Part shown: in pieces, positions 1 through 17,268 of the stretch
How the letters are laid out: each line of letters begins with the position of its first letter
How positions within the stretch are numbered: the stretch's first letter is position 1
Source: Kiritimatiellia bacterium
GTDB taxonomy: Bacteria > Verrucomicrobiota > Kiritimatiellia > RFP12 > JBMNHG01
Length of the DNA: 17,268 nucleotides
Direction: 5' to 3'
Assembly (NCBI GenBank): GCA_045627705.1
Contig: JAZQOE010000063.1
Coordinates: forward strand, 1 to 17,268
Made by a program: the position numbers and the translations under genes
The notes under the pieces: generated by a model
What the model was told of the DNA's origin: nothing
Databases searched by the model: none
The model's input: the letters and a program-made list of their open reading frames with translations, nothing else

Positions 1-282
1 CGCGTCGCCGCGGTTGGTCCACGCCACGAGAATCTCCGTCCACTGGGTCGCCACGTCCGTCATGTCCACGGAGTAGTTGAACCGGCCGGCCATGCTCCCT
101 CCGCAGTGCGCCACGCTGTCTATCTCGATCCAGCCCGGCGCCGACGCCGCGTCCGGGGGCCATGCGTCGGCCTTCAGGGGTATCCGCCGGCGGTGTTCCG
201 ACAGGCTCGACGACCGCCCTCTTCCGCCGCCGGGGTGCGGACGCACCGTGGACAGGCGCCGGTCGATGGCCCTGTCGCCCAT
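1..282 (-). CDS. DDE-type transposase/integrase catalytic-core (rve-like) fragment. The C-terminus is cut by the window edge, and the gene may also be N-terminally degenerate (pseudogene candidate).
   Basis: A minus-strand frame, absent from the track because it runs off the window, is open from ATG 280-282 to nt 1. Third codon positions are strongly G/C-biased. Translation: MGDRAIDRRLSTVRPHPGGGRGRSSSLSEHRRRIPLKADAWPPDAASAPGWIEIDSVAHCGGSMAGRFNYSVDMTDVATQWTEILVAWTNRGDA. The segment WIEIDSV..CGG...F.YSVDMTDVATQWTEIL resembles the first-Asp region of IS481/IS3-type integrase cores (hiD..ggg..y.hvavDD.SR.ayaEIL). Only ~40 aa precede the putative catalytic Asp, and GC3 drops upstream of 283. Confidence 0.35.
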   Translation of the reverse strand, partial: MGDRAIDRRLSTVRPHPGGGRGRSSSLSEHRRRIPLKADAWPPDAASAPGWIEIDSVAHCGGSMAGRFNYSVDMTDVATQWTEILVAWTNRGDA

Positions 283-366
283 GGCGAGCACCTCCGCGAC
301 GGCCTGATGTTCACCTTCTTCTCTTCGCTTGTCATGTTCATGTCCCGAATTTTTCAGTAACACGAT

Positions 367-425
367 TTATGGCGCAACCTGGAAATCACTCATCGCGTTT
401 TCGGTAACAGGAATTATGGCGCAAC
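367..425. repeat. Two direct copies of a 12-mer, TTATGGCGCAAC, at 367-378 and 414-425. The second copy is extended to GGAATTATGGCGCAAC (410-425). A third, inverted copy GTTGCGCCATGATTCC lies at 1411-1426.
   Basis: Read directly from the sequence. The 16-mer at 410-425 matches the reverse complement of 1411-1426 at 15 of 16 positions. The copies bracket the GIY-YIG gene and ssrA. Confidence 0.5.
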
Positions 426-539
426 GCGTGACAACAGAGAGTGTTACGGGAAACGGAGGATTAGAGCCGTACTGAAGAGACAGGGAATCGTCGTTGGCTT
501 TTGCCGTCTTGACGCTCGCGGTCAGGTGGCGAAGGGGGA

Positions 540-791
540 TTAGAAATGCTTGGAGGCGAAGACCCGTCCGGAATGAGACTTGAAGTACCTCTCAAGTTCG
601 ATGGCCTTAGATTCTGAGTCGACGGCAATCGCGGCGGTCAGGCGCCAGGGGCGAAACTTTGAGGTGTGGGGAACCGAACCGGAATTATGAGCAGCAAGAC
701 GTTCAGCCGGTTTGAGGGACGTGTAGCCGACATAGTGATGCGTACCGGTTGCACAGTCGGTGAGGAAGTAAACGTAATGGAACTTGCTCAT
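540..791 (-). CDS. GIY-YIG nuclease-family small protein (UPF0213-like).
   Basis: Track ORF 540..806, but the first codon there is TTG. I place the start at the in-frame ATG (789-791), giving MSKFHYVYFLTDCATGTHHYVGYTSLKPAERLAAHNSGS... The YVYFL...YVGYT and R...H motifs, the ~83 aa length and the conserved Glu in IELERYFK match the GIY-YIG catalytic module. Confidence 0.75.
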   Translation of the reverse strand: MSKFHYVYFLTDCATGTHHYVGYTSLKPAERLAAHNSGSVPHTSKFRPWRLTAAIAVDSESKAIELERYFKSHSGRVFASKHF

Positions 792-950
792 TGTCGTAAC
801 ATCCAAGCCTCTCAGAATAAGGAACTCTATGTCTTTAGCCCGTCTTCATCGCTTCGCGATTCCGCCGTGGCACCAGTCTCCGTTGCCACTTCGTGCCAAC
901 TCCGCCTTGCCAGTCGCATCGCCTTCGGCGTTGGCCTGCCAAGGCGGAAT

Positions 951-967
951 CTCGCGCTTTGCGCGAG
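951..967 (-). terminator. Perfect 7-bp GC-rich hairpin (CUCGCGC-AAA-GCGCGAG) immediately 3' of the tmRNA CCA end. Candidate tmRNA transcript terminator or processing hairpin.
   Basis: The palindrome ctcgcgctttgcgcgag is read directly from the sequence and abuts the ssrA 3' end. The downstream tract on the transcribed strand is not U-rich, so it may be a processing or stability hairpin rather than an intrinsic terminator. Confidence 0.3.
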
Positions 968-973
968 ATGGAG

Positions 974-1330
974 ACTGGTGGAGGCGGGGGGAATCGAACC
1001 CCCGTCCGAAATGGAGTCACCCAGACATCTACATGCTTGTTCCGTCGTCTAAGTCTCACCCTGGAGAAAGACGGCGGACAAACGCGCTCCAGGGCCAGCG
1101 GCCACGTTGGTACAGGCTTCGCCGTTCGGTCACCCAGCGGCGGGCGGGTCCTGCTGTTGACGCACAGCACCGCCTAGCAGGCGTCAGCGGGTGTGCGCGT
1201 GGCTATAATTAAGCCGCGAGAGCCATGTCGTTGGCAGTTGACGTTTTTCCCGGATTTTTTACGAGGCCAACCAGGATTCCTCGGCATGCAGCCTGGACTT
1301 CAACCACCCCGTCGAAACCAGGACGCCCCC
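974..1330 (-). ncRNA. ssrA: tmRNA (transfer-messenger RNA, SsrA), one-piece, ~357 nt.
   Basis: The minus-strand 5' end reads GGGGGCGUCCUGGUUUCGACGGGG... and contains the conserved UGCAUGCCGAGG...GGUUGGCCUCGUAAAAA pseudoknot region. The tag reading frame GCC AAC GAC AUG GCU CUC GCG GCU UAA UUAUAG encodes (A)ANDMALAA-stop. The 3' end is the tRNA-like T-arm and acceptor GGACGGGGGUUCGAUUCCCCCCGCCUCCACCA. Track ORF 1209..1616(-) ends ...TANDMALAA because it reads through this tag frame. Confidence 0.93.
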
Positions 1331-1363
1331 ATTGAAAAGCGCTTTGGATGAAATCCGTGCGTA

Positions 1364-1391
1364 GAATTGCATTTGCGGAGCTAAATTGCAA
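1364..1391 (-). promoter_or_regulatory. Candidate sigma70-like promoter for ssrA (TTGCAA -N16/17- AATTCT) ~35 nt upstream of the mature tmRNA 5' end.
   Basis: Hexamers read by eye on the minus strand. The -10 is weak. A tmRNA precursor would need 5' processing. Low confidence. Confidence 0.2.
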
Positions 1392-1440
1392 TAGGAAAAT
1401 GGGGACATTCGTTGCGCCATGATTCCTGTCACCGAAAAAT

Positions 1441-1470
1441 TCGGAGAAATCAAAACGGGGACATACCCCG
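1441..1470 (-). terminator. Candidate rho-independent terminator downstream of the Vps4-like operon: CGGGG-uaugu-CCCCG followed by UUUUGAUUUCUCC on the minus strand. A T-rich tract also follows on the plus strand, so it could act in both directions.
   Basis: Hairpin and U-run read directly from the sequence. The stem is only 5 bp, so confidence is modest. A second, weaker hairpin GGGGG-ucuau-CCCCC lies at 1586-1603. Confidence 0.3.
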
Positions 1471-1801
1471 ATTTTCATTTGTCCGATCACAATTTCGGCA
1501 GTACGACCGCATCGAAACACTGAACTCTCCTTGCCGTTCCGATTCCCGCCAGTTCCTCGCAGCGGATTCCATAAACACCCCTTTTGGGGGTCTATCCCCC
1601 TTTCGCCGACATTCAAGCCGCTTGTCCTCGGTTACTTTGCCGCTGGCGGCAGGCGCTATTTCTGTCTTGTTTCGGTTGTTCTGCCCTGGGCGTCGCGCCT
1701 CGTTTCGCGTTCGCCGGCCGAAACCGAGAATGCAATCATTACCATTGGGAGAATTAGGCAGATTGTCTTCATCGTCCAACGTCAACTGAAGGTGAATGTA
1801 C

Positions 1802-2944
1802 TCAACCAAACCGTTTCTTGTTGAAGTCTTCGAACTGCGCCAGCATGGTTGGGGTTATGGAGGAAGGAATGACCGTGCGGGCTTCTTCAAGGTCGGATGG
1901 GACGACGAGCGGATCGCCGCCGGTATCTATGCTGCGGCGGAAGGCTATTTGACAGGCCTTTTTCGCAAGGCCGACGATATCGCTGCCGGAGTACATGGCA
2001 AGCGCCTCCGCCCATGCGTCGAGATCGATCGACTTGTCGATAGCGGCCTTCTTGAAAGCGCGGGCGAGCATTCCGCGGCGGGCGGGGGCGTCCGGGACCC
2101 CGATAAAAATCTTTTCGTCGAAGCGTCCGGTACGGAACACGGCCTCGTCGATCTCCCACGGCTTGTTGGTCGCGCCGAGGATAAGCAGGATATTCGGGCT
2201 GTCCTTGAAACCGCCGACATCGGCGAGGAACTGTGTGACGAGGCGGTTATCGACAGCCGAGGAACTTTCCGTGCGACGCGGGAGAAGGCCATCGATTTCA
2301 TCGAGGAACAGCACGGCGACAGGCTTGTCCTGCGCGGCGTGGATGAGCCGCGACAGTTTCTGCTCGCTTTCGCCGTGCCACTTCGAGCGGATCTGCGCAC
2401 CGGAAGCATAGAAGAACGGAGCGGAAATCTCGTGGGCGATCGCCTTTCCAAACATCGTCTTGCCATTGCCGGGCGGACCATAGAGCAGGACACCTCCGCC
2501 AGGCTTGATGCCGAGTGCCATGGCCTTTTCCGGCTCGCGCATCGGGTTAATCACCATATCGAAAATCGCGGCCTTGGCGTTCTCCATGCCATCGATGTCG
2601 TCGAAAGAAACCCCGGTGTCGGCGGTGACCTGGAACTCGGAATCATCATCGTTTTCCTGCGGTTGGCCGGACGTGGCGACGGCATCGCGTGATTCGCGCG
2701 ACAACGATGCGAGTGCGGACGGCGGCGACAACTTCGCAGTCTTCAGTTTCTCCGCGATTTCAAGCCAGCCTTCCGCGGTCGATACATAGCTGGCGGCGAC
2801 GGGACCAGTCGATTGTCGCGCAAGGGCGAAGCAAAACTCGGCGGCCTTGGCCGCGTGGAAGATCGCCTTTGCATTGTCGCCAGCCTTGATTGCGGACTCG
2901 CAGGCTGATTCGTGTTCGGACTTCTTGTCGGAGAGGAAGCTCAT
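1802..2944 (-). CDS. Vps4-like AAA+ ATPase (meiotic-clade AAA) with an N-terminal MIT-like three-helix domain and a Vps4-type C-terminal helix.
   Basis: 380 aa with an ATG start. Walker A GPPGNGKT, Walker B VLFLDEID, and second-region-of-homology/arginine-finger motifs LGATNKPWEIDEAVFRTGRFDEKIFIGVPD. SKWHGESEQKLSRLIHAAQ closely parallels the Vps4/katanin/spastin SKWLGESEKLV region. The N-terminal ~75 aa (AIKAGDNAKAIFHAAKAAEFCFALARQ...AEGWLEIAEKLK) resemble the Vps4 MIT domain (…EYLDRAEKLK). The C-terminal …MLAQFEDFNKKRFG parallels the Vps4 C-terminal helix …LKKFTEDFGQEG. GC3 is strongly biased. Confidence 0.88.
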   Translation of the reverse strand: MSFLSDKKSEHESACESAIKAGDNAKAIFHAAKAAEFCFALARQSTGPVAASYVSTAEGWLEIAEKLKTAKLSPPSALASLSRESRDAVATSGQPQENDDDSEFQVTADTGVSFDDIDGMENAKAAIFDMVINPMREPEKAMALGIKPGGGVLLYGPPGNGKTMFGKAIAHEISAPFFYASGAQIRSKWHGESEQKLSRLIHAAQDKPVAVLFLDEIDGLLPRRTESSSAVDNRLVTQFLADVGGFKDSPNILLILGATNKPWEIDEAVFRTGRFDEKIFIGVPDAPARRGMLARAFKKAAIDKSIDLDAWAEALAMYSGSDIVGLAKKACQIAFRRSIDTGGDPLVVPSDLEEARTVIPSSITPTMLAQFEDFNKKRFG

Positions 2945-2959
2945 GTCTTGCGGAGGCTA

Positions 2960-3478
2960 TCAGGCCAATAACACGCGCCACAGCAAGGCGGCAACAAGCA
3001 CCAGTATCCATAGCGAAAGCAGGCTTTCCAACAGATACCAGACGCGGCCCAGGAGCAATGCCATCGCATTCGGGCGAGATGCCATGATAACGCCGTTGAG
3101 GAAGGCGAAGACGATGTTGCCAGCGATCGCGACGAGGACGGCCCATATCGTGAAGCGCAGAACCTTGCCGTGGACAACCTTTTTGCCTGGCGCAGCGAAA
3201 CCTGTCTGCAGGAGATTTTTCCAAACGACCGGCTCGGAAGCGAGGCGGTCGGCATAGAGCCCGGCATTCTGCGCCTTCTCTTCCTCGGTCCATTCGACCA
3301 AGGGCTTTGTCTGCATTGGATCAACGGCAGGAATCGCCTTTGCGCAGGCGCCGACGCCGAAAACCGCGAGGACAATTGCCGCTACGCAAGCGGCGACGAT
3401 ACCAATGCGGCGGATTGCTTTTCCGCGGCGATACTTCACAAGGCGTTCCTGAACTTCCTGGTCTGTCATCTCTGCCAT
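2960..3478 (-). CDS. Small polytopic inner-membrane protein of unknown function, encoded between the ESCRT-III-like gene and the Vps4-like gene.
   Basis: The track ORF starts 8 codons earlier on a weak start. I use the ATG at 3476-3478, which is preceded by AAAGGGGAAA 6 nt upstream. Product MAEMTDQEVQERLVKYRRGKAIRRIGIVAACVAAIVLAVFGVGA... has one N-proximal and two or three C-terminal hydrophobic helices. Its stop is 15 nt upstream of the Vps4-like ATG, suggesting translational coupling. Confidence 0.7.
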   Translation of the reverse strand: MAEMTDQEVQERLVKYRRGKAIRRIGIVAACVAAIVLAVFGVGACAKAIPAVDPMQTKPLVEWTEEEKAQNAGLYADRLASEPVVWKNLLQTGFAAPGKKVVHGKVLRFTIWAVLVAIAGNIVFAFLNGVIMASRPNAMALLLGRVWYLLESLLSLWILVLVAALLWRVLLA

Positions 3479-3521
3479 GTTGATTTCCCCTTTTCGACGC
3501 ATGCGATGCGATGGCGGTCGA

Positions 3522-4169
3522 TCATTTGCCGTCGAGGATGCTCTTCACGCGATCCTGGCCGGCGGACACGCGGGCGTCGATTTCCTTGCCGGCGGCGACG
3601 GGTGTCGCGGCGCCACCGATTTCGGCGGCGACCTCCTGTTCGAGCTGGGCGCCGAGATCCTCCATGCTGGGTATGTAATCCTTGGCGGTACCCGTTGCGC
3701 CCTCCATCTCCTTGTTGTACATCTTTTCCCAGAAACGGTCGCCATCGACCTGTTCGCCGAGGAGGTCCTGGGCGGTATCGAAGACATCCATGACCTTTTC
3801 GGGGTCGATGTTCACGACCTTGTTCAAGGCTCCAAGGGCGTCGGCGAACTGGGCGTCGGAACCCGCGACCTGCATCTTCGTAATGTACTGTTCGAAGATC
3901 CAGCGCTTCTGCTCGAGCTTCACCACGAGCGCCTGCGAGGCGCGGTAGCTGACGAGGGCGCGCTGGGCAGCGGCCTTCTCGCCGTTTTTCAGCGCCTCGC
4001 GGGCGGCGTCCCAACTCTTTTTCGCCTCTTTTTCGAGTTCCATCTGGCGATCCTTCACCGAATCCACGGCCTTTTCGGCGTCGCGGAAGGCATGGCGGCG
4101 CTCGCGGCGCTCCTCGCGTCTGCGTTCGGATGGTGACTTGAAGACGTTGAGAATGTCGGCGATATTCAT
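3522..4169 (-). CDS. ESCRT-III / Snf7-family protein (Snf7 and CHMP4-like helical hairpin with an acidic C-terminal tail).
   Basis: 215 aa with an ATG start and a GGAGTG Shine-Dalgarno. The core KNGEKAAAQRALVSYRASQALVVKLEQKRWIFEQYITKMQVAGSDAQFADALGALNKVVNIDPEKVMDVFDTAQDLLGEQ aligns by eye with the Snf7 and CHMP4 region TKGNKvmAknALkkKK...LE...eqqL...E.A....E...AM..GAKAMK..H..mDIDKVDEtMDEIrEQ. The C-terminal DYIPSMEDLGAQLEQEVAAE is acidic and amphipathic, like an ESCRT-III MIM region. The composition is coiled-coil-rich and is not PspA-like. Confidence 0.75.
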   Translation of the reverse strand: MNIADILNVFKSPSERRREERRERRHAFRDAEKAVDSVKDRQMELEKEAKKSWDAAREALKNGEKAAAQRALVSYRASQALVVKLEQKRWIFEQYITKMQVAGSDAQFADALGALNKVVNIDPEKVMDVFDTAQDLLGEQVDGDRFWEKMYNKEMEGATGTAKDYIPSMEDLGAQLEQEVAAEIGGAATPVAAGKEIDARVSAGQDRVKSILDGK

Positions 4170-4224
4170 GGCTTCACTCCAAGATTAAGACGGTGGCGGG
4201 CGGCGATGCGACCGGCTTCAACCA

Positions 4225-5388
4225 TCAAGGATTGACTGGCACGGCCGCCTTCGGCTGCATGTTTTCATCGCCGGACACGAGGCTCATCAGCCCCGATGCG
4301 TCGATGCCGAGCGAATCGACCATTGTGCGGTTGGACTCCAGGAGATTGCGGAGGCGTTCGACGGAAAGCGGGTGCGTGCGCGTCGGGACGTCATCTACGC
4401 CGGCTGTTTCCTTCATCGCGAAGAAGAGTTCCCAGAACAGCCTGCCGACAAAGGTAGCCGTGGCCGCAGAATCATTTTCCCCGATCGTGGCGTTGATCAT
4501 GGTCGAAGCAAACGAATCCGCCTCGCGCTCCTGGTTGCGCGAGATGTCGAGGTTGTCGTTGATGGTGGAATCGCTGGAATCAAGGTGGCCGAGGACATGG
4601 TGGCCGATCTCATGCGAGAGGGTGCCGGCGACCATTCCCCCGGAAATAGCCTCCATGCCAGACATGAAACTTGGATCTCCGAGATCGGCGGCGCTGATGC
4701 CGCTGTCAATCAAAATGGAAATCGCGTCTTCCTTCGGCATCCTGCCAATCGAACCGATCAGTCCGACGAGCCGTTCGAGGCATTTGGAATCCTCGCCAAG
4801 CGCCATCCTGCGGGAATCCGCCGCTGATGCGCACCCGACAAGCCTGGCGAAATTCCATGCACCGGCGTTGAATTTGATAATCCGGCAGATTTCGCCGCTG
4901 GAATCATCCTTGCGTTTCGTTGCGAACGCATTGATTTCATCGTTATCGTTGTATTCAAGGCGTATGGAGTCGGCGATCGGCTTATAGATCTGATTCTTGG
5001 AAACGGCGTCGTTTGCGATCAGGCTTCCGAATATTTCGGCGAGTCTCTCGTGCGGGGCGTCGAAAATGGGGCCAAAGACCCCGTACTGTCCATTGTCGCT
5101 TGCGCTTCCGGCATTATTCTGCGCCTCCGTTCCGGTGGTCTCGCCTGACGGCCGCGGGCAACGGCCGAAAAGAGGCATTAGCCAGCATCTGACGCCAAAG
5201 AATGAAAGGAACACCAGTACAAGCGCTATCAGGGAGAACCACAGCCAGAATGTGCCGTTGCCGACCTTGCGCTGGCGGGAATATGGCATGGGAGTATCCA
5301 CTGGCGAGGCGGTGTGCGTCGTGCCAAGCCGACGTTCATATTCCTGCTGGAAGATTTCCTTGCGGGTCTTTTTCGGTTGTTCTGCCAT
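4225..5388 (-). CDS. Membrane-anchored HEXXH zinc metallopeptidase. The catalytic motif resembles the ImmA/IrrE (M78, DUF955) or M48 families.
   Basis: 387 aa with an ATG start and a GGAGTGAA Shine-Dalgarno. An N-terminal TM helix (WLWFSLIALVLVFLSFFGV) is followed by HEIGHHVLGH and, ~25 aa on, SRNQEREADSFA (Glu third ligand plus EA(D/N)xFA). This spacing fits ImmA/IrrE-type metalloproteases, although M48 has a similar SR..E.eADaFA motif. Confidence 0.7.
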   Translation of the reverse strand: MAEQPKKTRKEIFQQEYERRLGTTHTASPVDTPMPYSRQRKVGNGTFWLWFSLIALVLVFLSFFGVRCWLMPLFGRCPRPSGETTGTEAQNNAGSASDNGQYGVFGPIFDAPHERLAEIFGSLIANDAVSKNQIYKPIADSIRLEYNDNDEINAFATKRKDDSSGEICRIIKFNAGAWNFARLVGCASAADSRRMALGEDSKCLERLVGLIGSIGRMPKEDAISILIDSGISAADLGDPSFMSGMEAISGGMVAGTLSHEIGHHVLGHLDSSDSTINDNLDISRNQEREADSFASTMINATIGENDSAATATFVGRLFWELFFAMKETAGVDDVPTRTHPLSVERLRNLLESNRTMVDSLGIDASGLMSLVSGDENMQPKAAVPVNP

Positions 5389-5461
5389 GATTCACTCCAA
5401 TTGTCAGCTGAATGCGCTTTGTCCGCGGCGCGCGGAGTTTTCCACGCGCCGCGGATCGCGG

Positions 5462-6061
5462 TTAGAACACAAAACCGAGAATCGGCGACTGGCGGCCGCT
5501 GCCGGACTTGTTCCAGAGGCCGATCTGGAGCCCCATGCCGCATTCCGCGATGTTGAGGATGCCTATCTGGAGGCCGTTCAGCTCCTTTGTCCTGTTCACA
5601 AACCCGCCGATCGCGATGCCGCTGAAACTCTCCGACTTGTTGCCGAGGACATTGACGGCCAGACCACCGGCGTCGCGGTCGCATTCGCCGAACAGCCCGA
5701 GGTCGATGCCGAACATATCGACTGGCTTCGCGCCGATGTTCGGGAAGCTGAGGTTCACGCGGACGCCATAGACCGAGCAGTTGTCGAGCGGCGGGACGGA
5801 GAGCGGTCCGACCGTCAGCGCAAACGGCGATGTCGTCTCCTCCAGCACGACTGGATCGGCTACGACAGCGGTGGCGACAGGCGCGGAAAGATTGATTGGC
5901 GAAACAGGCACCACTGGCAATGGCGCCGGGGCGACAACTACCGATGGCGCAGCAGCACCGCCATTATCGACCGAACCGCGACCGAACGGGGCGTACTCCG
6001 CATCGGCAAAAGCCATGCAGGCCGCGACAGAGGCCATGGCCGCAAACAAGATATTCTTCAT
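5462..6061 (-). CDS. Secreted protein of unknown function, paralog 1. Signal peptide, conserved GLQIG-repeat C-terminal domain ending in Phe, possible small outer-membrane beta-barrel.
   Basis: The track ORF 5462..6328 over-extends. I use the internal ATG at 6059-6061, giving MKNILFAAMASVAACMAFA (signal peptide). The C-terminus ...ELNGLQIGILNIAECGMGLQIGLWNKSGSGRQSPILGFVF is shared with the next gene. Confidence 0.7.
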   Translation of the reverse strand: MKNILFAAMASVAACMAFADAEYAPFGRGSVDNGGAAAPSVVVAPAPLPVVPVSPINLSAPVATAVVADPVVLEETTSPFALTVGPLSVPPLDNCSVYGVRVNLSFPNIGAKPVDMFGIDLGLFGECDRDAGGLAVNVLGNKSESFSGIAIGGFVNRTKELNGLQIGILNIAECGMGLQIGLWNKSGSGRQSPILGFVF

Positions 6062-6102
6062 GACAAGTTCCTTCAAATGCGCCGGCATGCGGCGTAACCG
6101 CA

Positions 6103-6669
6103 TTAGAACACGAAACCGAGGATCGGCGACTGGCGACCGCTGCCGGACTTGTTCCAGAGGCCGATCTGGAGGCCCGAACCGCAATCGGCGATGTTGATGA
6201 GGCCGACCTGGAGGCCGTGGAGTTCGTGGGTCCGATTGAGGAATACCGAAATCTGGATGCCTTCGAACACGCCGGGGCAGTCGTTGTCGAGGACATTGAC
6301 CCAGAGTCCGCCGCCATCGCGGCGGCACTCGCCGCTGAGGCCGACATCGACCGCGTACATGTCTATCGGCACATCGGTCACCTGCGGGATACCAAGATTC
6401 ACTCCGACGCCGTATAGGTTCAAGTCGTGGAGGAAAGGAATGCTGACAGGCCCGATTGTCAGGGCGAACGGGGTGAATCCCTCGCCGAAGTAGTCAGAAC
6501 GCGGGACAACCGGGGGATTCTCCGGATAAACAGTTTCATAGCCGGCACCAACCTTGTGCGGGGATACCAAGCTGGCGTCTCCAGGCCTGACTACCGAATA
6601 AGGGGCGGCTTGGCAGGCCGCGGCCAGCACGAAAAATAGCGAGACAGATGCGAACAACGACTTTTTCAT
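6103..6669 (-). CDS. Secreted protein of unknown function, paralog 2. Signal peptide, same conserved C-terminal domain.
   Basis: 188 aa with an ATG start. MKKSLFASVSLFFVLAAACQA is a signal peptide. The body is conserved with paralog 1 (SPFALT.GP.S.P......YGV.VNL.......D.....D.GL.GEC.RD.GGL.VNVL.N...GI.I..F.NRT.EL.GLQ.G.LNIA.CG.GLQIGLWNKSGSGRQSPILGFVF). Confidence 0.75.
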   Translation of the reverse strand: MKKSLFASVSLFFVLAAACQAAPYSVVRPGDASLVSPHKVGAGYETVYPENPPVVPRSDYFGEGFTPFALTIGPVSIPFLHDLNLYGVGVNLGIPQVTDVPIDMYAVDVGLSGECRRDGGGLWVNVLDNDCPGVFEGIQISVFLNRTHELHGLQVGLINIADCGSGLQIGLWNKSGSGRQSPILGFVF

Positions 6670-6736
6670 GGTCTATTCCTTTGCTTCGTCGGTTTTGCCG
6701 CATGACCGTCCAAGCGGCCATGCGGCATGGGATTGA

Positions 6737-7618
6737 TTATAACGGGCGGTGGACGTTAAGCTCTTCGATCGTGTAGATGCGGTTCATTATGCCGTCGGGG
6801 AAGAAACTGCGGTCGTAGAGCACATCGACCACGATCGTGCGCGAGGCATTGCTTGTCGAAACGACATGGCAGTCATAGACGCCATCGAGACGTGTGAGCA
6901 CGTCGCAGAAAAGCGACGGGTAGTCGGAATGGCGGTCAAGAAACCAGGCGTTGGCGATAGTGATGCGGCTGATTTCCATCTGTCCGGCCACCTTGAGGCA
7001 GCTTTCGGCCGCCCACTTCGAAACCGAATCGGCCATCTTGGAGGAGACATCGCGGATAGCCTCTTCGCGGGAACGGGCCTGCTCGCCCTGCGCATCAAAC
7101 AGACGATGCGCCACGACTCCGGCCTCCTTGCGGCCGTTAACCGCGTTGACCTCTGGACTGCGGGTCACGGAGAAATCAATCTCGCCCCTGTAAACAAGGC
7201 GCGAACCGCGGGAATTGCGCTCGGCGCACTTGACCTTGCCATAGACGAGCAATTCGGCGGGGACATCGTAAACGACGCTGAAACCCTGGCCCGACAGCAC
7301 ACCCTCGACATCCGCGCGAAGGTAGTCGCAGAGCGTGGCGGCATCGTCGTCGACCGGTTCGAGGCTGAGGTACGTGCGGAGCGGAACGACCTTGGCTGTC
7401 GCCGTGGCCTGGACTTGCGTGCCATTGGTCTCATCTACCGGCTGGGCGCTGACGGCGACGTATTGTCCGCCCTGGCCAACATATTGGGTGCCGCCAGTGA
7501 CGTGCTGGTCGCCTCCAGCGTAGTTGACGTACGGATAGGCGGTGCGGCAGCCAGACAGGGCCATGGCGGCGGCAACGGCCGCGAATGTCATTGCCCAAAT
7601 AGAAACCTTGCTGTTCAT
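6737..7618 (-). CDS. Lipoprotein of unknown function.
   Basis: 293 aa. MNSKVSIWAMTFAAVAAAMALSGC has a lipobox (LSGC), followed by a Gly/Gln/Tyr-rich linker and then a globular domain. GC3 is coding-like. My by-eye coordinate for the start differs from the track by 1 nt, so I use the track. Confidence 0.75.
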   Translation of the reverse strand: MNSKVSIWAMTFAAVAAAMALSGCRTAYPYVNYAGGDQHVTGGTQYVGQGGQYVAVSAQPVDETNGTQVQATATAKVVPLRTYLSLEPVDDDAATLCDYLRADVEGVLSGQGFSVVYDVPAELLVYGKVKCAERNSRGSRLVYRGEIDFSVTRSPEVNAVNGRKEAGVVAHRLFDAQGEQARSREEAIRDVSSKMADSVSKWAAESCLKVAGQMEISRITIANAWFLDRHSDYPSLFCDVLTRLDGVYDCHVVSTSNASRTIVVDVLYDRSFFPDGIMNRIYTIEELNVHRPL

Positions 7619-7643
7619 TTCAGTATTCCTTTCACTTGTGTTT

Positions 7644-8861
7644 TCAGCGGACTCGGATCATCGTGTGCGTGACGAACCATACGATTGCCAGGACGACGAC
7701 CAAGAGGATGAAGTTACGCGGTGTGATGACGGAGCGGAACCACGTGGCGAGCAGTTCAAGCCAGTCTGGGCTATAGACACCGCGGCCCTGGGCGGCGGCA
7801 ACGACCTTGAAGCTGTTGCCGATGTCGCGGAACTTGACGTCTGTCACGACCTCGTACCTGGTGTTGTAGCCCGGGGTGGTCGTAAGGGTCAAGCGGTCGA
7901 GGTTCTTGCCCGTCGGGTCAAGGACGATCGTTCCGTTGTCATCGGAGACGGTGACGCTCCCGTTCAAGACAGCCATCCGGCCATCGCGGACATTGGGACC
8001 GAGCTTGCGGGTCAACTGATCAAGCACCGAGTCGCTGAACTGGATGTTTGTCCCGGCGCGCTGGCGGAGGAAGCGGGCCATCATGCGGTCGCTTGCGCCA
8101 CCATTCGGAAGGTCGTACACCACGATGCTATTCTGGCGGCCCTGCCGCGTGACCTCGTTGAGGAACACCTGCGACATAGCGCGCCCAAGAGGCCCGTCGA
8201 AGGGAATCAGGAACGAGCCATAGCCATCGACATCGGCCGGGATGTTCCTGACGAGTTCCTCGGCCGCCAATTCGACGGCGCGCCGCCATTGGGCAGGGAG
8301 TTGCTCGTTGTCTGGACCCATGTCGTCGTATGTGCCTTCGACCGTGCCGCTCCACAGCAGTTCGGATGTCTCGACCTTGTAGAGCCGGAGATTGACGCGG
8401 ACGATCGTCCTGAAGGAATTTTCCTGGGCGCCGACAACCTGGCCGAGCAGGAGTGCGTCGGCGAGTTTCAACTTGCCGATGACGGGGAGGACATTCTTGG
8501 CGTAATCGGTGAAATCAGATGCCTGGTCGAAGACCTTGTCGATATCCTTCCACTCCTCGCGGTCGCTGTGAAGTACGAATCGGAAGTCGGCGGGGACTTG
8601 TCCAAGCGCACCCTCGAAGATGAGGGAGATGTCGGAATCGGATGCGAACATGCCCTGGCTATCGGATGTCATCAACCTGGTGAAAGCGATGTTTTTCGTG
8701 CCCGCGACGCGCGGGTCGAGAGACATCTGCATGATTGCCTGAAACGCCGCGTCTTCGACGGCGTATTGCGCCTCGAGCTGCCCGGCGACAACCGGAGCGG
8801 CCGCGAACAGGGCGGCTGCAACGCAGCCTTTGAACCAACCAATGGTCTTTGTGAAGTTCAT
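7644..8861 (-). CDS. Secreted, C-terminally membrane-anchored protein of unknown function.
   Basis: The track ORF starts 13 codons earlier. I use the ATG at 8859-8861, which has an AGGAAAGG Shine-Dalgarno. MNFTKTIGWFKGCVAAALFAAAPVVAG is a signal peptide. A ~360 aa soluble region ends in a hydrophobic anchor NFILLVVVLAIVWFVTHTMIRVR. Confidence 0.7.
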   Translation of the reverse strand: MNFTKTIGWFKGCVAAALFAAAPVVAGQLEAQYAVEDAAFQAIMQMSLDPRVAGTKNIAFTRLMTSDSQGMFASDSDISLIFEGALGQVPADFRFVLHSDREEWKDIDKVFDQASDFTDYAKNVLPVIGKLKLADALLLGQVVGAQENSFRTIVRVNLRLYKVETSELLWSGTVEGTYDDMGPDNEQLPAQWRRAVELAAEELVRNIPADVDGYGSFLIPFDGPLGRAMSQVFLNEVTRQGRQNSIVVYDLPNGGASDRMMARFLRQRAGTNIQFSDSVLDQLTRKLGPNVRDGRMAVLNGSVTVSDDNGTIVLDPTGKNLDRLTLTTTPGYNTRYEVVTDVKFRDIGNSFKVVAAAQGRGVYSPDWLELLATWFRSVITPRNFILLVVVLAIVWFVTHTMIRVR

Positions 8862-8909
8862 GGTGTTAACCTTTCCTATTTGACAGAAACAGACAAGCAT
8901 TCAAGAAAT

Positions 8910-9857
8910 TCAGCCCAGTTCCGGGCTTTCGGTTATGCCGTCGCGGTCGCGTGACGGCCTTTCCGGCATTGTTTCATCGGCCGATGCGACGGGAGTGGCG
9001 GCCGGGTCGGCGGCGGGGACATCCCACGCGCCATCGGAATCGAACTCCGAGAGCGCGGCGTCGAAGGAACCGTCGTCGCGATCCCTCCTGCGGCCGGCCT
9101 TGTCGAGGTCGCCAAGAGCATCCTGGAGATCCTCGGCATCATCGGACTTCTCCTCGATGGTATCGGCAAGACGGTCCACCATGTCCTCGTCGAGCGGGCC
9201 GCGAAGCCCATGGGCGAGCACCTCCATGAAACGACCCTTCACGCTGGCGATCGACTTCTCGTTCTCGCAAAGCAGCGCGTATTCCCGTTCCAGGCCCTTG
9301 TACTGGGCCATGAGCGCCTCGAGTTCCATCTTGAGGATGCGGCGGCGCACTGGCGAAGCGGCTTCGTACGCCTTCTTCTTCTCGACAATCCCGCGATAGG
9401 CGGCGTCGAGTTCGGCGGAGGCGGCGTCGCGGCGGCGGCGGTTGCCGTCGAGGGCGCCGTTGAGCGAAACCAGCATCGCTTCCGGCGACCGATCCACGTG
9501 GATCTTCGACCAAAGGCTGCGCAGTCCGCCGCCGACCTTGCCGGCGAACGAGACGGCCTCCGCCATCGCCTTGGCGGCGAGTTCCTTCGGGGCGGACTTG
9601 ACCAGCTCGGCCTCCCGCAGGTCGCGCTCGCCCTCCGCCCTTTCGTTTTCCTTGTCCATCTTCTCCCCTTCCTTTCGGTCCGCCGCCTTCGGCGCCTTCC
9701 CGTCTTCCTTCCAGCCATGCGCGGGGCAACGGCCATTCCCGCCATGCGCGTGGAGCTGGCAGAACACGGCCTCGCAACCCGGTTCCGCGCAATGGCCGCC
9801 AATCGCCCAGCGATTGGGAAGCACCTGTTGGCAGATACAACATCTCGGTTCAGCCAT
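8910..9857 (-). CDS. Zinc-finger protein whose central and C-terminal region is ESCRT-III/Snf7-like (second ESCRT-III paralog).
   Basis: The track start is TTG. I use the ATG at 9855-9857, which has a GGGGTG Shine-Dalgarno. The N-terminus MAEPRCCICQQVLPNRWAIGGHCAEPGCEAVFCQLHAHGGNGRCPAHGW carries 8 Cys/His ligands (treble-clef, B-box or FYVE-like spacing). A Lys/Glu-rich linker follows, then helices RRRILKMELEALMAQYKGLEREYALL...GPLDEDMVDRLADTIEEKSDDAEDLQDAL that parallel Snf7 alpha2-alpha5 (…mDIDKVDEtMDEIrEQvElgDEIsDAI). The tail DDGSFDAALSEFDSDGAWDVP is acidic. Confidence 0.6.
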   Translation of the reverse strand: MAEPRCCICQQVLPNRWAIGGHCAEPGCEAVFCQLHAHGGNGRCPAHGWKEDGKAPKAADRKEGEKMDKENERAEGERDLREAELVKSAPKELAAKAMAEAVSFAGKVGGGLRSLWSKIHVDRSPEAMLVSLNGALDGNRRRRDAASAELDAAYRGIVEKKKAYEAASPVRRRILKMELEALMAQYKGLEREYALLCENEKSIASVKGRFMEVLAHGLRGPLDEDMVDRLADTIEEKSDDAEDLQDALGDLDKAGRRRDRDDGSFDAALSEFDSDGAWDVPAADPAATPVASADETMPERPSRDRDGITESPELG

Positions 9858-9935
9858 TGCGCACCCCACTGTAAACAACGTTTTTGTTATTTACATAATG
9901 ATGGTTTATCATAATTGTTGTTTGTCTGTCCATAT
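9858..9935 (-). promoter_or_regulatory. AT-rich island (~30% GC) between the FHA paralog and the zinc-finger ESCRT-III gene. Candidate internal promoter or regulatory spacer.
   Basis: A sharp compositional drop in an otherwise ~65% GC locus. It is the only intergenic gap in the cluster longer than 75 nt. No convincing hexamers were identified. Confidence 0.25.
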
Positions 9936-11276
9936 TTATTTTTGTTTATTTTTCTTATATTTCTTATACACGGGATTGTATTCCGTCACGCGAATGAGTC
10001 CCGCAGCACTTTGGAATTCCATCCCTGGTTCAAGAACGCCCGAACCTACGTTGCCGGTACTCCAGAAGAAGCCGCCGGCATCCGACCGCGCCACGATGAA
10101 ACCAGCGAGCGCAGGGATGACGACGCCGAAATCGAAGCATGACCAAAGGGCAACGAAGACCTCCGGATAGTCGTTTTTCTGCTGGATTACCACGCATGGC
10201 CTGATGCCGGTGCCGCACCAATCGCGCGATGGCACCTGGCAGACCGGGCACAGGCCGGCCGCCATCGGACTGTAGTATGCCACGGAAAGGGAAAAACTGC
10301 TTTCGCAACCCGTCGCGGGCGTGATTACGCCGGAATTGTGCGCCGCGTCGAGTATGCAGGCCTCCCCGGAAATGCGCGTGCCGTTCCAGAAGGTGCCGCA
10401 TGATGATGCATCCTTCAGGATCACCGAGGATCCCGCGCCGCAGATTATGCAGTGGTGGCGGCTGATCCTGCTTGATGCCGCATGCTCCTCGGCCGTCGTC
10501 TGGCATTTCTCCTGGAGAACGATCGTGTTGTCGCGGTGGCGCCCAATGGTGATTTCCTCCTTCGGGATAAGATGAATCAGAGTGCCGGCGATTTCAAGCG
10601 TGAGGTCTCCGCTGTAGGCGGGCGCCGTCTGCGCCGCCGCACATTGCGCCTGGGGCATGCTCGTCAGCTCCAGCGGCACGAGACGATAGGCGCGCGCTTC
10701 GCCATCGACCACCCTGCGCAGTTCCTCGAAGGAACTTTCGCCGGAATGCCGCAGCGAAAGGTCCTGTATGGCGTCGGCGGCATCCTGGGAAAGCCTGACG
10801 TCGGCAGCATGGCCGCATTGGATGTCGTTTCGGATGTTGAATACTATGTTTTCGGCGCACTTGCCGACCTCTTCTGAACGCGCGACGAAAAACGAGACAT
10901 TTCCGTCGAAGCTGTACGCTACGCCGTTCAGCACGAATGAAAGGATGATGTCCAGGGCATGGACGCCGGCGATGCCCGCGTCGATCTGCACGTTGTACTC
11001 GCGCATCGCCGCGAGAATCTGCCAGTTCTTGCTGTATTGCCTTCCGCTGCCCTGGAAACAGAGCGACAATGTCACATCCGAAAGGAATCCCTGTGCCTGG
11101 ATTGCCGGGCCGATGCGGAAGCGGAGGATGCCACTGCCGCGTTCGATGAGAAAGCAAAGGCTGTCGATCTCAAGCCTGACGGGGCAGTCGCCCGCCTGTG
11201 CCGCGAGCGGACTCCCGCATCGGTCGCAGAACTCGCCGGTGGCGGCGTGGCTTCCACATTTTGGACAAGTGGCCAT
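9936..11276 (-). CDS. Zinc-ribbon / FHA-domain protein, paralog B. N-terminal zinc ribbon, central FHA domain, conserved Cys-containing C-terminal domain of unknown function, Lys-rich tail.
   Basis: 446 aa with an ATG start. The N-terminus MATCPKCGSHAATGEFCDRCGSP is a zinc ribbon. FHA-like ITIGRHRDNTIVLQ...SRISRHHCII...GSSVILKDASSCGTFWNGTRISGE fits GR..N.IVL...SR.HA.I...D.S.NGTfvNG. The C-terminus WCGTGIRPCVVIQQKNDYPEVFVALWSCFDFG...GGFFWS...LEPGMEF...VTEY is shared with paralog A. The terminal VYKKYKKNKQK is encoded in the AT-rich island. Confidence 0.8.
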   Translation of the reverse strand: MATCPKCGSHAATGEFCDRCGSPLAAQAGDCPVRLEIDSLCFLIERGSGILRFRIGPAIQAQGFLSDVTLSLCFQGSGRQYSKNWQILAAMREYNVQIDAGIAGVHALDIILSFVLNGVAYSFDGNVSFFVARSEEVGKCAENIVFNIRNDIQCGHAADVRLSQDAADAIQDLSLRHSGESSFEELRRVVDGEARAYRLVPLELTSMPQAQCAAAQTAPAYSGDLTLEIAGTLIHLIPKEEITIGRHRDNTIVLQEKCQTTAEEHAASSRISRHHCIICGAGSSVILKDASSCGTFWNGTRISGEACILDAAHNSGVITPATGCESSFSLSVAYYSPMAAGLCPVCQVPSRDWCGTGIRPCVVIQQKNDYPEVFVALWSCFDFGVVIPALAGFIVARSDAGGFFWSTGNVGSGVLEPGMEFQSAAGLIRVTEYNPVYKKYKKNKQK

Positions 11277-11303
11277 GGCTTTAGTGGCTTAACTCCGCGG
11301 GAA

Positions 11304-12809
11304 TCACACGCCGGACTGGCGGTAGGGCGTTACCGCGACCGGTCCGTACGCCGAGTTGAGGGACATTCCGGGAACCAGGCGCCCGACATGGTGCTGCGGC
11401 GAACTCCATGCGAAACCGCCATCGGCACGCTTGATCCAGATTCCTTCCAGTCCGGGATCCGCATTGCCGAGGTTGAAGCATGACCAGAGCGCGACGAAGG
11501 TCTCGCGCGGGCCGTCGTTCGAGACGATGCGCAAACAGGGGCGACATCCGCCGCCGCACCATTCGGGTTTCGGGCCGACATCGCACGAACGGCAGAAATC
11601 GCAGGGCATGAAGGCGCGGATCCCGAAGGAAAACACGTCGTCGCCCGGCATTCCGCCAAGGAACACATCGGCTCCATCGTCGCCGATGAAATCGGTGATG
11701 TCCGCGGCGCCTTCGACATGGAGGACGCCCCAGGCCGCCGCGCCGCGGGCGCAGTCGAAGTATGTCCCGCGCGTCGATGCGATGCGCCCGCCGCGGTCGT
11801 CGACGGAGCCGTCGTGGAGCATCACGCGGCCCCCGTCGCAGTCGAAGTAGCAGTGCATGCGGCTCACCTTCCTCGTGTCGAAGCGCTCGCGGGCGTTGCC
11901 GAGCGTCCCCGGACGTACCACGATGGTATTCGAGCGACTGCGGCCGAGAAGAATCCGATTGCGCGCCACGAGGTGTATCATTCGCCCCTCCACGTTGAGG
12001 GTGATTGCGTCGGATGAATCATGCGGCGCGGCCGCATCGCCGAGTTCCTGCGCCCTGAAAGCCATGGCCTGGGGATCGCCTGCGGCCCCGGCCATGCGGA
12101 CGCTGGAAGAAGCCGCGCCAACGGCTCCACCAGCCGCGTAATTCGCGGTGAAGGCAGCGGGCGACACTCCGATAGACGGGCCGACACCCGGACGCGGCGA
12201 CCTCATTGGCATGGCCACGACTGGCTTGACCGGCACGCCCGGGACAAACGCGGGATGCGGGACGACCGCGACCGCCGGGGGAACAACCGAAACCGCCGGC
12301 ACCGGCGCGATAGCCAGCGAGGGATGCGACACGACCACCTGCGGCGCAGCGGGATTGACAACCGTCACTCCTGGATGGACTGGCGCCGCGGGCGGAACCG
12401 CGGAAACCACGGCCGCAGGCGGAGGCGGCGCGGCTACGACCGGTGCAGACCCGGCGAATGGCGGCGGAACAGGGCCGGGAATGGCGGCTGCGGCGCCAGG
12501 GATCACGGCCGCCGGAACCACGCCGGGGGCGACCGGAGCGACCACCGCCTCTGGAAGGGGGCTGGGCATCACGGTGGCGGCATGGCGCAGATAGCTATTT
12601 GACGGCGCAACCTGTGGCACGGCCGGCATCTCCGGAACAGCCGGAAGTCCAACCGGCGAGACAGCCGCCGCGACTTCGCCAGACATGGCATCCACCGGAG
12701 GTGTCGCATCCGATGCCGCGGAAGGCGCGGGCATCGCCAGCGGCGCACCGCAGCGCTCGCAGAAAGCGCCTGGCGATACATTGAATCCGCATTTGGGGCA
12801 CTTGACCAT
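11304..12809 (-). CDS. Zinc-ribbon / FHA-domain protein, paralog A. N-terminal zinc ribbon, ~180 aa Pro/Ala/Val-rich disordered linker, FHA domain, same conserved C-terminal domain.
   Basis: 501 aa with an ATG start and a GGGAAG Shine-Dalgarno. MVKCPKCGFNVSPGAFCERCGAP is a zinc ribbon. FHA-like ILLGRSRSNTIVVRP...VSRMHCYFDCDGGRVMLHDGS...STRGTYFD. C-terminus WCGGGCRPCLRIVSNDGPRETFVALWSCFNLG...GGFAWS...LVPGMSL...VTPY (~45% identity to paralog B over ~85 aa). Confidence 0.8.
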   Translation of the reverse strand: MVKCPKCGFNVSPGAFCERCGAPLAMPAPSAASDATPPVDAMSGEVAAAVSPVGLPAVPEMPAVPQVAPSNSYLRHAATVMPSPLPEAVVAPVAPGVVPAAVIPGAAAAIPGPVPPPFAGSAPVVAAPPPPAAVVSAVPPAAPVHPGVTVVNPAAPQVVVSHPSLAIAPVPAVSVVPPAVAVVPHPAFVPGVPVKPVVAMPMRSPRPGVGPSIGVSPAAFTANYAAGGAVGAASSSVRMAGAAGDPQAMAFRAQELGDAAAPHDSSDAITLNVEGRMIHLVARNRILLGRSRSNTIVVRPGTLGNARERFDTRKVSRMHCYFDCDGGRVMLHDGSVDDRGGRIASTRGTYFDCARGAAAWGVLHVEGAADITDFIGDDGADVFLGGMPGDDVFSFGIRAFMPCDFCRSCDVGPKPEWCGGGCRPCLRIVSNDGPRETFVALWSCFNLGNADPGLEGIWIKRADGGFAWSSPQHHVGRLVPGMSLNSAYGPVAVTPYRQSGV

Positions 12810-12827
12810 GACGGGCTTCCCTGCCTG

Positions 12828-14762
12828 CTACTTGATATTGTTGAACTGCTGCGGCGGAGGAAGCGGCTGAATAGCCTTCTTCGCCGCCTCGTTGATCGGG
12901 GAGAGAAGCGTTCCCATGCGGCTGTCCTCTCGGTCGTAGGAATCGTCGTGGAGATCCTCCACCTTCTTTACGAAGCGTTCCGCGTCCTCGCGCGTCTTGT
13001 CCAGCTCGACCTGCTTGAGCCTTTCGAGCGCAACCGCGGCGGCGGGACTCTGGGCCGCGAGAGCCGCGAGTATCTGCTCCGGCGTGCGCGAGTTGTCGGA
13101 GGCGCGGAGCGCGGTGAGCGCGCCAGCGGCGATCGGGTCGGCGTTGTTCGCGGCAGCCTCGGCGAGAATGTGCTCGACATCGAGGGCGGCGTCGCGGTCG
13201 AGCTTGGCCTTCTGGAGCAGGCGAGCGCGAAGGGCGTCGTCATCGACATCCATCAGGCGTTCCTCGAGGGACATGCCGTGGCGGCGGTCGGCCTCGGCCT
13301 GCCTGTAGTCGAGGTTCACCTGGTTCTTTTCGCGGCGGACGCCGATCCACTCCTTCGCCTGGCGGACCTGCTCGTCCGCCGACATCCCGGAAATCTGCGT
13401 GGCATTCGTGGAGTTCTTGAGCGCCTCGCCGCGGTTGAAGTCCCCGATCTTGCCGGCGTTGGCGATGCTGTTATCGACCGCGCGGTCGCCGAGCCCGAAC
13501 TGGTGTGCCTGGTCCTCGTCTTCCACGGTGTAGGCGTGGTGGCGGAGTTCGTCGGCATGGCCGAGGCGCTCTATGTCGAGCATGCGCTGGTAAACTTCGG
13601 CCTCGTGCGAGCGCTCGCGCTTGAGGACTTCCCACTCGTGGTTGATTTCCTCGACCGTCAAGCCATATTCGTTGTTGAGGTCGAGGATGTAGCGCCGCAT
13701 GTCGTCGGCGTCCTTGTACTGCGACATGTTGCCGTGATCGACCGTCTTGCGAAGCGCGTCCCGGTATTCCTCGTAGCGGCGCTGCTGGTCGAGCGTGCGG
13801 CCATAGCCATACTGGGTCTCGTTGTCCTCAACCGAATCGCCGGCATGGGCCGTGACGTTCTGCTCGATGGTGGCGGCGAGCTTCTCGTATTCGTCGCCGG
13901 TGAATTCGGCGGAGGAAACGCGCGCGACTTCGAGTCCGCTGGCGGCCAGGTCATCCGCAACAAGGCGCGTCATCGACTCCTGCAGGCGGATGCGGCGCTG
14001 CGGGTCGCGGACAAGGTCGTCGAGCGTGGTCGCGGTACACATCGAATCGACGGCGAAGCGCATGACGGATTCGAGCCGTGCCGAAATCTCCGCCAGCGAC
14101 GTGCTGCGGTCAGACTTCATCAGGTTGGCCACCAGCGCCCGCGCGGAATCCTTGTCGCCGCGGAAACGGAGTATCACCTCGCCGTAGAATTCGATCGGAT
14201 AGCGCTCGGCTGTCGAAAGCGCCTCGATGTGCACTGGAAACGCCACTTCGGCGGCATCGACCAGCACCACTGAACGCGGCGGCGGATTGCCGAACCAGTT
14301 GATCTTGTGCGCCAGGCTGTCCGGGGCATGGCGGCCGCTTTCGAGGATGCCGCGCACCTCTCCGCCATCCATGATGATCGCGAGCGTTCCTTCCTGGATC
14401 TGGAGGCCGTCCTGGAGGATGCGCTTCACGTCGCCGATCTCGAAGCGCTGGGCGAACATCCCTGGCTCCTTGCGCCATACGCCCCCGGCCATCGCCGAAC
14501 GGTCGTCAGGGTAGAGCGGGGTGTTGCAGTGCGGGCAGAAGCGCGAGTCGTTGCCAATCCACTTGCCGCACGACGGACAGCGCCACCAGCCGCCAGGCGC
14601 AGGGCTGCCGCAGCGGTTGCAGAAGCGGGCGTTCTTCCTCACCCGGTTGCCGCAGCGCGGCCACTTGGGATCAAGCTTGGCCGCCTCGAGGGCATCGCCC
14701 GAAAGCGCCCTCTGCGTGTTTGGATCGATCAAGGCGTCGCAACGGTCTGTAAAGATTCCCAT
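12828..14762 (-). CDS. Double-zinc-ribbon SPFH (band-7 / flotillin-like) protein with a long C-terminal coiled coil.
   Basis: 644 aa with an ATG start and an AAAGGGA Shine-Dalgarno. Two CxxC...CxxC ribbons: RCGNRVRKNARFCNRCGSP and RCPSCGKWIGNDSRFCPHCNTP. The SPFH-like core is IQEGTLAIIMDGGEVRGILESGRH...SVVLVDAAEVAFPVHIEALSTAERYPIEFYGEVILRF...ARALVANLMKSDRSTSLAEISARLESVMRFAVDSMCTATTLDDLV...RIRLQESMTRLVADDLAASGLEVARVSS. A ~330 aa Glu/Arg/Ala/Leu-rich coiled coil follows. Confidence 0.8.
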   Translation of the reverse strand: MGIFTDRCDALIDPNTQRALSGDALEAAKLDPKWPRCGNRVRKNARFCNRCGSPAPGGWWRCPSCGKWIGNDSRFCPHCNTPLYPDDRSAMAGGVWRKEPGMFAQRFEIGDVKRILQDGLQIQEGTLAIIMDGGEVRGILESGRHAPDSLAHKINWFGNPPPRSVVLVDAAEVAFPVHIEALSTAERYPIEFYGEVILRFRGDKDSARALVANLMKSDRSTSLAEISARLESVMRFAVDSMCTATTLDDLVRDPQRRIRLQESMTRLVADDLAASGLEVARVSSAEFTGDEYEKLAATIEQNVTAHAGDSVEDNETQYGYGRTLDQQRRYEEYRDALRKTVDHGNMSQYKDADDMRRYILDLNNEYGLTVEEINHEWEVLKRERSHEAEVYQRMLDIERLGHADELRHHAYTVEDEDQAHQFGLGDRAVDNSIANAGKIGDFNRGEALKNSTNATQISGMSADEQVRQAKEWIGVRREKNQVNLDYRQAEADRRHGMSLEERLMDVDDDALRARLLQKAKLDRDAALDVEHILAEAAANNADPIAAGALTALRASDNSRTPEQILAALAAQSPAAAVALERLKQVELDKTREDAERFVKKVEDLHDDSYDREDSRMGTLLSPINEAAKKAIQPLPPPQQFNNIK

Positions 14763-14808
14763 CTCAAGTCCCTTTCATCCGCCACCTATGGCTAGCGGCA
14801 AACAGATT

Positions 14809-15168
14809 TCACTTCCTAGTCTCATTCTTGCCGGCATTTCCCGCGCAATCCTTGCAGAGGCGCAGGCCAAGACGCGTCCAGCAGTCATTGCAGATCGGCG
14901 CCGCGCAGCCATCGCCCTGGCAGTGGTGCTTCAGCGACACGCGGCTGCGATAGACGTTGCCGCAGATAGAGCATTCGCCACCGCCGGAATTCTCGCGCTT
15001 CTTGTCCTCGAGATACACATCGAGGTCGGCGCGTGAAACCCTGTACAACTTTCCAAGGCGAAAAGCCGGAAGTTCGCCACTCCGCGCCAGTTTGTAAACG
15101 AGCTGATAGGTCACGCCGAGATAATCGGCGACCTCTTCAAGGCTCATATACTCTTTATCGGTTGGCAT
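14809..15168 (-). CDS. Excisionase/MerR-superfamily HTH DNA-binding protein with a C-terminal zinc-ribbon domain. Likely regulator and first gene of the cluster.
   Basis: 119 aa with an ATG start and an AAGGA Shine-Dalgarno. SLEEVADYLGVTYQLVYKLARSGELPAFRLGKLYRVSRADLDVYLE matches the excisionase-family HTH (HTH_17-like). C-terminus CSICGNVYRSRVSLKHHCQGDGCAAPICNDCWTRLGLRLCKDC. Confidence 0.8.
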   Translation of the reverse strand: MPTDKEYMSLEEVADYLGVTYQLVYKLARSGELPAFRLGKLYRVSRADLDVYLEDKKRENSGGGECSICGNVYRSRVSLKHHCQGDGCAAPICNDCWTRLGLRLCKDCAGNAGKNETRK

Positions 15169-15399
15169 TATTGAATCCTTTTCGTTTCGTTGATGACATC
15201 AAGTTATCATTATTGGTTTTTGATGTCAATGCGAAATTTTGAAATATTTTGTTTATGTTTGTTTATATTTTATGTTTACAAAATCGGGGCCAAGACAACC
15301 CTGAAACCGACAGTTGCAAGGCAAAGACATCATACAGTTTTTCCAGTGCAGAACAAAGTCTTTGATTTTCGAGTTCAATAAGCTGTAAAATCATTTGCA
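15169..15399. promoter_or_regulatory. AT-rich divergent promoter region carrying operator-like palindromes: TTGATGACATCAA (15190-15202) and TTGATGTCAA (15220-15229). Also a TGTTTA/TGTTTAT direct-repeat tract (15247-15280).
   Basis: Read directly from the sequence. A 13-bp perfect palindrome with a 1-nt centre and a related half-site repeat lie 22-60 nt upstream of the HTH gene start. The region separates the minus-strand cluster from the plus-strand secreted-protein genes. Confidence 0.4.
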
Positions 15400-16164
15400 G
15401 TGAGATTGTACACAATATTTCGCTCCGCCCTTGTGGCGGCACTTGCGGCGTCGGCGAACGCCGCGATCCAGTTCGACGCATCGTTTGCGCCGTCGCTGGA
15501 GACGAACGGAGATGATGTCGTCTCGTGGGTCTCAACTTCCGGCGAAGCCGCGATCCATCCATGTCACGGCGCGACGAACGGCTGGACCTTGGCAAGGATC
15601 GCCGAGAATGGCGTGGACTTTTCCGGCACGCCCGCCGGGGTCGCTTCCCCGCTCTGCTTCCAGGACTCCGCGACGGGGATGGTCGGACGCATGTTTGCCG
15701 TCGCCGACTGCATCGCGCCGTCGGCGCTCTCGACCATTGTGGACGCGCCCGTGCCGGTGCGCGTCTCCGCGCCGCTTTTCGACGCCGACGGGTTCACGGT
15801 CGAGGCGACAAACGCGCTTGGCGTCGCACATGTCGAGCTGGACGGCGTGGAAGGCGGGGCGGTCGATGCCGGGCGGCATGTCGTCGAAGTTGCCTTCGAC
15901 GAACCCTGCGAGATGCGCGGGATTTTCATTGGCGGATGCCCCGCGACGCCCGCGTGGCGGCGCTCGTGGAACGGGACGATCCGCGAGGTCGTGCTTCTGC
16001 CGCCGGGAGCGACGGGCGAGGAGCTGGCGACCGTGCGGGCGTATCTCGCGAAGAAGTGGGATCTGGCGAGGCGTCCGTCGGGGTTCGCAAACGAGCTATT
16101 CATCGCGAAGCGCCTCGGACTCCGCGTGGGGAGCCTCTACGGCTCGGTACTGATGGTGAGGTAG
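15400..16164 (+). CDS. Secreted protein of unknown function.
   Basis: No in-frame ATG. The start is GTG (15400) or TTG (15406). (M)RLYTIFRSALVAALAASANA-AIQ is a signal peptide with an AXA cleavage site. GC3 is strongly biased. The stop lies 3 nt before the next ATG. Confidence 0.6.
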   Translation: MRLYTIFRSALVAALAASANAAIQFDASFAPSLETNGDDVVSWVSTSGEAAIHPCHGATNGWTLARIAENGVDFSGTPAGVASPLCFQDSATGMVGRMFAVADCIAPSALSTIVDAPVPVRVSAPLFDADGFTVEATNALGVAHVELDGVEGGAVDAGRHVVEVAFDEPCEMRGIFIGGCPATPAWRRSWNGTIREVVLLPPGATGEELATVRAYLAKKWDLARRPSGFANELFIAKRLGLRVGSLYGSVLMVR

Positions 16165-16167
16165 CGA

Positions 16168-17268
16168 ATGGAAAACCTCGTCCACGGCACTTTCCCGCTT
16201 CTCCTGGCCATCGCGACGATGGCGCTGGTGGTCCGCGCGATGGAATGGCACGGGCCGTTCGTGGCGCTGTGGCGCAGGCTCTGCCGCCTCGAACGGGTGC
16301 TCGCGGCCATGGCGCTTCTGGCGGTCGTGGGCTACGGCGGCGGCAAGGGCACCACCAACAATCCGTCATGCGGCGGCACGACGAACTACCCGTCATGCGG
16401 CGGCGACACGGACAGCCCCTCCGCCGGAGTGGACGCGGGCGGACCGTCGCTGCTTGGATCATCCGCGCCGCCGCGCAATGCGGCGGTCCCCGCGTGGTTC
16501 GGGGCGCTGGGGTATCCGTCCACGGACTCTGACGGTGACGGCATCCCCGACTGCTGGGAGCGCTGGACGCGCACCGATCCGAATGCCGACGATTCGGGGC
16601 TCGACCCGGACGGCGACGGCGTGGACAACCTGGAGGAGTTCCTGAACCAGTGCGACCCGATGCTCGCGGACACCGACGGCGACTCGCTTCCCGACCGTTA
16701 CGAGATCGACTCGGCGGCGCAGGGGCGTCCGTGGGCCGATCCCGTGTCCCCCGCCGTCTTCCCCGAAGACGGGCCTGATTCCGACGGCGACGGAACGCCC
16801 GACTGCTGGGAGGATTCAGGCGTCCGCTACGGGGTGCGCGACCTCTTCGGCGACGGGTTCCCGGACGGCATTTCGTGGCCATGCGAGGGGCCGGGCAACA
16901 TCGACGTGACCGCGACCATATCGTCCTCGCGCTCCGCGAAGCTGTCGTGGGGCGACGCGCCCGGCCAGTCGATAGTCGTACAGCCATGCACGAACCTCGA
17001 AGTCCGGCTGCGGCTCGCCAGCGCGGAACTCACGACGCTGGAGCTTTCGGCGGCGACCGCGTCGTCCACGGGCGGACTCTGGAAGGCCCGCATGGAACTC
17101 TCGTGGGGCTGGAGGCGCCACCAGCAGACGGAGCGCAACCGCGTCCGAACGGGGAACGGCGACGTGCTGGAGTGGGACGGGATGTCGGGCGAATTCTCCG
17201 GCCCGGACGCGCCAGCGCCGCGACCGCCGCTACTCATGGCGAGTCCCGCTCCGGGCGAAACGAACGCG
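16168..17268 (+). CDS. Protein with an N-terminal TM/signal anchor, a Cys/Gly/Thr-rich linker and thrombospondin-type-3-like Ca-binding repeats (DxDGDGxxDxxE). The 3' end runs past the window.
   Basis: The frame is open from ATG 16168 to the window end, which is why it is not in the track. Translation begins MENLVHGTFPLLLAIATMALVVRAMEW..., then duplicated NNPSCGGTTNYPSCGGDTD, then DSDGDGIPDCWE, DPDGDGVDNLEEF, DTDGDSLPDRYE and DSDGDGTPDCWE repeats. GC3 is high. Confidence 0.7.
   Translation, partial: MENLVHGTFPLLLAIATMALVVRAMEWHGPFVALWRRLCRLERVLAAMALLAVVGYGGGKGTTNNPSCGGTTNYPSCGGDTDSPSAGVDAGGPSLLGSSAPPRNAAVPAWFGALGYPSTDSDGDGIPDCWERWTRTDPNADDSGLDPDGDGVDNLEEFLNQCDPMLADTDGDSLPDRYEIDSAAQGRPWADPVSPAVFPEDGPDSDGDGTPDCWEDSGVRYGVRDLFGDGFPDGISWPCEGPGNIDVTATISSSRSAKLSWGDAPGQSIVVQPCTNLEVRLRLASAELTTLELSAATASSTGGLWKARMELSWGWRRHQQTERNRVRTGNGDVLEWDGMSGEFSGPDAPAPRPPLLMASPAPGETNA

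Follow-up and report, generated by a model that had tools for sequence, protein, structure and literature searches.

A conserved gene cluster of PVC bacteria links a Snf7-type ESCRT-III protein to a single-cassette AAA ATPase of Vps4-like layout

The window analysed here, a 17,268-nucleotide stretch of DNA from a Kiritimatiellia bacterium (GCA_045627705.1, JAZQOE010000063.1:1-17268), probably carries a conserved gene cluster of the PVC superphylum that acts as an ESCRT-III/ATPase machine. At its core, ESCRT-III of the Snf7 type is paired with a dedicated single-ring AAA ATPase of Vps4-like build. The case is built on the Snf7 homology of one partner, the domain layouts and conserved motifs of both, the linkage of their genes and the position of the ATPase beside the Vps4/meiotic clade. 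This bacterial ESCRT-III/AAA system is real and largely undescribed. An earlier, sequence-only reading of the same DNA had called a Snf7/Vps4-like pair unusual in a bacterium and, indeed, such a pairing contradicts statements in current reviews.

That reading had described three consecutive minus-strand genes, and the ORF listing agrees (1802-2944, 380 aa; 2960-3502, 180 aa; 3522-4169, 215 aa). For the middle gene, the start at 3478 favoured earlier is preferred over 3502, because AAGGGG lies 8 nt 5' of it and the homologue in the related locus L001 begins MSEMSHKEV. The Snf7-like gene is preceded by a GGAG Shine-Dalgarno sequence, the ATPase start codon falls 15 nt past the stop of the membrane-protein gene, and the arrangement of the three genes is operon-like. 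The proposed bacterial setting is borne out by a tmRNA gene (976-1330, minus strand) and by two lipoboxes, LAAAC and LSGC, in the ORFs at 6103-6669 and 6737-7618. The middle gene does encode a small membrane protein, the three hydrophobic segments of which are predicted TM segments; however, it is not a conserved component, as related small TM ORFs are confined to the closest loci (L001 and L002). No match to this protein was found in Pfam, NCBIfam or PADLOC. The features of the cluster are collected in Table 1.

Table 1. Features of the window, their positions and the analyses on which each assignment draws
Feature	Position	Strand	Basis
Single-cassette classical AAA ATPase, 380 aa, Vps4-like domain order; presumed ESCRT-III remodelling/disassembly motor	1802-2944	-	Pfam, AF2, NJ tree, synteny
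ATPase C-terminal helix, residues 362-380, SSITPTMLAQFEDFNKKRFG	1805-1861	-	Column-by-column alignment
ATPase N-terminal three-helix bundle, residues 1-70, MIT-like by topology and position	2735-2944	-	AF2, conservation, hhalign
Small 3-TM protein between the core genes, lineage-specific accessory	2960-3478	-	Hydrophobicity, locus comparison
Snf7-family ESCRT-III protein, 215 aa, presumed membrane-bound polymer	3522-4169	-	Pfam, family profile against PDB, AF2, Foldseek
Snf7-like C-terminal amphipathic helix, residues 193-215, candidate MIM1-like ATPase-docking motif	3525-3593	-	Conservation, AF2 helix 193-212
Snf7-like N-terminal hydrophobic/basic motif, residues 1-12, candidate membrane-insertion helix α0	4134-4169	-	Column composition, 83 representatives and 28 loci
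Zincin (HEIGH) with one TM segment, weak likeness to M48, Lit or CapP; loose association	4225-5388	-	Pfam Peptidase_M48 1.1e-5
Envelope module	5462-8900	-	Lipoboxes and TM segments
Envelope module: two tandem paralogous secreted or lipoproteins	6103-6669 and 5462-6328	-	
Envelope module: lipoprotein	6737-7618	-	
Envelope module: signal- and TM-anchored protein, 418 aa	7644-8900	-	
Zinc-ribbon + coiled-coil protein, 322 aa, co-conserved	8910-9878	-	Synteny, hhalign, Pfam
Zinc-ribbon + FHA protein 1	9936-11276	-	Pfam FHA 1e-10; N-terminal CxxC pairs; synteny over about 14 loci
FHA protein 2, a paralogue of FHA protein 1, with a zinc ribbon and a linker rich in Pro/Ala/Val	11304-12809	-	Pfam FHA 2.3e-4
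Double zinc-ribbon + SPFH/Band-7 + long coiled-coil protein	12828-14762	-	Pfam Zn_Ribbon_1 1.4e-10, DZR 3.2e-8, Band_7 3.6e-8
HTH_17 DNA-binding protein with Cys-rich tail; its gene opens the conserved cluster	14809-15168	-	Pfam HTH_17 1.3e-15

As had been proposed, the 215-aa product is an ESCRT-III protein from the Snf7 branch rather than that of PspA. When the profile of its family was searched against the PDB, yeast Snf7 was matched at E 3.3e-11, Heimdall (Asgard) ESCRT-IIIB at 2.8e-7 across the full length, and CHMP3, CHMP1B and CHMP2A at 4e-4 to 3e-3, with the CHMP1B and CHMP3 alignments near full-length; PspA and Vipp1 chains were absent at E<=1. Pfam Snf7 (PF03357) was matched by 52 of the 83 family representatives, PspA_IM30 (PF04012) is missing among the Pfam families listed for these 83 members, and the NCBI pipeline labels homologues 'Snf7 family protein'. 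The AF2 model (core pLDDT 80-87) places helices at residues 13-61, 65-100, 105-119, 129-158, 169-184 and 193-212, and their order is that of ESCRT-III from α0 to α6, with a predicted α1-α2 hairpin, α3, α4, α5 and a flexible tail. The protein is predicted to be soluble, with neither a signal peptide nor a TM segment.

Several short motifs are shared across this family. The N-terminal consensus, M-G-x-L-F-K-S-K-K-E-R, resembles the MGLFGK-type N-termini of eukaryotic ESCRT-III proteins, and the acidic α5 (DELMxxLExEVA) is kept family-wide. A Gly/Ala linker leads into a terminal helix with the consensus I-x-x-G-R/Q-E-R-L/V-K-K-L-L-E-G-K, a motif kept family-wide (83 representatives) and in 27/27 complete loci, in which G204, Q205, R207, L212 and K215 are invariant or near-invariant. 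Set against the MIM1 consensus, (D/E)xxLxxRLxxL(K/R), the helix matches at R, L and L, three of the five signature positions. The terminal helix may dock on the ATPase, and the protein is presumed to form a membrane-bound polymer.

The neighbourhood survey that had been proposed showed that the Snf7/ATPase pair is kept in most related loci. An AAA gene lies on the same strand as Snf7 and <=4 kb from it in 22 of the 25 informative PVC loci, often with a gap of 7-23 nt; in at least six loci nothing lies between the two genes over such a gap, and in three loci no AAA gene was found within 10 kb of Snf7. The pairing recurs in a Planctomycetia MAG at 24% identity for Snf7 and 32% for the AAA protein (full length), with two Snf7 paralogues and two more coiled-coil proteins of ~210 aa ahead of the AAA gene. 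Genomic association with ESCRT-III genes is operational criterion ii for Vps4 (Makarova et al. 2024, PMC10936438), and it is this association that is seen in the 22 of 25 loci and in the Planctomycetia locus. Both proteins come from large conserved families with synteny in most related loci, and their pairing is beyond chance. These data support both an operon and an evolutionary link between the Snf7-type gene and that of a single-cassette ATPase of Vps4-like layout.

The ATPase has one AAA domain in Pfam (PF00004, 1.4e-34) plus AAA_lid_3, and its AF2 model (mean pLDDT 80) predicts a three-helix N-domain, a disordered linker (residues 78-103), one AAA cassette and a C-terminal helix. The motifs quoted in the sequence-only reading (EGWLEIAEKLK, SKWHGESEQKL and QFEDFNKKRFG) were all found and are kept across the family, but the claim that an MIT-like domain, a Vps4-like SKW segment and a Vps4-type C-terminal helix together define Vps4 went too far. 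The N-domain, conserved over 21 loci and as far as the Planctomycetia homologue, is MIT-like in its predicted topology and position (helices 2-20, 24-43 and 47-69, pLDDT 89-98); however, MIT (PF04212) was not matched in Pfam or PDB profile searches, and hhalign against a PDB-validated MIT alignment set the three helices in register at a probability of only 5-11% (best 10.8%, E 0.0028). The aromatic pore loop 1, SKWHGESE, aligns with the SKW(M/L)GE(S/A)E of Vps4 and CdvC but is not exclusive to Vps4, as archaeal VAT D2 has SKWVGESE. Likewise, the C-terminal helix is present and can be aligned column by column with its counterparts, ending FG or FK, in Vps4, CdvC, katanin and spastin, but Vps4_C (PF09336) was matched neither in the PDB profile searches nor, at E<=0.1, in Pfam, and the same helix is found in the D2 domains of p97, VAT, AFG2 and Msm0858. 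Since p97, VAT and AFG2 D2 match it equally well, the helix is non-discriminating for Vps4, and with the SKW loop also present in VAT D2 these features do not define the family.

In the sampled alignment GATNxPW is common to the window ATPase, Vps4, CdvC and katanin only, and the eukaryote-type β-domain insertion is lacking. The arginine-finger motif of the second region of homology (SRH), RTGRFD, is of the RxGRFD type of Cdc48, PAN and FtsH, and FR(T/S/P)GR(F/L) is found at this position in the window ATPase and all PVC homologues. The two-residue xG insert is absent from every sampled Vps4, CdvC, katanin and spastin sequence, and the meiotic-type SRH (RR-RF, lacking the insert) was not found in the window ATPase or any PVC homologue. 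In a rough, coarsely sampled NJ tree of 26 sequences, with several hand-typed references and with Vps4 taken from outside the Euryarchaeota and Asgard archaea, the PVC family was sister to Vps4/CdvC/katanin/spastin (bootstrap 84-94%); the latter were monophyletic to its exclusion in 68-71% of replicates, and the PVC family grouped with any Cdc48 domain in at most 9%. This tree sets the ATPase beside the meiotic clade and not, as had been proposed, inside it. 'Vps4' is the right word for the architecture of the protein; its membership in Vps4 is unproven. Membership in Cdc48/p97/VAT, which have tandem D1-D2 cassettes and a double-psi barrel, was rejected for a 380-aa protein with one cassette and a predicted helical N-domain.

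The system had been described as one of three genes, but the cluster is much larger, and zinc-ribbon SPFH, FHA and coiled-coil genes travel with the pair. About 20 of 28 loci have the zinc-ribbon coiled-coil gene, mostly directly upstream of Snf7. Among its members zf-CRD was matched in 15/16 and Pfam Snf7 in 2/16; hhalign against the Snf7-like family gave a probability of 20% (E 0.0011) with α2-α4 in register, and the best PDB match was to the CHMP4B tail (E 0.19). The product is possibly a second, divergent ESCRT-III-like subunit. FHA protein 2 has weak zinc-ribbon matches and a C-terminal region in common with FHA protein 1, and no TM segment was predicted in the SPFH/Band-7 protein. The HTH_17 protein, a likely regulator, is 52-75% identical in about 15 loci, where its gene adjoins that for SPFH, and the HTH-SPFH pair stands ahead of the cluster in about 17. 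The same envelope module follows the zinc-ribbon coiled-coil gene in two other loci (L015 and L018). MAGs of Kiritimatiellia, Lentisphaeria and Victivallales keep the gene content of the cluster, and in Planctomycetia at least the core is kept.

Could the ATPase instead be a Cdc48-like unfoldase with a single domain that serves quality control of the envelope or of proteins and perhaps passes substrates to the nearby zincin, the Snf7 adjacency reflecting co-regulation in a stress regulon? The best matches of its AAA core by HMM, BLAST and Foldseek are Cdc48/p97, VAT and AFG2 (although the NCBIfam CDC48 model gives 196 bits against a cut-off of 803), the SRH is Cdc48-type, MIT is unmatched by sequence, D2-type domains also have the C-terminal helix and a zincin gene lies within the cluster. 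We nevertheless consider this reading unlikely: the Snf7/AAA adjacency, often <25 nt, persists to the 24%/32% identities of the Planctomycetia locus, the predicted N-domain is a small helical bundle and not a double-psi barrel, the NJ tree groups the ATPase with Vps4/meiotic ATPases and no Cdc48 domain, just 4 of 28 loci have the zincin close to the pair, and the ESCRT-III tail bears an invariant terminal helix of the kind recognised by Vps4.

A PspA/IM30-like stress protein, or a generic coiled-coil protein with a compositional Snf7 signal, appears exceedingly improbable given the profile, Pfam and NCBI results above. It draws on the score of the window protein alone against Pfam Snf7 (E 8.7e-5, 22.7 bits), which falls below the gathering threshold of 27.3, and on Foldseek, in which ESCRT-III superfamily structures rank top for the 215-aa model but with weak E-values (0.04-1) and with PspA and Vipp1 also among the fold matches. 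The location of the cluster, with its end about 470 nt from the tmRNA gene (ssrA) and a GIY-YIG ORF just past it, raises the idea of a phage-defence, abortive-infection or other mobile island with membrane-acting and protease effectors; the HTH_17 protein is similar to mad1 of PADLOC, the zincin is weakly like Lit, CapP and U41 (PADLOC Lit and peptidase_U41 around 1e-7) and the AAA protein has generic IetA matches. This is very unlikely, since the core proteins match no known PADLOC system (the AAA protein scores 91 bits on IetA vs 196 on CDC48), the Snf7, SPFH, FHA and coiled-coil proteins have no PADLOC match, relatives were not found on IMG/VR viral contigs and no integrase was seen within the window. 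Moreover, the conservation of gene content across PVC lineages looks like lineage-wide inheritance.

The ESCRT-III/ATPase pair can be set beside several known systems. Archaeal ESCRT/Cdv systems combine ESCRT-III with Vps4/CdvC and, in some variants, have FHA or zinc-ribbon-SPFH proteins as partners (Makarova et al. 2024, PMC10936438). The window is alike in that a Snf7-type gene adjoins a single-cassette AAA gene encoding a small helical N-domain, linker and C-terminal helix, in its FHA and zinc-ribbon/SPFH/coiled-coil proteins and, as in CdvC, in the missing β-domain. It differs in its bacterial (PVC) host, in an ATPase that has an RxGRFD SRH, branches outside the sampled CdvC/Vps4 clade and has an N-domain unrecognised as MIT by sequence, and in its additional zinc-ribbon coiled-coil and HTH_17 genes; CdvA and an ESCRT-II-like winged-helix protein were not found. 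With eukaryotic ESCRT it shares yeast Snf7 as top profile match, the MGxLF-type N-terminus, acidic α5 and terminal RLxxL helix (candidate MIM1-like) and, in the ATPase, SKW-x-GESE and GATNxPW, whereas it has no β-domain, Vta1 module or ESCRT-0/I/II, a non-meiotic SRH and one clear ESCRT-III paralogue in the window against eight or more. Like bacterial PspA and Vipp1 (IM30), the window protein is bacterial and predicted to have the ESCRT-III superfamily fold, and the SPFH/Band-7 partner recalls the cited PspA-YdjI association (PMC10936438); its partner, however, is a classical AAA unfoldase-type ATPase and not the sigma-54 activator PspF, and it has no PspB/C, LiaI/F or Toastrack partners.

Ravi et al. 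(2024, PMC11237479) note a bacterial MIT+Vps4-AAA protein with a TPR+6TM partner and a signal/TM-anchored Snf7 with a double (inactive+active) AAA. These contexts are similar in joining bacterial Vps4-like or classical AAA proteins to membrane-proximal partners, including in Verrucomicrobia and Planctomycetes, and different in that the window has a soluble Snf7, a single-cassette ATPase and no TPR-6TM protein displacing Snf7; the PVC context of the window was not found in the searched portions of their Table S3. Cdc48/p97/VAT and mycobacterial Msm0858 show the highest raw AAA-core similarity, the RxGR SRH and the C-terminal helix of D2 domains, but these have two cassettes and a double-psi barrel where the window ATPase has one cassette and a predicted helical N-domain, and the PVC family groups with any Cdc48 domain at <=9% bootstrap.

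In the proposed machine, the ESCRT-III protein would bind the cytoplasmic face of the inner membrane via its N-terminal hydrophobic/basic motif and polymerise via its α1-α5 core. The terminal amphipathic helix, on its flexible Gly/Ala tether, would dock on the three-helix N-domain of the ATPase, a presumed hexamer that would thread and extract ESCRT-III subunits through its aromatic pore loop (K-W-H/Y-G). Polymer disassembly by the ATPase would give turnover and, in turn, membrane constriction, scission or repair. The co-conserved SPFH scaffold, FHA pair and coiled-coil protein, all cytoplasmic and with zinc ribbons, may position or regulate the polymer together with the HTH protein.

A wider reading, which we advance tentatively and think possible rather than likely, is that PVC bacteria (Kiritimatiellia, Lentisphaeria, Planctomycetia, Omnitrophota) anciently inherited an ESCRT machine of their own, the ATPase of which split off before the SRH deletion of archaeal/eukaryotic Vps4, katanin and spastin. 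On this view the partnership would predate the archaeal Vps4 lineage or have been exchanged at its root, and the machine would drive reverse-topology membrane scission. If this is true, the machine may serve processes such as the formation of vesicles, endomembrane dynamics or steps of division independent of FtsZ in these bacteria.

By itself, the 215-aa protein scores below the curated cut-off of Pfam Snf7 (22.7 against 27.3 bits; E 8.7e-5), and a single-sequence search of the PDB gave no match for it. One search placed 344 clusters at 90% identity in its family, and an exhaustive search gave 175 representatives at 50% identity. A profile built from 83 representatives, whose identity to the window protein ranges over 20-66%, matched yeast Snf7 (E 3.3e-11) and, almost end to end, Heimdallarchaeal ESCRT-IIIB (E 2.8e-7), with CHMP3, CHMP1B and CHMP2A also matched; PspA/Vipp1 chains were absent from this PDB search at E<=1. 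Pfam Snf7 was matched individually by 52 of the 83 representatives, and some homologues already carry the name 'Snf7 family protein' from NCBI's pipeline. The AF2 model has the canonical helix order (pLDDT 72, core 80-87), and its Foldseek neighbours nearly all come from the ESCRT-III superfamily, at the weak E-values that helical hairpins usually give. Profile and model together indicate that the 215-aa protein is a Snf7-type ESCRT-III. The family assignment made in the sequence-only reading is thus borne out, and the PspA/IM30 placement that it had set against its own claim did not appear in the profile search.

Three elements stand out in the family alignment. The N-terminal motif M-G-x-L-F-K-S-K-K-E-R, kept family-wide, presumably corresponds to the alpha0 membrane anchor of eukaryotic ESCRT-III, and the acidic alpha5 (P-S-x-D-E-L-M-x-x-L-E-x-E-V-A), likewise kept, we take to be the counterpart of the autoinhibitory/packing helix. 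The terminal helix that follows a variable Gly/Ala linker is nearly invariant (I-x-x-G-(R/Q)-E-R-L-K-K-L-L-E-G-K), and we regard it as similar to MIM1, the MIT-interacting motif, with three of five signature positions matching.

The three genes were found as previously described, as consecutive minus-strand ORFs, and the start at 3478 chosen earlier for the middle gene is better supported than the listed one. The stop of the middle gene precedes the AAA start codon by 15 nt, and the Snf7-like gene is preceded by a GGAG ribosome-binding site. The bacterial context also held: ARAGORN located the tmRNA gene on the strand of the three genes, and two downstream ORFs encode lipoboxes. Between the AAA and tmRNA genes there are spurious-looking ORFs only, together with a terminator-like hairpin. 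The GIY-YIG ORF just past the tmRNA gene may be a mobile-element remnant at the ssrA locus. At the other end of the window (15400-17268), the plus-strand ORF is followed by a very GC-rich stretch (0.69) with many overlapping ORFs.

Features located in the window
Feature	Coordinates	Strand	Description
GIY-YIG ORF	540-806	-	stand-alone nuclease domain, 88 aa, Pfam 4e-12
tmRNA (ssrA)	976-1330	-	tag peptide ANDMALAA; ~470 nt downstream of AAA gene
AAA-tmRNA gap	1331-1801		hairpin at 1456-1470
AAA ATPase ORF	1802-2944	-	380 aa
Middle small-protein ORF	2960-3502 (as listed)	-	180 aa
Snf7-like ORF	3522-4169	-	215 aa
Zincin	4225-5388	-	single TM; HEIGH at residue 259
Secreted/lipoprotein paralogue	5462-6328	-	no Pfam match
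Secreted/lipoprotein paralogue	6103-6669	-	no Pfam match
Protein resembling a Planctomycetia multi-TM protein	7644-8900		weak similarity, E 0.002
Zinc-ribbon coiled-coil protein	8910-9878	-	wider set member
FHA1	9936-11276	-	zinc-ribbon FHA protein
FHA2	11304-12809	-	zinc-ribbon FHA protein
Zinc-ribbon/CxxC run	8910-14762	-	coiled-coil, FHA1, FHA2, SPFH
Plus-strand ORF	15400-16164	+	254 aa; signal-peptide-like N-terminus; no Pfam match

In Pfam, the ATPase matches AAA and AAA_lid_3 only. Its AF2 model (pLDDT 80) comprises four parts: a bundle of three helices at residues 2-69, predicted very confidently (pLDDT 89-98), a linker at residues 78-103 that is disordered and varies in length, a single AAA cassette and a C-terminal helix (residues 365-379). 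As modelled, this is the domain order of Vps4. Pfam returned no MIT match for the whole ATPase, for 20 and 21 isolated N-domains or for the Planctomycetia N-domain; an N-domain profile run against the PDB gave noise only (NDM-1 at E 0.5), and more diverse N-domains from related loci added no MIT match in either search. An MIT reference alignment, valid because it retrieves every MIT entry in the PDB, gave only 5-11% probability in hhalign, with all three helices in register and WLEIAEKLK opposite YLDRAEKLK. MIT by sequence was rejected on the Pfam and PDB results. Of the combination of MIT, SKW segment and C-terminal helix that the sequence-only reading had held to define Vps4, the domain order stands in the AF2 model and the MIT assignment has no match by Pfam and PDB profile.

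The other two elements do not discriminate. The C-terminal helix aligns well with those of Vps4, CdvC, katanin and spastin, and matches the D2 domains of p97, VAT, AFG2 and Msm0858 equally well; the SKW-x-GESE pore loop resembles Vps4/CdvC but is present in VAT D2 too. Both were therefore rejected as Vps4 signatures. Raw similarity favours Cdc48: NCBIfam scores are 196 bits for CDC48, 178 for PAN and 166 for CdvC, BLASTP gives 173 for Cdc48 D1 and 171 for p97 D2 against 130-145 for Vps4 and CdvC, and the Foldseek top 50 are p97, Cdc48 or AFG2 in every case. PDB rankings are misleading as a classifier here because two-domain proteins add up their scores, and they were set aside for a tree based on sequences taken from the PDB alignments.

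This neighbour-joining tree with bipartition bootstraps covered 26 AAA domains, including CdvC from three species, both domains of p97/Cdc48 and VAT, and Msm0858 D2 from the PDB alignments, and, as further references, yeast Vps4, human VPS4A, katanin, spastin, PAN and FtsH. The PVC family, Planctomycetia member included, was monophyletic in 90-93% of replicates and grouped with Vps4/CdvC/katanin/spastin in 84-94%; the latter were monophyletic without it in 68-71%, and it joined any Cdc48 domain in at most 9%. Two motifs of the ATPase carry information on its placement. It has GATN-x-PW in common only with Vps4, CdvC and katanin. Its second region of homology (SRH), FR-T-G-RFD, keeps a two-residue insert, as do Cdc48, PAN and FtsH, that every sampled meiotic-clade and CdvC sequence has lost. 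We read the PVC family as a probable sister lineage to the Vps4/meiotic clade that kept the ancestral SRH; the ATPase appears Vps4-like in architecture and affinity, and is not demonstrably Vps4 itself.

Scanning a single genome for each species yielded 28 loci, one on a 6.1-Mb chromosome and all from PVC MAGs that carry the labels Kiritimatiellae, Lentisphaerae, Victivallales or 'Verrucomicrobia'. In 22 of the 25 loci with enough sequence, the AAA gene lies on the same strand as Snf7 and within 4 kb, and in at least six the gap is merely 7-23 nt. Annotations place remoter Snf7-like members in Omnitrophota and Planctomycetia. At the Planctomycetia locus L029 (906-5461 of contig JAUNBK010000040.1), a 24%-identical Snf7-like gene sits within a row of four coiled-coil genes of ~210-230 aa, two of them clear Snf7 paralogues, followed by a 381-aa AAA protein that is 32% identical to the window ATPase over its full length, N-domain included, with the motifs SKYVGESE, GATNNPW and RPGRLG. 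A homologue search with the Planctomycetia Snf7 as query returned the query itself only. Since the Snf7/AAA pairing is kept both in most of the scanned loci and in this divergent one, it is old and maintained; the neighbourhood conservation proposed as a check was thereby found. The small TM protein was rejected as a core part on synteny, because it is restricted to the closest relatives.

Three loci (L005, L007 and L014) keep the terminal motif in the Snf7-like protein and have no AAA homologue within 10 kb; their ATPase may be encoded elsewhere, or the genes may be paralogous copies. At L007, the HTH-SPFH pair lies ~9.6 kb downstream. At L029, a coiled-coil protein outside the two Snf7 paralogues ends DFERLLKEYE, resembling the terminal RLxxLL motif, and two multi-TM proteins lie downstream, one of them weakly similar to a window protein (7644-8900, see table).

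A wider gene set, its order varying, accompanies the pair: an HTH_17 protein whose tail is Cys-rich, an SPFH (Band-7) coiled-coil protein with a double zinc ribbon, FHA proteins with a zinc ribbon (one or two), the zinc-ribbon coiled-coil protein and sometimes an envelope module. The family of this last coiled-coil protein shows weak but consistent ESCRT-III signals (hhalign E 0.0011 and 20% probability against the Snf7-like family; at E 0.19, the CHMP4B tail as best PDB match; a Pfam Snf7 match for 2 of 16 members), making it a candidate second ESCRT-III subunit. Four consecutive cytoplasmic proteins of the window begin with a zinc ribbon/CxxC; these N-termini and the HTH Cys-rich tail look like a shared recruitment module. 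Both FHA proteins end in a common, conserved Cys/Trp-rich domain of ~100 residues (WCG-G-RPC...FVALWSCF...) with no Pfam match, and in FHA2 a Pro/Ala/Val-rich low-complexity linker of ~200 residues (~30-230) joins zinc ribbon to FHA domain and lifts local GC to 0.65-0.69. The zincin gene, flanked by the envelope module and the Snf7 gene, accompanies the pair in only 4 of 28 loci; its product is weakly similar to the peptidases M48, Lit, U41 and CapP. The tandem secreted/lipoprotein paralogues share identical ends, LQIGLWNKSGSGRQSPILGFVF; because their listed ORFs overlap, the downstream copy probably starts at the internal MKNILFAAMA signal peptide.

The best-supported reading of the pair is an ESCRT-III/Vps4-type cycle, each step of which we infer by homology. 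The Snf7-like protein would bind membrane and polymerise, its terminal helix would dock on the ATPase N-domain, and subunits would be pulled through the pore by ATP; FHA partners (phospho-dependent) and SPFH partners (as scaffold) would regulate the process. A Cdc48-like quality-control unfoldase merely co-regulated with the Snf7-like gene is a weaker explanation, given the tight and deep synteny and the tree position of the ATPase. Weaker too is a PspA-like or generic coiled-coil identity for the 215-aa protein, which the PDB and Pfam matches of its family contradict. The cluster adjoins ssrA and might be a defence or mobile island, but PADLOC matched no system, no relative was found on IMG/VR viral contigs and the distribution is lineage-wide; a defence or viral origin is accordingly unsupported.

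According to a 2025 review, bacteria appear to lack a Vps4-like ATPase. Among earlier papers, Ravi et al. 2024 (PMC11237479) came closest, noting, in several bacterial phyla that include Verrucomicrobia and Planctomycetes, MIT+Vps4-AAA genes partnered by a TPR-6TM protein, not Snf7, and also a TM-anchored divergent Snf7 with double AAA; the Snf7/AAA context of the window is not in its representative table as consulted. Makarova et al. (PMC10936438) described FHA and zinc-ribbon + SPFH + coiled-coil accessories in haloarchaeal and methanogen ESCRT loci, which the window cluster resembles in these accessories. Targeted searches of the literature available found no paper describing the window's Snf7/AAA context.

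In the ATPase, features of the Vps4 type (the PW motif, the C-terminal helix and the domain order) are combined with an arginine-finger region of the ancestral, Cdc48 type. It is therefore a candidate for a form between Cdc48 and Vps4, and would bear on the origin of Vps4. The eukaryote-like membrane biology of PVC bacteria has long been debated, and some divide without FtsZ; the Snf7/AAA system offers a concrete, testable molecular candidate for their cell biology. Since it consists in essence of a single ESCRT-III and a single ATPase, it may also provide a simple in vitro model of ESCRT mechanics.

Follow-up and report, generated by a model that had tools for sequence, protein, structure and literature searches.

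Reviews place Snf7-type ESCRT-III with an AAA ATPase in archaea and eukaryotes, not in bacteria (PMC7619361, PMC8281802), and a further study agrees with the archaeal/eukaryotic placing of ESCRT-III and Vps4 (PMC10936438). According to a 2025 review, a Vps4-like ATPase is apparently missing from bacteria, and the Vps4 ATPase is absent from the PspA systems (PMC7619361). A comparative study reported sporadic bacterial Snf7 and Vps4-like genes, without the system described here (PMC11237479). The archaeal 'Halo_FHA' and 'Meth_adaptin' systems combine a Vps4-type ATPase and ESCRT-III with FHA proteins, Ser/Thr kinases and zinc-ribbon SPFH proteins (PMC10936438). A zinc-finger-headed ESCRT-III is not described by Makarova et al. 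2024 (PMC10936438).

We analyzed a window of 17,268 nucleotides from a Kiritimatiellia bacterium, in which the genes of a 315-aa protein, a 215-aa Snf7-like protein and an AAA ATPase lie in one cluster on one strand, together with an HTH_17 regulator. The clustering of the 315-aa gene with the Snf7-like and AAA ATPase genes, pointed out in an earlier note on this DNA, was borne out, and the linkage is conserved across related loci. The genes discussed here are:

1802..2944, minus strand, AAA ATPase gene (Pfam AAA, 1.4e-34)
3522..4169, minus strand, 215-aa Snf7-family protein with a MIM1-like C-terminus (Pfam Snf7, E 8.7e-5)
8910..9857, minus strand, whole gene of the 315-aa zinc-finger-headed ESCRT-III-like protein (ORF list and sequence)
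14809..15168, minus strand, HTH_17 regulator gene of the cluster (Pfam HTH_17, E 1.3e-15)
14839..14976, minus strand, second eight-ligand finger copy, C-terminal residues 65-110 of the HTH_17 regulator (finger HMM)

The cluster recurs in MAGs of Kiritimatiellia, Lentisphaeraceae and Verrucomicrobia in the order HTH, ZnR-SPFH, ZnR-FHA, Snf7, AAA, the 315-aa gene, envelope proteins and M48-like peptidase. The FHA, kinase and zinc-ribbon SPFH accessory set of the archaeal 'Halo_FHA' and 'Meth_adaptin' systems is likewise found in this cluster and its relatives, whereas their wH (ESCRT-II-like) or adaptin-like components were not seen in the cluster. Unlike these archaeal systems, it adds an envelope set of secreted, lipoprotein and outer-membrane-like proteins, and the M48-like peptidase. 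What is added here is a conserved bacterial cluster in which a Snf7-family protein and a classic AAA ATPase are joined by another ESCRT-III-like protein of far greater divergence, and a domain architecture of a zinc finger on an ESCRT-III core; no published account of this architecture or of the 315-aa family was found. The cluster opens with an excisionase-type HTH gene and a tmRNA gene is located nearby. Neighbours of relatives include STAND-like ATPases and proteases of caspase-like and papain-like type.

The 315-aa protein is real and conserved and not a chance ORF. The claimed reading frame was confirmed with its finger, charged linker, helical core and acidic tail; it has an ATG start, preceded immediately 5' by a Shine-Dalgarno-like GGGG-rich stretch, and its stop codon is at 8910-8912. 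An alternative in-frame TTG is located 21 nt upstream of the ATG and is an unlikely start, because the homologues start 5-8 residues ahead of the first Cys. The family is unannotated: 167 homologues were detected at E<=1e-3 among 5.8 billion proteins, every one without annotation, and 105 cluster representatives came from a profile search run exhaustively over 1.84 billion. This closed set of 105 gave no bridge to annotated Snf7 families among the 1.84 billion, and Pfam Snf7 was absent in its remotest members. The alignment of 30 family sequences has 47 invariant columns. The AF2 model of the 315-aa protein (mean pLDDT 78.8) and the alignments divide it into the following segments:

9717..9842, minus strand, residues 6-47, predicted cross-brace binuclear zinc finger (ligand pairs C6/C9, C23/C28, C33/H36, C44/H47)
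9561..9707, minus strand, residues 51-99, Lys/Glu-rich helical linker, poorly conserved, variable in length and partly helical (AF2)
9492..9560, minus strand, residues 100-122, conserved amphipathic segment before alpha1, 'KLGGGxKxLWxKI..RSPE' (alignments)
9204..9485, minus strand, residues 125-218, long helical hairpin, alpha1 125-166 and alpha2/3 169-218 (AF2 pLDDT 93-98)
9093..9188, minus strand, residues 224-255, alpha4, DEDMVDRLADTIEEKSDDAEDLQDALGDL, the most Snf7-like stretch (PDB match CHMP4B)
9033..9074, minus strand, residues 262-275, alpha5-like motif, DDGSFDAALSEFDS (family consensus DFDAELAGFD)
8913..9032, minus strand, residues 276-315, acidic disordered tail, non-conserved (pLDDT below 50; unalignable across the family)

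The Lys/Glu-rich linker, the helical region with GPLDEDMVDRLADTIEEKSDDAEDLQDAL and the acidic C-terminal tail (net charge -6) were all found as the earlier note had described them. The predicted topology of hairpin, alpha4 and alpha5 is an ESCRT-III-type helix layout. The amphipathic helix 103-120, directly before alpha1, has a hydrophobic moment of 0.43, compared to 0.42 for alpha0 of E. coli PspA, and the segment 100-122 is from its sequence a candidate alpha0 membrane-binding helix. In the alpha5-like motif, F265, L269 and F272 are invariant in the alignment of close homologues, and AF2 models residues 265-272 as a short helix; the motif aligns with the DEDELxxEL alpha5 of Snf7, CHMP4B and CHMP5. 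The net charge of the 315-aa protein is -10 in alpha4 and -3 in the alpha5 segment, and across the family the hairpin has a mean charge of +2.6 (range -1 to +7) and alpha4-alpha5 of -12.5 (range -19 to -5). The ESCRT-III charge pattern, with a basic hairpin ahead of a C-terminal half that is acidic, is present, although the hairpin is basic only weakly.

We compared a core profile of 31 diverse sequences to a B-type ESCRT-III profile (Snf7, CHMP4B, CHMP6, CHMP5) by hhalign. The probability was 92% (P 6.7e-7, score 47.9, 154 columns), and the alignment ran in order from the residues preceding alpha1 to alpha5. None of the 100 block-shuffled controls reached this score (mean 20.8, sd 4.2, max 33.1), and the reversed template scored 23.0. 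With a mixed ESCRT-III profile the probability was 77-84%, and the shuffled null was 15.8 +/- 2.7. For the B-type reference sequences, the Pfam check (Snf7 E from 2e-16 for CHMP1B to 1e-58 among the ESCRT-III references) confirms membership of the Snf7 family only, not identity with exact database entries. The similarity did not extend to A-type ESCRT-III (none by hhalign) or to PspA (0.7%).

Most of the ESCRT-III sequence signal sits in the acidic alpha4-alpha5. This sub-profile alone scored 28.2 against the B-type profile (P 7e-6; permuted null 8.2 +/- 1.6), and the hairpin alone scored 20.0 with a reversed control of 19.9, that is, no independent sequence signal. The hairpin aligns in order with Snf7 alpha1-alpha3 (hhalign; HMM match to the Snf7 core 5fd7). 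The sole match of the full-length profile to PDB sequences was alpha4-alpha5 of CHMP4B. The HMM-to-sequence search of the PDB placed Snf7 at E 0.27, outranked by designed coiled coils and Rad50; among the matches listed, only the Snf7 core spans the greater part of the profile, with 128 positions in order, and the rest are short and local. No Pfam Snf7 or PspA match to the 315-aa protein was detected at E<=1, and NCBIfam likewise gave nothing. Within the family, 5 of 30 members match Pfam Snf7 (best E 0.039), under the 27.3-bit cut-off, and PspA_IM30 appears in a single distant member at E 0.33, below threshold.

In the structure comparison by Foldseek, the top match among 350,542 PDB chains was the Asgard ESCRT-IIIB filament 9ftl, with a homology probability of 0.99 but an E of 0.19. 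The Foldseek search proposed in the earlier note put ESCRT-IIIB first, at this weak E-value, and the curated models stayed below their cut-offs. The Snf7 alpha4-alpha5 likeness claimed there was recovered by sensitive methods only. On these sensitive methods the ESCRT-III reading of the helical core is supported. We consider it likely that the 315-aa protein is a highly divergent B-type (Snf7/Vps20/Vps60) subunit of the ESCRT-III superfamily, with a cross-brace finger on a flexible charged linker.

The same data bear on another explanation, a generic helical-hairpin or coiled-coil adaptor that is not an ESCRT-III descendant and whose finger and hairpin would link other cluster components with the ATPase or the Snf7-like protein. 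Such a protein would be comparable to CdvA, 'steadiness-box' or arCOG08707 hairpin proteins, would not form ESCRT-III-type polymers, and would have an acidic amphipathic helix that came to resemble alpha4-alpha5 by convergence. The silent hairpin, the failure in the curated family models and the dissimilarity of the adjacent Snf7 family agree with it, as do the non-ESCRT-III hairpin proteins found beside archaeal vps4 by Makarova et al. (PMC10936438). We find this explanation unlikely: the in-order full-length score is far above that of the alpha4-alpha5 piece and above every shuffled control, the helix order, helix lengths, S-P cap before alpha1 and DEDELxxEL-like alpha5 are in register with Snf7, and an ESCRT-III filament came first in Foldseek.

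As a probable divergent ESCRT-III subunit, the protein shares with B-type ESCRT-III (Snf7/CHMP4, Vps20/CHMP6, Vps60/CHMP5) and Asgard ESCRT-IIIB the order and approximate lengths of alpha1-alpha5, the S-P cap, the 'D-x-D-x-V-D-x-L-x-D-x-I-E...DA' alpha4, the 'D-E-D-E-L-x-x-E-L'-like alpha5, a weakly basic hairpin with an acidic C-terminal half, and a gene found with that of an AAA ATPase. It differs in being bacterial (PVC group), not archaeal or eukaryotic, in the weakness of the basic charge of its hairpin, in falling under the Pfam Snf7 threshold and in having no recognisable MIM (no MIM1 consensus in its non-conserved tail). It also differs by about 100 residues of finger and linker in front, so that the alpha0-like helix is internal; in finger-less relatives the helix is at the very N-terminus. 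With PspA/Vipp1 it has in common a bacterial, hairpin-based family, here putatively membrane-associated, but not sequence similarity to PspA, and the ATPase of the cluster is, in contrast to the PspA systems, a classic-clade AAA, as is Vps4.

The head of the protein is supported as a genuine eight-ligand zinc module by prediction. The spacing is C6-x2-C9-x13-C23-x4-C28-x4-C33-x2-H36-x7-C44-x2-H47; C6, C9, C23, C28, C33 and C44 are invariant across the family, and H36 and H47 are conserved with Cys as the sole substitute. The count of eight Cys/His ligands given in the earlier note is therefore correct, but its motif string has one spacer off by one residue and includes the histidines H22 and H38, which are both non-conserved. 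Ligand pairs 2 and 4 are lost jointly, suggesting interleaved ligation with pairs 1 and 3 on one zinc and pairs 2 and 4 on the other. A four-ligand form occurs in a rumen clade, where one zinc per chain would be expected instead of two. The fold, a small beta-hairpin and a helix, is closest to ZZ/PHD/RING. No curated finger model is passed by the family; zf-CRD is the best match (3e-4, 21.5 bits against a cut-off of 26.3), and zf-RING_2 (0.003), zf-AN1 (0.0035) and zf-HIT (0.05) also stay below cut-off. The profile search of the PDB gave no significant relative of the finger, with the AN1-type ZFAND1 as the top zinc-finger match (E 5.3).

Ten finger sequences gave no match to the FYVE model at E<=10, and the 315-aa sequence lacks the basic phosphoinositide-binding motif of FYVE, R(R/K)HHCR. 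The classification of the finger called for in the earlier note gave a two-zinc module of cross-brace type, nearest to ZZ/PHD/RING and not FYVE, and the analogy to the FYVE and NZF fingers of eukaryotic ESCRT components did not hold. The family's finger resembles the ZZ/PHD/RING/AN1 fingers in its eight ligands in four pairs, interleaved ligation and beta-hairpin plus helix; what sets it apart is a conserved 'LPNR(W/Y)A' insert of its own, which separates pair 1 from pair 2. The AN1 consensus has the same middle C-x4-C-x2-H spacing. The finger is encoded at every untruncated genome locus of close homologues. One apparently finger-less close homologue (P0104) was ruled out as such, since its start codon is miscalled and an in-frame stretch ahead of it codes for the finger.

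We detected a second copy of this finger on the HTH_17 regulator of the cluster. Among 4,494 ORFs, the finger HMM matched the 315-aa homologues and HTH_17 tails and nothing else, with E-values for the tails of 5e-4 in the window and 2e-6 (L014), 2e-5 (L011), 6.5e-5 (L020) and 7.8e-5 (L016) in related loci. All eight ligand columns match between the HTH_17-tail finger and that of the 315-aa protein. One finger type on both proteins probably means a common partner or finger-finger binding, and suggests a possible wiring of the polymer to gene expression. As an idea only, this is like the PspA-PspF circuit, here with an ESCRT-III-like protein tied to the operon's transcription factor through a shared finger; PspF is a sigma-54 AAA activator, whereas the regulator here is an HTH_17 protein.

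The 215-aa protein belongs to a family with many PF03357 members, some named 'Snf7 family protein' by NCBI. Its hhalign probability against eukaryotic ESCRT-III is 94-95%, and its C-terminus aligns with the MIM1 region of CHMP1B/2A. The two proteins share cluster, strand and a similar core length, and both accompany the AAA ATPase across PVC loci, very remote ones among them; the 215-aa protein differs by the lack of a finger, the MIM1-like C-terminus and a family that reaches Pfam Snf7. The earlier note had called the 315-aa protein a paralog of it. This is unproven, because the profile-profile comparison of the two families detected no similarity (probability about 1%, with both narrow and diverse-core profiles), and a recent paralogy was dropped. 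A split of the two into A- and B-type, parallel to Asgard ESCRT-IIIA/B, was also rejected: the hairpin of the 215-aa protein is likewise nearer to B-type, and therefore the cluster has no clean A/B pair. A heteropolymer of the 315-aa and 215-aa proteins, as the earlier note envisaged, would be plausible.

The AAA ATPase aligns with the NCBIfam CdvC model over residues 91-377 (8e-49, below cut-off), CDC48 and PAN models scoring higher, and its HMM scores place CdvC no nearer than Cdc48 or PAN. With VPS4B it shares 31% identity (BLASTP, residues 20-337). No Pfam MIT or Vps4_C match was detected, and its N-terminal domain compared to three MIT sequences gave a probability of 0.7% (hhalign), a negative or underpowered comparison. 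Its pore-loop sequence, SKWHGESE, is similar to SKWLGESE of Vps4. Of 14 distinct loci whose upstream sequence is long enough, 12 have the ATPase gene <=10 kb from the 315-aa-type gene. In 10 loci the 315-aa-type gene directly follows, its start within about 25 nt of the AAA end, and at locus L002 the two genes overlap by 4 nt.

This tight spacing and overlap, the higher score of CDC48 over CdvC and the zf-AN1 match in one family member would fit a protein acting chiefly as a cofactor of the AAA ATPase or as its substrate adaptor. Its finger would dock on the ATPase, like AN1 and other small fingers on Cdc48/p97 cofactors, and its helices would serve for oligomerisation only, with FHA-bound phosphoproteins or targets of the M48-like peptidase as possible substrates and no membrane remodelling. 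We regard this as improbable. Distant relatives of 187-196 aa have no finger and still adjoin genes of Snf7-like (Pfam 4.6e-5) and AAA type at the remote loci L021 and L022, and therefore the helical core, not the finger, is the conserved partner of the ATPase. These relatives end in a MIM1-like 'ELSxSxxxRLKEL', and a homologue search seeded with them returned 7 proteins only, 0 of them annotated. The occurrence of the finger on the HTH regulator also argues for a regulatory or targeting role. Since the core resembles ESCRT-III, the classic Vps4 substrate, the cofactor explanation largely merges into that of a divergent ESCRT-III subunit.

For such a subunit, we propose polymerisation of the helical core on the cytoplasmic side of the inner membrane, with the 215-aa Snf7-like protein as a probable co-subunit. 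The acidic half formed by alpha4-alpha5 may fold onto the weakly basic hairpin and keep the monomer closed until recruitment, and the AAA ATPase of the cluster would disassemble or remodel the polymer. The zinc finger could be a recruitment or regulatory handle, with a targeting role like that of myristoylation and ESCRT-II binding for Vps20. Its copy on HTH_17 could couple the assembly state to operon transcription, as for PspA and PspF.

More broadly, and tentatively, with somewhat more doubt than confidence, Kiritimatiellia, Lentisphaeria and related PVC bacteria may have a complete phosphorylation-regulated ESCRT-like machine. It would consist of two mutually unrecognisable Snf7-type subunits, one of them finger-headed, a Vps4/CdvC-like AAA ATPase, FHA, kinase and SPFH accessories as in archaeal ESCRT, and periplasmic and outer-membrane proteins. 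The finger shared with the HTH regulator would be a feedback link from polymer assembly to transcription. If true, Snf7-type ESCRT-III with an AAA ATPase is not limited to archaea and eukaryotes, and PVC bacteria, which are known for unusual internal membranes, have a dedicated membrane-scission or repair system. If confirmed, the cluster would be a bacterial setting for the study of two-subunit ESCRT-III assembly, with a bearing on ESCRT-III paralog diversification and on a possible archaea/PVC transfer of the system.

The gene content of the cluster could also be read as an anti-phage or abortive-infection module, with the 315-aa protein as effector or sensor, damaging or sealing membranes on infection; we judge this very improbable. 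Weak matches of the M48-like peptidase to Lit, peptidase_U49 and CapP-type models, matches of the ATPase to IetA/IteA models, the proteases and STAND-like ATPases beside relatives, the excisionase-type HTH at the cluster start and the near tmRNA gene are in line with such a module. Against it, Cdc48, PAN and CdvC match the AAA protein far better than IetA does, and PADLOC and PHROGs match only the generic AAA and HExxH domains, with none for the 315-aa and Snf7-like proteins. The gene order is fixed class-wide with the envelope proteins, which is more like a housekeeping envelope machine.

A search of 5.8 billion clustered proteins detected 167 homologues (E<=1e-3) of the product of the 8910..9857 (-) ORF (ATG start, 315 codons). 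All of them are unnamed or 'hypothetical' and have no precomputed Pfam domain; their source MAGs carry the labels Kiritimatiellae, Verrucomicrobia or 'bacterium'. A profile search without filters over 1.84 billion representatives gave a closed set of 105 clusters in all; therefore, the family is real, conserved and narrow. The remaining long ORFs across this stretch are overlapping frames of the same high-GC region. In public annotations, the called start of several close homologues is an internal Met, which leaves the zinc finger out. One of them is P0104, where the in-frame sequence before the annotated start encodes the finger (related locus L001, 9836-10000). Every untruncated genome locus encodes the finger too, and caution is due with close homologues that seem to lack it. 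P0040, P0056, P0069, P0082, P0088 and P0114 probably have the same finger-omitting start call.

The AlphaFold2 model of the protein, built with a 30-sequence alignment (mean pLDDT 78.8), predicted the following parts:

Residues 1-41: small N-terminal domain (pLDDT about 90)
Residues 64-99: charged, variable helices
Residues about 103-120: short, conserved amphipathic stretch
Residues 125-166 and 169-218: very confident hairpin (pLDDT 93-98)
Residues 224-255: further helix
Residues 265-272: short helix
C-terminal tail: disordered

The Cys/His head, Lys/Glu linker, helical region with DEDMVDRLADTIEEKSDDAEDLQDAL and acidic tail described in the earlier note were all recovered, with one spacer miscounted there. 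Residues about 100 to about 275 are conserved across the family; the hairpin is weakly positive in net charge (family mean +2.6) and segment 224-275 strongly negative (family mean -12.5).

No Pfam or NCBIfam model matches the protein, and Pfam Snf7 is matched weakly by 5 of 30 family members (best E 0.039). The full-length profile had a single match among PDB sequences, CHMP4B alpha4-alpha5 (E 6.7). The core-only profile matched Snf7 core structures in order over 128 positions (E 0.27), with designed coiled coils and Rad50 scoring higher over short stretches. These HMM-to-sequence searches are suggestive of ESCRT-III kinship and not significant.

The diverse core alignment of the family (A4; 31 sequences, 18-63% identity to the target) was compared with ESCRT-III reference alignments of seven eukaryotic sequences, which were checked against Pfam Snf7 and match it with E from 2e-16 (CHMP1B) to 1e-58. 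With the B-type set (Snf7, CHMP4B, CHMP6, CHMP5), hhalign gave a probability of 92% (P 6.7e-7, score 47.9) over 154 columns in order, from just before alpha1 through alpha5. The null was 20.8 +/- 4.2 (max 33.1; 100 templates, 14-column block shuffle) and the reversed template scored 23.0. A mixed ESCRT-III template gave 77-84% (null 15.8 +/- 2.7), and the neighbouring Snf7-like family, the positive control, reached 94-95%. Splitting the alignment placed most of the signal in alpha4-alpha5, which by itself scored 28.2 (P 7e-6) versus a permuted null of 8.2 +/- 1.6, while the hairpin by itself equalled its reversed control (20.0 vs 19.9). At the level of profile comparison, homology to ESCRT-III is demonstrated for alpha4-alpha5 only, and hairpin homology rests on architecture.

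We conclude that the target very probably belongs to the ESCRT-III superfamily, as a divergent protein of the Snf7/Vps20/Vps60 kind, a membership based on sensitive profile comparison and context, not on curated models. The core idea of the earlier note, an ESCRT-III-like protein headed by a zinc finger and clustered with Snf7-like and AAA genes, survived this testing. The similarity to ESCRT-III or PspA profiles expected of its helical region holds for B-type proteins and alpha4-alpha5; profile comparison of the core detected none to A-type ESCRT-III, E. coli PspA or the neighbouring bacterial Snf7 family, which leaves the name 'paralog', given to the target with respect to this neighbour, unproven.

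The cluster genes are all on the minus strand:

14809..15168 (-): HTH_17 regulator, first in the cluster
12828..14762 (-): SPFH/Band-7 protein with double zinc ribbon
11304..12809 (-): zinc-ribbon FHA protein, 501 aa, first of a tandem pair
9936..11276 (-): zinc-ribbon FHA protein, second of the pair, directly before the target
8910..9857 (-): the target
7644..8900 (-): 418-aa protein with signal peptide and C-terminal TM segment; weak LpoB and CsgG matches
6737..7618 (-): lipoprotein, 293 aa
6103..6669 (-): small secreted protein, paralog of the product in 5462..6328
5462..6328 (-): called ORF containing the second copy of the small secreted protein
4225..5388 (-): membrane-anchored HExxH metallopeptidase, M48/Lit-like; weak M48, peptidase_U49 (Lit) and CapP-like matches
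3522..4169 (-): 215-aa Snf7-family protein
2960..3502 (-): predicted small TM protein, 180 aa, between the Snf7-like and AAA genes
1802..2944 (-): AAA ATPase, 380 aa, last in the cluster

A long low-complexity linker in the 501-aa FHA protein is rich in Pro/Ala/Val, and local GC reaches 0.69. At its AAA end, the cluster is flanked by a tmRNA gene (976..1330 (-); Rfam 174 bits), whose tag is ANDMALAA, and by a small ORF with a GIY-YIG domain (540..806 (-), Pfam 4e-12). Downstream of the cluster, 15400..17268 is very GC-rich (0.69), with long overlapping ORFs on both strands, including a 254-aa ORF (15400..16164 (+)) with no Pfam match.

The two ORF calls for the small secreted proteins overlap, and the true start of the longer one is probably the internal 'MKNILFAAMA...' signal peptide. 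Both paralogs share the C-terminal GLQIGLWNKSGSGRQSPILGFVF, ending in Phe, a terminal residue frequent in outer-membrane proteins; neither has a Pfam match. The C-terminus of the 215-aa Snf7-family protein (EIDARVSAGQDRVKSILDGK) aligns by MAFFT with the CHMP1B, CHMP2A and CHMP3 MIM1 region and may be an ATPase-binding motif.

The loci comparison by tblastn (17 genome loci plus three metagenome or assembly places) detected the same gene set in Kiritimatiellia, Lentisphaeraceae and Verrucomicrobia MAGs, usually in the order HTH, SPFH, FHA, Snf7, AAA, target, 418-aa protein, lipoprotein, small secreted protein, M48. In 12 of the 14 distinct loci having upstream sequence, the AAA gene is <=10 kb from the target; in 10 of these 12 the target start is at most about 25 nt from the AAA end, and in L002 the two genes overlap by 4 nt. 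The 418-aa protein and lipoprotein come after the target in most loci; therefore, the cytoplasmic ESCRT-like proteins seem coupled to envelope components. In nearly all loci, homologues of the small secreted proteins are conserved downstream of the target, and the metallopeptidase is kept at the cluster end in many. None of the 20 related loci gave a tblastn match to the 180-aa TM protein, and so it appears confined to this contig.

The most distant family members (187-202 aa) are finger-less, with an amphipathic helix at the very start and a MIM1-like C-terminal end, 'ELSxSxxxRLKEL'. Two of them (L021 8001-8591 and L022 8001-8564; 187-196 aa) belong to clusters that encode Peptidase_C1 (papain-like) proteins, Peptidase_C14 (caspase-like) proteins, of which some carry an FGE-sulfatase domain, and a protein that matches CsgG very weakly (E 0.077). 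This cluster type is possibly a second version of the bacterial ESCRT-like module. The finger-less relatives adjoin a Snf7-like protein of about 220 aa (Pfam Snf7 4.6e-5) and an AAA ATPase in these differently composed loci, and thus the association of these three (target family, Snf7-like protein, AAA ATPase) outlasts the change of all other genes. Among the contextual arguments for joint action of the two helical proteins and the ATPase, this persistence is the strongest.

The ATPase is a single-domain, classic-clade AAA protein. The NCBIfam CdvC model covers it nearly end to end (residues 91-377, 8e-49), and BLASTP gave 31% identity over residues 20-337 to VPS4B. Since the NCBIfam CDC48 and PAN models outscore CdvC, p97/Cdc48 dominates the PDB matches and the MIT domain looked for could not be demonstrated, 'Vps4-like' is plausible, not established.

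According to a 2025 review, a Vps4-like ATPase appears absent from bacteria (PMC7619361). A comparative PSP study reported sporadic bacterial Snf7 proteins and Vps4-like transfers into bacteria with an unrelated gene replacing snf7 (PMC11237479). The archaeal ESCRT systems of Makarova et al. (PMC10936438) include FHA proteins, kinases and a zinc-ribbon SPFH protein, the same accessory set as in the present cluster and its relatives. Ser/Thr kinases are additionally present in some related clusters; the window has FHA (phospho-Thr reader) proteins and no kinase within 17 kb. Large Ser/Thr kinases fused to FGE-sulfatase, TPR or Sel1 were observed at L001 (3870-6392, 14671-17490) and L002 (178-6614). 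The full-text searches on ESCRT in bacteria, Kiritimatiellae among them, gave no description of the present system.

Among 16 diverse aligned heads, C6, C9, C23, C28, C33 and C44 are invariant, and Cys is the sole replacement of H36 and H47. A rumen Kiritimatiellae subclade has jointly lost pairs 2 (C23/C28) and 4 (C44/H47) and kept pairs 1 (C6/C9) and 3 (C33/H36), the pattern expected of a cross-brace in which pairs 1 and 3 would bind one zinc and pairs 2 and 4 another. The analogy to FYVE or NZF fingers drawn previously does not fit.

The finger HMM, searched against 4,494 six-frame ORFs (all ORFs of the window and 22 loci), matched only target homologues and C-terminal tails of HTH_17 regulators (window 5e-4, L014 2e-6, L011 2e-5, L020 6.5e-5, L016 7.8e-5). 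The window's excisionase/MerR-like regulator has a predicted eight-ligand cross-brace finger at its C-terminal end (residues 65-110), with all eight ligand columns aligned to the target finger (C-x2-C-x13-C-x4-C-x4-C-x2-C-x8-C-x2-(C/H)). In the clade with the four-ligand target finger, the regulator still has all eight. The finger common to the operon DNA-binding protein and the ESCRT-III-like protein suggests a common ligand or finger-finger contact. Operon regulation would be coupled to the ESCRT-III-like protein through these fingers, by a logic similar to the PspA-PspF regulatory coupling.

What the first reader, a model, noticed from the sequence alone, without database searches (positions are those of the whole stretch)
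8910..15168. Zinc-ribbon heads on five consecutive proteins of the upstream module
The HTH regulator, the SPFH protein, both FHA proteins and the zinc-finger ESCRT-III-like protein each carry CxxC...CxxC-type metal-binding modules. Four are N-terminal and one is C-terminal. This many zinc ribbons in one operon is striking. It suggests a shared assembly or targeting mechanism, such as mutual zinc-ribbon interactions, lipid binding or redox sensing, rather than coincidence. Bacillus YdjG, a zinc-ribbon protein in the PspA operon, shows this association occurs elsewhere, but not at this scale.
Basis: inference. Interest (0 to 1): 0.6.

Follow-up and report, generated by a model that had tools for sequence, protein, structure and literature searches.

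The report
Two zinc-module families, one membrane system
Five neighbouring genes of a gut Kiritimatiellia bacterium do each encode a small cysteine-rich zinc module, but the modules are of two unrelated kinds: ordinary zinc ribbons on three proteins, and an uncatalogued two-zinc "cross-brace" finger shared by the operon's regulator and a coiled-coil protein, all within a conserved ESCRT-like membrane system.

Summary
They are not five zinc ribbons.

- **Ribbons.** The SPFH protein carries a double four-Cys ribbon and each FHA paralogue carries a single one.
- **Cross-brace finger.** The HTH regulator (C-terminal) and the coiled-coil protein E (N-terminal) share an eight-ligand module. Its spacing is CxxC-x13-C-x4-C-x4-CxxC/H-x7/8-CxxH.
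- **Evidence for the finger.** In E's family, ligands 3, 4, 7 and 8 are lost together while 1, 2, 5 and 6 stay. The model's structural neighbours are FYVE, PHD, RING and B-box fingers. No Pfam model matches it.
- **Promiscuity.** The finger also occurs fused to HTH_17, CHAT, Ser/Thr kinase and papain-like domains in other proteins.

The locus is a conserved system: HTH, SPFH, FHA, a Snf7-like protein, an AAA+ ATPase, protein E and envelope proteins. Relatives usually add Ser/Thr kinases.

"Five in a row" reflects this genome's gene order plus an FHA duplication. The conserved fact is four head-bearing families.

A docking or targeting role is plausible, as is regulator-to-E coupling through the shared finger. 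Both are inferred. E's ESCRT-III identity is unproven.

The parts
14809..15168 (-). Gene A: HTH_17 (excisionase-type) regulator of 119 aa with a C-terminal binuclear finger. It is the first gene of the system.
   Evidence: Pfam HTH_17 E=1.3e-15. TIGR01764 excise E=3e-16. 209 homologues, all HTH_17. It is the first gene ahead of the SPFH gene in 11 loci.
14845..14973 (-). A's eight-ligand zinc module: C66-x2-C69-x13-C83-x4-C88-x4-C93-x2-C96-x8-C105-x2-C108. The last ligand is His in about 90% of homologues.
12828..14762 (-). Gene B: double zinc ribbon + SPFH/Band_7 + long helical tail. 644 aa, no TM segment.
   Evidence: Zn_Ribbon_1 1.4e-10, DZR 3.2e-8, Band_7 3.6e-8. No TM segment.
14526..14741 (-). 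B's head. Ribbon 1 is C8...C37-x10-C48-x2-C51, with its first knuckle split by a 28-aa insertion and a basic loop. Ribbon 2 is C62-x2-C65-x10-C76-x2-C79, flanked by GGWW and KW.
   Evidence: C8 is invariant. The L011 and L024 orthologues have a canonical CxxC with no insertion, while L025 and L026 have longer insertions.
11304..12809 (-). Gene C: zinc ribbon + Pro/Ala/Val-rich linker + FHA + C-terminal domain. 501 aa, a paralogue of D.
   Evidence: FHA 2.3e-4. C against D: 35% identity over 231 aa, and 57% over the ribbons.
12750..12800 (-). C's N-terminal zinc ribbon: C4-x2-C7-x9-C17-x2-C20.
   Evidence: The FHA-family ribbons align with B's head at probability 94.1%.
9936..11276 (-). Gene D: zinc ribbon + unknown middle domain + FHA + C-terminal domain. 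446 aa.
   Evidence: FHA 1e-10. Most relatives have a single orthologue.
11217..11267 (-). D's N-terminal zinc ribbon: C4-x2-C7-x9-C17-x2-C20.
8910..9857 (-). Gene E: N-terminal binuclear finger + helical hairpin + conserved acidic C-terminal motif (FDAxLxxF). 315 aa from the ATG; an upstream TTG at 9878 is less likely. The family has no Pfam model.
   Evidence: 167 homologues with no Pfam domain. AF2 pLDDT 80.9, with a hairpin at 125-218. The AAA gene is adjacent to E in many loci.
9717..9842 (-). E's eight-ligand head: C6-x2-C9-x13-C23-x4-C28-x4-C33-x2-H36-x7-C44-x2-H47.
   Evidence: Head pLDDT >90. Of 101 family clusters, 93 keep only ligands 1, 2, 5 and 6, and six keep all eight.
11535..11603 (-). 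An extra Cys cluster after C's FHA domain: C403, C406, C409, C418, C422, C425.
Evidence: The CxxC-x7-8-C core is conserved in most FHA orthologues.
10194..10250 (-). An extra Cys cluster after D's FHA domain: C343, C346, C354, C361.
3522..4169 (-). Gene K: Snf7-like (ESCRT-III family) protein with no Cys. It belongs to the same system.
   Evidence: Pfam Snf7 hits 9 of 9 orthologues, best E=4.7e-7. The window copy scores 22.7 bits, below the gathering score of 27.3.
1802..2944 (-). [quoted passage not shown]
   Evidence: AAA 1.4e-34. CDC48 196 bits, PAN 178, CdvC 166 bits, all below the NCBIfam cut-offs. No MIT domain was detectable.
15201..15229 (-). Conserved promoter upstream of A: TTGACA-N17-(TGA)TAACTT.
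   Evidence: The same TTGACA-N17-TGATAnnnT arrangement lies upstream of A in L008, L011, L013 and L017.

Best explanation
**What is there.** The five clusters are structural zinc sites of two unrelated folds. They sit on the soluble cytoplasmic components of a conserved Kiritimatiellia membrane system.

The system comprises an HTH regulator (A), an SPFH protein (B), one or two FHA phosphothreonine readers (C, D), a Snf7-like protein (K), an AAA+ ATPase (M), the coiled-coil protein E and envelope proteins F-J. Most relatives add Ser/Thr kinases.

**How it most likely works.**

1. **Ribbons as docking heads.** The four-Cys ribbons on B, C and D are small rigid heads that bring TM-less proteins to the membrane platform. 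B's double ribbon sits where other SPFH proteins carry their membrane anchor. It has a conserved basic loop and a Trp-rich flank, which suits binding to the membrane surface or to a membrane partner. This resembles soluble YdjI needing YdjG/H in Bacillus. The FHA ribbons would tether phospho-readers to the same place.
2. **Shared finger as a coupling device.** A and E share a two-zinc cross-brace finger. It gives the regulator and the AAA-adjacent coiled-coil protein a common binding specificity, either for each other or for one shared partner. E's assembly state could then feed back on transcription, in the logic of PspA-PspF.

**Shown:** motifs, conservation, two families, the co-loss pattern, synteny and the kinase linkage.

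**Inferred:** zinc binding itself, docking, membrane affinity and A-E coupling.
For: - **Ligands.** They are conserved in all orthologues.
- **Two families.** A against E's head scores 32.1. The column-shuffled null is 9.8 +/- 2.3, and 0 of 200 shuffles reach the observed score. The FHA ribbons align with B's head at probability 94%. A or E against the ribbons aligns only 8-16 columns.
- **Specificity.** The finger is found only in A and E within about 250 kb of loci.
- **Solubility.** A, B, E, K and M have no TM segment.
- **B's head.** The basic loop and the GGWW..KW flank are conserved.
- **Kinases.** Ser/Thr kinases lie in or beside the system in nearly every locus, and several carry their own Zn modules.
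- **A as regulator.** A is consistently the first gene, behind a conserved promoter.
- **Precedents.** YdjI is recruited by YdjG/H and is needed for PspA foci. YdjG has two ZnRs. Archaeal ESCRT loci include an SPFH-CC-ZnR protein. N-terminal ZnRs occur on membrane-proximal DO-GTPases.
Against: - There is no direct evidence for metal binding, membrane binding or any head-head contact.
- Both module types are promiscuous and occur in unrelated contexts. Their presence could simply be inherited with each family.
- E lost zinc site 2 in most of its family, while A keeps all eight ligands. Any A-E contact therefore cannot depend on site 2.
- L009 has B without an adjacent A.
- The ribbon loops differ between B (basic, Trp-rich) and the FHA proteins (EGxF). 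A single common docking site is not implied.
Confidence: 0.5

Rival explanations
1. **Independent generic modules.** Each zinc module is only a fold-stabilising element inherited with its own protein family. ZnR-FHA, ZnR-SPFH and HTH_17-finger would be stock architectures. Their co-occurrence would reflect how common such modules are on soluble signalling proteins, with no shared assembly or targeting mechanism.
For: - HTH_17 + the same finger recurs in unrelated 400-475 aa proteins. The finger is also fused to CHAT, Pkinase and Peptidase_C1 domains.
- Ribbons and DnaJ-type Cys repeats also occur on neighbouring kinases.
- "Five in a row" results from this contig's gene order plus an FHA duplication.
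- E's site 2 was lost with no change in A.
- Anabaena FraH appears to have a ZnR-Pro-rich-FHA architecture in a different context. This is from my own knowledge; the primer-encoded N-terminus MIVCPNC is.
Against: - The finger is rare overall yet occurs twice in this system, and nowhere else in 250 kb of related DNA.
- All four families keep their heads through extensive gene-order shuffling and down to 30-40% identity.
- ZnR-SPFH recurs specifically with PspA/ESCRT-III systems in Firmicutes, Methanobacteriales and here.
Confidence: 0.3
2. **Redox or metal sensing.** The Zn-thiolate clusters act as thiol switches, especially on regulator A. Oxidants or metal stress in this anaerobic gut lineage would release zinc and switch the system on.
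For: A is a DNA-binding regulator whose only other domain is the Cys-rich finger. The lineage comes from rumen and gut MAGs. Zn-Cys redox switches are an established mechanism, from general knowledge of RsrA, Hsp33 and DksA-type sites.
Against: His occupies conserved ligand positions, and the spacing is that of structural cross-brace and ribbon sites. No thioredoxin, peroxidase or metal-homeostasis genes appear in any locus. A site was lost in E rather than conserved as a sensor.
Confidence: 0.1
3. **FYVE-like lipid binding.** The A/E finger would bind phosphoinositides or acidic lipids directly, like the FYVE domains of ESCRT-0.
Against: The R(R/K)HHCR signature is not conserved. Homologues read SLKQTC, SLKNFC and similar, and E has GGRC. 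No Pfam FYVE hit appears even at E<=10. A is a DNA-binding regulator. Bacteria are not known to make PI3P (general knowledge).
Confidence: 0.05

Closest known systems
Bacillus subtilis pspA-ydjGHI (samGHI) operon
   Same: An ESCRT-III-superfamily protein is encoded with a soluble SPFH protein and zinc-ribbon proteins. YdjG has two ZnRs, and the band-7 protein has a ZnR. The SPFH protein needs partners to reach the membrane and is required for PspA foci.
   Different: - Here the ribbon is N-terminal on the SPFH protein itself.
- There is no YdjG/YdjH-like TM-ZnR or TPM protein.
- The superfamily member is Snf7-like rather than PspA.
- The system adds an AAA+ ATPase, FHA proteins, kinases, an HTH-finger regulator, protein E and envelope proteins.
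Archaeal ESCRT variants: Halo_FHA and Meth_adaptin (Makarova et al. 2024, PMC10936438)
   Same: Vps4-type AAA + ESCRT-III are found with FHA-domain proteins and Ser/Thr kinases (Halo_FHA), or with an SPFH + coiled-coil + zinc-ribbon protein (Meth_adaptin).
   Different: - This system is bacterial. [quoted passage not shown]
- The AAA here scores higher against Cdc48 and PAN than against CdvC, and no MIT domain is detectable.
- The FHA and SPFH components occur together, alongside an HTH-finger regulator and the E-F-G-H-J envelope module.
Binuclear cross-brace treble-clef fingers (RING, PHD, FYVE, B-box; prokaryotic RING families of Burroughs et al. 2011; TRIM B-box + coiled coil)
   Same: - There are eight Cys/His ligands in four pairs.
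- The co-loss pattern implies interleaved sites.
- The structural neighbours are FYVE, PHD and RING fingers.
- E's finger + antiparallel coiled coil resembles the TRIM5 B-box + coiled coil.
   Different: - No Pfam family reaches significance. The best are SLX1_C at 0.009 and Prok-RING_4 at 0.015.
- No ubiquitin-system genes were seen nearby.
- The FYVE lipid motif is absent.
- The spacing is distinct, with C-x4-C (or C-x2-C) for ligands 3 and 4 and a conserved C-x2-C-W ... R-x-C-x2-H.
Anabaena FraH
   Same: It has an N-terminal CPxC ribbon; the primer-encoded start is MIVCPNC. From my own knowledge it also has a Pro-rich linker and a C-terminal FHA domain, as in protein C. It is required for intracellular membrane reorganisation and associates with a membrane-bending protein, a kinase and a phosphatase.
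   Different: It is cyanobacterial, sits in a different genomic context, and lacks the post-FHA Cys-containing domain of C and D. I recalled its domain architecture and could not verify it here, because the primary papers are not held.
PspF-PspA partner switch
   Same: The proposed logic is the same: an effector's assembly state controls the operon's transcription factor.
   Different: PspF is an AAA+ enhancer-binding protein that binds PspA directly. Here the link is only inferred, from a zinc finger shared by an excisionase-type HTH protein and E. No interaction has been shown.

Membership tests
Zinc ribbon (Pfam Zn_Ribbon_1/DZR, Zn_Beta_Ribbon clan): B, C, D | Two CxxC knuckles about 9-20 residues apart, giving four Cys ligands | tested here: met
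   B ribbon 2, C and D have CxxC-x9/10-CxxC. B ribbon 1 has four conserved Cys, with knuckle 1 split by an insertion. The knuckle is a canonical CxxC in the L011 and L024 orthologues.
Zinc ribbon (Pfam Zn_Ribbon_1/DZR, Zn_Beta_Ribbon clan): B, C, D | Profile match above the curated threshold | tested here: inconclusive
   B passes: Zn_Ribbon_1 41 bits against 25, and DZR 34 against 27.3. C (15 bits) and D (13 bits) fall below the 27-bit cut-offs. The FHA-family ribbons do align with B's head at HHalign probability 94.1%.
Zinc ribbon: A and E | A single four-Cys site formed by two knuckles | tested here: not met
   A and E have eight ligands in fixed register. HHalign against the ribbon families covers only one knuckle (8-16 columns, score 14-19).
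Binuclear cross-brace treble-clef finger (RING/PHD/FYVE/B-box class): A and E | Eight Cys/His ligands in four pairs, conserved | tested here: met
   In A, seven Cys are invariant and the last ligand is H or C. In E's eight-ligand subclade all eight are conserved.
Binuclear cross-brace treble-clef finger (RING/PHD/FYVE/B-box class): A and E | Interleaved coordination: pairs 1+3 form site 1 and pairs 2+4 form site 2 | tested here: met
   The evidence is indirect. 93 of 101 E-family clusters retain exactly ligands 1, 2, 5 and 6 and have lost 3, 4, 7 and 8.
Binuclear cross-brace treble-clef finger (RING/PHD/FYVE/B-box class): A and E | Significant structural or sequence match to a solved member | tested here: inconclusive
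FYVE domain | R(R/K)HHCR and WxxD lipid-binding motifs | tested here: not met
   Only the window's A has KHHC. The homologues and E lack it. There is no Pfam FYVE hit.
ESCRT-III/PspA/Snf7 superfamily: protein E | Sequence or profile similarity to Snf7 or PspA_IM30 | tested here: not met
   The window protein has no Pfam hit. Three of 24 members give a weak Snf7 hit, best E=0.039. There is no PDB sequence hit. HHalign against the operon's own Snf7-like family gives probability 0.3%.
ESCRT-III/PspA/Snf7 superfamily: protein E | Helical hairpin core with following helices, specific by fold search | tested here: inconclusive
ESCRT-III/Snf7: protein K | Pfam Snf7 match | tested here: inconclusive
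   Nine of nine orthologues hit Snf7, best E=4.7e-7. The window copy scores 22.7 bits, below the gathering score of 27.3. The PDB profile hit to yeast Snf7 is only E=0.26.
Vps4/CdvC: protein M | N-terminal MIT domain + single AAA + Vps4 C-terminal helix; closest to Vps4/CdvC | tested here: not met
   A single classical AAA domain is present. However, CDC48 (196 bits) and PAN (178) outscore CdvC (166 bits, cut-off 650). No MIT domain is found by single sequence or by profile. The resemblance in architecture and the linkage to the Snf7-like gene remain.
Known anti-phage defence systems (PADLOC) | A match to system-specific models | tested here: not met
   Only generic hits appear: IetA-like AAA, the zincin motif of Lit/U41, and the mad1 HTH.

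The most novel reading that the evidence does not exclude
The locus would be a genuine bacterial ESCRT-type machine in PVC-group bacteria: a Snf7-like polymer, a Vps4-like AAA+ ATPase, an SPFH platform and FHA/Ser-Thr-kinase control. Its architecture parallels the archaeal FHA- and SPFH-linked ESCRT systems. In it, a previously undescribed two-zinc cross-brace finger would mediate a direct partner switch between the operon's HTH regulator and the AAA-adjacent coiled-coil protein E, itself a very divergent ESCRT-III or adaptor. The zinc ribbons would be the membrane-docking heads of the soluble parts.
Probability: 0.2. Interest if true: 0.8.

Novelty: new variant of a known kind. Interest (0 to 1): 0.55.

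Why it matters
[quoted passage not shown] One other analysis does record Vps4-like ATPase transfers into bacteria and bacterial Snf7- and PspA-type proteins linked to AAA+ ATPases, so the pairing itself is not without precedent.

This conserved Kiritimatiellia locus joins a Snf7-like protein and a single-domain AAA+ ATPase to SPFH, FHA and kinase partners. Those are the same accessory themes reported for archaeal ESCRT variants.

The zinc modules are the clearest handles on how the soluble parts assemble:

- The ribbon head on a TM-less SPFH protein gives a concrete, mutable candidate for membrane recruitment.
- The finger shared by the regulator and protein E gives a specific, testable hypothesis for feedback control.
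- The finger is also a widespread, uncatalogued prokaryotic domain. It is fused to kinases, CHAT and papain-like proteases and HTH proteins, and would merit a family definition.

Tried and rejected
1. **FYVE idea.** It was prompted by KHHC in A. I rejected it because the motif is not conserved and there is no Pfam FYVE hit.
3. **MIT domain in M.** Single-sequence and profile searches of PDB were both negative.
4. **Known defence system.** PADLOC gave only generic hits.
5. **Third homologue search, with D.** It returned only two proteins, because the word index fails on this divergent family. It could not show whether ZnR-FHA is common elsewhere.
6. **Ribbon-less FHA, SPFH or HTH_17 paralogues in the flanks.** None are present, so the lineage-wide refutation test could not be run.
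7. **Source names for finger-bearing proteins.** No names or taxonomy were available.
8. **Primary papers.** Burroughs et al. 2011 and Merino-Puerto et al. 2011 are not held.
9. **AF2 coordinates.** They are not exposed, so Cys-Cys geometry could not be measured.
10. **Inverted repeat.** A perfect 9-bp inverted repeat overlaps A's promoter, but it is not conserved in other loci, so I do not claim it as an operator.

Full report
**Gene map**

The window is a complete 17,268-bp MAG contig. It carries a 13-gene, co-directional minus-strand cluster with short intergenic gaps.

| Gene | Coordinates | Annotation |
|---|---|---|
| A | 14809-15168 | HTH_17, E=1.3e-15 |
| B | 12828-14762 | Zn_Ribbon_1 1.4e-10, DZR 3.2e-8, Band_7/SPFH 3.6e-8 |
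| C | 11304-12809 | FHA 2.3e-4 |
| D | 9936-11276 | FHA 1e-10 |
| E | 8910-9857 | no Pfam hit |
| F-I | between E and J | envelope and secreted proteins |
| J | 4225-5388 | M48-like zincin |
| K | 3522-4169 | Snf7, 8.7e-5 |
| L | 2960-3502 | multi-TM protein |
| M | 1802-2944 | AAA, 1.4e-34 |

A tmRNA gene (976-1330) follows M.

**Checking the observation**

Each of A to E has a Cys or Cys/His cluster at the stated end. None of the other nine proteins has a single CxxC.

In related loci only 4 of 104 non-system ORFs contain CxxC-x6-25-CxxC. All four lie beside system genes, and three are Ser/Thr kinases.

The ligands are conserved in orthologues. A's eight positions are invariant or nearly so across its family of 209 homologues. 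B's eight Cys, the FHA ribbons and E's head are present in every genome locus once true start codons are used. Several database entries that appear to lack E's head are start-codon miscalls.

**The modules form two families, not one**

B's ribbon 2, C and D read CPxCG-x9/10-(F)CxxCG, the classical ribbon.

B's ribbon 1 looked degenerate (WPRC). However, C8 is invariant. The L011 and L024 orthologues have a canonical CxxC there, while other orthologues carry insertions of 28-55 aa. It is therefore a complete ribbon with a split first knuckle.

The FHA-family ribbons align with B's head at HHalign probability 94% over 22 columns.

A and E are different. Both have eight ligands with almost identical spacing:

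- A: C-x2-C-x13-C-x4-C-x4-C-x2-C-x8-C-x2-C/H
- E: C-x2-C-x13-C-x4-C-x4-C-x2-H-x7-C-x2-H

Their profiles align over 46 columns at probability 91.8% and score 32.1. Column-shuffled controls give 9.8 +/- 2.3, with a maximum of 18.9, and 0 of 200 reach the observed score. Either profile against the ribbons aligns only one knuckle.

**Fold class of the A/E module**

- Within E's family, 93 of 101 clusters keep exactly ligands 1, 2, 5 and 6 and have lost 3, 4, 7 and 8. Six clusters, including the window's, keep all eight. This is what a cross-brace predicts, where pairs 1+3 and pairs 2+4 form the two sites.
- Sequence hints agree: the SLX1 RING-like domain at E=0.0034 in PDB, and weak Pfam hits to SLX1_C, Prok-RING_4, B-box and ZZ.
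- The FYVE lipid-binding signature is not conserved.

**The finger is a promiscuous, uncatalogued domain**

A profile search of 1.84 billion cluster representatives gave 320 hits at E<=1e-3, many of them C2H2 noise. Among them are full-length copies in other architectures:

- HTH_17 + one or two copies + a C-terminal domain of about 300 aa with no Pfam match
- CHAT + two copies
- Pkinase + a C-terminal copy
- Peptidase_C1 + a copy
- TM + a copy

E-like proteins from more distant lineages carry complete heads of the form CCxCGxxLPNRYAVAGxC...LHW...C..H.

Within about 250 kb of related loci the domain occurs only in A and E orthologues.

**System context**

Seventeen genome loci (Kiritimatiellae/Kiritimatiellia MAGs, plus MAGs labelled Lentisphaeraceae or Verrucomicrobia; the host-labelled ones come from ruminant gut) and nine further contigs show a conserved set in several orders:

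- A-B-FHA-K-(L or kinase)-M-E-F-G-H/I-J
- A-B-FHA-G-F-E-K-M
- split modules

AAA-E adjacency is frequent. A is consistently the first gene, behind a conserved TTGACA-N17-TGATAnnnT promoter that is preceded by conserved AAAC/TATAAA repeats.

Most relatives have one FHA gene. The window's C and D are paralogues, 35% identical over the FHA and C-terminal domains. "Five consecutive" is therefore contingent; "four head-bearing families" is the conserved fact.

Pfam-confirmed Ser/Thr kinases lie inside or beside the system in nearly every relative. Some carry an N-terminal ribbon or DnaJ-type CxxCxGxG repeats.

K hits Pfam Snf7 in nine of nine orthologues, best E=4.7e-7.

M is a single-domain classical AAA+. 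It scores CDC48 > PAN > CdvC, and no MIT domain is detectable.

E shows no profile similarity to K, at probability 0.3%. It gives only non-specific hairpin matches to ESCRT-III, Vipp1 and CdvB.

**Comparison with what is known**

- Ravi et al. describe B. subtilis YdjG with two ZnRs and a band-7 + ZnR partner of PspA.
- Scholz et al. show that soluble YdjI needs YdjG/H to reach the membrane and is needed for PspA foci.
- Makarova et al. describe archaeal ESCRT loci with FHA + kinases, or with SPFH + coiled coil + ZnR. [quoted passage not shown] A 2025 review says Vps4-like ATPases appear absent from bacteria.
- N-terminal ZnRs are common on membrane-proximal bacterial NTPases.
- Anabaena FraH begins MIVCPNC and acts in membrane reorganisation with a kinase and a phosphatase. 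Its ZnR-Pro-rich-FHA architecture is from my own recollection.

**Mechanism**

The head-bearing proteins are the system's soluble cytoplasmic parts. A, B and E have no TM segment; C and D give only weak or low-complexity hydrophobic signals that are not clear TM segments.

B's double ribbon occupies the position of the membrane anchor in other SPFH proteins. It has a conserved basic loop (RVRKNARF) and a Trp-rich flank (GGWW-CPxC-KW).

I therefore favour docking heads for B, C and D, with confidence about 0.5. For A and E I favour a shared finger that gives them a common binding specificity, coupling E's state to transcription.

All of this is inference from architecture.

Points against this reading:

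- Both module types are promiscuous.
- E lost site 2 in most lineages while A did not.
- The ribbon loops differ between B and the FHA proteins.

The main rival is independent generic modules (0.3). Redox sensing (0.1) and FYVE-like lipid binding (0.05) have little support.

**Verdict**

The zinc ribbons themselves are ordinary.

The added value lies in three things:

- the A/E cross-brace finger
- the split-knuckle double ribbon on a TM-less SPFH protein
- the recognition that this is a conserved bacterial system combining Snf7-like, AAA+, SPFH, FHA and kinase components

Noticed in passing
L002:4014-6533; L011:7216-8820; L012:3395-5692; L007:3715-5061; L003:6430-9669; L005:6034-8136: Ser/Thr protein kinases (Pfam Pkinase, 1e-39 to 1e-47) are embedded in or flank the system in almost every related locus, often between the Snf7-like and AAA genes. 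One has an N-terminal zinc ribbon, two have DnaJ-type CxxCxGxG repeats, one has a Yip1 domain and two have FGE-sulfatase domains. The window itself has no kinase.
   Followed up: partly
window 15201-15277 (minus strand): A conserved promoter lies upstream of gene A: TTGACA-N17-TGATAACTT. It is preceded by two AAACATAAA repeats (15252-15260 and 15269-15277). Both elements recur upstream of A in L008, L011, L013 and L017. A perfect 9-bp inverted repeat TGACATCAA-N17-TTGATGTCA (15194-15228) overlaps the promoter, but only in the window.
   Followed up: partly
window 11535-11603 and 10194-10250: Both FHA proteins have a further Cys cluster (CxxC-x7-8-C, with more Cys in C) in the domain after FHA. 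It is conserved in most orthologues. The fold of this C-terminal domain is unknown; archaeal FHA-ESCRT proteins carry a CdvA-like domain there.
   Followed up: no
window 14610-14741; L011, L024, L025, L026 orthologues: The first knuckle of B's ribbon 1 is split by an insertion of variable length (0, 28 or about 55 aa) between Cys1 and Cys2. The sequence of the 28-aa form (ALIDPxTGRALxGEAL) is conserved among the orthologues that carry it.
   Followed up: partly
window 8910-9000 (E C-terminus) and 3522-3620 (K C-terminus): E ends with a conserved acidic-hydrophobic motif (DFDAELAGFDGELG). K has a conserved IPSMEDLxxxLxxEV helix. Both are candidates for motifs that bind the N-domain of the AAA ATPase (MIM-like). 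This was not tested.
   Followed up: no
window 5462-6669: H and I are tandem paralogues: small secreted proteins ending in ...GLQIGLWNKSGSGRQSPILGFVF. Most relatives have one or two copies.
   Followed up: no
window 4225-5388: J is a single-TM zincin (HExxH, weak M48). It has weak similarity to the Lit/U41 phage-exclusion peptidases in PADLOC and NCBIfam. It is part of the conserved envelope module and is duplicated in L014 and L017.
   Followed up: no
L024:16934-17923: One relative inserts a caspase-like Peptidase_C14 gene between the Snf7-like and AAA genes.
   Followed up: no
window 976-1330 and 540-806: A tmRNA gene (tag ANDMALAA) lies directly downstream of the AAA gene, followed by a small GIY-YIG protein. 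tmRNA genes are common integration sites; no mobile-element signature was examined.
   Followed up: no
P0056, P0069, P0082, P0104 and similar (E family): Many database entries of the E family start downstream of the zinc head because of start-codon miscalls. The genomic ORFs (for example L002) include the head.
   Followed up: yes
L018:5558-6967 and 8657-9655: Two paralogous Ser/Thr kinases each end in the A/E-type finger, and one also starts with a zinc ribbon. They sit on a metagenome contig unrelated to this system, beside ExbB/ExbD and TPR genes.
   Followed up: partly

Follow-up and report, generated by a model that had tools for sequence, protein, structure and literature searches.

The window analyzed here, a stretch of 17,268 nucleotides from a Kiritimatiellia bacterium (contig JAZQOE010000063.1), contains two adjacent minus-strand genes, paralogs A and B, the translations of which include the zinc-ribbon, FHA and C-terminal motifs quoted in a first-pass annotation of this DNA. 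The genes had there been regarded as paralogous, and indeed BLASTP aligns the proteins with 35% identity across 252 residues (E=4e-36), covering the FHA domain and the C-terminal domain (C-domain; 42% identical between the two), with a separate 28-residue match of 57% identity (E=6e-8) at the N-terminal ribbon (CPKCG...FC.RCG). The proposed common architecture was likewise recovered: each protein has a four-Cys ribbon at its N-terminus, an FHA domain that is significant in Pfam and, towards the C-terminus, a domain of roughly 100 residues. A and B are sisters in a neighbor-joining tree (75/100 bootstrap), and family HMMs detect a single FHA/C-domain gene per related locus among the loci examined, two being present only at the locus of the window. 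Paralog A was found in one contig only.

The main point that the annotation had missed is the operon context, which changes the reading of A and B. Both belong to a 12-gene operon encoding HTH, Zn-ribbon-SPFH, FHA and envelope proteins, a peptidase, a Snf7-family protein and an AAA+ ATPase:

14809..15168, minus strand: operon gene 1, HTH_17 protein (excisionase/MAD1-like) with a C-terminal Cys-rich finger (Pfam HTH_17 E=1.3e-15; also NCBIfam and PADLOC)
12828..14762, minus strand: SPFH/Band-7 protein with a double zinc ribbon and a long coiled-coil tail (Pfam Zn_Ribbon_1 1.4e-10, DZR 3.2e-8, Band_7 3.6e-8)
11304..12809, minus strand: paralog A, 501 aa, with zinc ribbon, Pro/Ala/Val-rich linker, FHA domain and C-domain
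9936..11276, minus strand: paralog B, 446 aa, with zinc ribbon, beta-sandwich, helical bundle, FHA domain, C-domain and Lys-rich tail
8910..9878, minus strand: p322, with Cys-rich finger, coiled coil and acidic tail as read from its sequence (orthologs in more than 15 loci)
4225..8900, minus strand: envelope/accessory block of p418, p293, p188, p199 and a peptidase
3522..4169, minus strand: Snf7-family (ESCRT-III-type) protein, 215 aa (Pfam Snf7, PF03357, E=8.7e-5)
2960-3502, minus strand: p180, a 3-TM protein (TM scan)
1802-2944, minus strand: classic-clade AAA+ ATPase at the operon end (Pfam AAA 1.4e-34, with AAA_lid_3)

The HTH_17, SPFH, FHA, Snf7-family and AAA genes occur together in loci L001-L033, all from Kiritimatiellia, Lentisphaerae or Verrucomicrobiota, with identities of 30-80% between components and, across these three classes or phyla, 54-80% for the Snf7-family protein and 52-80% for the AAA protein. 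The HTH_17 gene is conserved at the head of the related loci, the SPFH/Band-7 gene (immediately upstream of paralog A in the window) has orthologs in them, and p322 is a conserved component that usually lies directly ahead of the Snf7-family gene on its upstream side. The genes found between those for SPFH and the Snf7-family protein differ among loci. In the window this stretch includes p418, with a signal/TM segment and a C-terminal TM segment, the lipoprotein p293, the secreted LA_2272-repeat paralogs p188 and p199, and, as the last gene of the block, a TM-anchored M48/Lit-like peptidase with an HExxH motif. The neighbors of the operon are a tmRNA gene and secreted proteins. A and B thus probably supply the adaptor of a conserved operon of Snf7-family, AAA+ and SPFH genes that is confined to PVC bacteria, the tandem pair being unique to this locus among the loci examined.

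Partner proteins, kinases and effector modules

The window Snf7-family protein scores 22.7 bits against PF03357, below the Pfam gathering cutoff of 27.3. Its orthologs match Snf7 in 27 of 27 cases (best 6.9e-8) and PspA_IM30 in none of the 27. Of six profile matches in the PDB, five, among them the top four, are to Snf7 or Asgard ESCRT-IIIB proteins, with yeast Snf7 and Heimdall ESCRT-IIIB ranking highest, at E-values of 0.056-0.19. The relatives form 842 clusters, many of which carry a precomputed PF03357 match, some being named 'Snf7 family protein' by NCBI.

For the AAA+ ATPase, an assignment as Vps4/CdvC finds no support, as the NCBIfam models CDC48 (196.5 bits) and PAN (177.7) outscore CdvC (166.5, with a cutoff of 650), and neither MIT nor Vps4_C matches the protein at E<=1. 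Its top PDB matches are p97/Cdc48, and its helical N-terminal portion of about 100 residues could be MIT-like.

The annotation had reported that no kinase is present in the window, and no Ser/Thr kinase was indeed found within the 17 kb contig. At about 18 of 22 informative related loci, however, kinases are present, often fused to an FGE-sulfatase, and Ser/Thr kinases also flank a caspase-FHA-C-domain variant that is devoid of ESCRT and SPFH genes. Comparative genomics thus supports the link to Ser/Thr phosphorylation that had been suggested from the FHA domains. In rare relatives the N-terminal module is replaced by Peptidase_C14 (P0048, P0130) or TIR (P0135), and caspase genes are located within or beside related loci.

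These swaps and caspase genes also speak for a different function, which we consider possible, albeit rather doubtful, namely that the operon serves immunity or programmed cell death, as a conflict system, rather than the housekeeping remodeling of membranes. The FHA-C-domain unit would then be a phospho-switch that licenses effectors once a sensor kinase detects an invader, the effectors being the caspase, TIR and Lit/M48-like peptidase, possibly joined by the Snf7/AAA/SPFH proteins as disruptors of the membrane. A and B would work by the same molecular mechanism as in the adaptor reading, and the biological role alone would differ. Such a function is consistent with the matches of the window peptidase to peptidase_U41, Lit and CapP of PADLOC (1.3e-7 to 1.2e-6) and to the NCBIfam 'phage exclusion protein Lit', with the similarity of the HTH_17 protein to MADS MAD1 (PADLOC mad1, 2.3e-8), and with the variable gene content between the SPFH and Snf7-family genes. 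FGE-sulfatase domains recur as sensor or effector modules in bacterial conflict systems (PMC7159879). On the other hand, in a PADLOC-DB 2.0 scan that covered the FHA, SPFH, p322, p418 and p293 proteins, none of these five kinds has a match, the HTH protein and the peptidase being the only ones with one, and the strong conservation of the core, seen in the Snf7-family and AAA proteins, is unusual for fast-evolving defense genes. Neither an integrase nor another mobile-element hallmark was seen in the window, where the operon is neighbored by the tmRNA gene and secreted proteins mentioned above.

Domains of the two paralogs

The domains of A and B are arranged as follows, all on the minus strand:

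12735..12809: predicted four-Cys zinc ribbon of paralog A (aa 1-25), reading CPKCG...FCERCG
12060..12734: spacer of paralog A (aa 26-250), of low complexity and rich in Pro, Ala and Val, in frame between ribbon and FHA domain
11712..12011: paralog A FHA core (aa ~267-366; GR289, S316-x-x-H319)
11310..11615: paralog A Cys-rich linker and C-terminal beta domain (aa 399-500; C-domain HMM match)
11202..11276: predicted four-Cys zinc ribbon of paralog B (aa 1-25), modeled as short beta hairpins
10677..11189: middle module of paralog B (aa 30-200), made up of an Ig-like beta-sandwich (33-132) and, behind it, three helices (134-191)
10272..10607: paralog B FHA domain (aa ~224-335; GR245, S272-x-x-H275)
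9972..10271: aa 336-435 of paralog B, comprising the Cys linker (C343, C346, C354, C361) and the C-terminal beta domain of seven strands, with W378-S-C380
9939..9971: Lys-rich tail of paralog B (aa 436-446, PVYKKYKKNKQK), without conservation in the family

The ribbon assignment finds support in the CxxC...CxxC pattern, which is shared by A, B and 79 of 113 family members. The Pfam matches of the two paralogs are under cutoff (Zn_ribbon_3 E=0.013 and DZR E=0.024 for A, DZR_2 E=0.079 for B), and 18 of 96 relatives match a Pfam zinc ribbon at E<=0.01. Both FHA domains exceed the Pfam gathering score of 20.7 bits (PF00498; B 42.3 bits, E=1e-10; A 22.0 bits, E=2.3e-4), and PF00498 is matched by 79 of 96 family members at E<=0.01. 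The predicted fold is an eleven-strand beta-sandwich that superposes on solved FHA domains. Residues for phosphothreonine binding are kept, being GR289 and S316RMH in A and GR245 and S272RHH in B, and in the family the G (95/96), R (76/96), S (95/96) and H (88/96) are conserved, with the Asn of the usual 'NG' loop varying (N298 in 44/95).

B is the canonical form of the family, matched by all three family HMMs (middle module, FHA and C-domain) and modeled by AF2 with a mean pLDDT of 86.8, and A is a derived copy without the beta-sandwich/helical module. A matches the FHA (E=1.9e-26) and C-domain (E=1.7e-30) HMMs, and the middle-module HMM has no match in it. Its spacer is, as annotated, rich in Pro, Ala and Val (24% Ala, 22% Pro and 19% Val over aa 26-250), and a search for a tandem DNA repeat in the spacer found none. 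The Lys-rich tail pointed out in the annotation is real in B, where it is modeled as disordered (pLDDT 45), but it is an idiosyncrasy of this protein rather than a family feature, as these positions are occupied in no more than 37 of 96 members.

The C-domain, located invariably directly behind the FHA domain of the family, had been described as unrecognized, and this stands: 44 C-domain sequences give no recurrent Pfam match even at E<=10, their profile reaches only E=0.96 against the PDB, NCBIfam and PADLOC match A and B nowhere outside the FHA domain, and hhalign relates the domain neither to the FHA domain or the middle module nor to other window proteins. Structure searches with the full-length B model return lists filled by FHA and Ig-like matches. 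A search of 1.84 billion representatives with the C-domain profile recovers about 158 clusters at E<=1e-3 (paralog A at 1.1e-50), with the match nearly always at the very C-terminal end of proteins some 500 residues long. In the AF2 model of B, the domain has strands at 361-366, 372-376, 393-397, 403-407, 411-415, 420-423 and 426-432 (pLDDT 84-95).

The motif given as invariant for this domain is so between A and B, but family-wide another set of positions is conserved, namely C346, C354, R366, D368, E372, W378, C380, L383, F403, L415, P417 and G418 (B numbering). The polar ones among these, R366 (90/96), D368 (83/96) and E372 (91/96), are on the first beta hairpin. R366 is lost in both A and B, which thus may differ in behavior from typical members, and D368 is also lost in B. 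The Cys of the W-x-C stretch (C380) is present in 68 of the 83 members with at least three linker Cys and in 3 of the 13 with fewer (Fisher p=4.9e-5). Members without linker Cys mostly lack it too, and where four linker Cys are present it is often His, Tyr, Phe or Arg instead. This covariation as a four-ligand set points to a putative structural zinc site formed by three linker Cys and the W-x-C Cys, and disfavors the catalytic fold that had been suggested for the Cys and WSC stretch. We regard the C-domain as an undescribed beta domain with a predicted zinc staple, as judged from alignment and model.

It is improbable that the C-domain acts enzymatically or senses a small molecule or metal, with the Cys, W-S-C and R-x-D-x-x-x-E as active or ligand site, as proposed earlier. 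The near-invariant R366, D368 and E372 on one hairpin and the conserved C346, C354 and C380 would suit such a role, for which the lack of a match to a known fold leaves room. However, the Cys pattern is typical of structural zinc and not of a nucleophile, the domain comprises about 75 residues of beta strands without a conserved His/Cys dyad, and constraint still keeps it in A and B despite their loss of R366, and of D368 in B.

That paralog A is a duplicate in decay, its function largely or wholly lost and its spacer a remnant of a disrupted middle module, is very improbable: it alone lacks this module among family members of the loci examined, its FHA domain with extra insertions scores barely over the Pfam cutoff and it is known from a single contig, yet a few other full-length members also lack the module, the 501-codon frame is intact with ribbon, GR, SxxH and the whole C-domain kept, and about 35% identity to B indicates an old duplication and long survival of A.

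Proposed mechanism

Paralogy, domains, family, conserved operon, kinase association, Cys covariation and domain swaps are observed. Building on these, we lean towards A and B being a duplicated phospho-dependent adaptor or switch subunit of a PVC multi-gene system with ESCRT-III of the Snf7 type, an AAA+ ATPase of the classic clade and an SPFH scaffold with zinc ribbons at its core, and we infer the kinase-target pairing, the C-domain partner and the roles of A and B as follows. A kinase fused to an FGE-sulfatase-type sensor would phosphorylate a threonine, either one of its own or one in a component of the system, and the FHA domain, with its canonical GR and SxxH, would read the mark. The zinc ribbon, Ig-like sandwich and helical bundle of B would dock onto SPFH/Snf7/AAA at the membrane, a task likened to that of CdvA or ESCRT-I/II for ESCRT-III, with a caspase or TIR effector taking the place of this N-terminal output module in rare relatives. 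The C-domain may be a non-enzymatic seven-strand module that structural zinc staples to the FHA domain, most likely serving as a protein-protein docking or oligomerization surface, possibly for the kinase. As its output module is swapped for a flexible Pro/Ala/Val-rich linker, A would act as a modulator, either as a competitor of B for the phospho-mark or as its partner. Several points weigh against this reading: R366, D368 and E372 could belong to a site of ligand binding or catalysis, the window Snf7 match is below the gathering score, the AAA+ ATPase is not specifically Vps4-like, and the kinase is absent from the 17 kb contig.

Comparison with known systems

Stand-alone FHA adaptors tied to Ser/Thr kinases include mycobacterial FhaA, FhaB/FipA and GarA, and the Sulfolobus Zn-ribbon-FHA protein ArnA. 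To our knowledge, none of these has a C-terminal beta domain, an Ig-like/helical module or Snf7/AAA/SPFH gene partners, and the NCBIfam FhaB score is 18.9 bits, against a cutoff of 125.

Among archaeal ESCRT systems, Halo_FHA features arCOG13166, an FHA protein with a CdvA-like C-terminus, whose gene accompanies those for ESCRT-III, Vps4 and both kinases and phosphatases of the Ser/Thr type (Makarova et al. 2024, PMC10936438). The PVC system resembles it in combining an FHA protein, an ESCRT-III-family protein, a classic AAA+ ATPase and Ser/Thr kinases at one locus, and in the proposed logic of phosphorylation-dependent ESCRT-III targeting. It differs in being bacterial rather than haloarchaeal, in its C-terminal domain, predicted to be all-beta and zinc-stapled where that of Halo_FHA is described as a helical CdvA-like region (PMC10936438), and in the zinc ribbon, Ig-like sandwich and helical bundle that precede the FHA domain, with arCOG13166 being compared by description only. 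The archaeal Meth_adaptin system comprises a Zn-ribbon and adaptin-appendage protein, a Zn-ribbon/coiled-coil SPFH protein, ESCRT-III and Vps4, and is described without FHA and C-domain (PMC10936438). The Ig-like similarity of B to it is generic, since transglutaminase, complement MG and Sec63 domains score equally well or better, and the TBP-like subdomain, GOLD and ProX components were not seen here.

In bacteria, operons of PspA/Vipp1, members of the ESCRT-III superfamily, include Band-7/SPFH partners such as B. subtilis YdjI, in a survey in which FHA goes unmentioned (Ravi et al. 2024, PMC11237479). The genetic tie between an ESCRT-III-superfamily protein and SPFH/Band-7 is shared with the present operon, in which the polymer-forming protein is however Snf7-type (PF03357) rather than PspA_IM30, with further links to a kinase, an FHA adaptor and an AAA+ ATPase of the classic clade. 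Recent reviews describe the combination of Snf7-type ESCRT-III, AAA+ and SPFH as missing from bacteria. A bolder and tentative proposal, which we would place on the unlikely side, is that PVC bacteria own a true ESCRT-like machine, in which a Snf7-type protein forms the polymer, an AAA+ ATPase disassembles it, SPFH serves as the scaffold and an FHA adaptor under kinase control does the targeting, the FHA-C-domain protein being an analogue of CdvA or ESCRT-I/II and the same switch being wired to caspase/TIR death effectors. The machine would either share ancestry, through ancient transfer, with the FHA/adaptin/SPFH ESCRT systems of euryarchaea or have been invented independently in bacteria. 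If true, this would link ESCRT-like membrane remodeling to phospho-signaled immunity or cell death, and contradict the current view that ESCRT-III coupled to a Vps4-type ATPase is absent from bacteria.

The tandem FHA pair

The 501-aa and 446-aa FHA paralogs, A and B, are encoded by adjacent minus-strand genes 27 nt apart, with 18 nt between A and its upstream neighbor. Except for one term, the first-pass annotation of the pair is confirmed. The motifs it quoted are found in both translations, and BLASTP supports the proposed paralogy with 35% identity over 252 residues (E=4e-36), spanning the FHA region and the C-terminus, while the N-terminal CPKCG...FC.RCG ribbon forms a separate 28-residue match and the last ~110 residues are 42% identical. 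Both proteins share the FHA fold and retain its canonical binding motifs, Gly-Arg and Ser-x-x-His, and the Pfam FHA profile detects B at 42.3 bits (E=1e-10) and A at 22.0 bits (E=2.3e-4), in each case exceeding the gathering threshold of 20.7 bits; zinc-ribbon Pfam models match A and B below threshold only. The term that fails is 'invariant' as applied to the C-terminal motif, for the invariance is limited to the comparison of A with B.

The disordered Pro/Ala/Val-rich spacer ascribed to A was recovered as a low-complexity stretch at aa 26-250 (65% Ala, Pro and Val), in which no tandem repeat was found at the DNA level. The Lys-rich tail of B likewise exists, but its suggested function in binding membrane or nucleic acid does not hold up, as the tail is not conserved. 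The AT-richness of the DNA here amounts to Lys codons and the intergenic spacer, where TRF shows just a short T-rich repeat. In a neighbor-joining tree of the FHA and C-terminal region, A and B are sisters (75/100 bootstrap), both on long branches, indicating that the duplication is old and lineage-specific.

An FHA-fused C-terminal domain

The ~100-aa C-terminal domain common to A and B (hereafter the C-domain), left unrecognized in the first pass, proved to match no Pfam, NCBIfam or PADLOC family and no PDB sequence. Whole-protein scans against the three family collections returned nothing for this part of either protein, a Pfam scan of 44 isolated C-domains at E<=10 gave no recurrent match, and a 44-sequence profile run against all PDB sequences reached a best E of 0.96. 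Besides B itself, a word-indexed homolog search with B retrieved a single relative, P0002 (32% identity). When 1.84 billion representatives were searched with a profile and without an index, the C-domain turned up in 158 proteins at E<=1e-3, 43 of them at E<=1e-10, nearly all measuring 400-600 aa and ending in the domain. We then classified the architecture of 151 proteins (150 listed hits and P0002). The layout of B, in which a middle module (an Ig-like beta-sandwich and three helices, absent from A) precedes the FHA domain and the C-domain, is present in 111, and 78 of these also possess the N-terminal four-Cys ribbon; no full-length protein among the 151 has a C-domain without an FHA domain directly in front. 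The C-domain is a real family of ~158 sequence clusters, obligately fused to one particular FHA domain.

An AlphaFold2 model of B based on a 96-sequence alignment reached a mean pLDDT of 86.8, compared with 33 from the single sequence, and is laid out as follows.

Layout of B in the AlphaFold2 model
residues 1-25, ribbon
residues 33-132, Ig-like beta-sandwich
residues 134-191, three helices
residues about 197-335, FHA domain, then a short Cys-rich linker
residues 361-432, seven-strand beta unit (C-domain), pLDDT 84-95

Conserved family-wide in the C-domain are C346, C354, R366, D368, E372, W378, C380, L383, F403, L415, P417 and G418 (B numbering), R366 being absent from both A and B. The cysteine of the W-x-C motif covaries with those of the linker: it is present in 46 of the 51 members with three linker cysteines, in 22 of 32 with four, where it is dispensable, and in just 3 of 13 with fewer than three (at least three versus fewer than three, Fisher p=4.9e-5). 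By this pattern the cysteines look like a predicted four-ligand structural zinc site, pinning the linker to the beta unit. The annotation had proposed a metal-binding or catalytic role for them; the covariation favors the former, as structural zinc, and speaks against a catalytic thiol. Kinship of the C-domain with a degenerate second FHA domain or with another protein of the window was rejected by hhalign (probabilities <1% in either case). As far as could be established, it is an undescribed, putatively zinc-stapled beta domain.

The Snf7/AAA+/SPFH operon and its relatives

The pair is located within an operon-like block on the minus strand, running from 15168 down to 1802; proteins without an assigned family are named by their length in aa.

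Genes of the operon-like block
14809-15168, minus, HTH_17 protein with Cys-rich tail (profile matches, Pfam/NCBIfam/PADLOC)
12828-14762, minus, SPFH/Band-7 protein with double Zn-ribbon and long coiled coil (Pfam)
11304-12809, minus, paralog A (translation, Pfam)
9936-11276, minus, paralog B (translation, Pfam)
8910-9878, minus, p322, with Cys finger, coiled coil and acidic tail
7644-8900, minus, p418, membrane-anchored protein
6737-7618, minus, p293, lipoprotein
6103-6669, minus, p188, secreted LA_2272-repeat protein
5462-6061, minus, p199, secreted LA_2272-repeat protein, 54% identical to p188
4225-5388, minus, HExxH M48/Lit-like peptidase, TM-anchored (Pfam/NCBIfam/PADLOC)
3522-4169, minus, Snf7-family protein, 215 aa (Pfam)
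2960-3502, minus, p180, 3-TM protein
1802-2944, minus, AAA+ ATPase, classic-clade (Pfam, PDB and NCBIfam matches)

The Snf7 assignment of the 215-aa protein is supported at the family level by sequence comparison. Pfam Snf7 is matched by all 27 orthologs (best 6.9e-8), and PspA_IM30 by none of them; the window's own protein scores below the Snf7 threshold. In a PDB search with the family profile, five of the six matches, including the four best, are to yeast Snf7 and Heimdallarchaeal ESCRT-IIIB, at marginal E of 0.06-0.2. The family comprises 842 clusters, some under the NCBI name 'Snf7 family protein'. Profile scores give the AAA+ ATPase no particular affinity to Vps4: it scores higher with the CDC48 and PAN models than with CdvC, and the scan detected neither MIT nor Vps4_C. 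Its first 100 residues or so are all-helical and TPR/MIT-like by eye, yet without a Pfam MIT match.

Each of five cytoplasmic components (the HTH and SPFH proteins, A, B and p322) contains a small Cys-rich zinc ribbon or finger, and the C-terminal finger of the HTH protein matches the N-terminal finger of a p322 ortholog (BLAST 35% over 40 aa, E=7e-4); these elements may represent a shared recruitment or assembly module. The LA_2272-repeat/VC2662-like proteins p188 and p199 (188 and about 199 aa) are a further pair of tandem duplicates within this operon. An ORF listed at 5462-6328 overlaps the upstream gene, and the Met at 6061 is the probable true start of p199. Throughout the region, scans for promoters and terminators yielded counts near shuffled expectation.

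Contigs with relatives of B carry the same cassette, ten gene families of the window recurring in shuffled order by all-against-all BLAST. With the Snf7-family protein as anchor, a scan of genomes identified 26 loci, all assigned, where the record names a taxon, to Kiritimatiellia, Lentisphaerae, Victivallales or Verrucomicrobiota, with the mapped gene order HTH_17, SPFH, FHA protein, variable block, p322, Snf7-family protein and AAA. The operon is conserved and restricted to PVC bacteria. A count of FHA-C-domain genes, made with HMMs for middle module, FHA domain and C-domain, gave exactly one for each sufficiently flanked locus, versus two in the window, and A was the only such gene without the middle module. 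The tandem FHA pair is unique to the window locus, and with the output module lost from one copy it represents a natural experiment.

Directly downstream of the last operon gene lies a complete tmRNA (ssrA) gene at 976-1330 on the minus strand (Rfam 174 bits; tag peptide ANDMALAA). A genomic island integrated at this gene was considered but finds no support: the operon lies 5' of ssrA, unlike an island inserted at the 3' end, and neither an integrase nor a direct repeat turned up. A small ORF of ~100 aa at 543-845 (minus) shows by eye a GIY-YIG-like motif, FHYVYFL...YVGYT...RL..HN.G. At the other edge, 15382-17268 (plus) encodes two probable secreted proteins divergent from the operon, the second with repeated DxDGDG-type (thrombospondin-type-3-like) calcium-binding motifs and running off the contig end; an AT-rich dip at 15001-15500 (GC 0.45) coincides with the intergenic and promoter region shared with these genes.

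Kinases, domain swaps and comparison with known systems

BLAST with kinases from two related loci showed that the cassette is accompanied by Ser/Thr kinases, a good number of which are FGE-sulfatase fusions, in about 18 of 22 informative loci, usually just after the AAA gene. In the window the search found none, in agreement with the first reading; the contig ends 1.8 kb past the AAA gene, and hence the organism's kinase must lie elsewhere. At three loci, L017 (OW818680.1, a 6.1 Mb chromosome), L012 and L018, three to five consecutive Ser/Thr kinase genes, many with FGE-sulfatase, sit beside the cassette, which suggests a diversified sensor bank feeding one system.

In rare relatives the ribbon and middle module are replaced, by a caspase domain (Peptidase_C14) in P0048 and P0130 and by a TIR domain in P0135, so that three N-terminal outputs (Ig-like/helical module, caspase and TIR) are found with the FHA-C-domain module. 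At the swap-variant loci L034-L037, the caspase variant is directly upstream of a kinase-FGE-sulfatase gene and among other caspase genes, and SPFH, Snf7 and AAA genes are missing from its surroundings; the TIR variant has no other gene of the system around it. From these swaps and kinase neighbors, the FHA-C-domain unit behaves as a portable phospho-switch, paired with the FGE-sulfatase-fused type of kinase and joined to various outputs.

We lean towards A and B being a phospho-dependent adaptor or switch of the Snf7/AAA/SPFH system. A kinase would write a phosphothreonine mark for the FHA domain to read, and B might dock onto the SPFH/Snf7/AAA machinery through its ribbon, Ig-like sandwich and helical module, by analogy with CdvA or ESCRT-I/II for ESCRT-III. 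The C-domain would provide a zinc-stabilized surface for interaction or oligomerization, and A, with a flexible linker in place of the output module, could modulate B, either as a competitor for the mark or as a binding partner. The main rival, a possible but less probable reading, keeps this molecular logic and makes the whole system immune or cell-death machinery; it is supported by the swaps to caspase and TIR, by the resemblance of the peptidase to Lit/CapP and by that of the HTH protein to MAD1, but the core genes are strongly conserved, and the FHA and SPFH proteins of the core have no PADLOC match. A catalytic or ligand-sensing C-domain is unlikely, its cysteines covarying in a manner unlike a catalytic thiol, and that A is a decaying paralog is highly improbable.

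If the phospho-dependent adaptor operates as proposed, the system would offer a bacterial model for the targeting and recycling of ESCRT-III polymers, and bear on the origin of ESCRT accessory modules. It is their genomic context that makes A and B more than a mere pair of odd FHA proteins. A passage of Makarova et al. 2024 (PMC10936438) holds that homologs of ESCRT components are not identifiable in bacteria, and according to a 2025 review (PMC7619361) a Vps4-like ATPase appears absent from them. A large survey of PspA and Snf7 (PMC11237479) records bacterial links between Snf7 and AAA+ in some cases and never mentions FHA; the conflict-system surveys of Kaur et al. include FHA and FGE-sulfatase only in other contexts, leaving ESCRT, Snf7 and Vps4 unmentioned. 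No description of the operon or the C-domain was found in the literature searches made, though one may still exist. FHA adaptors as such are a familiar class, but as far as could be established, the C-domain, the portable FHA-C-domain switch and the Snf7/AAA+/SPFH operon of Kiritimatiellia, Lentisphaerae and Verrucomicrobiota are new here.

Among described systems, the euryarchaeal ESCRT variants in PMC10936438 come closest, namely 'Halo_FHA', an FHA protein with a CdvA-like C-terminus together with ESCRT-III, Vps4 and kinases, and 'Meth_adaptin', a Zn-ribbon/adaptin-appendage protein with a Zn-ribbon/coiled-coil SPFH protein. The window operon combines features of both, but is bacterial; in contrast to the CdvA-like C-terminus of Halo_FHA, the C-terminal domain of A and B is all-beta in the predicted structure, and unlike the archaeal Vps4, the ATPase fails the Vps4 sequence tests. 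Taken together, A, B and their operon are a new variant within known kinds, an FHA adaptor and an ESCRT-III/AAA system, carrying a domain that is, as far as could be established, undescribed.
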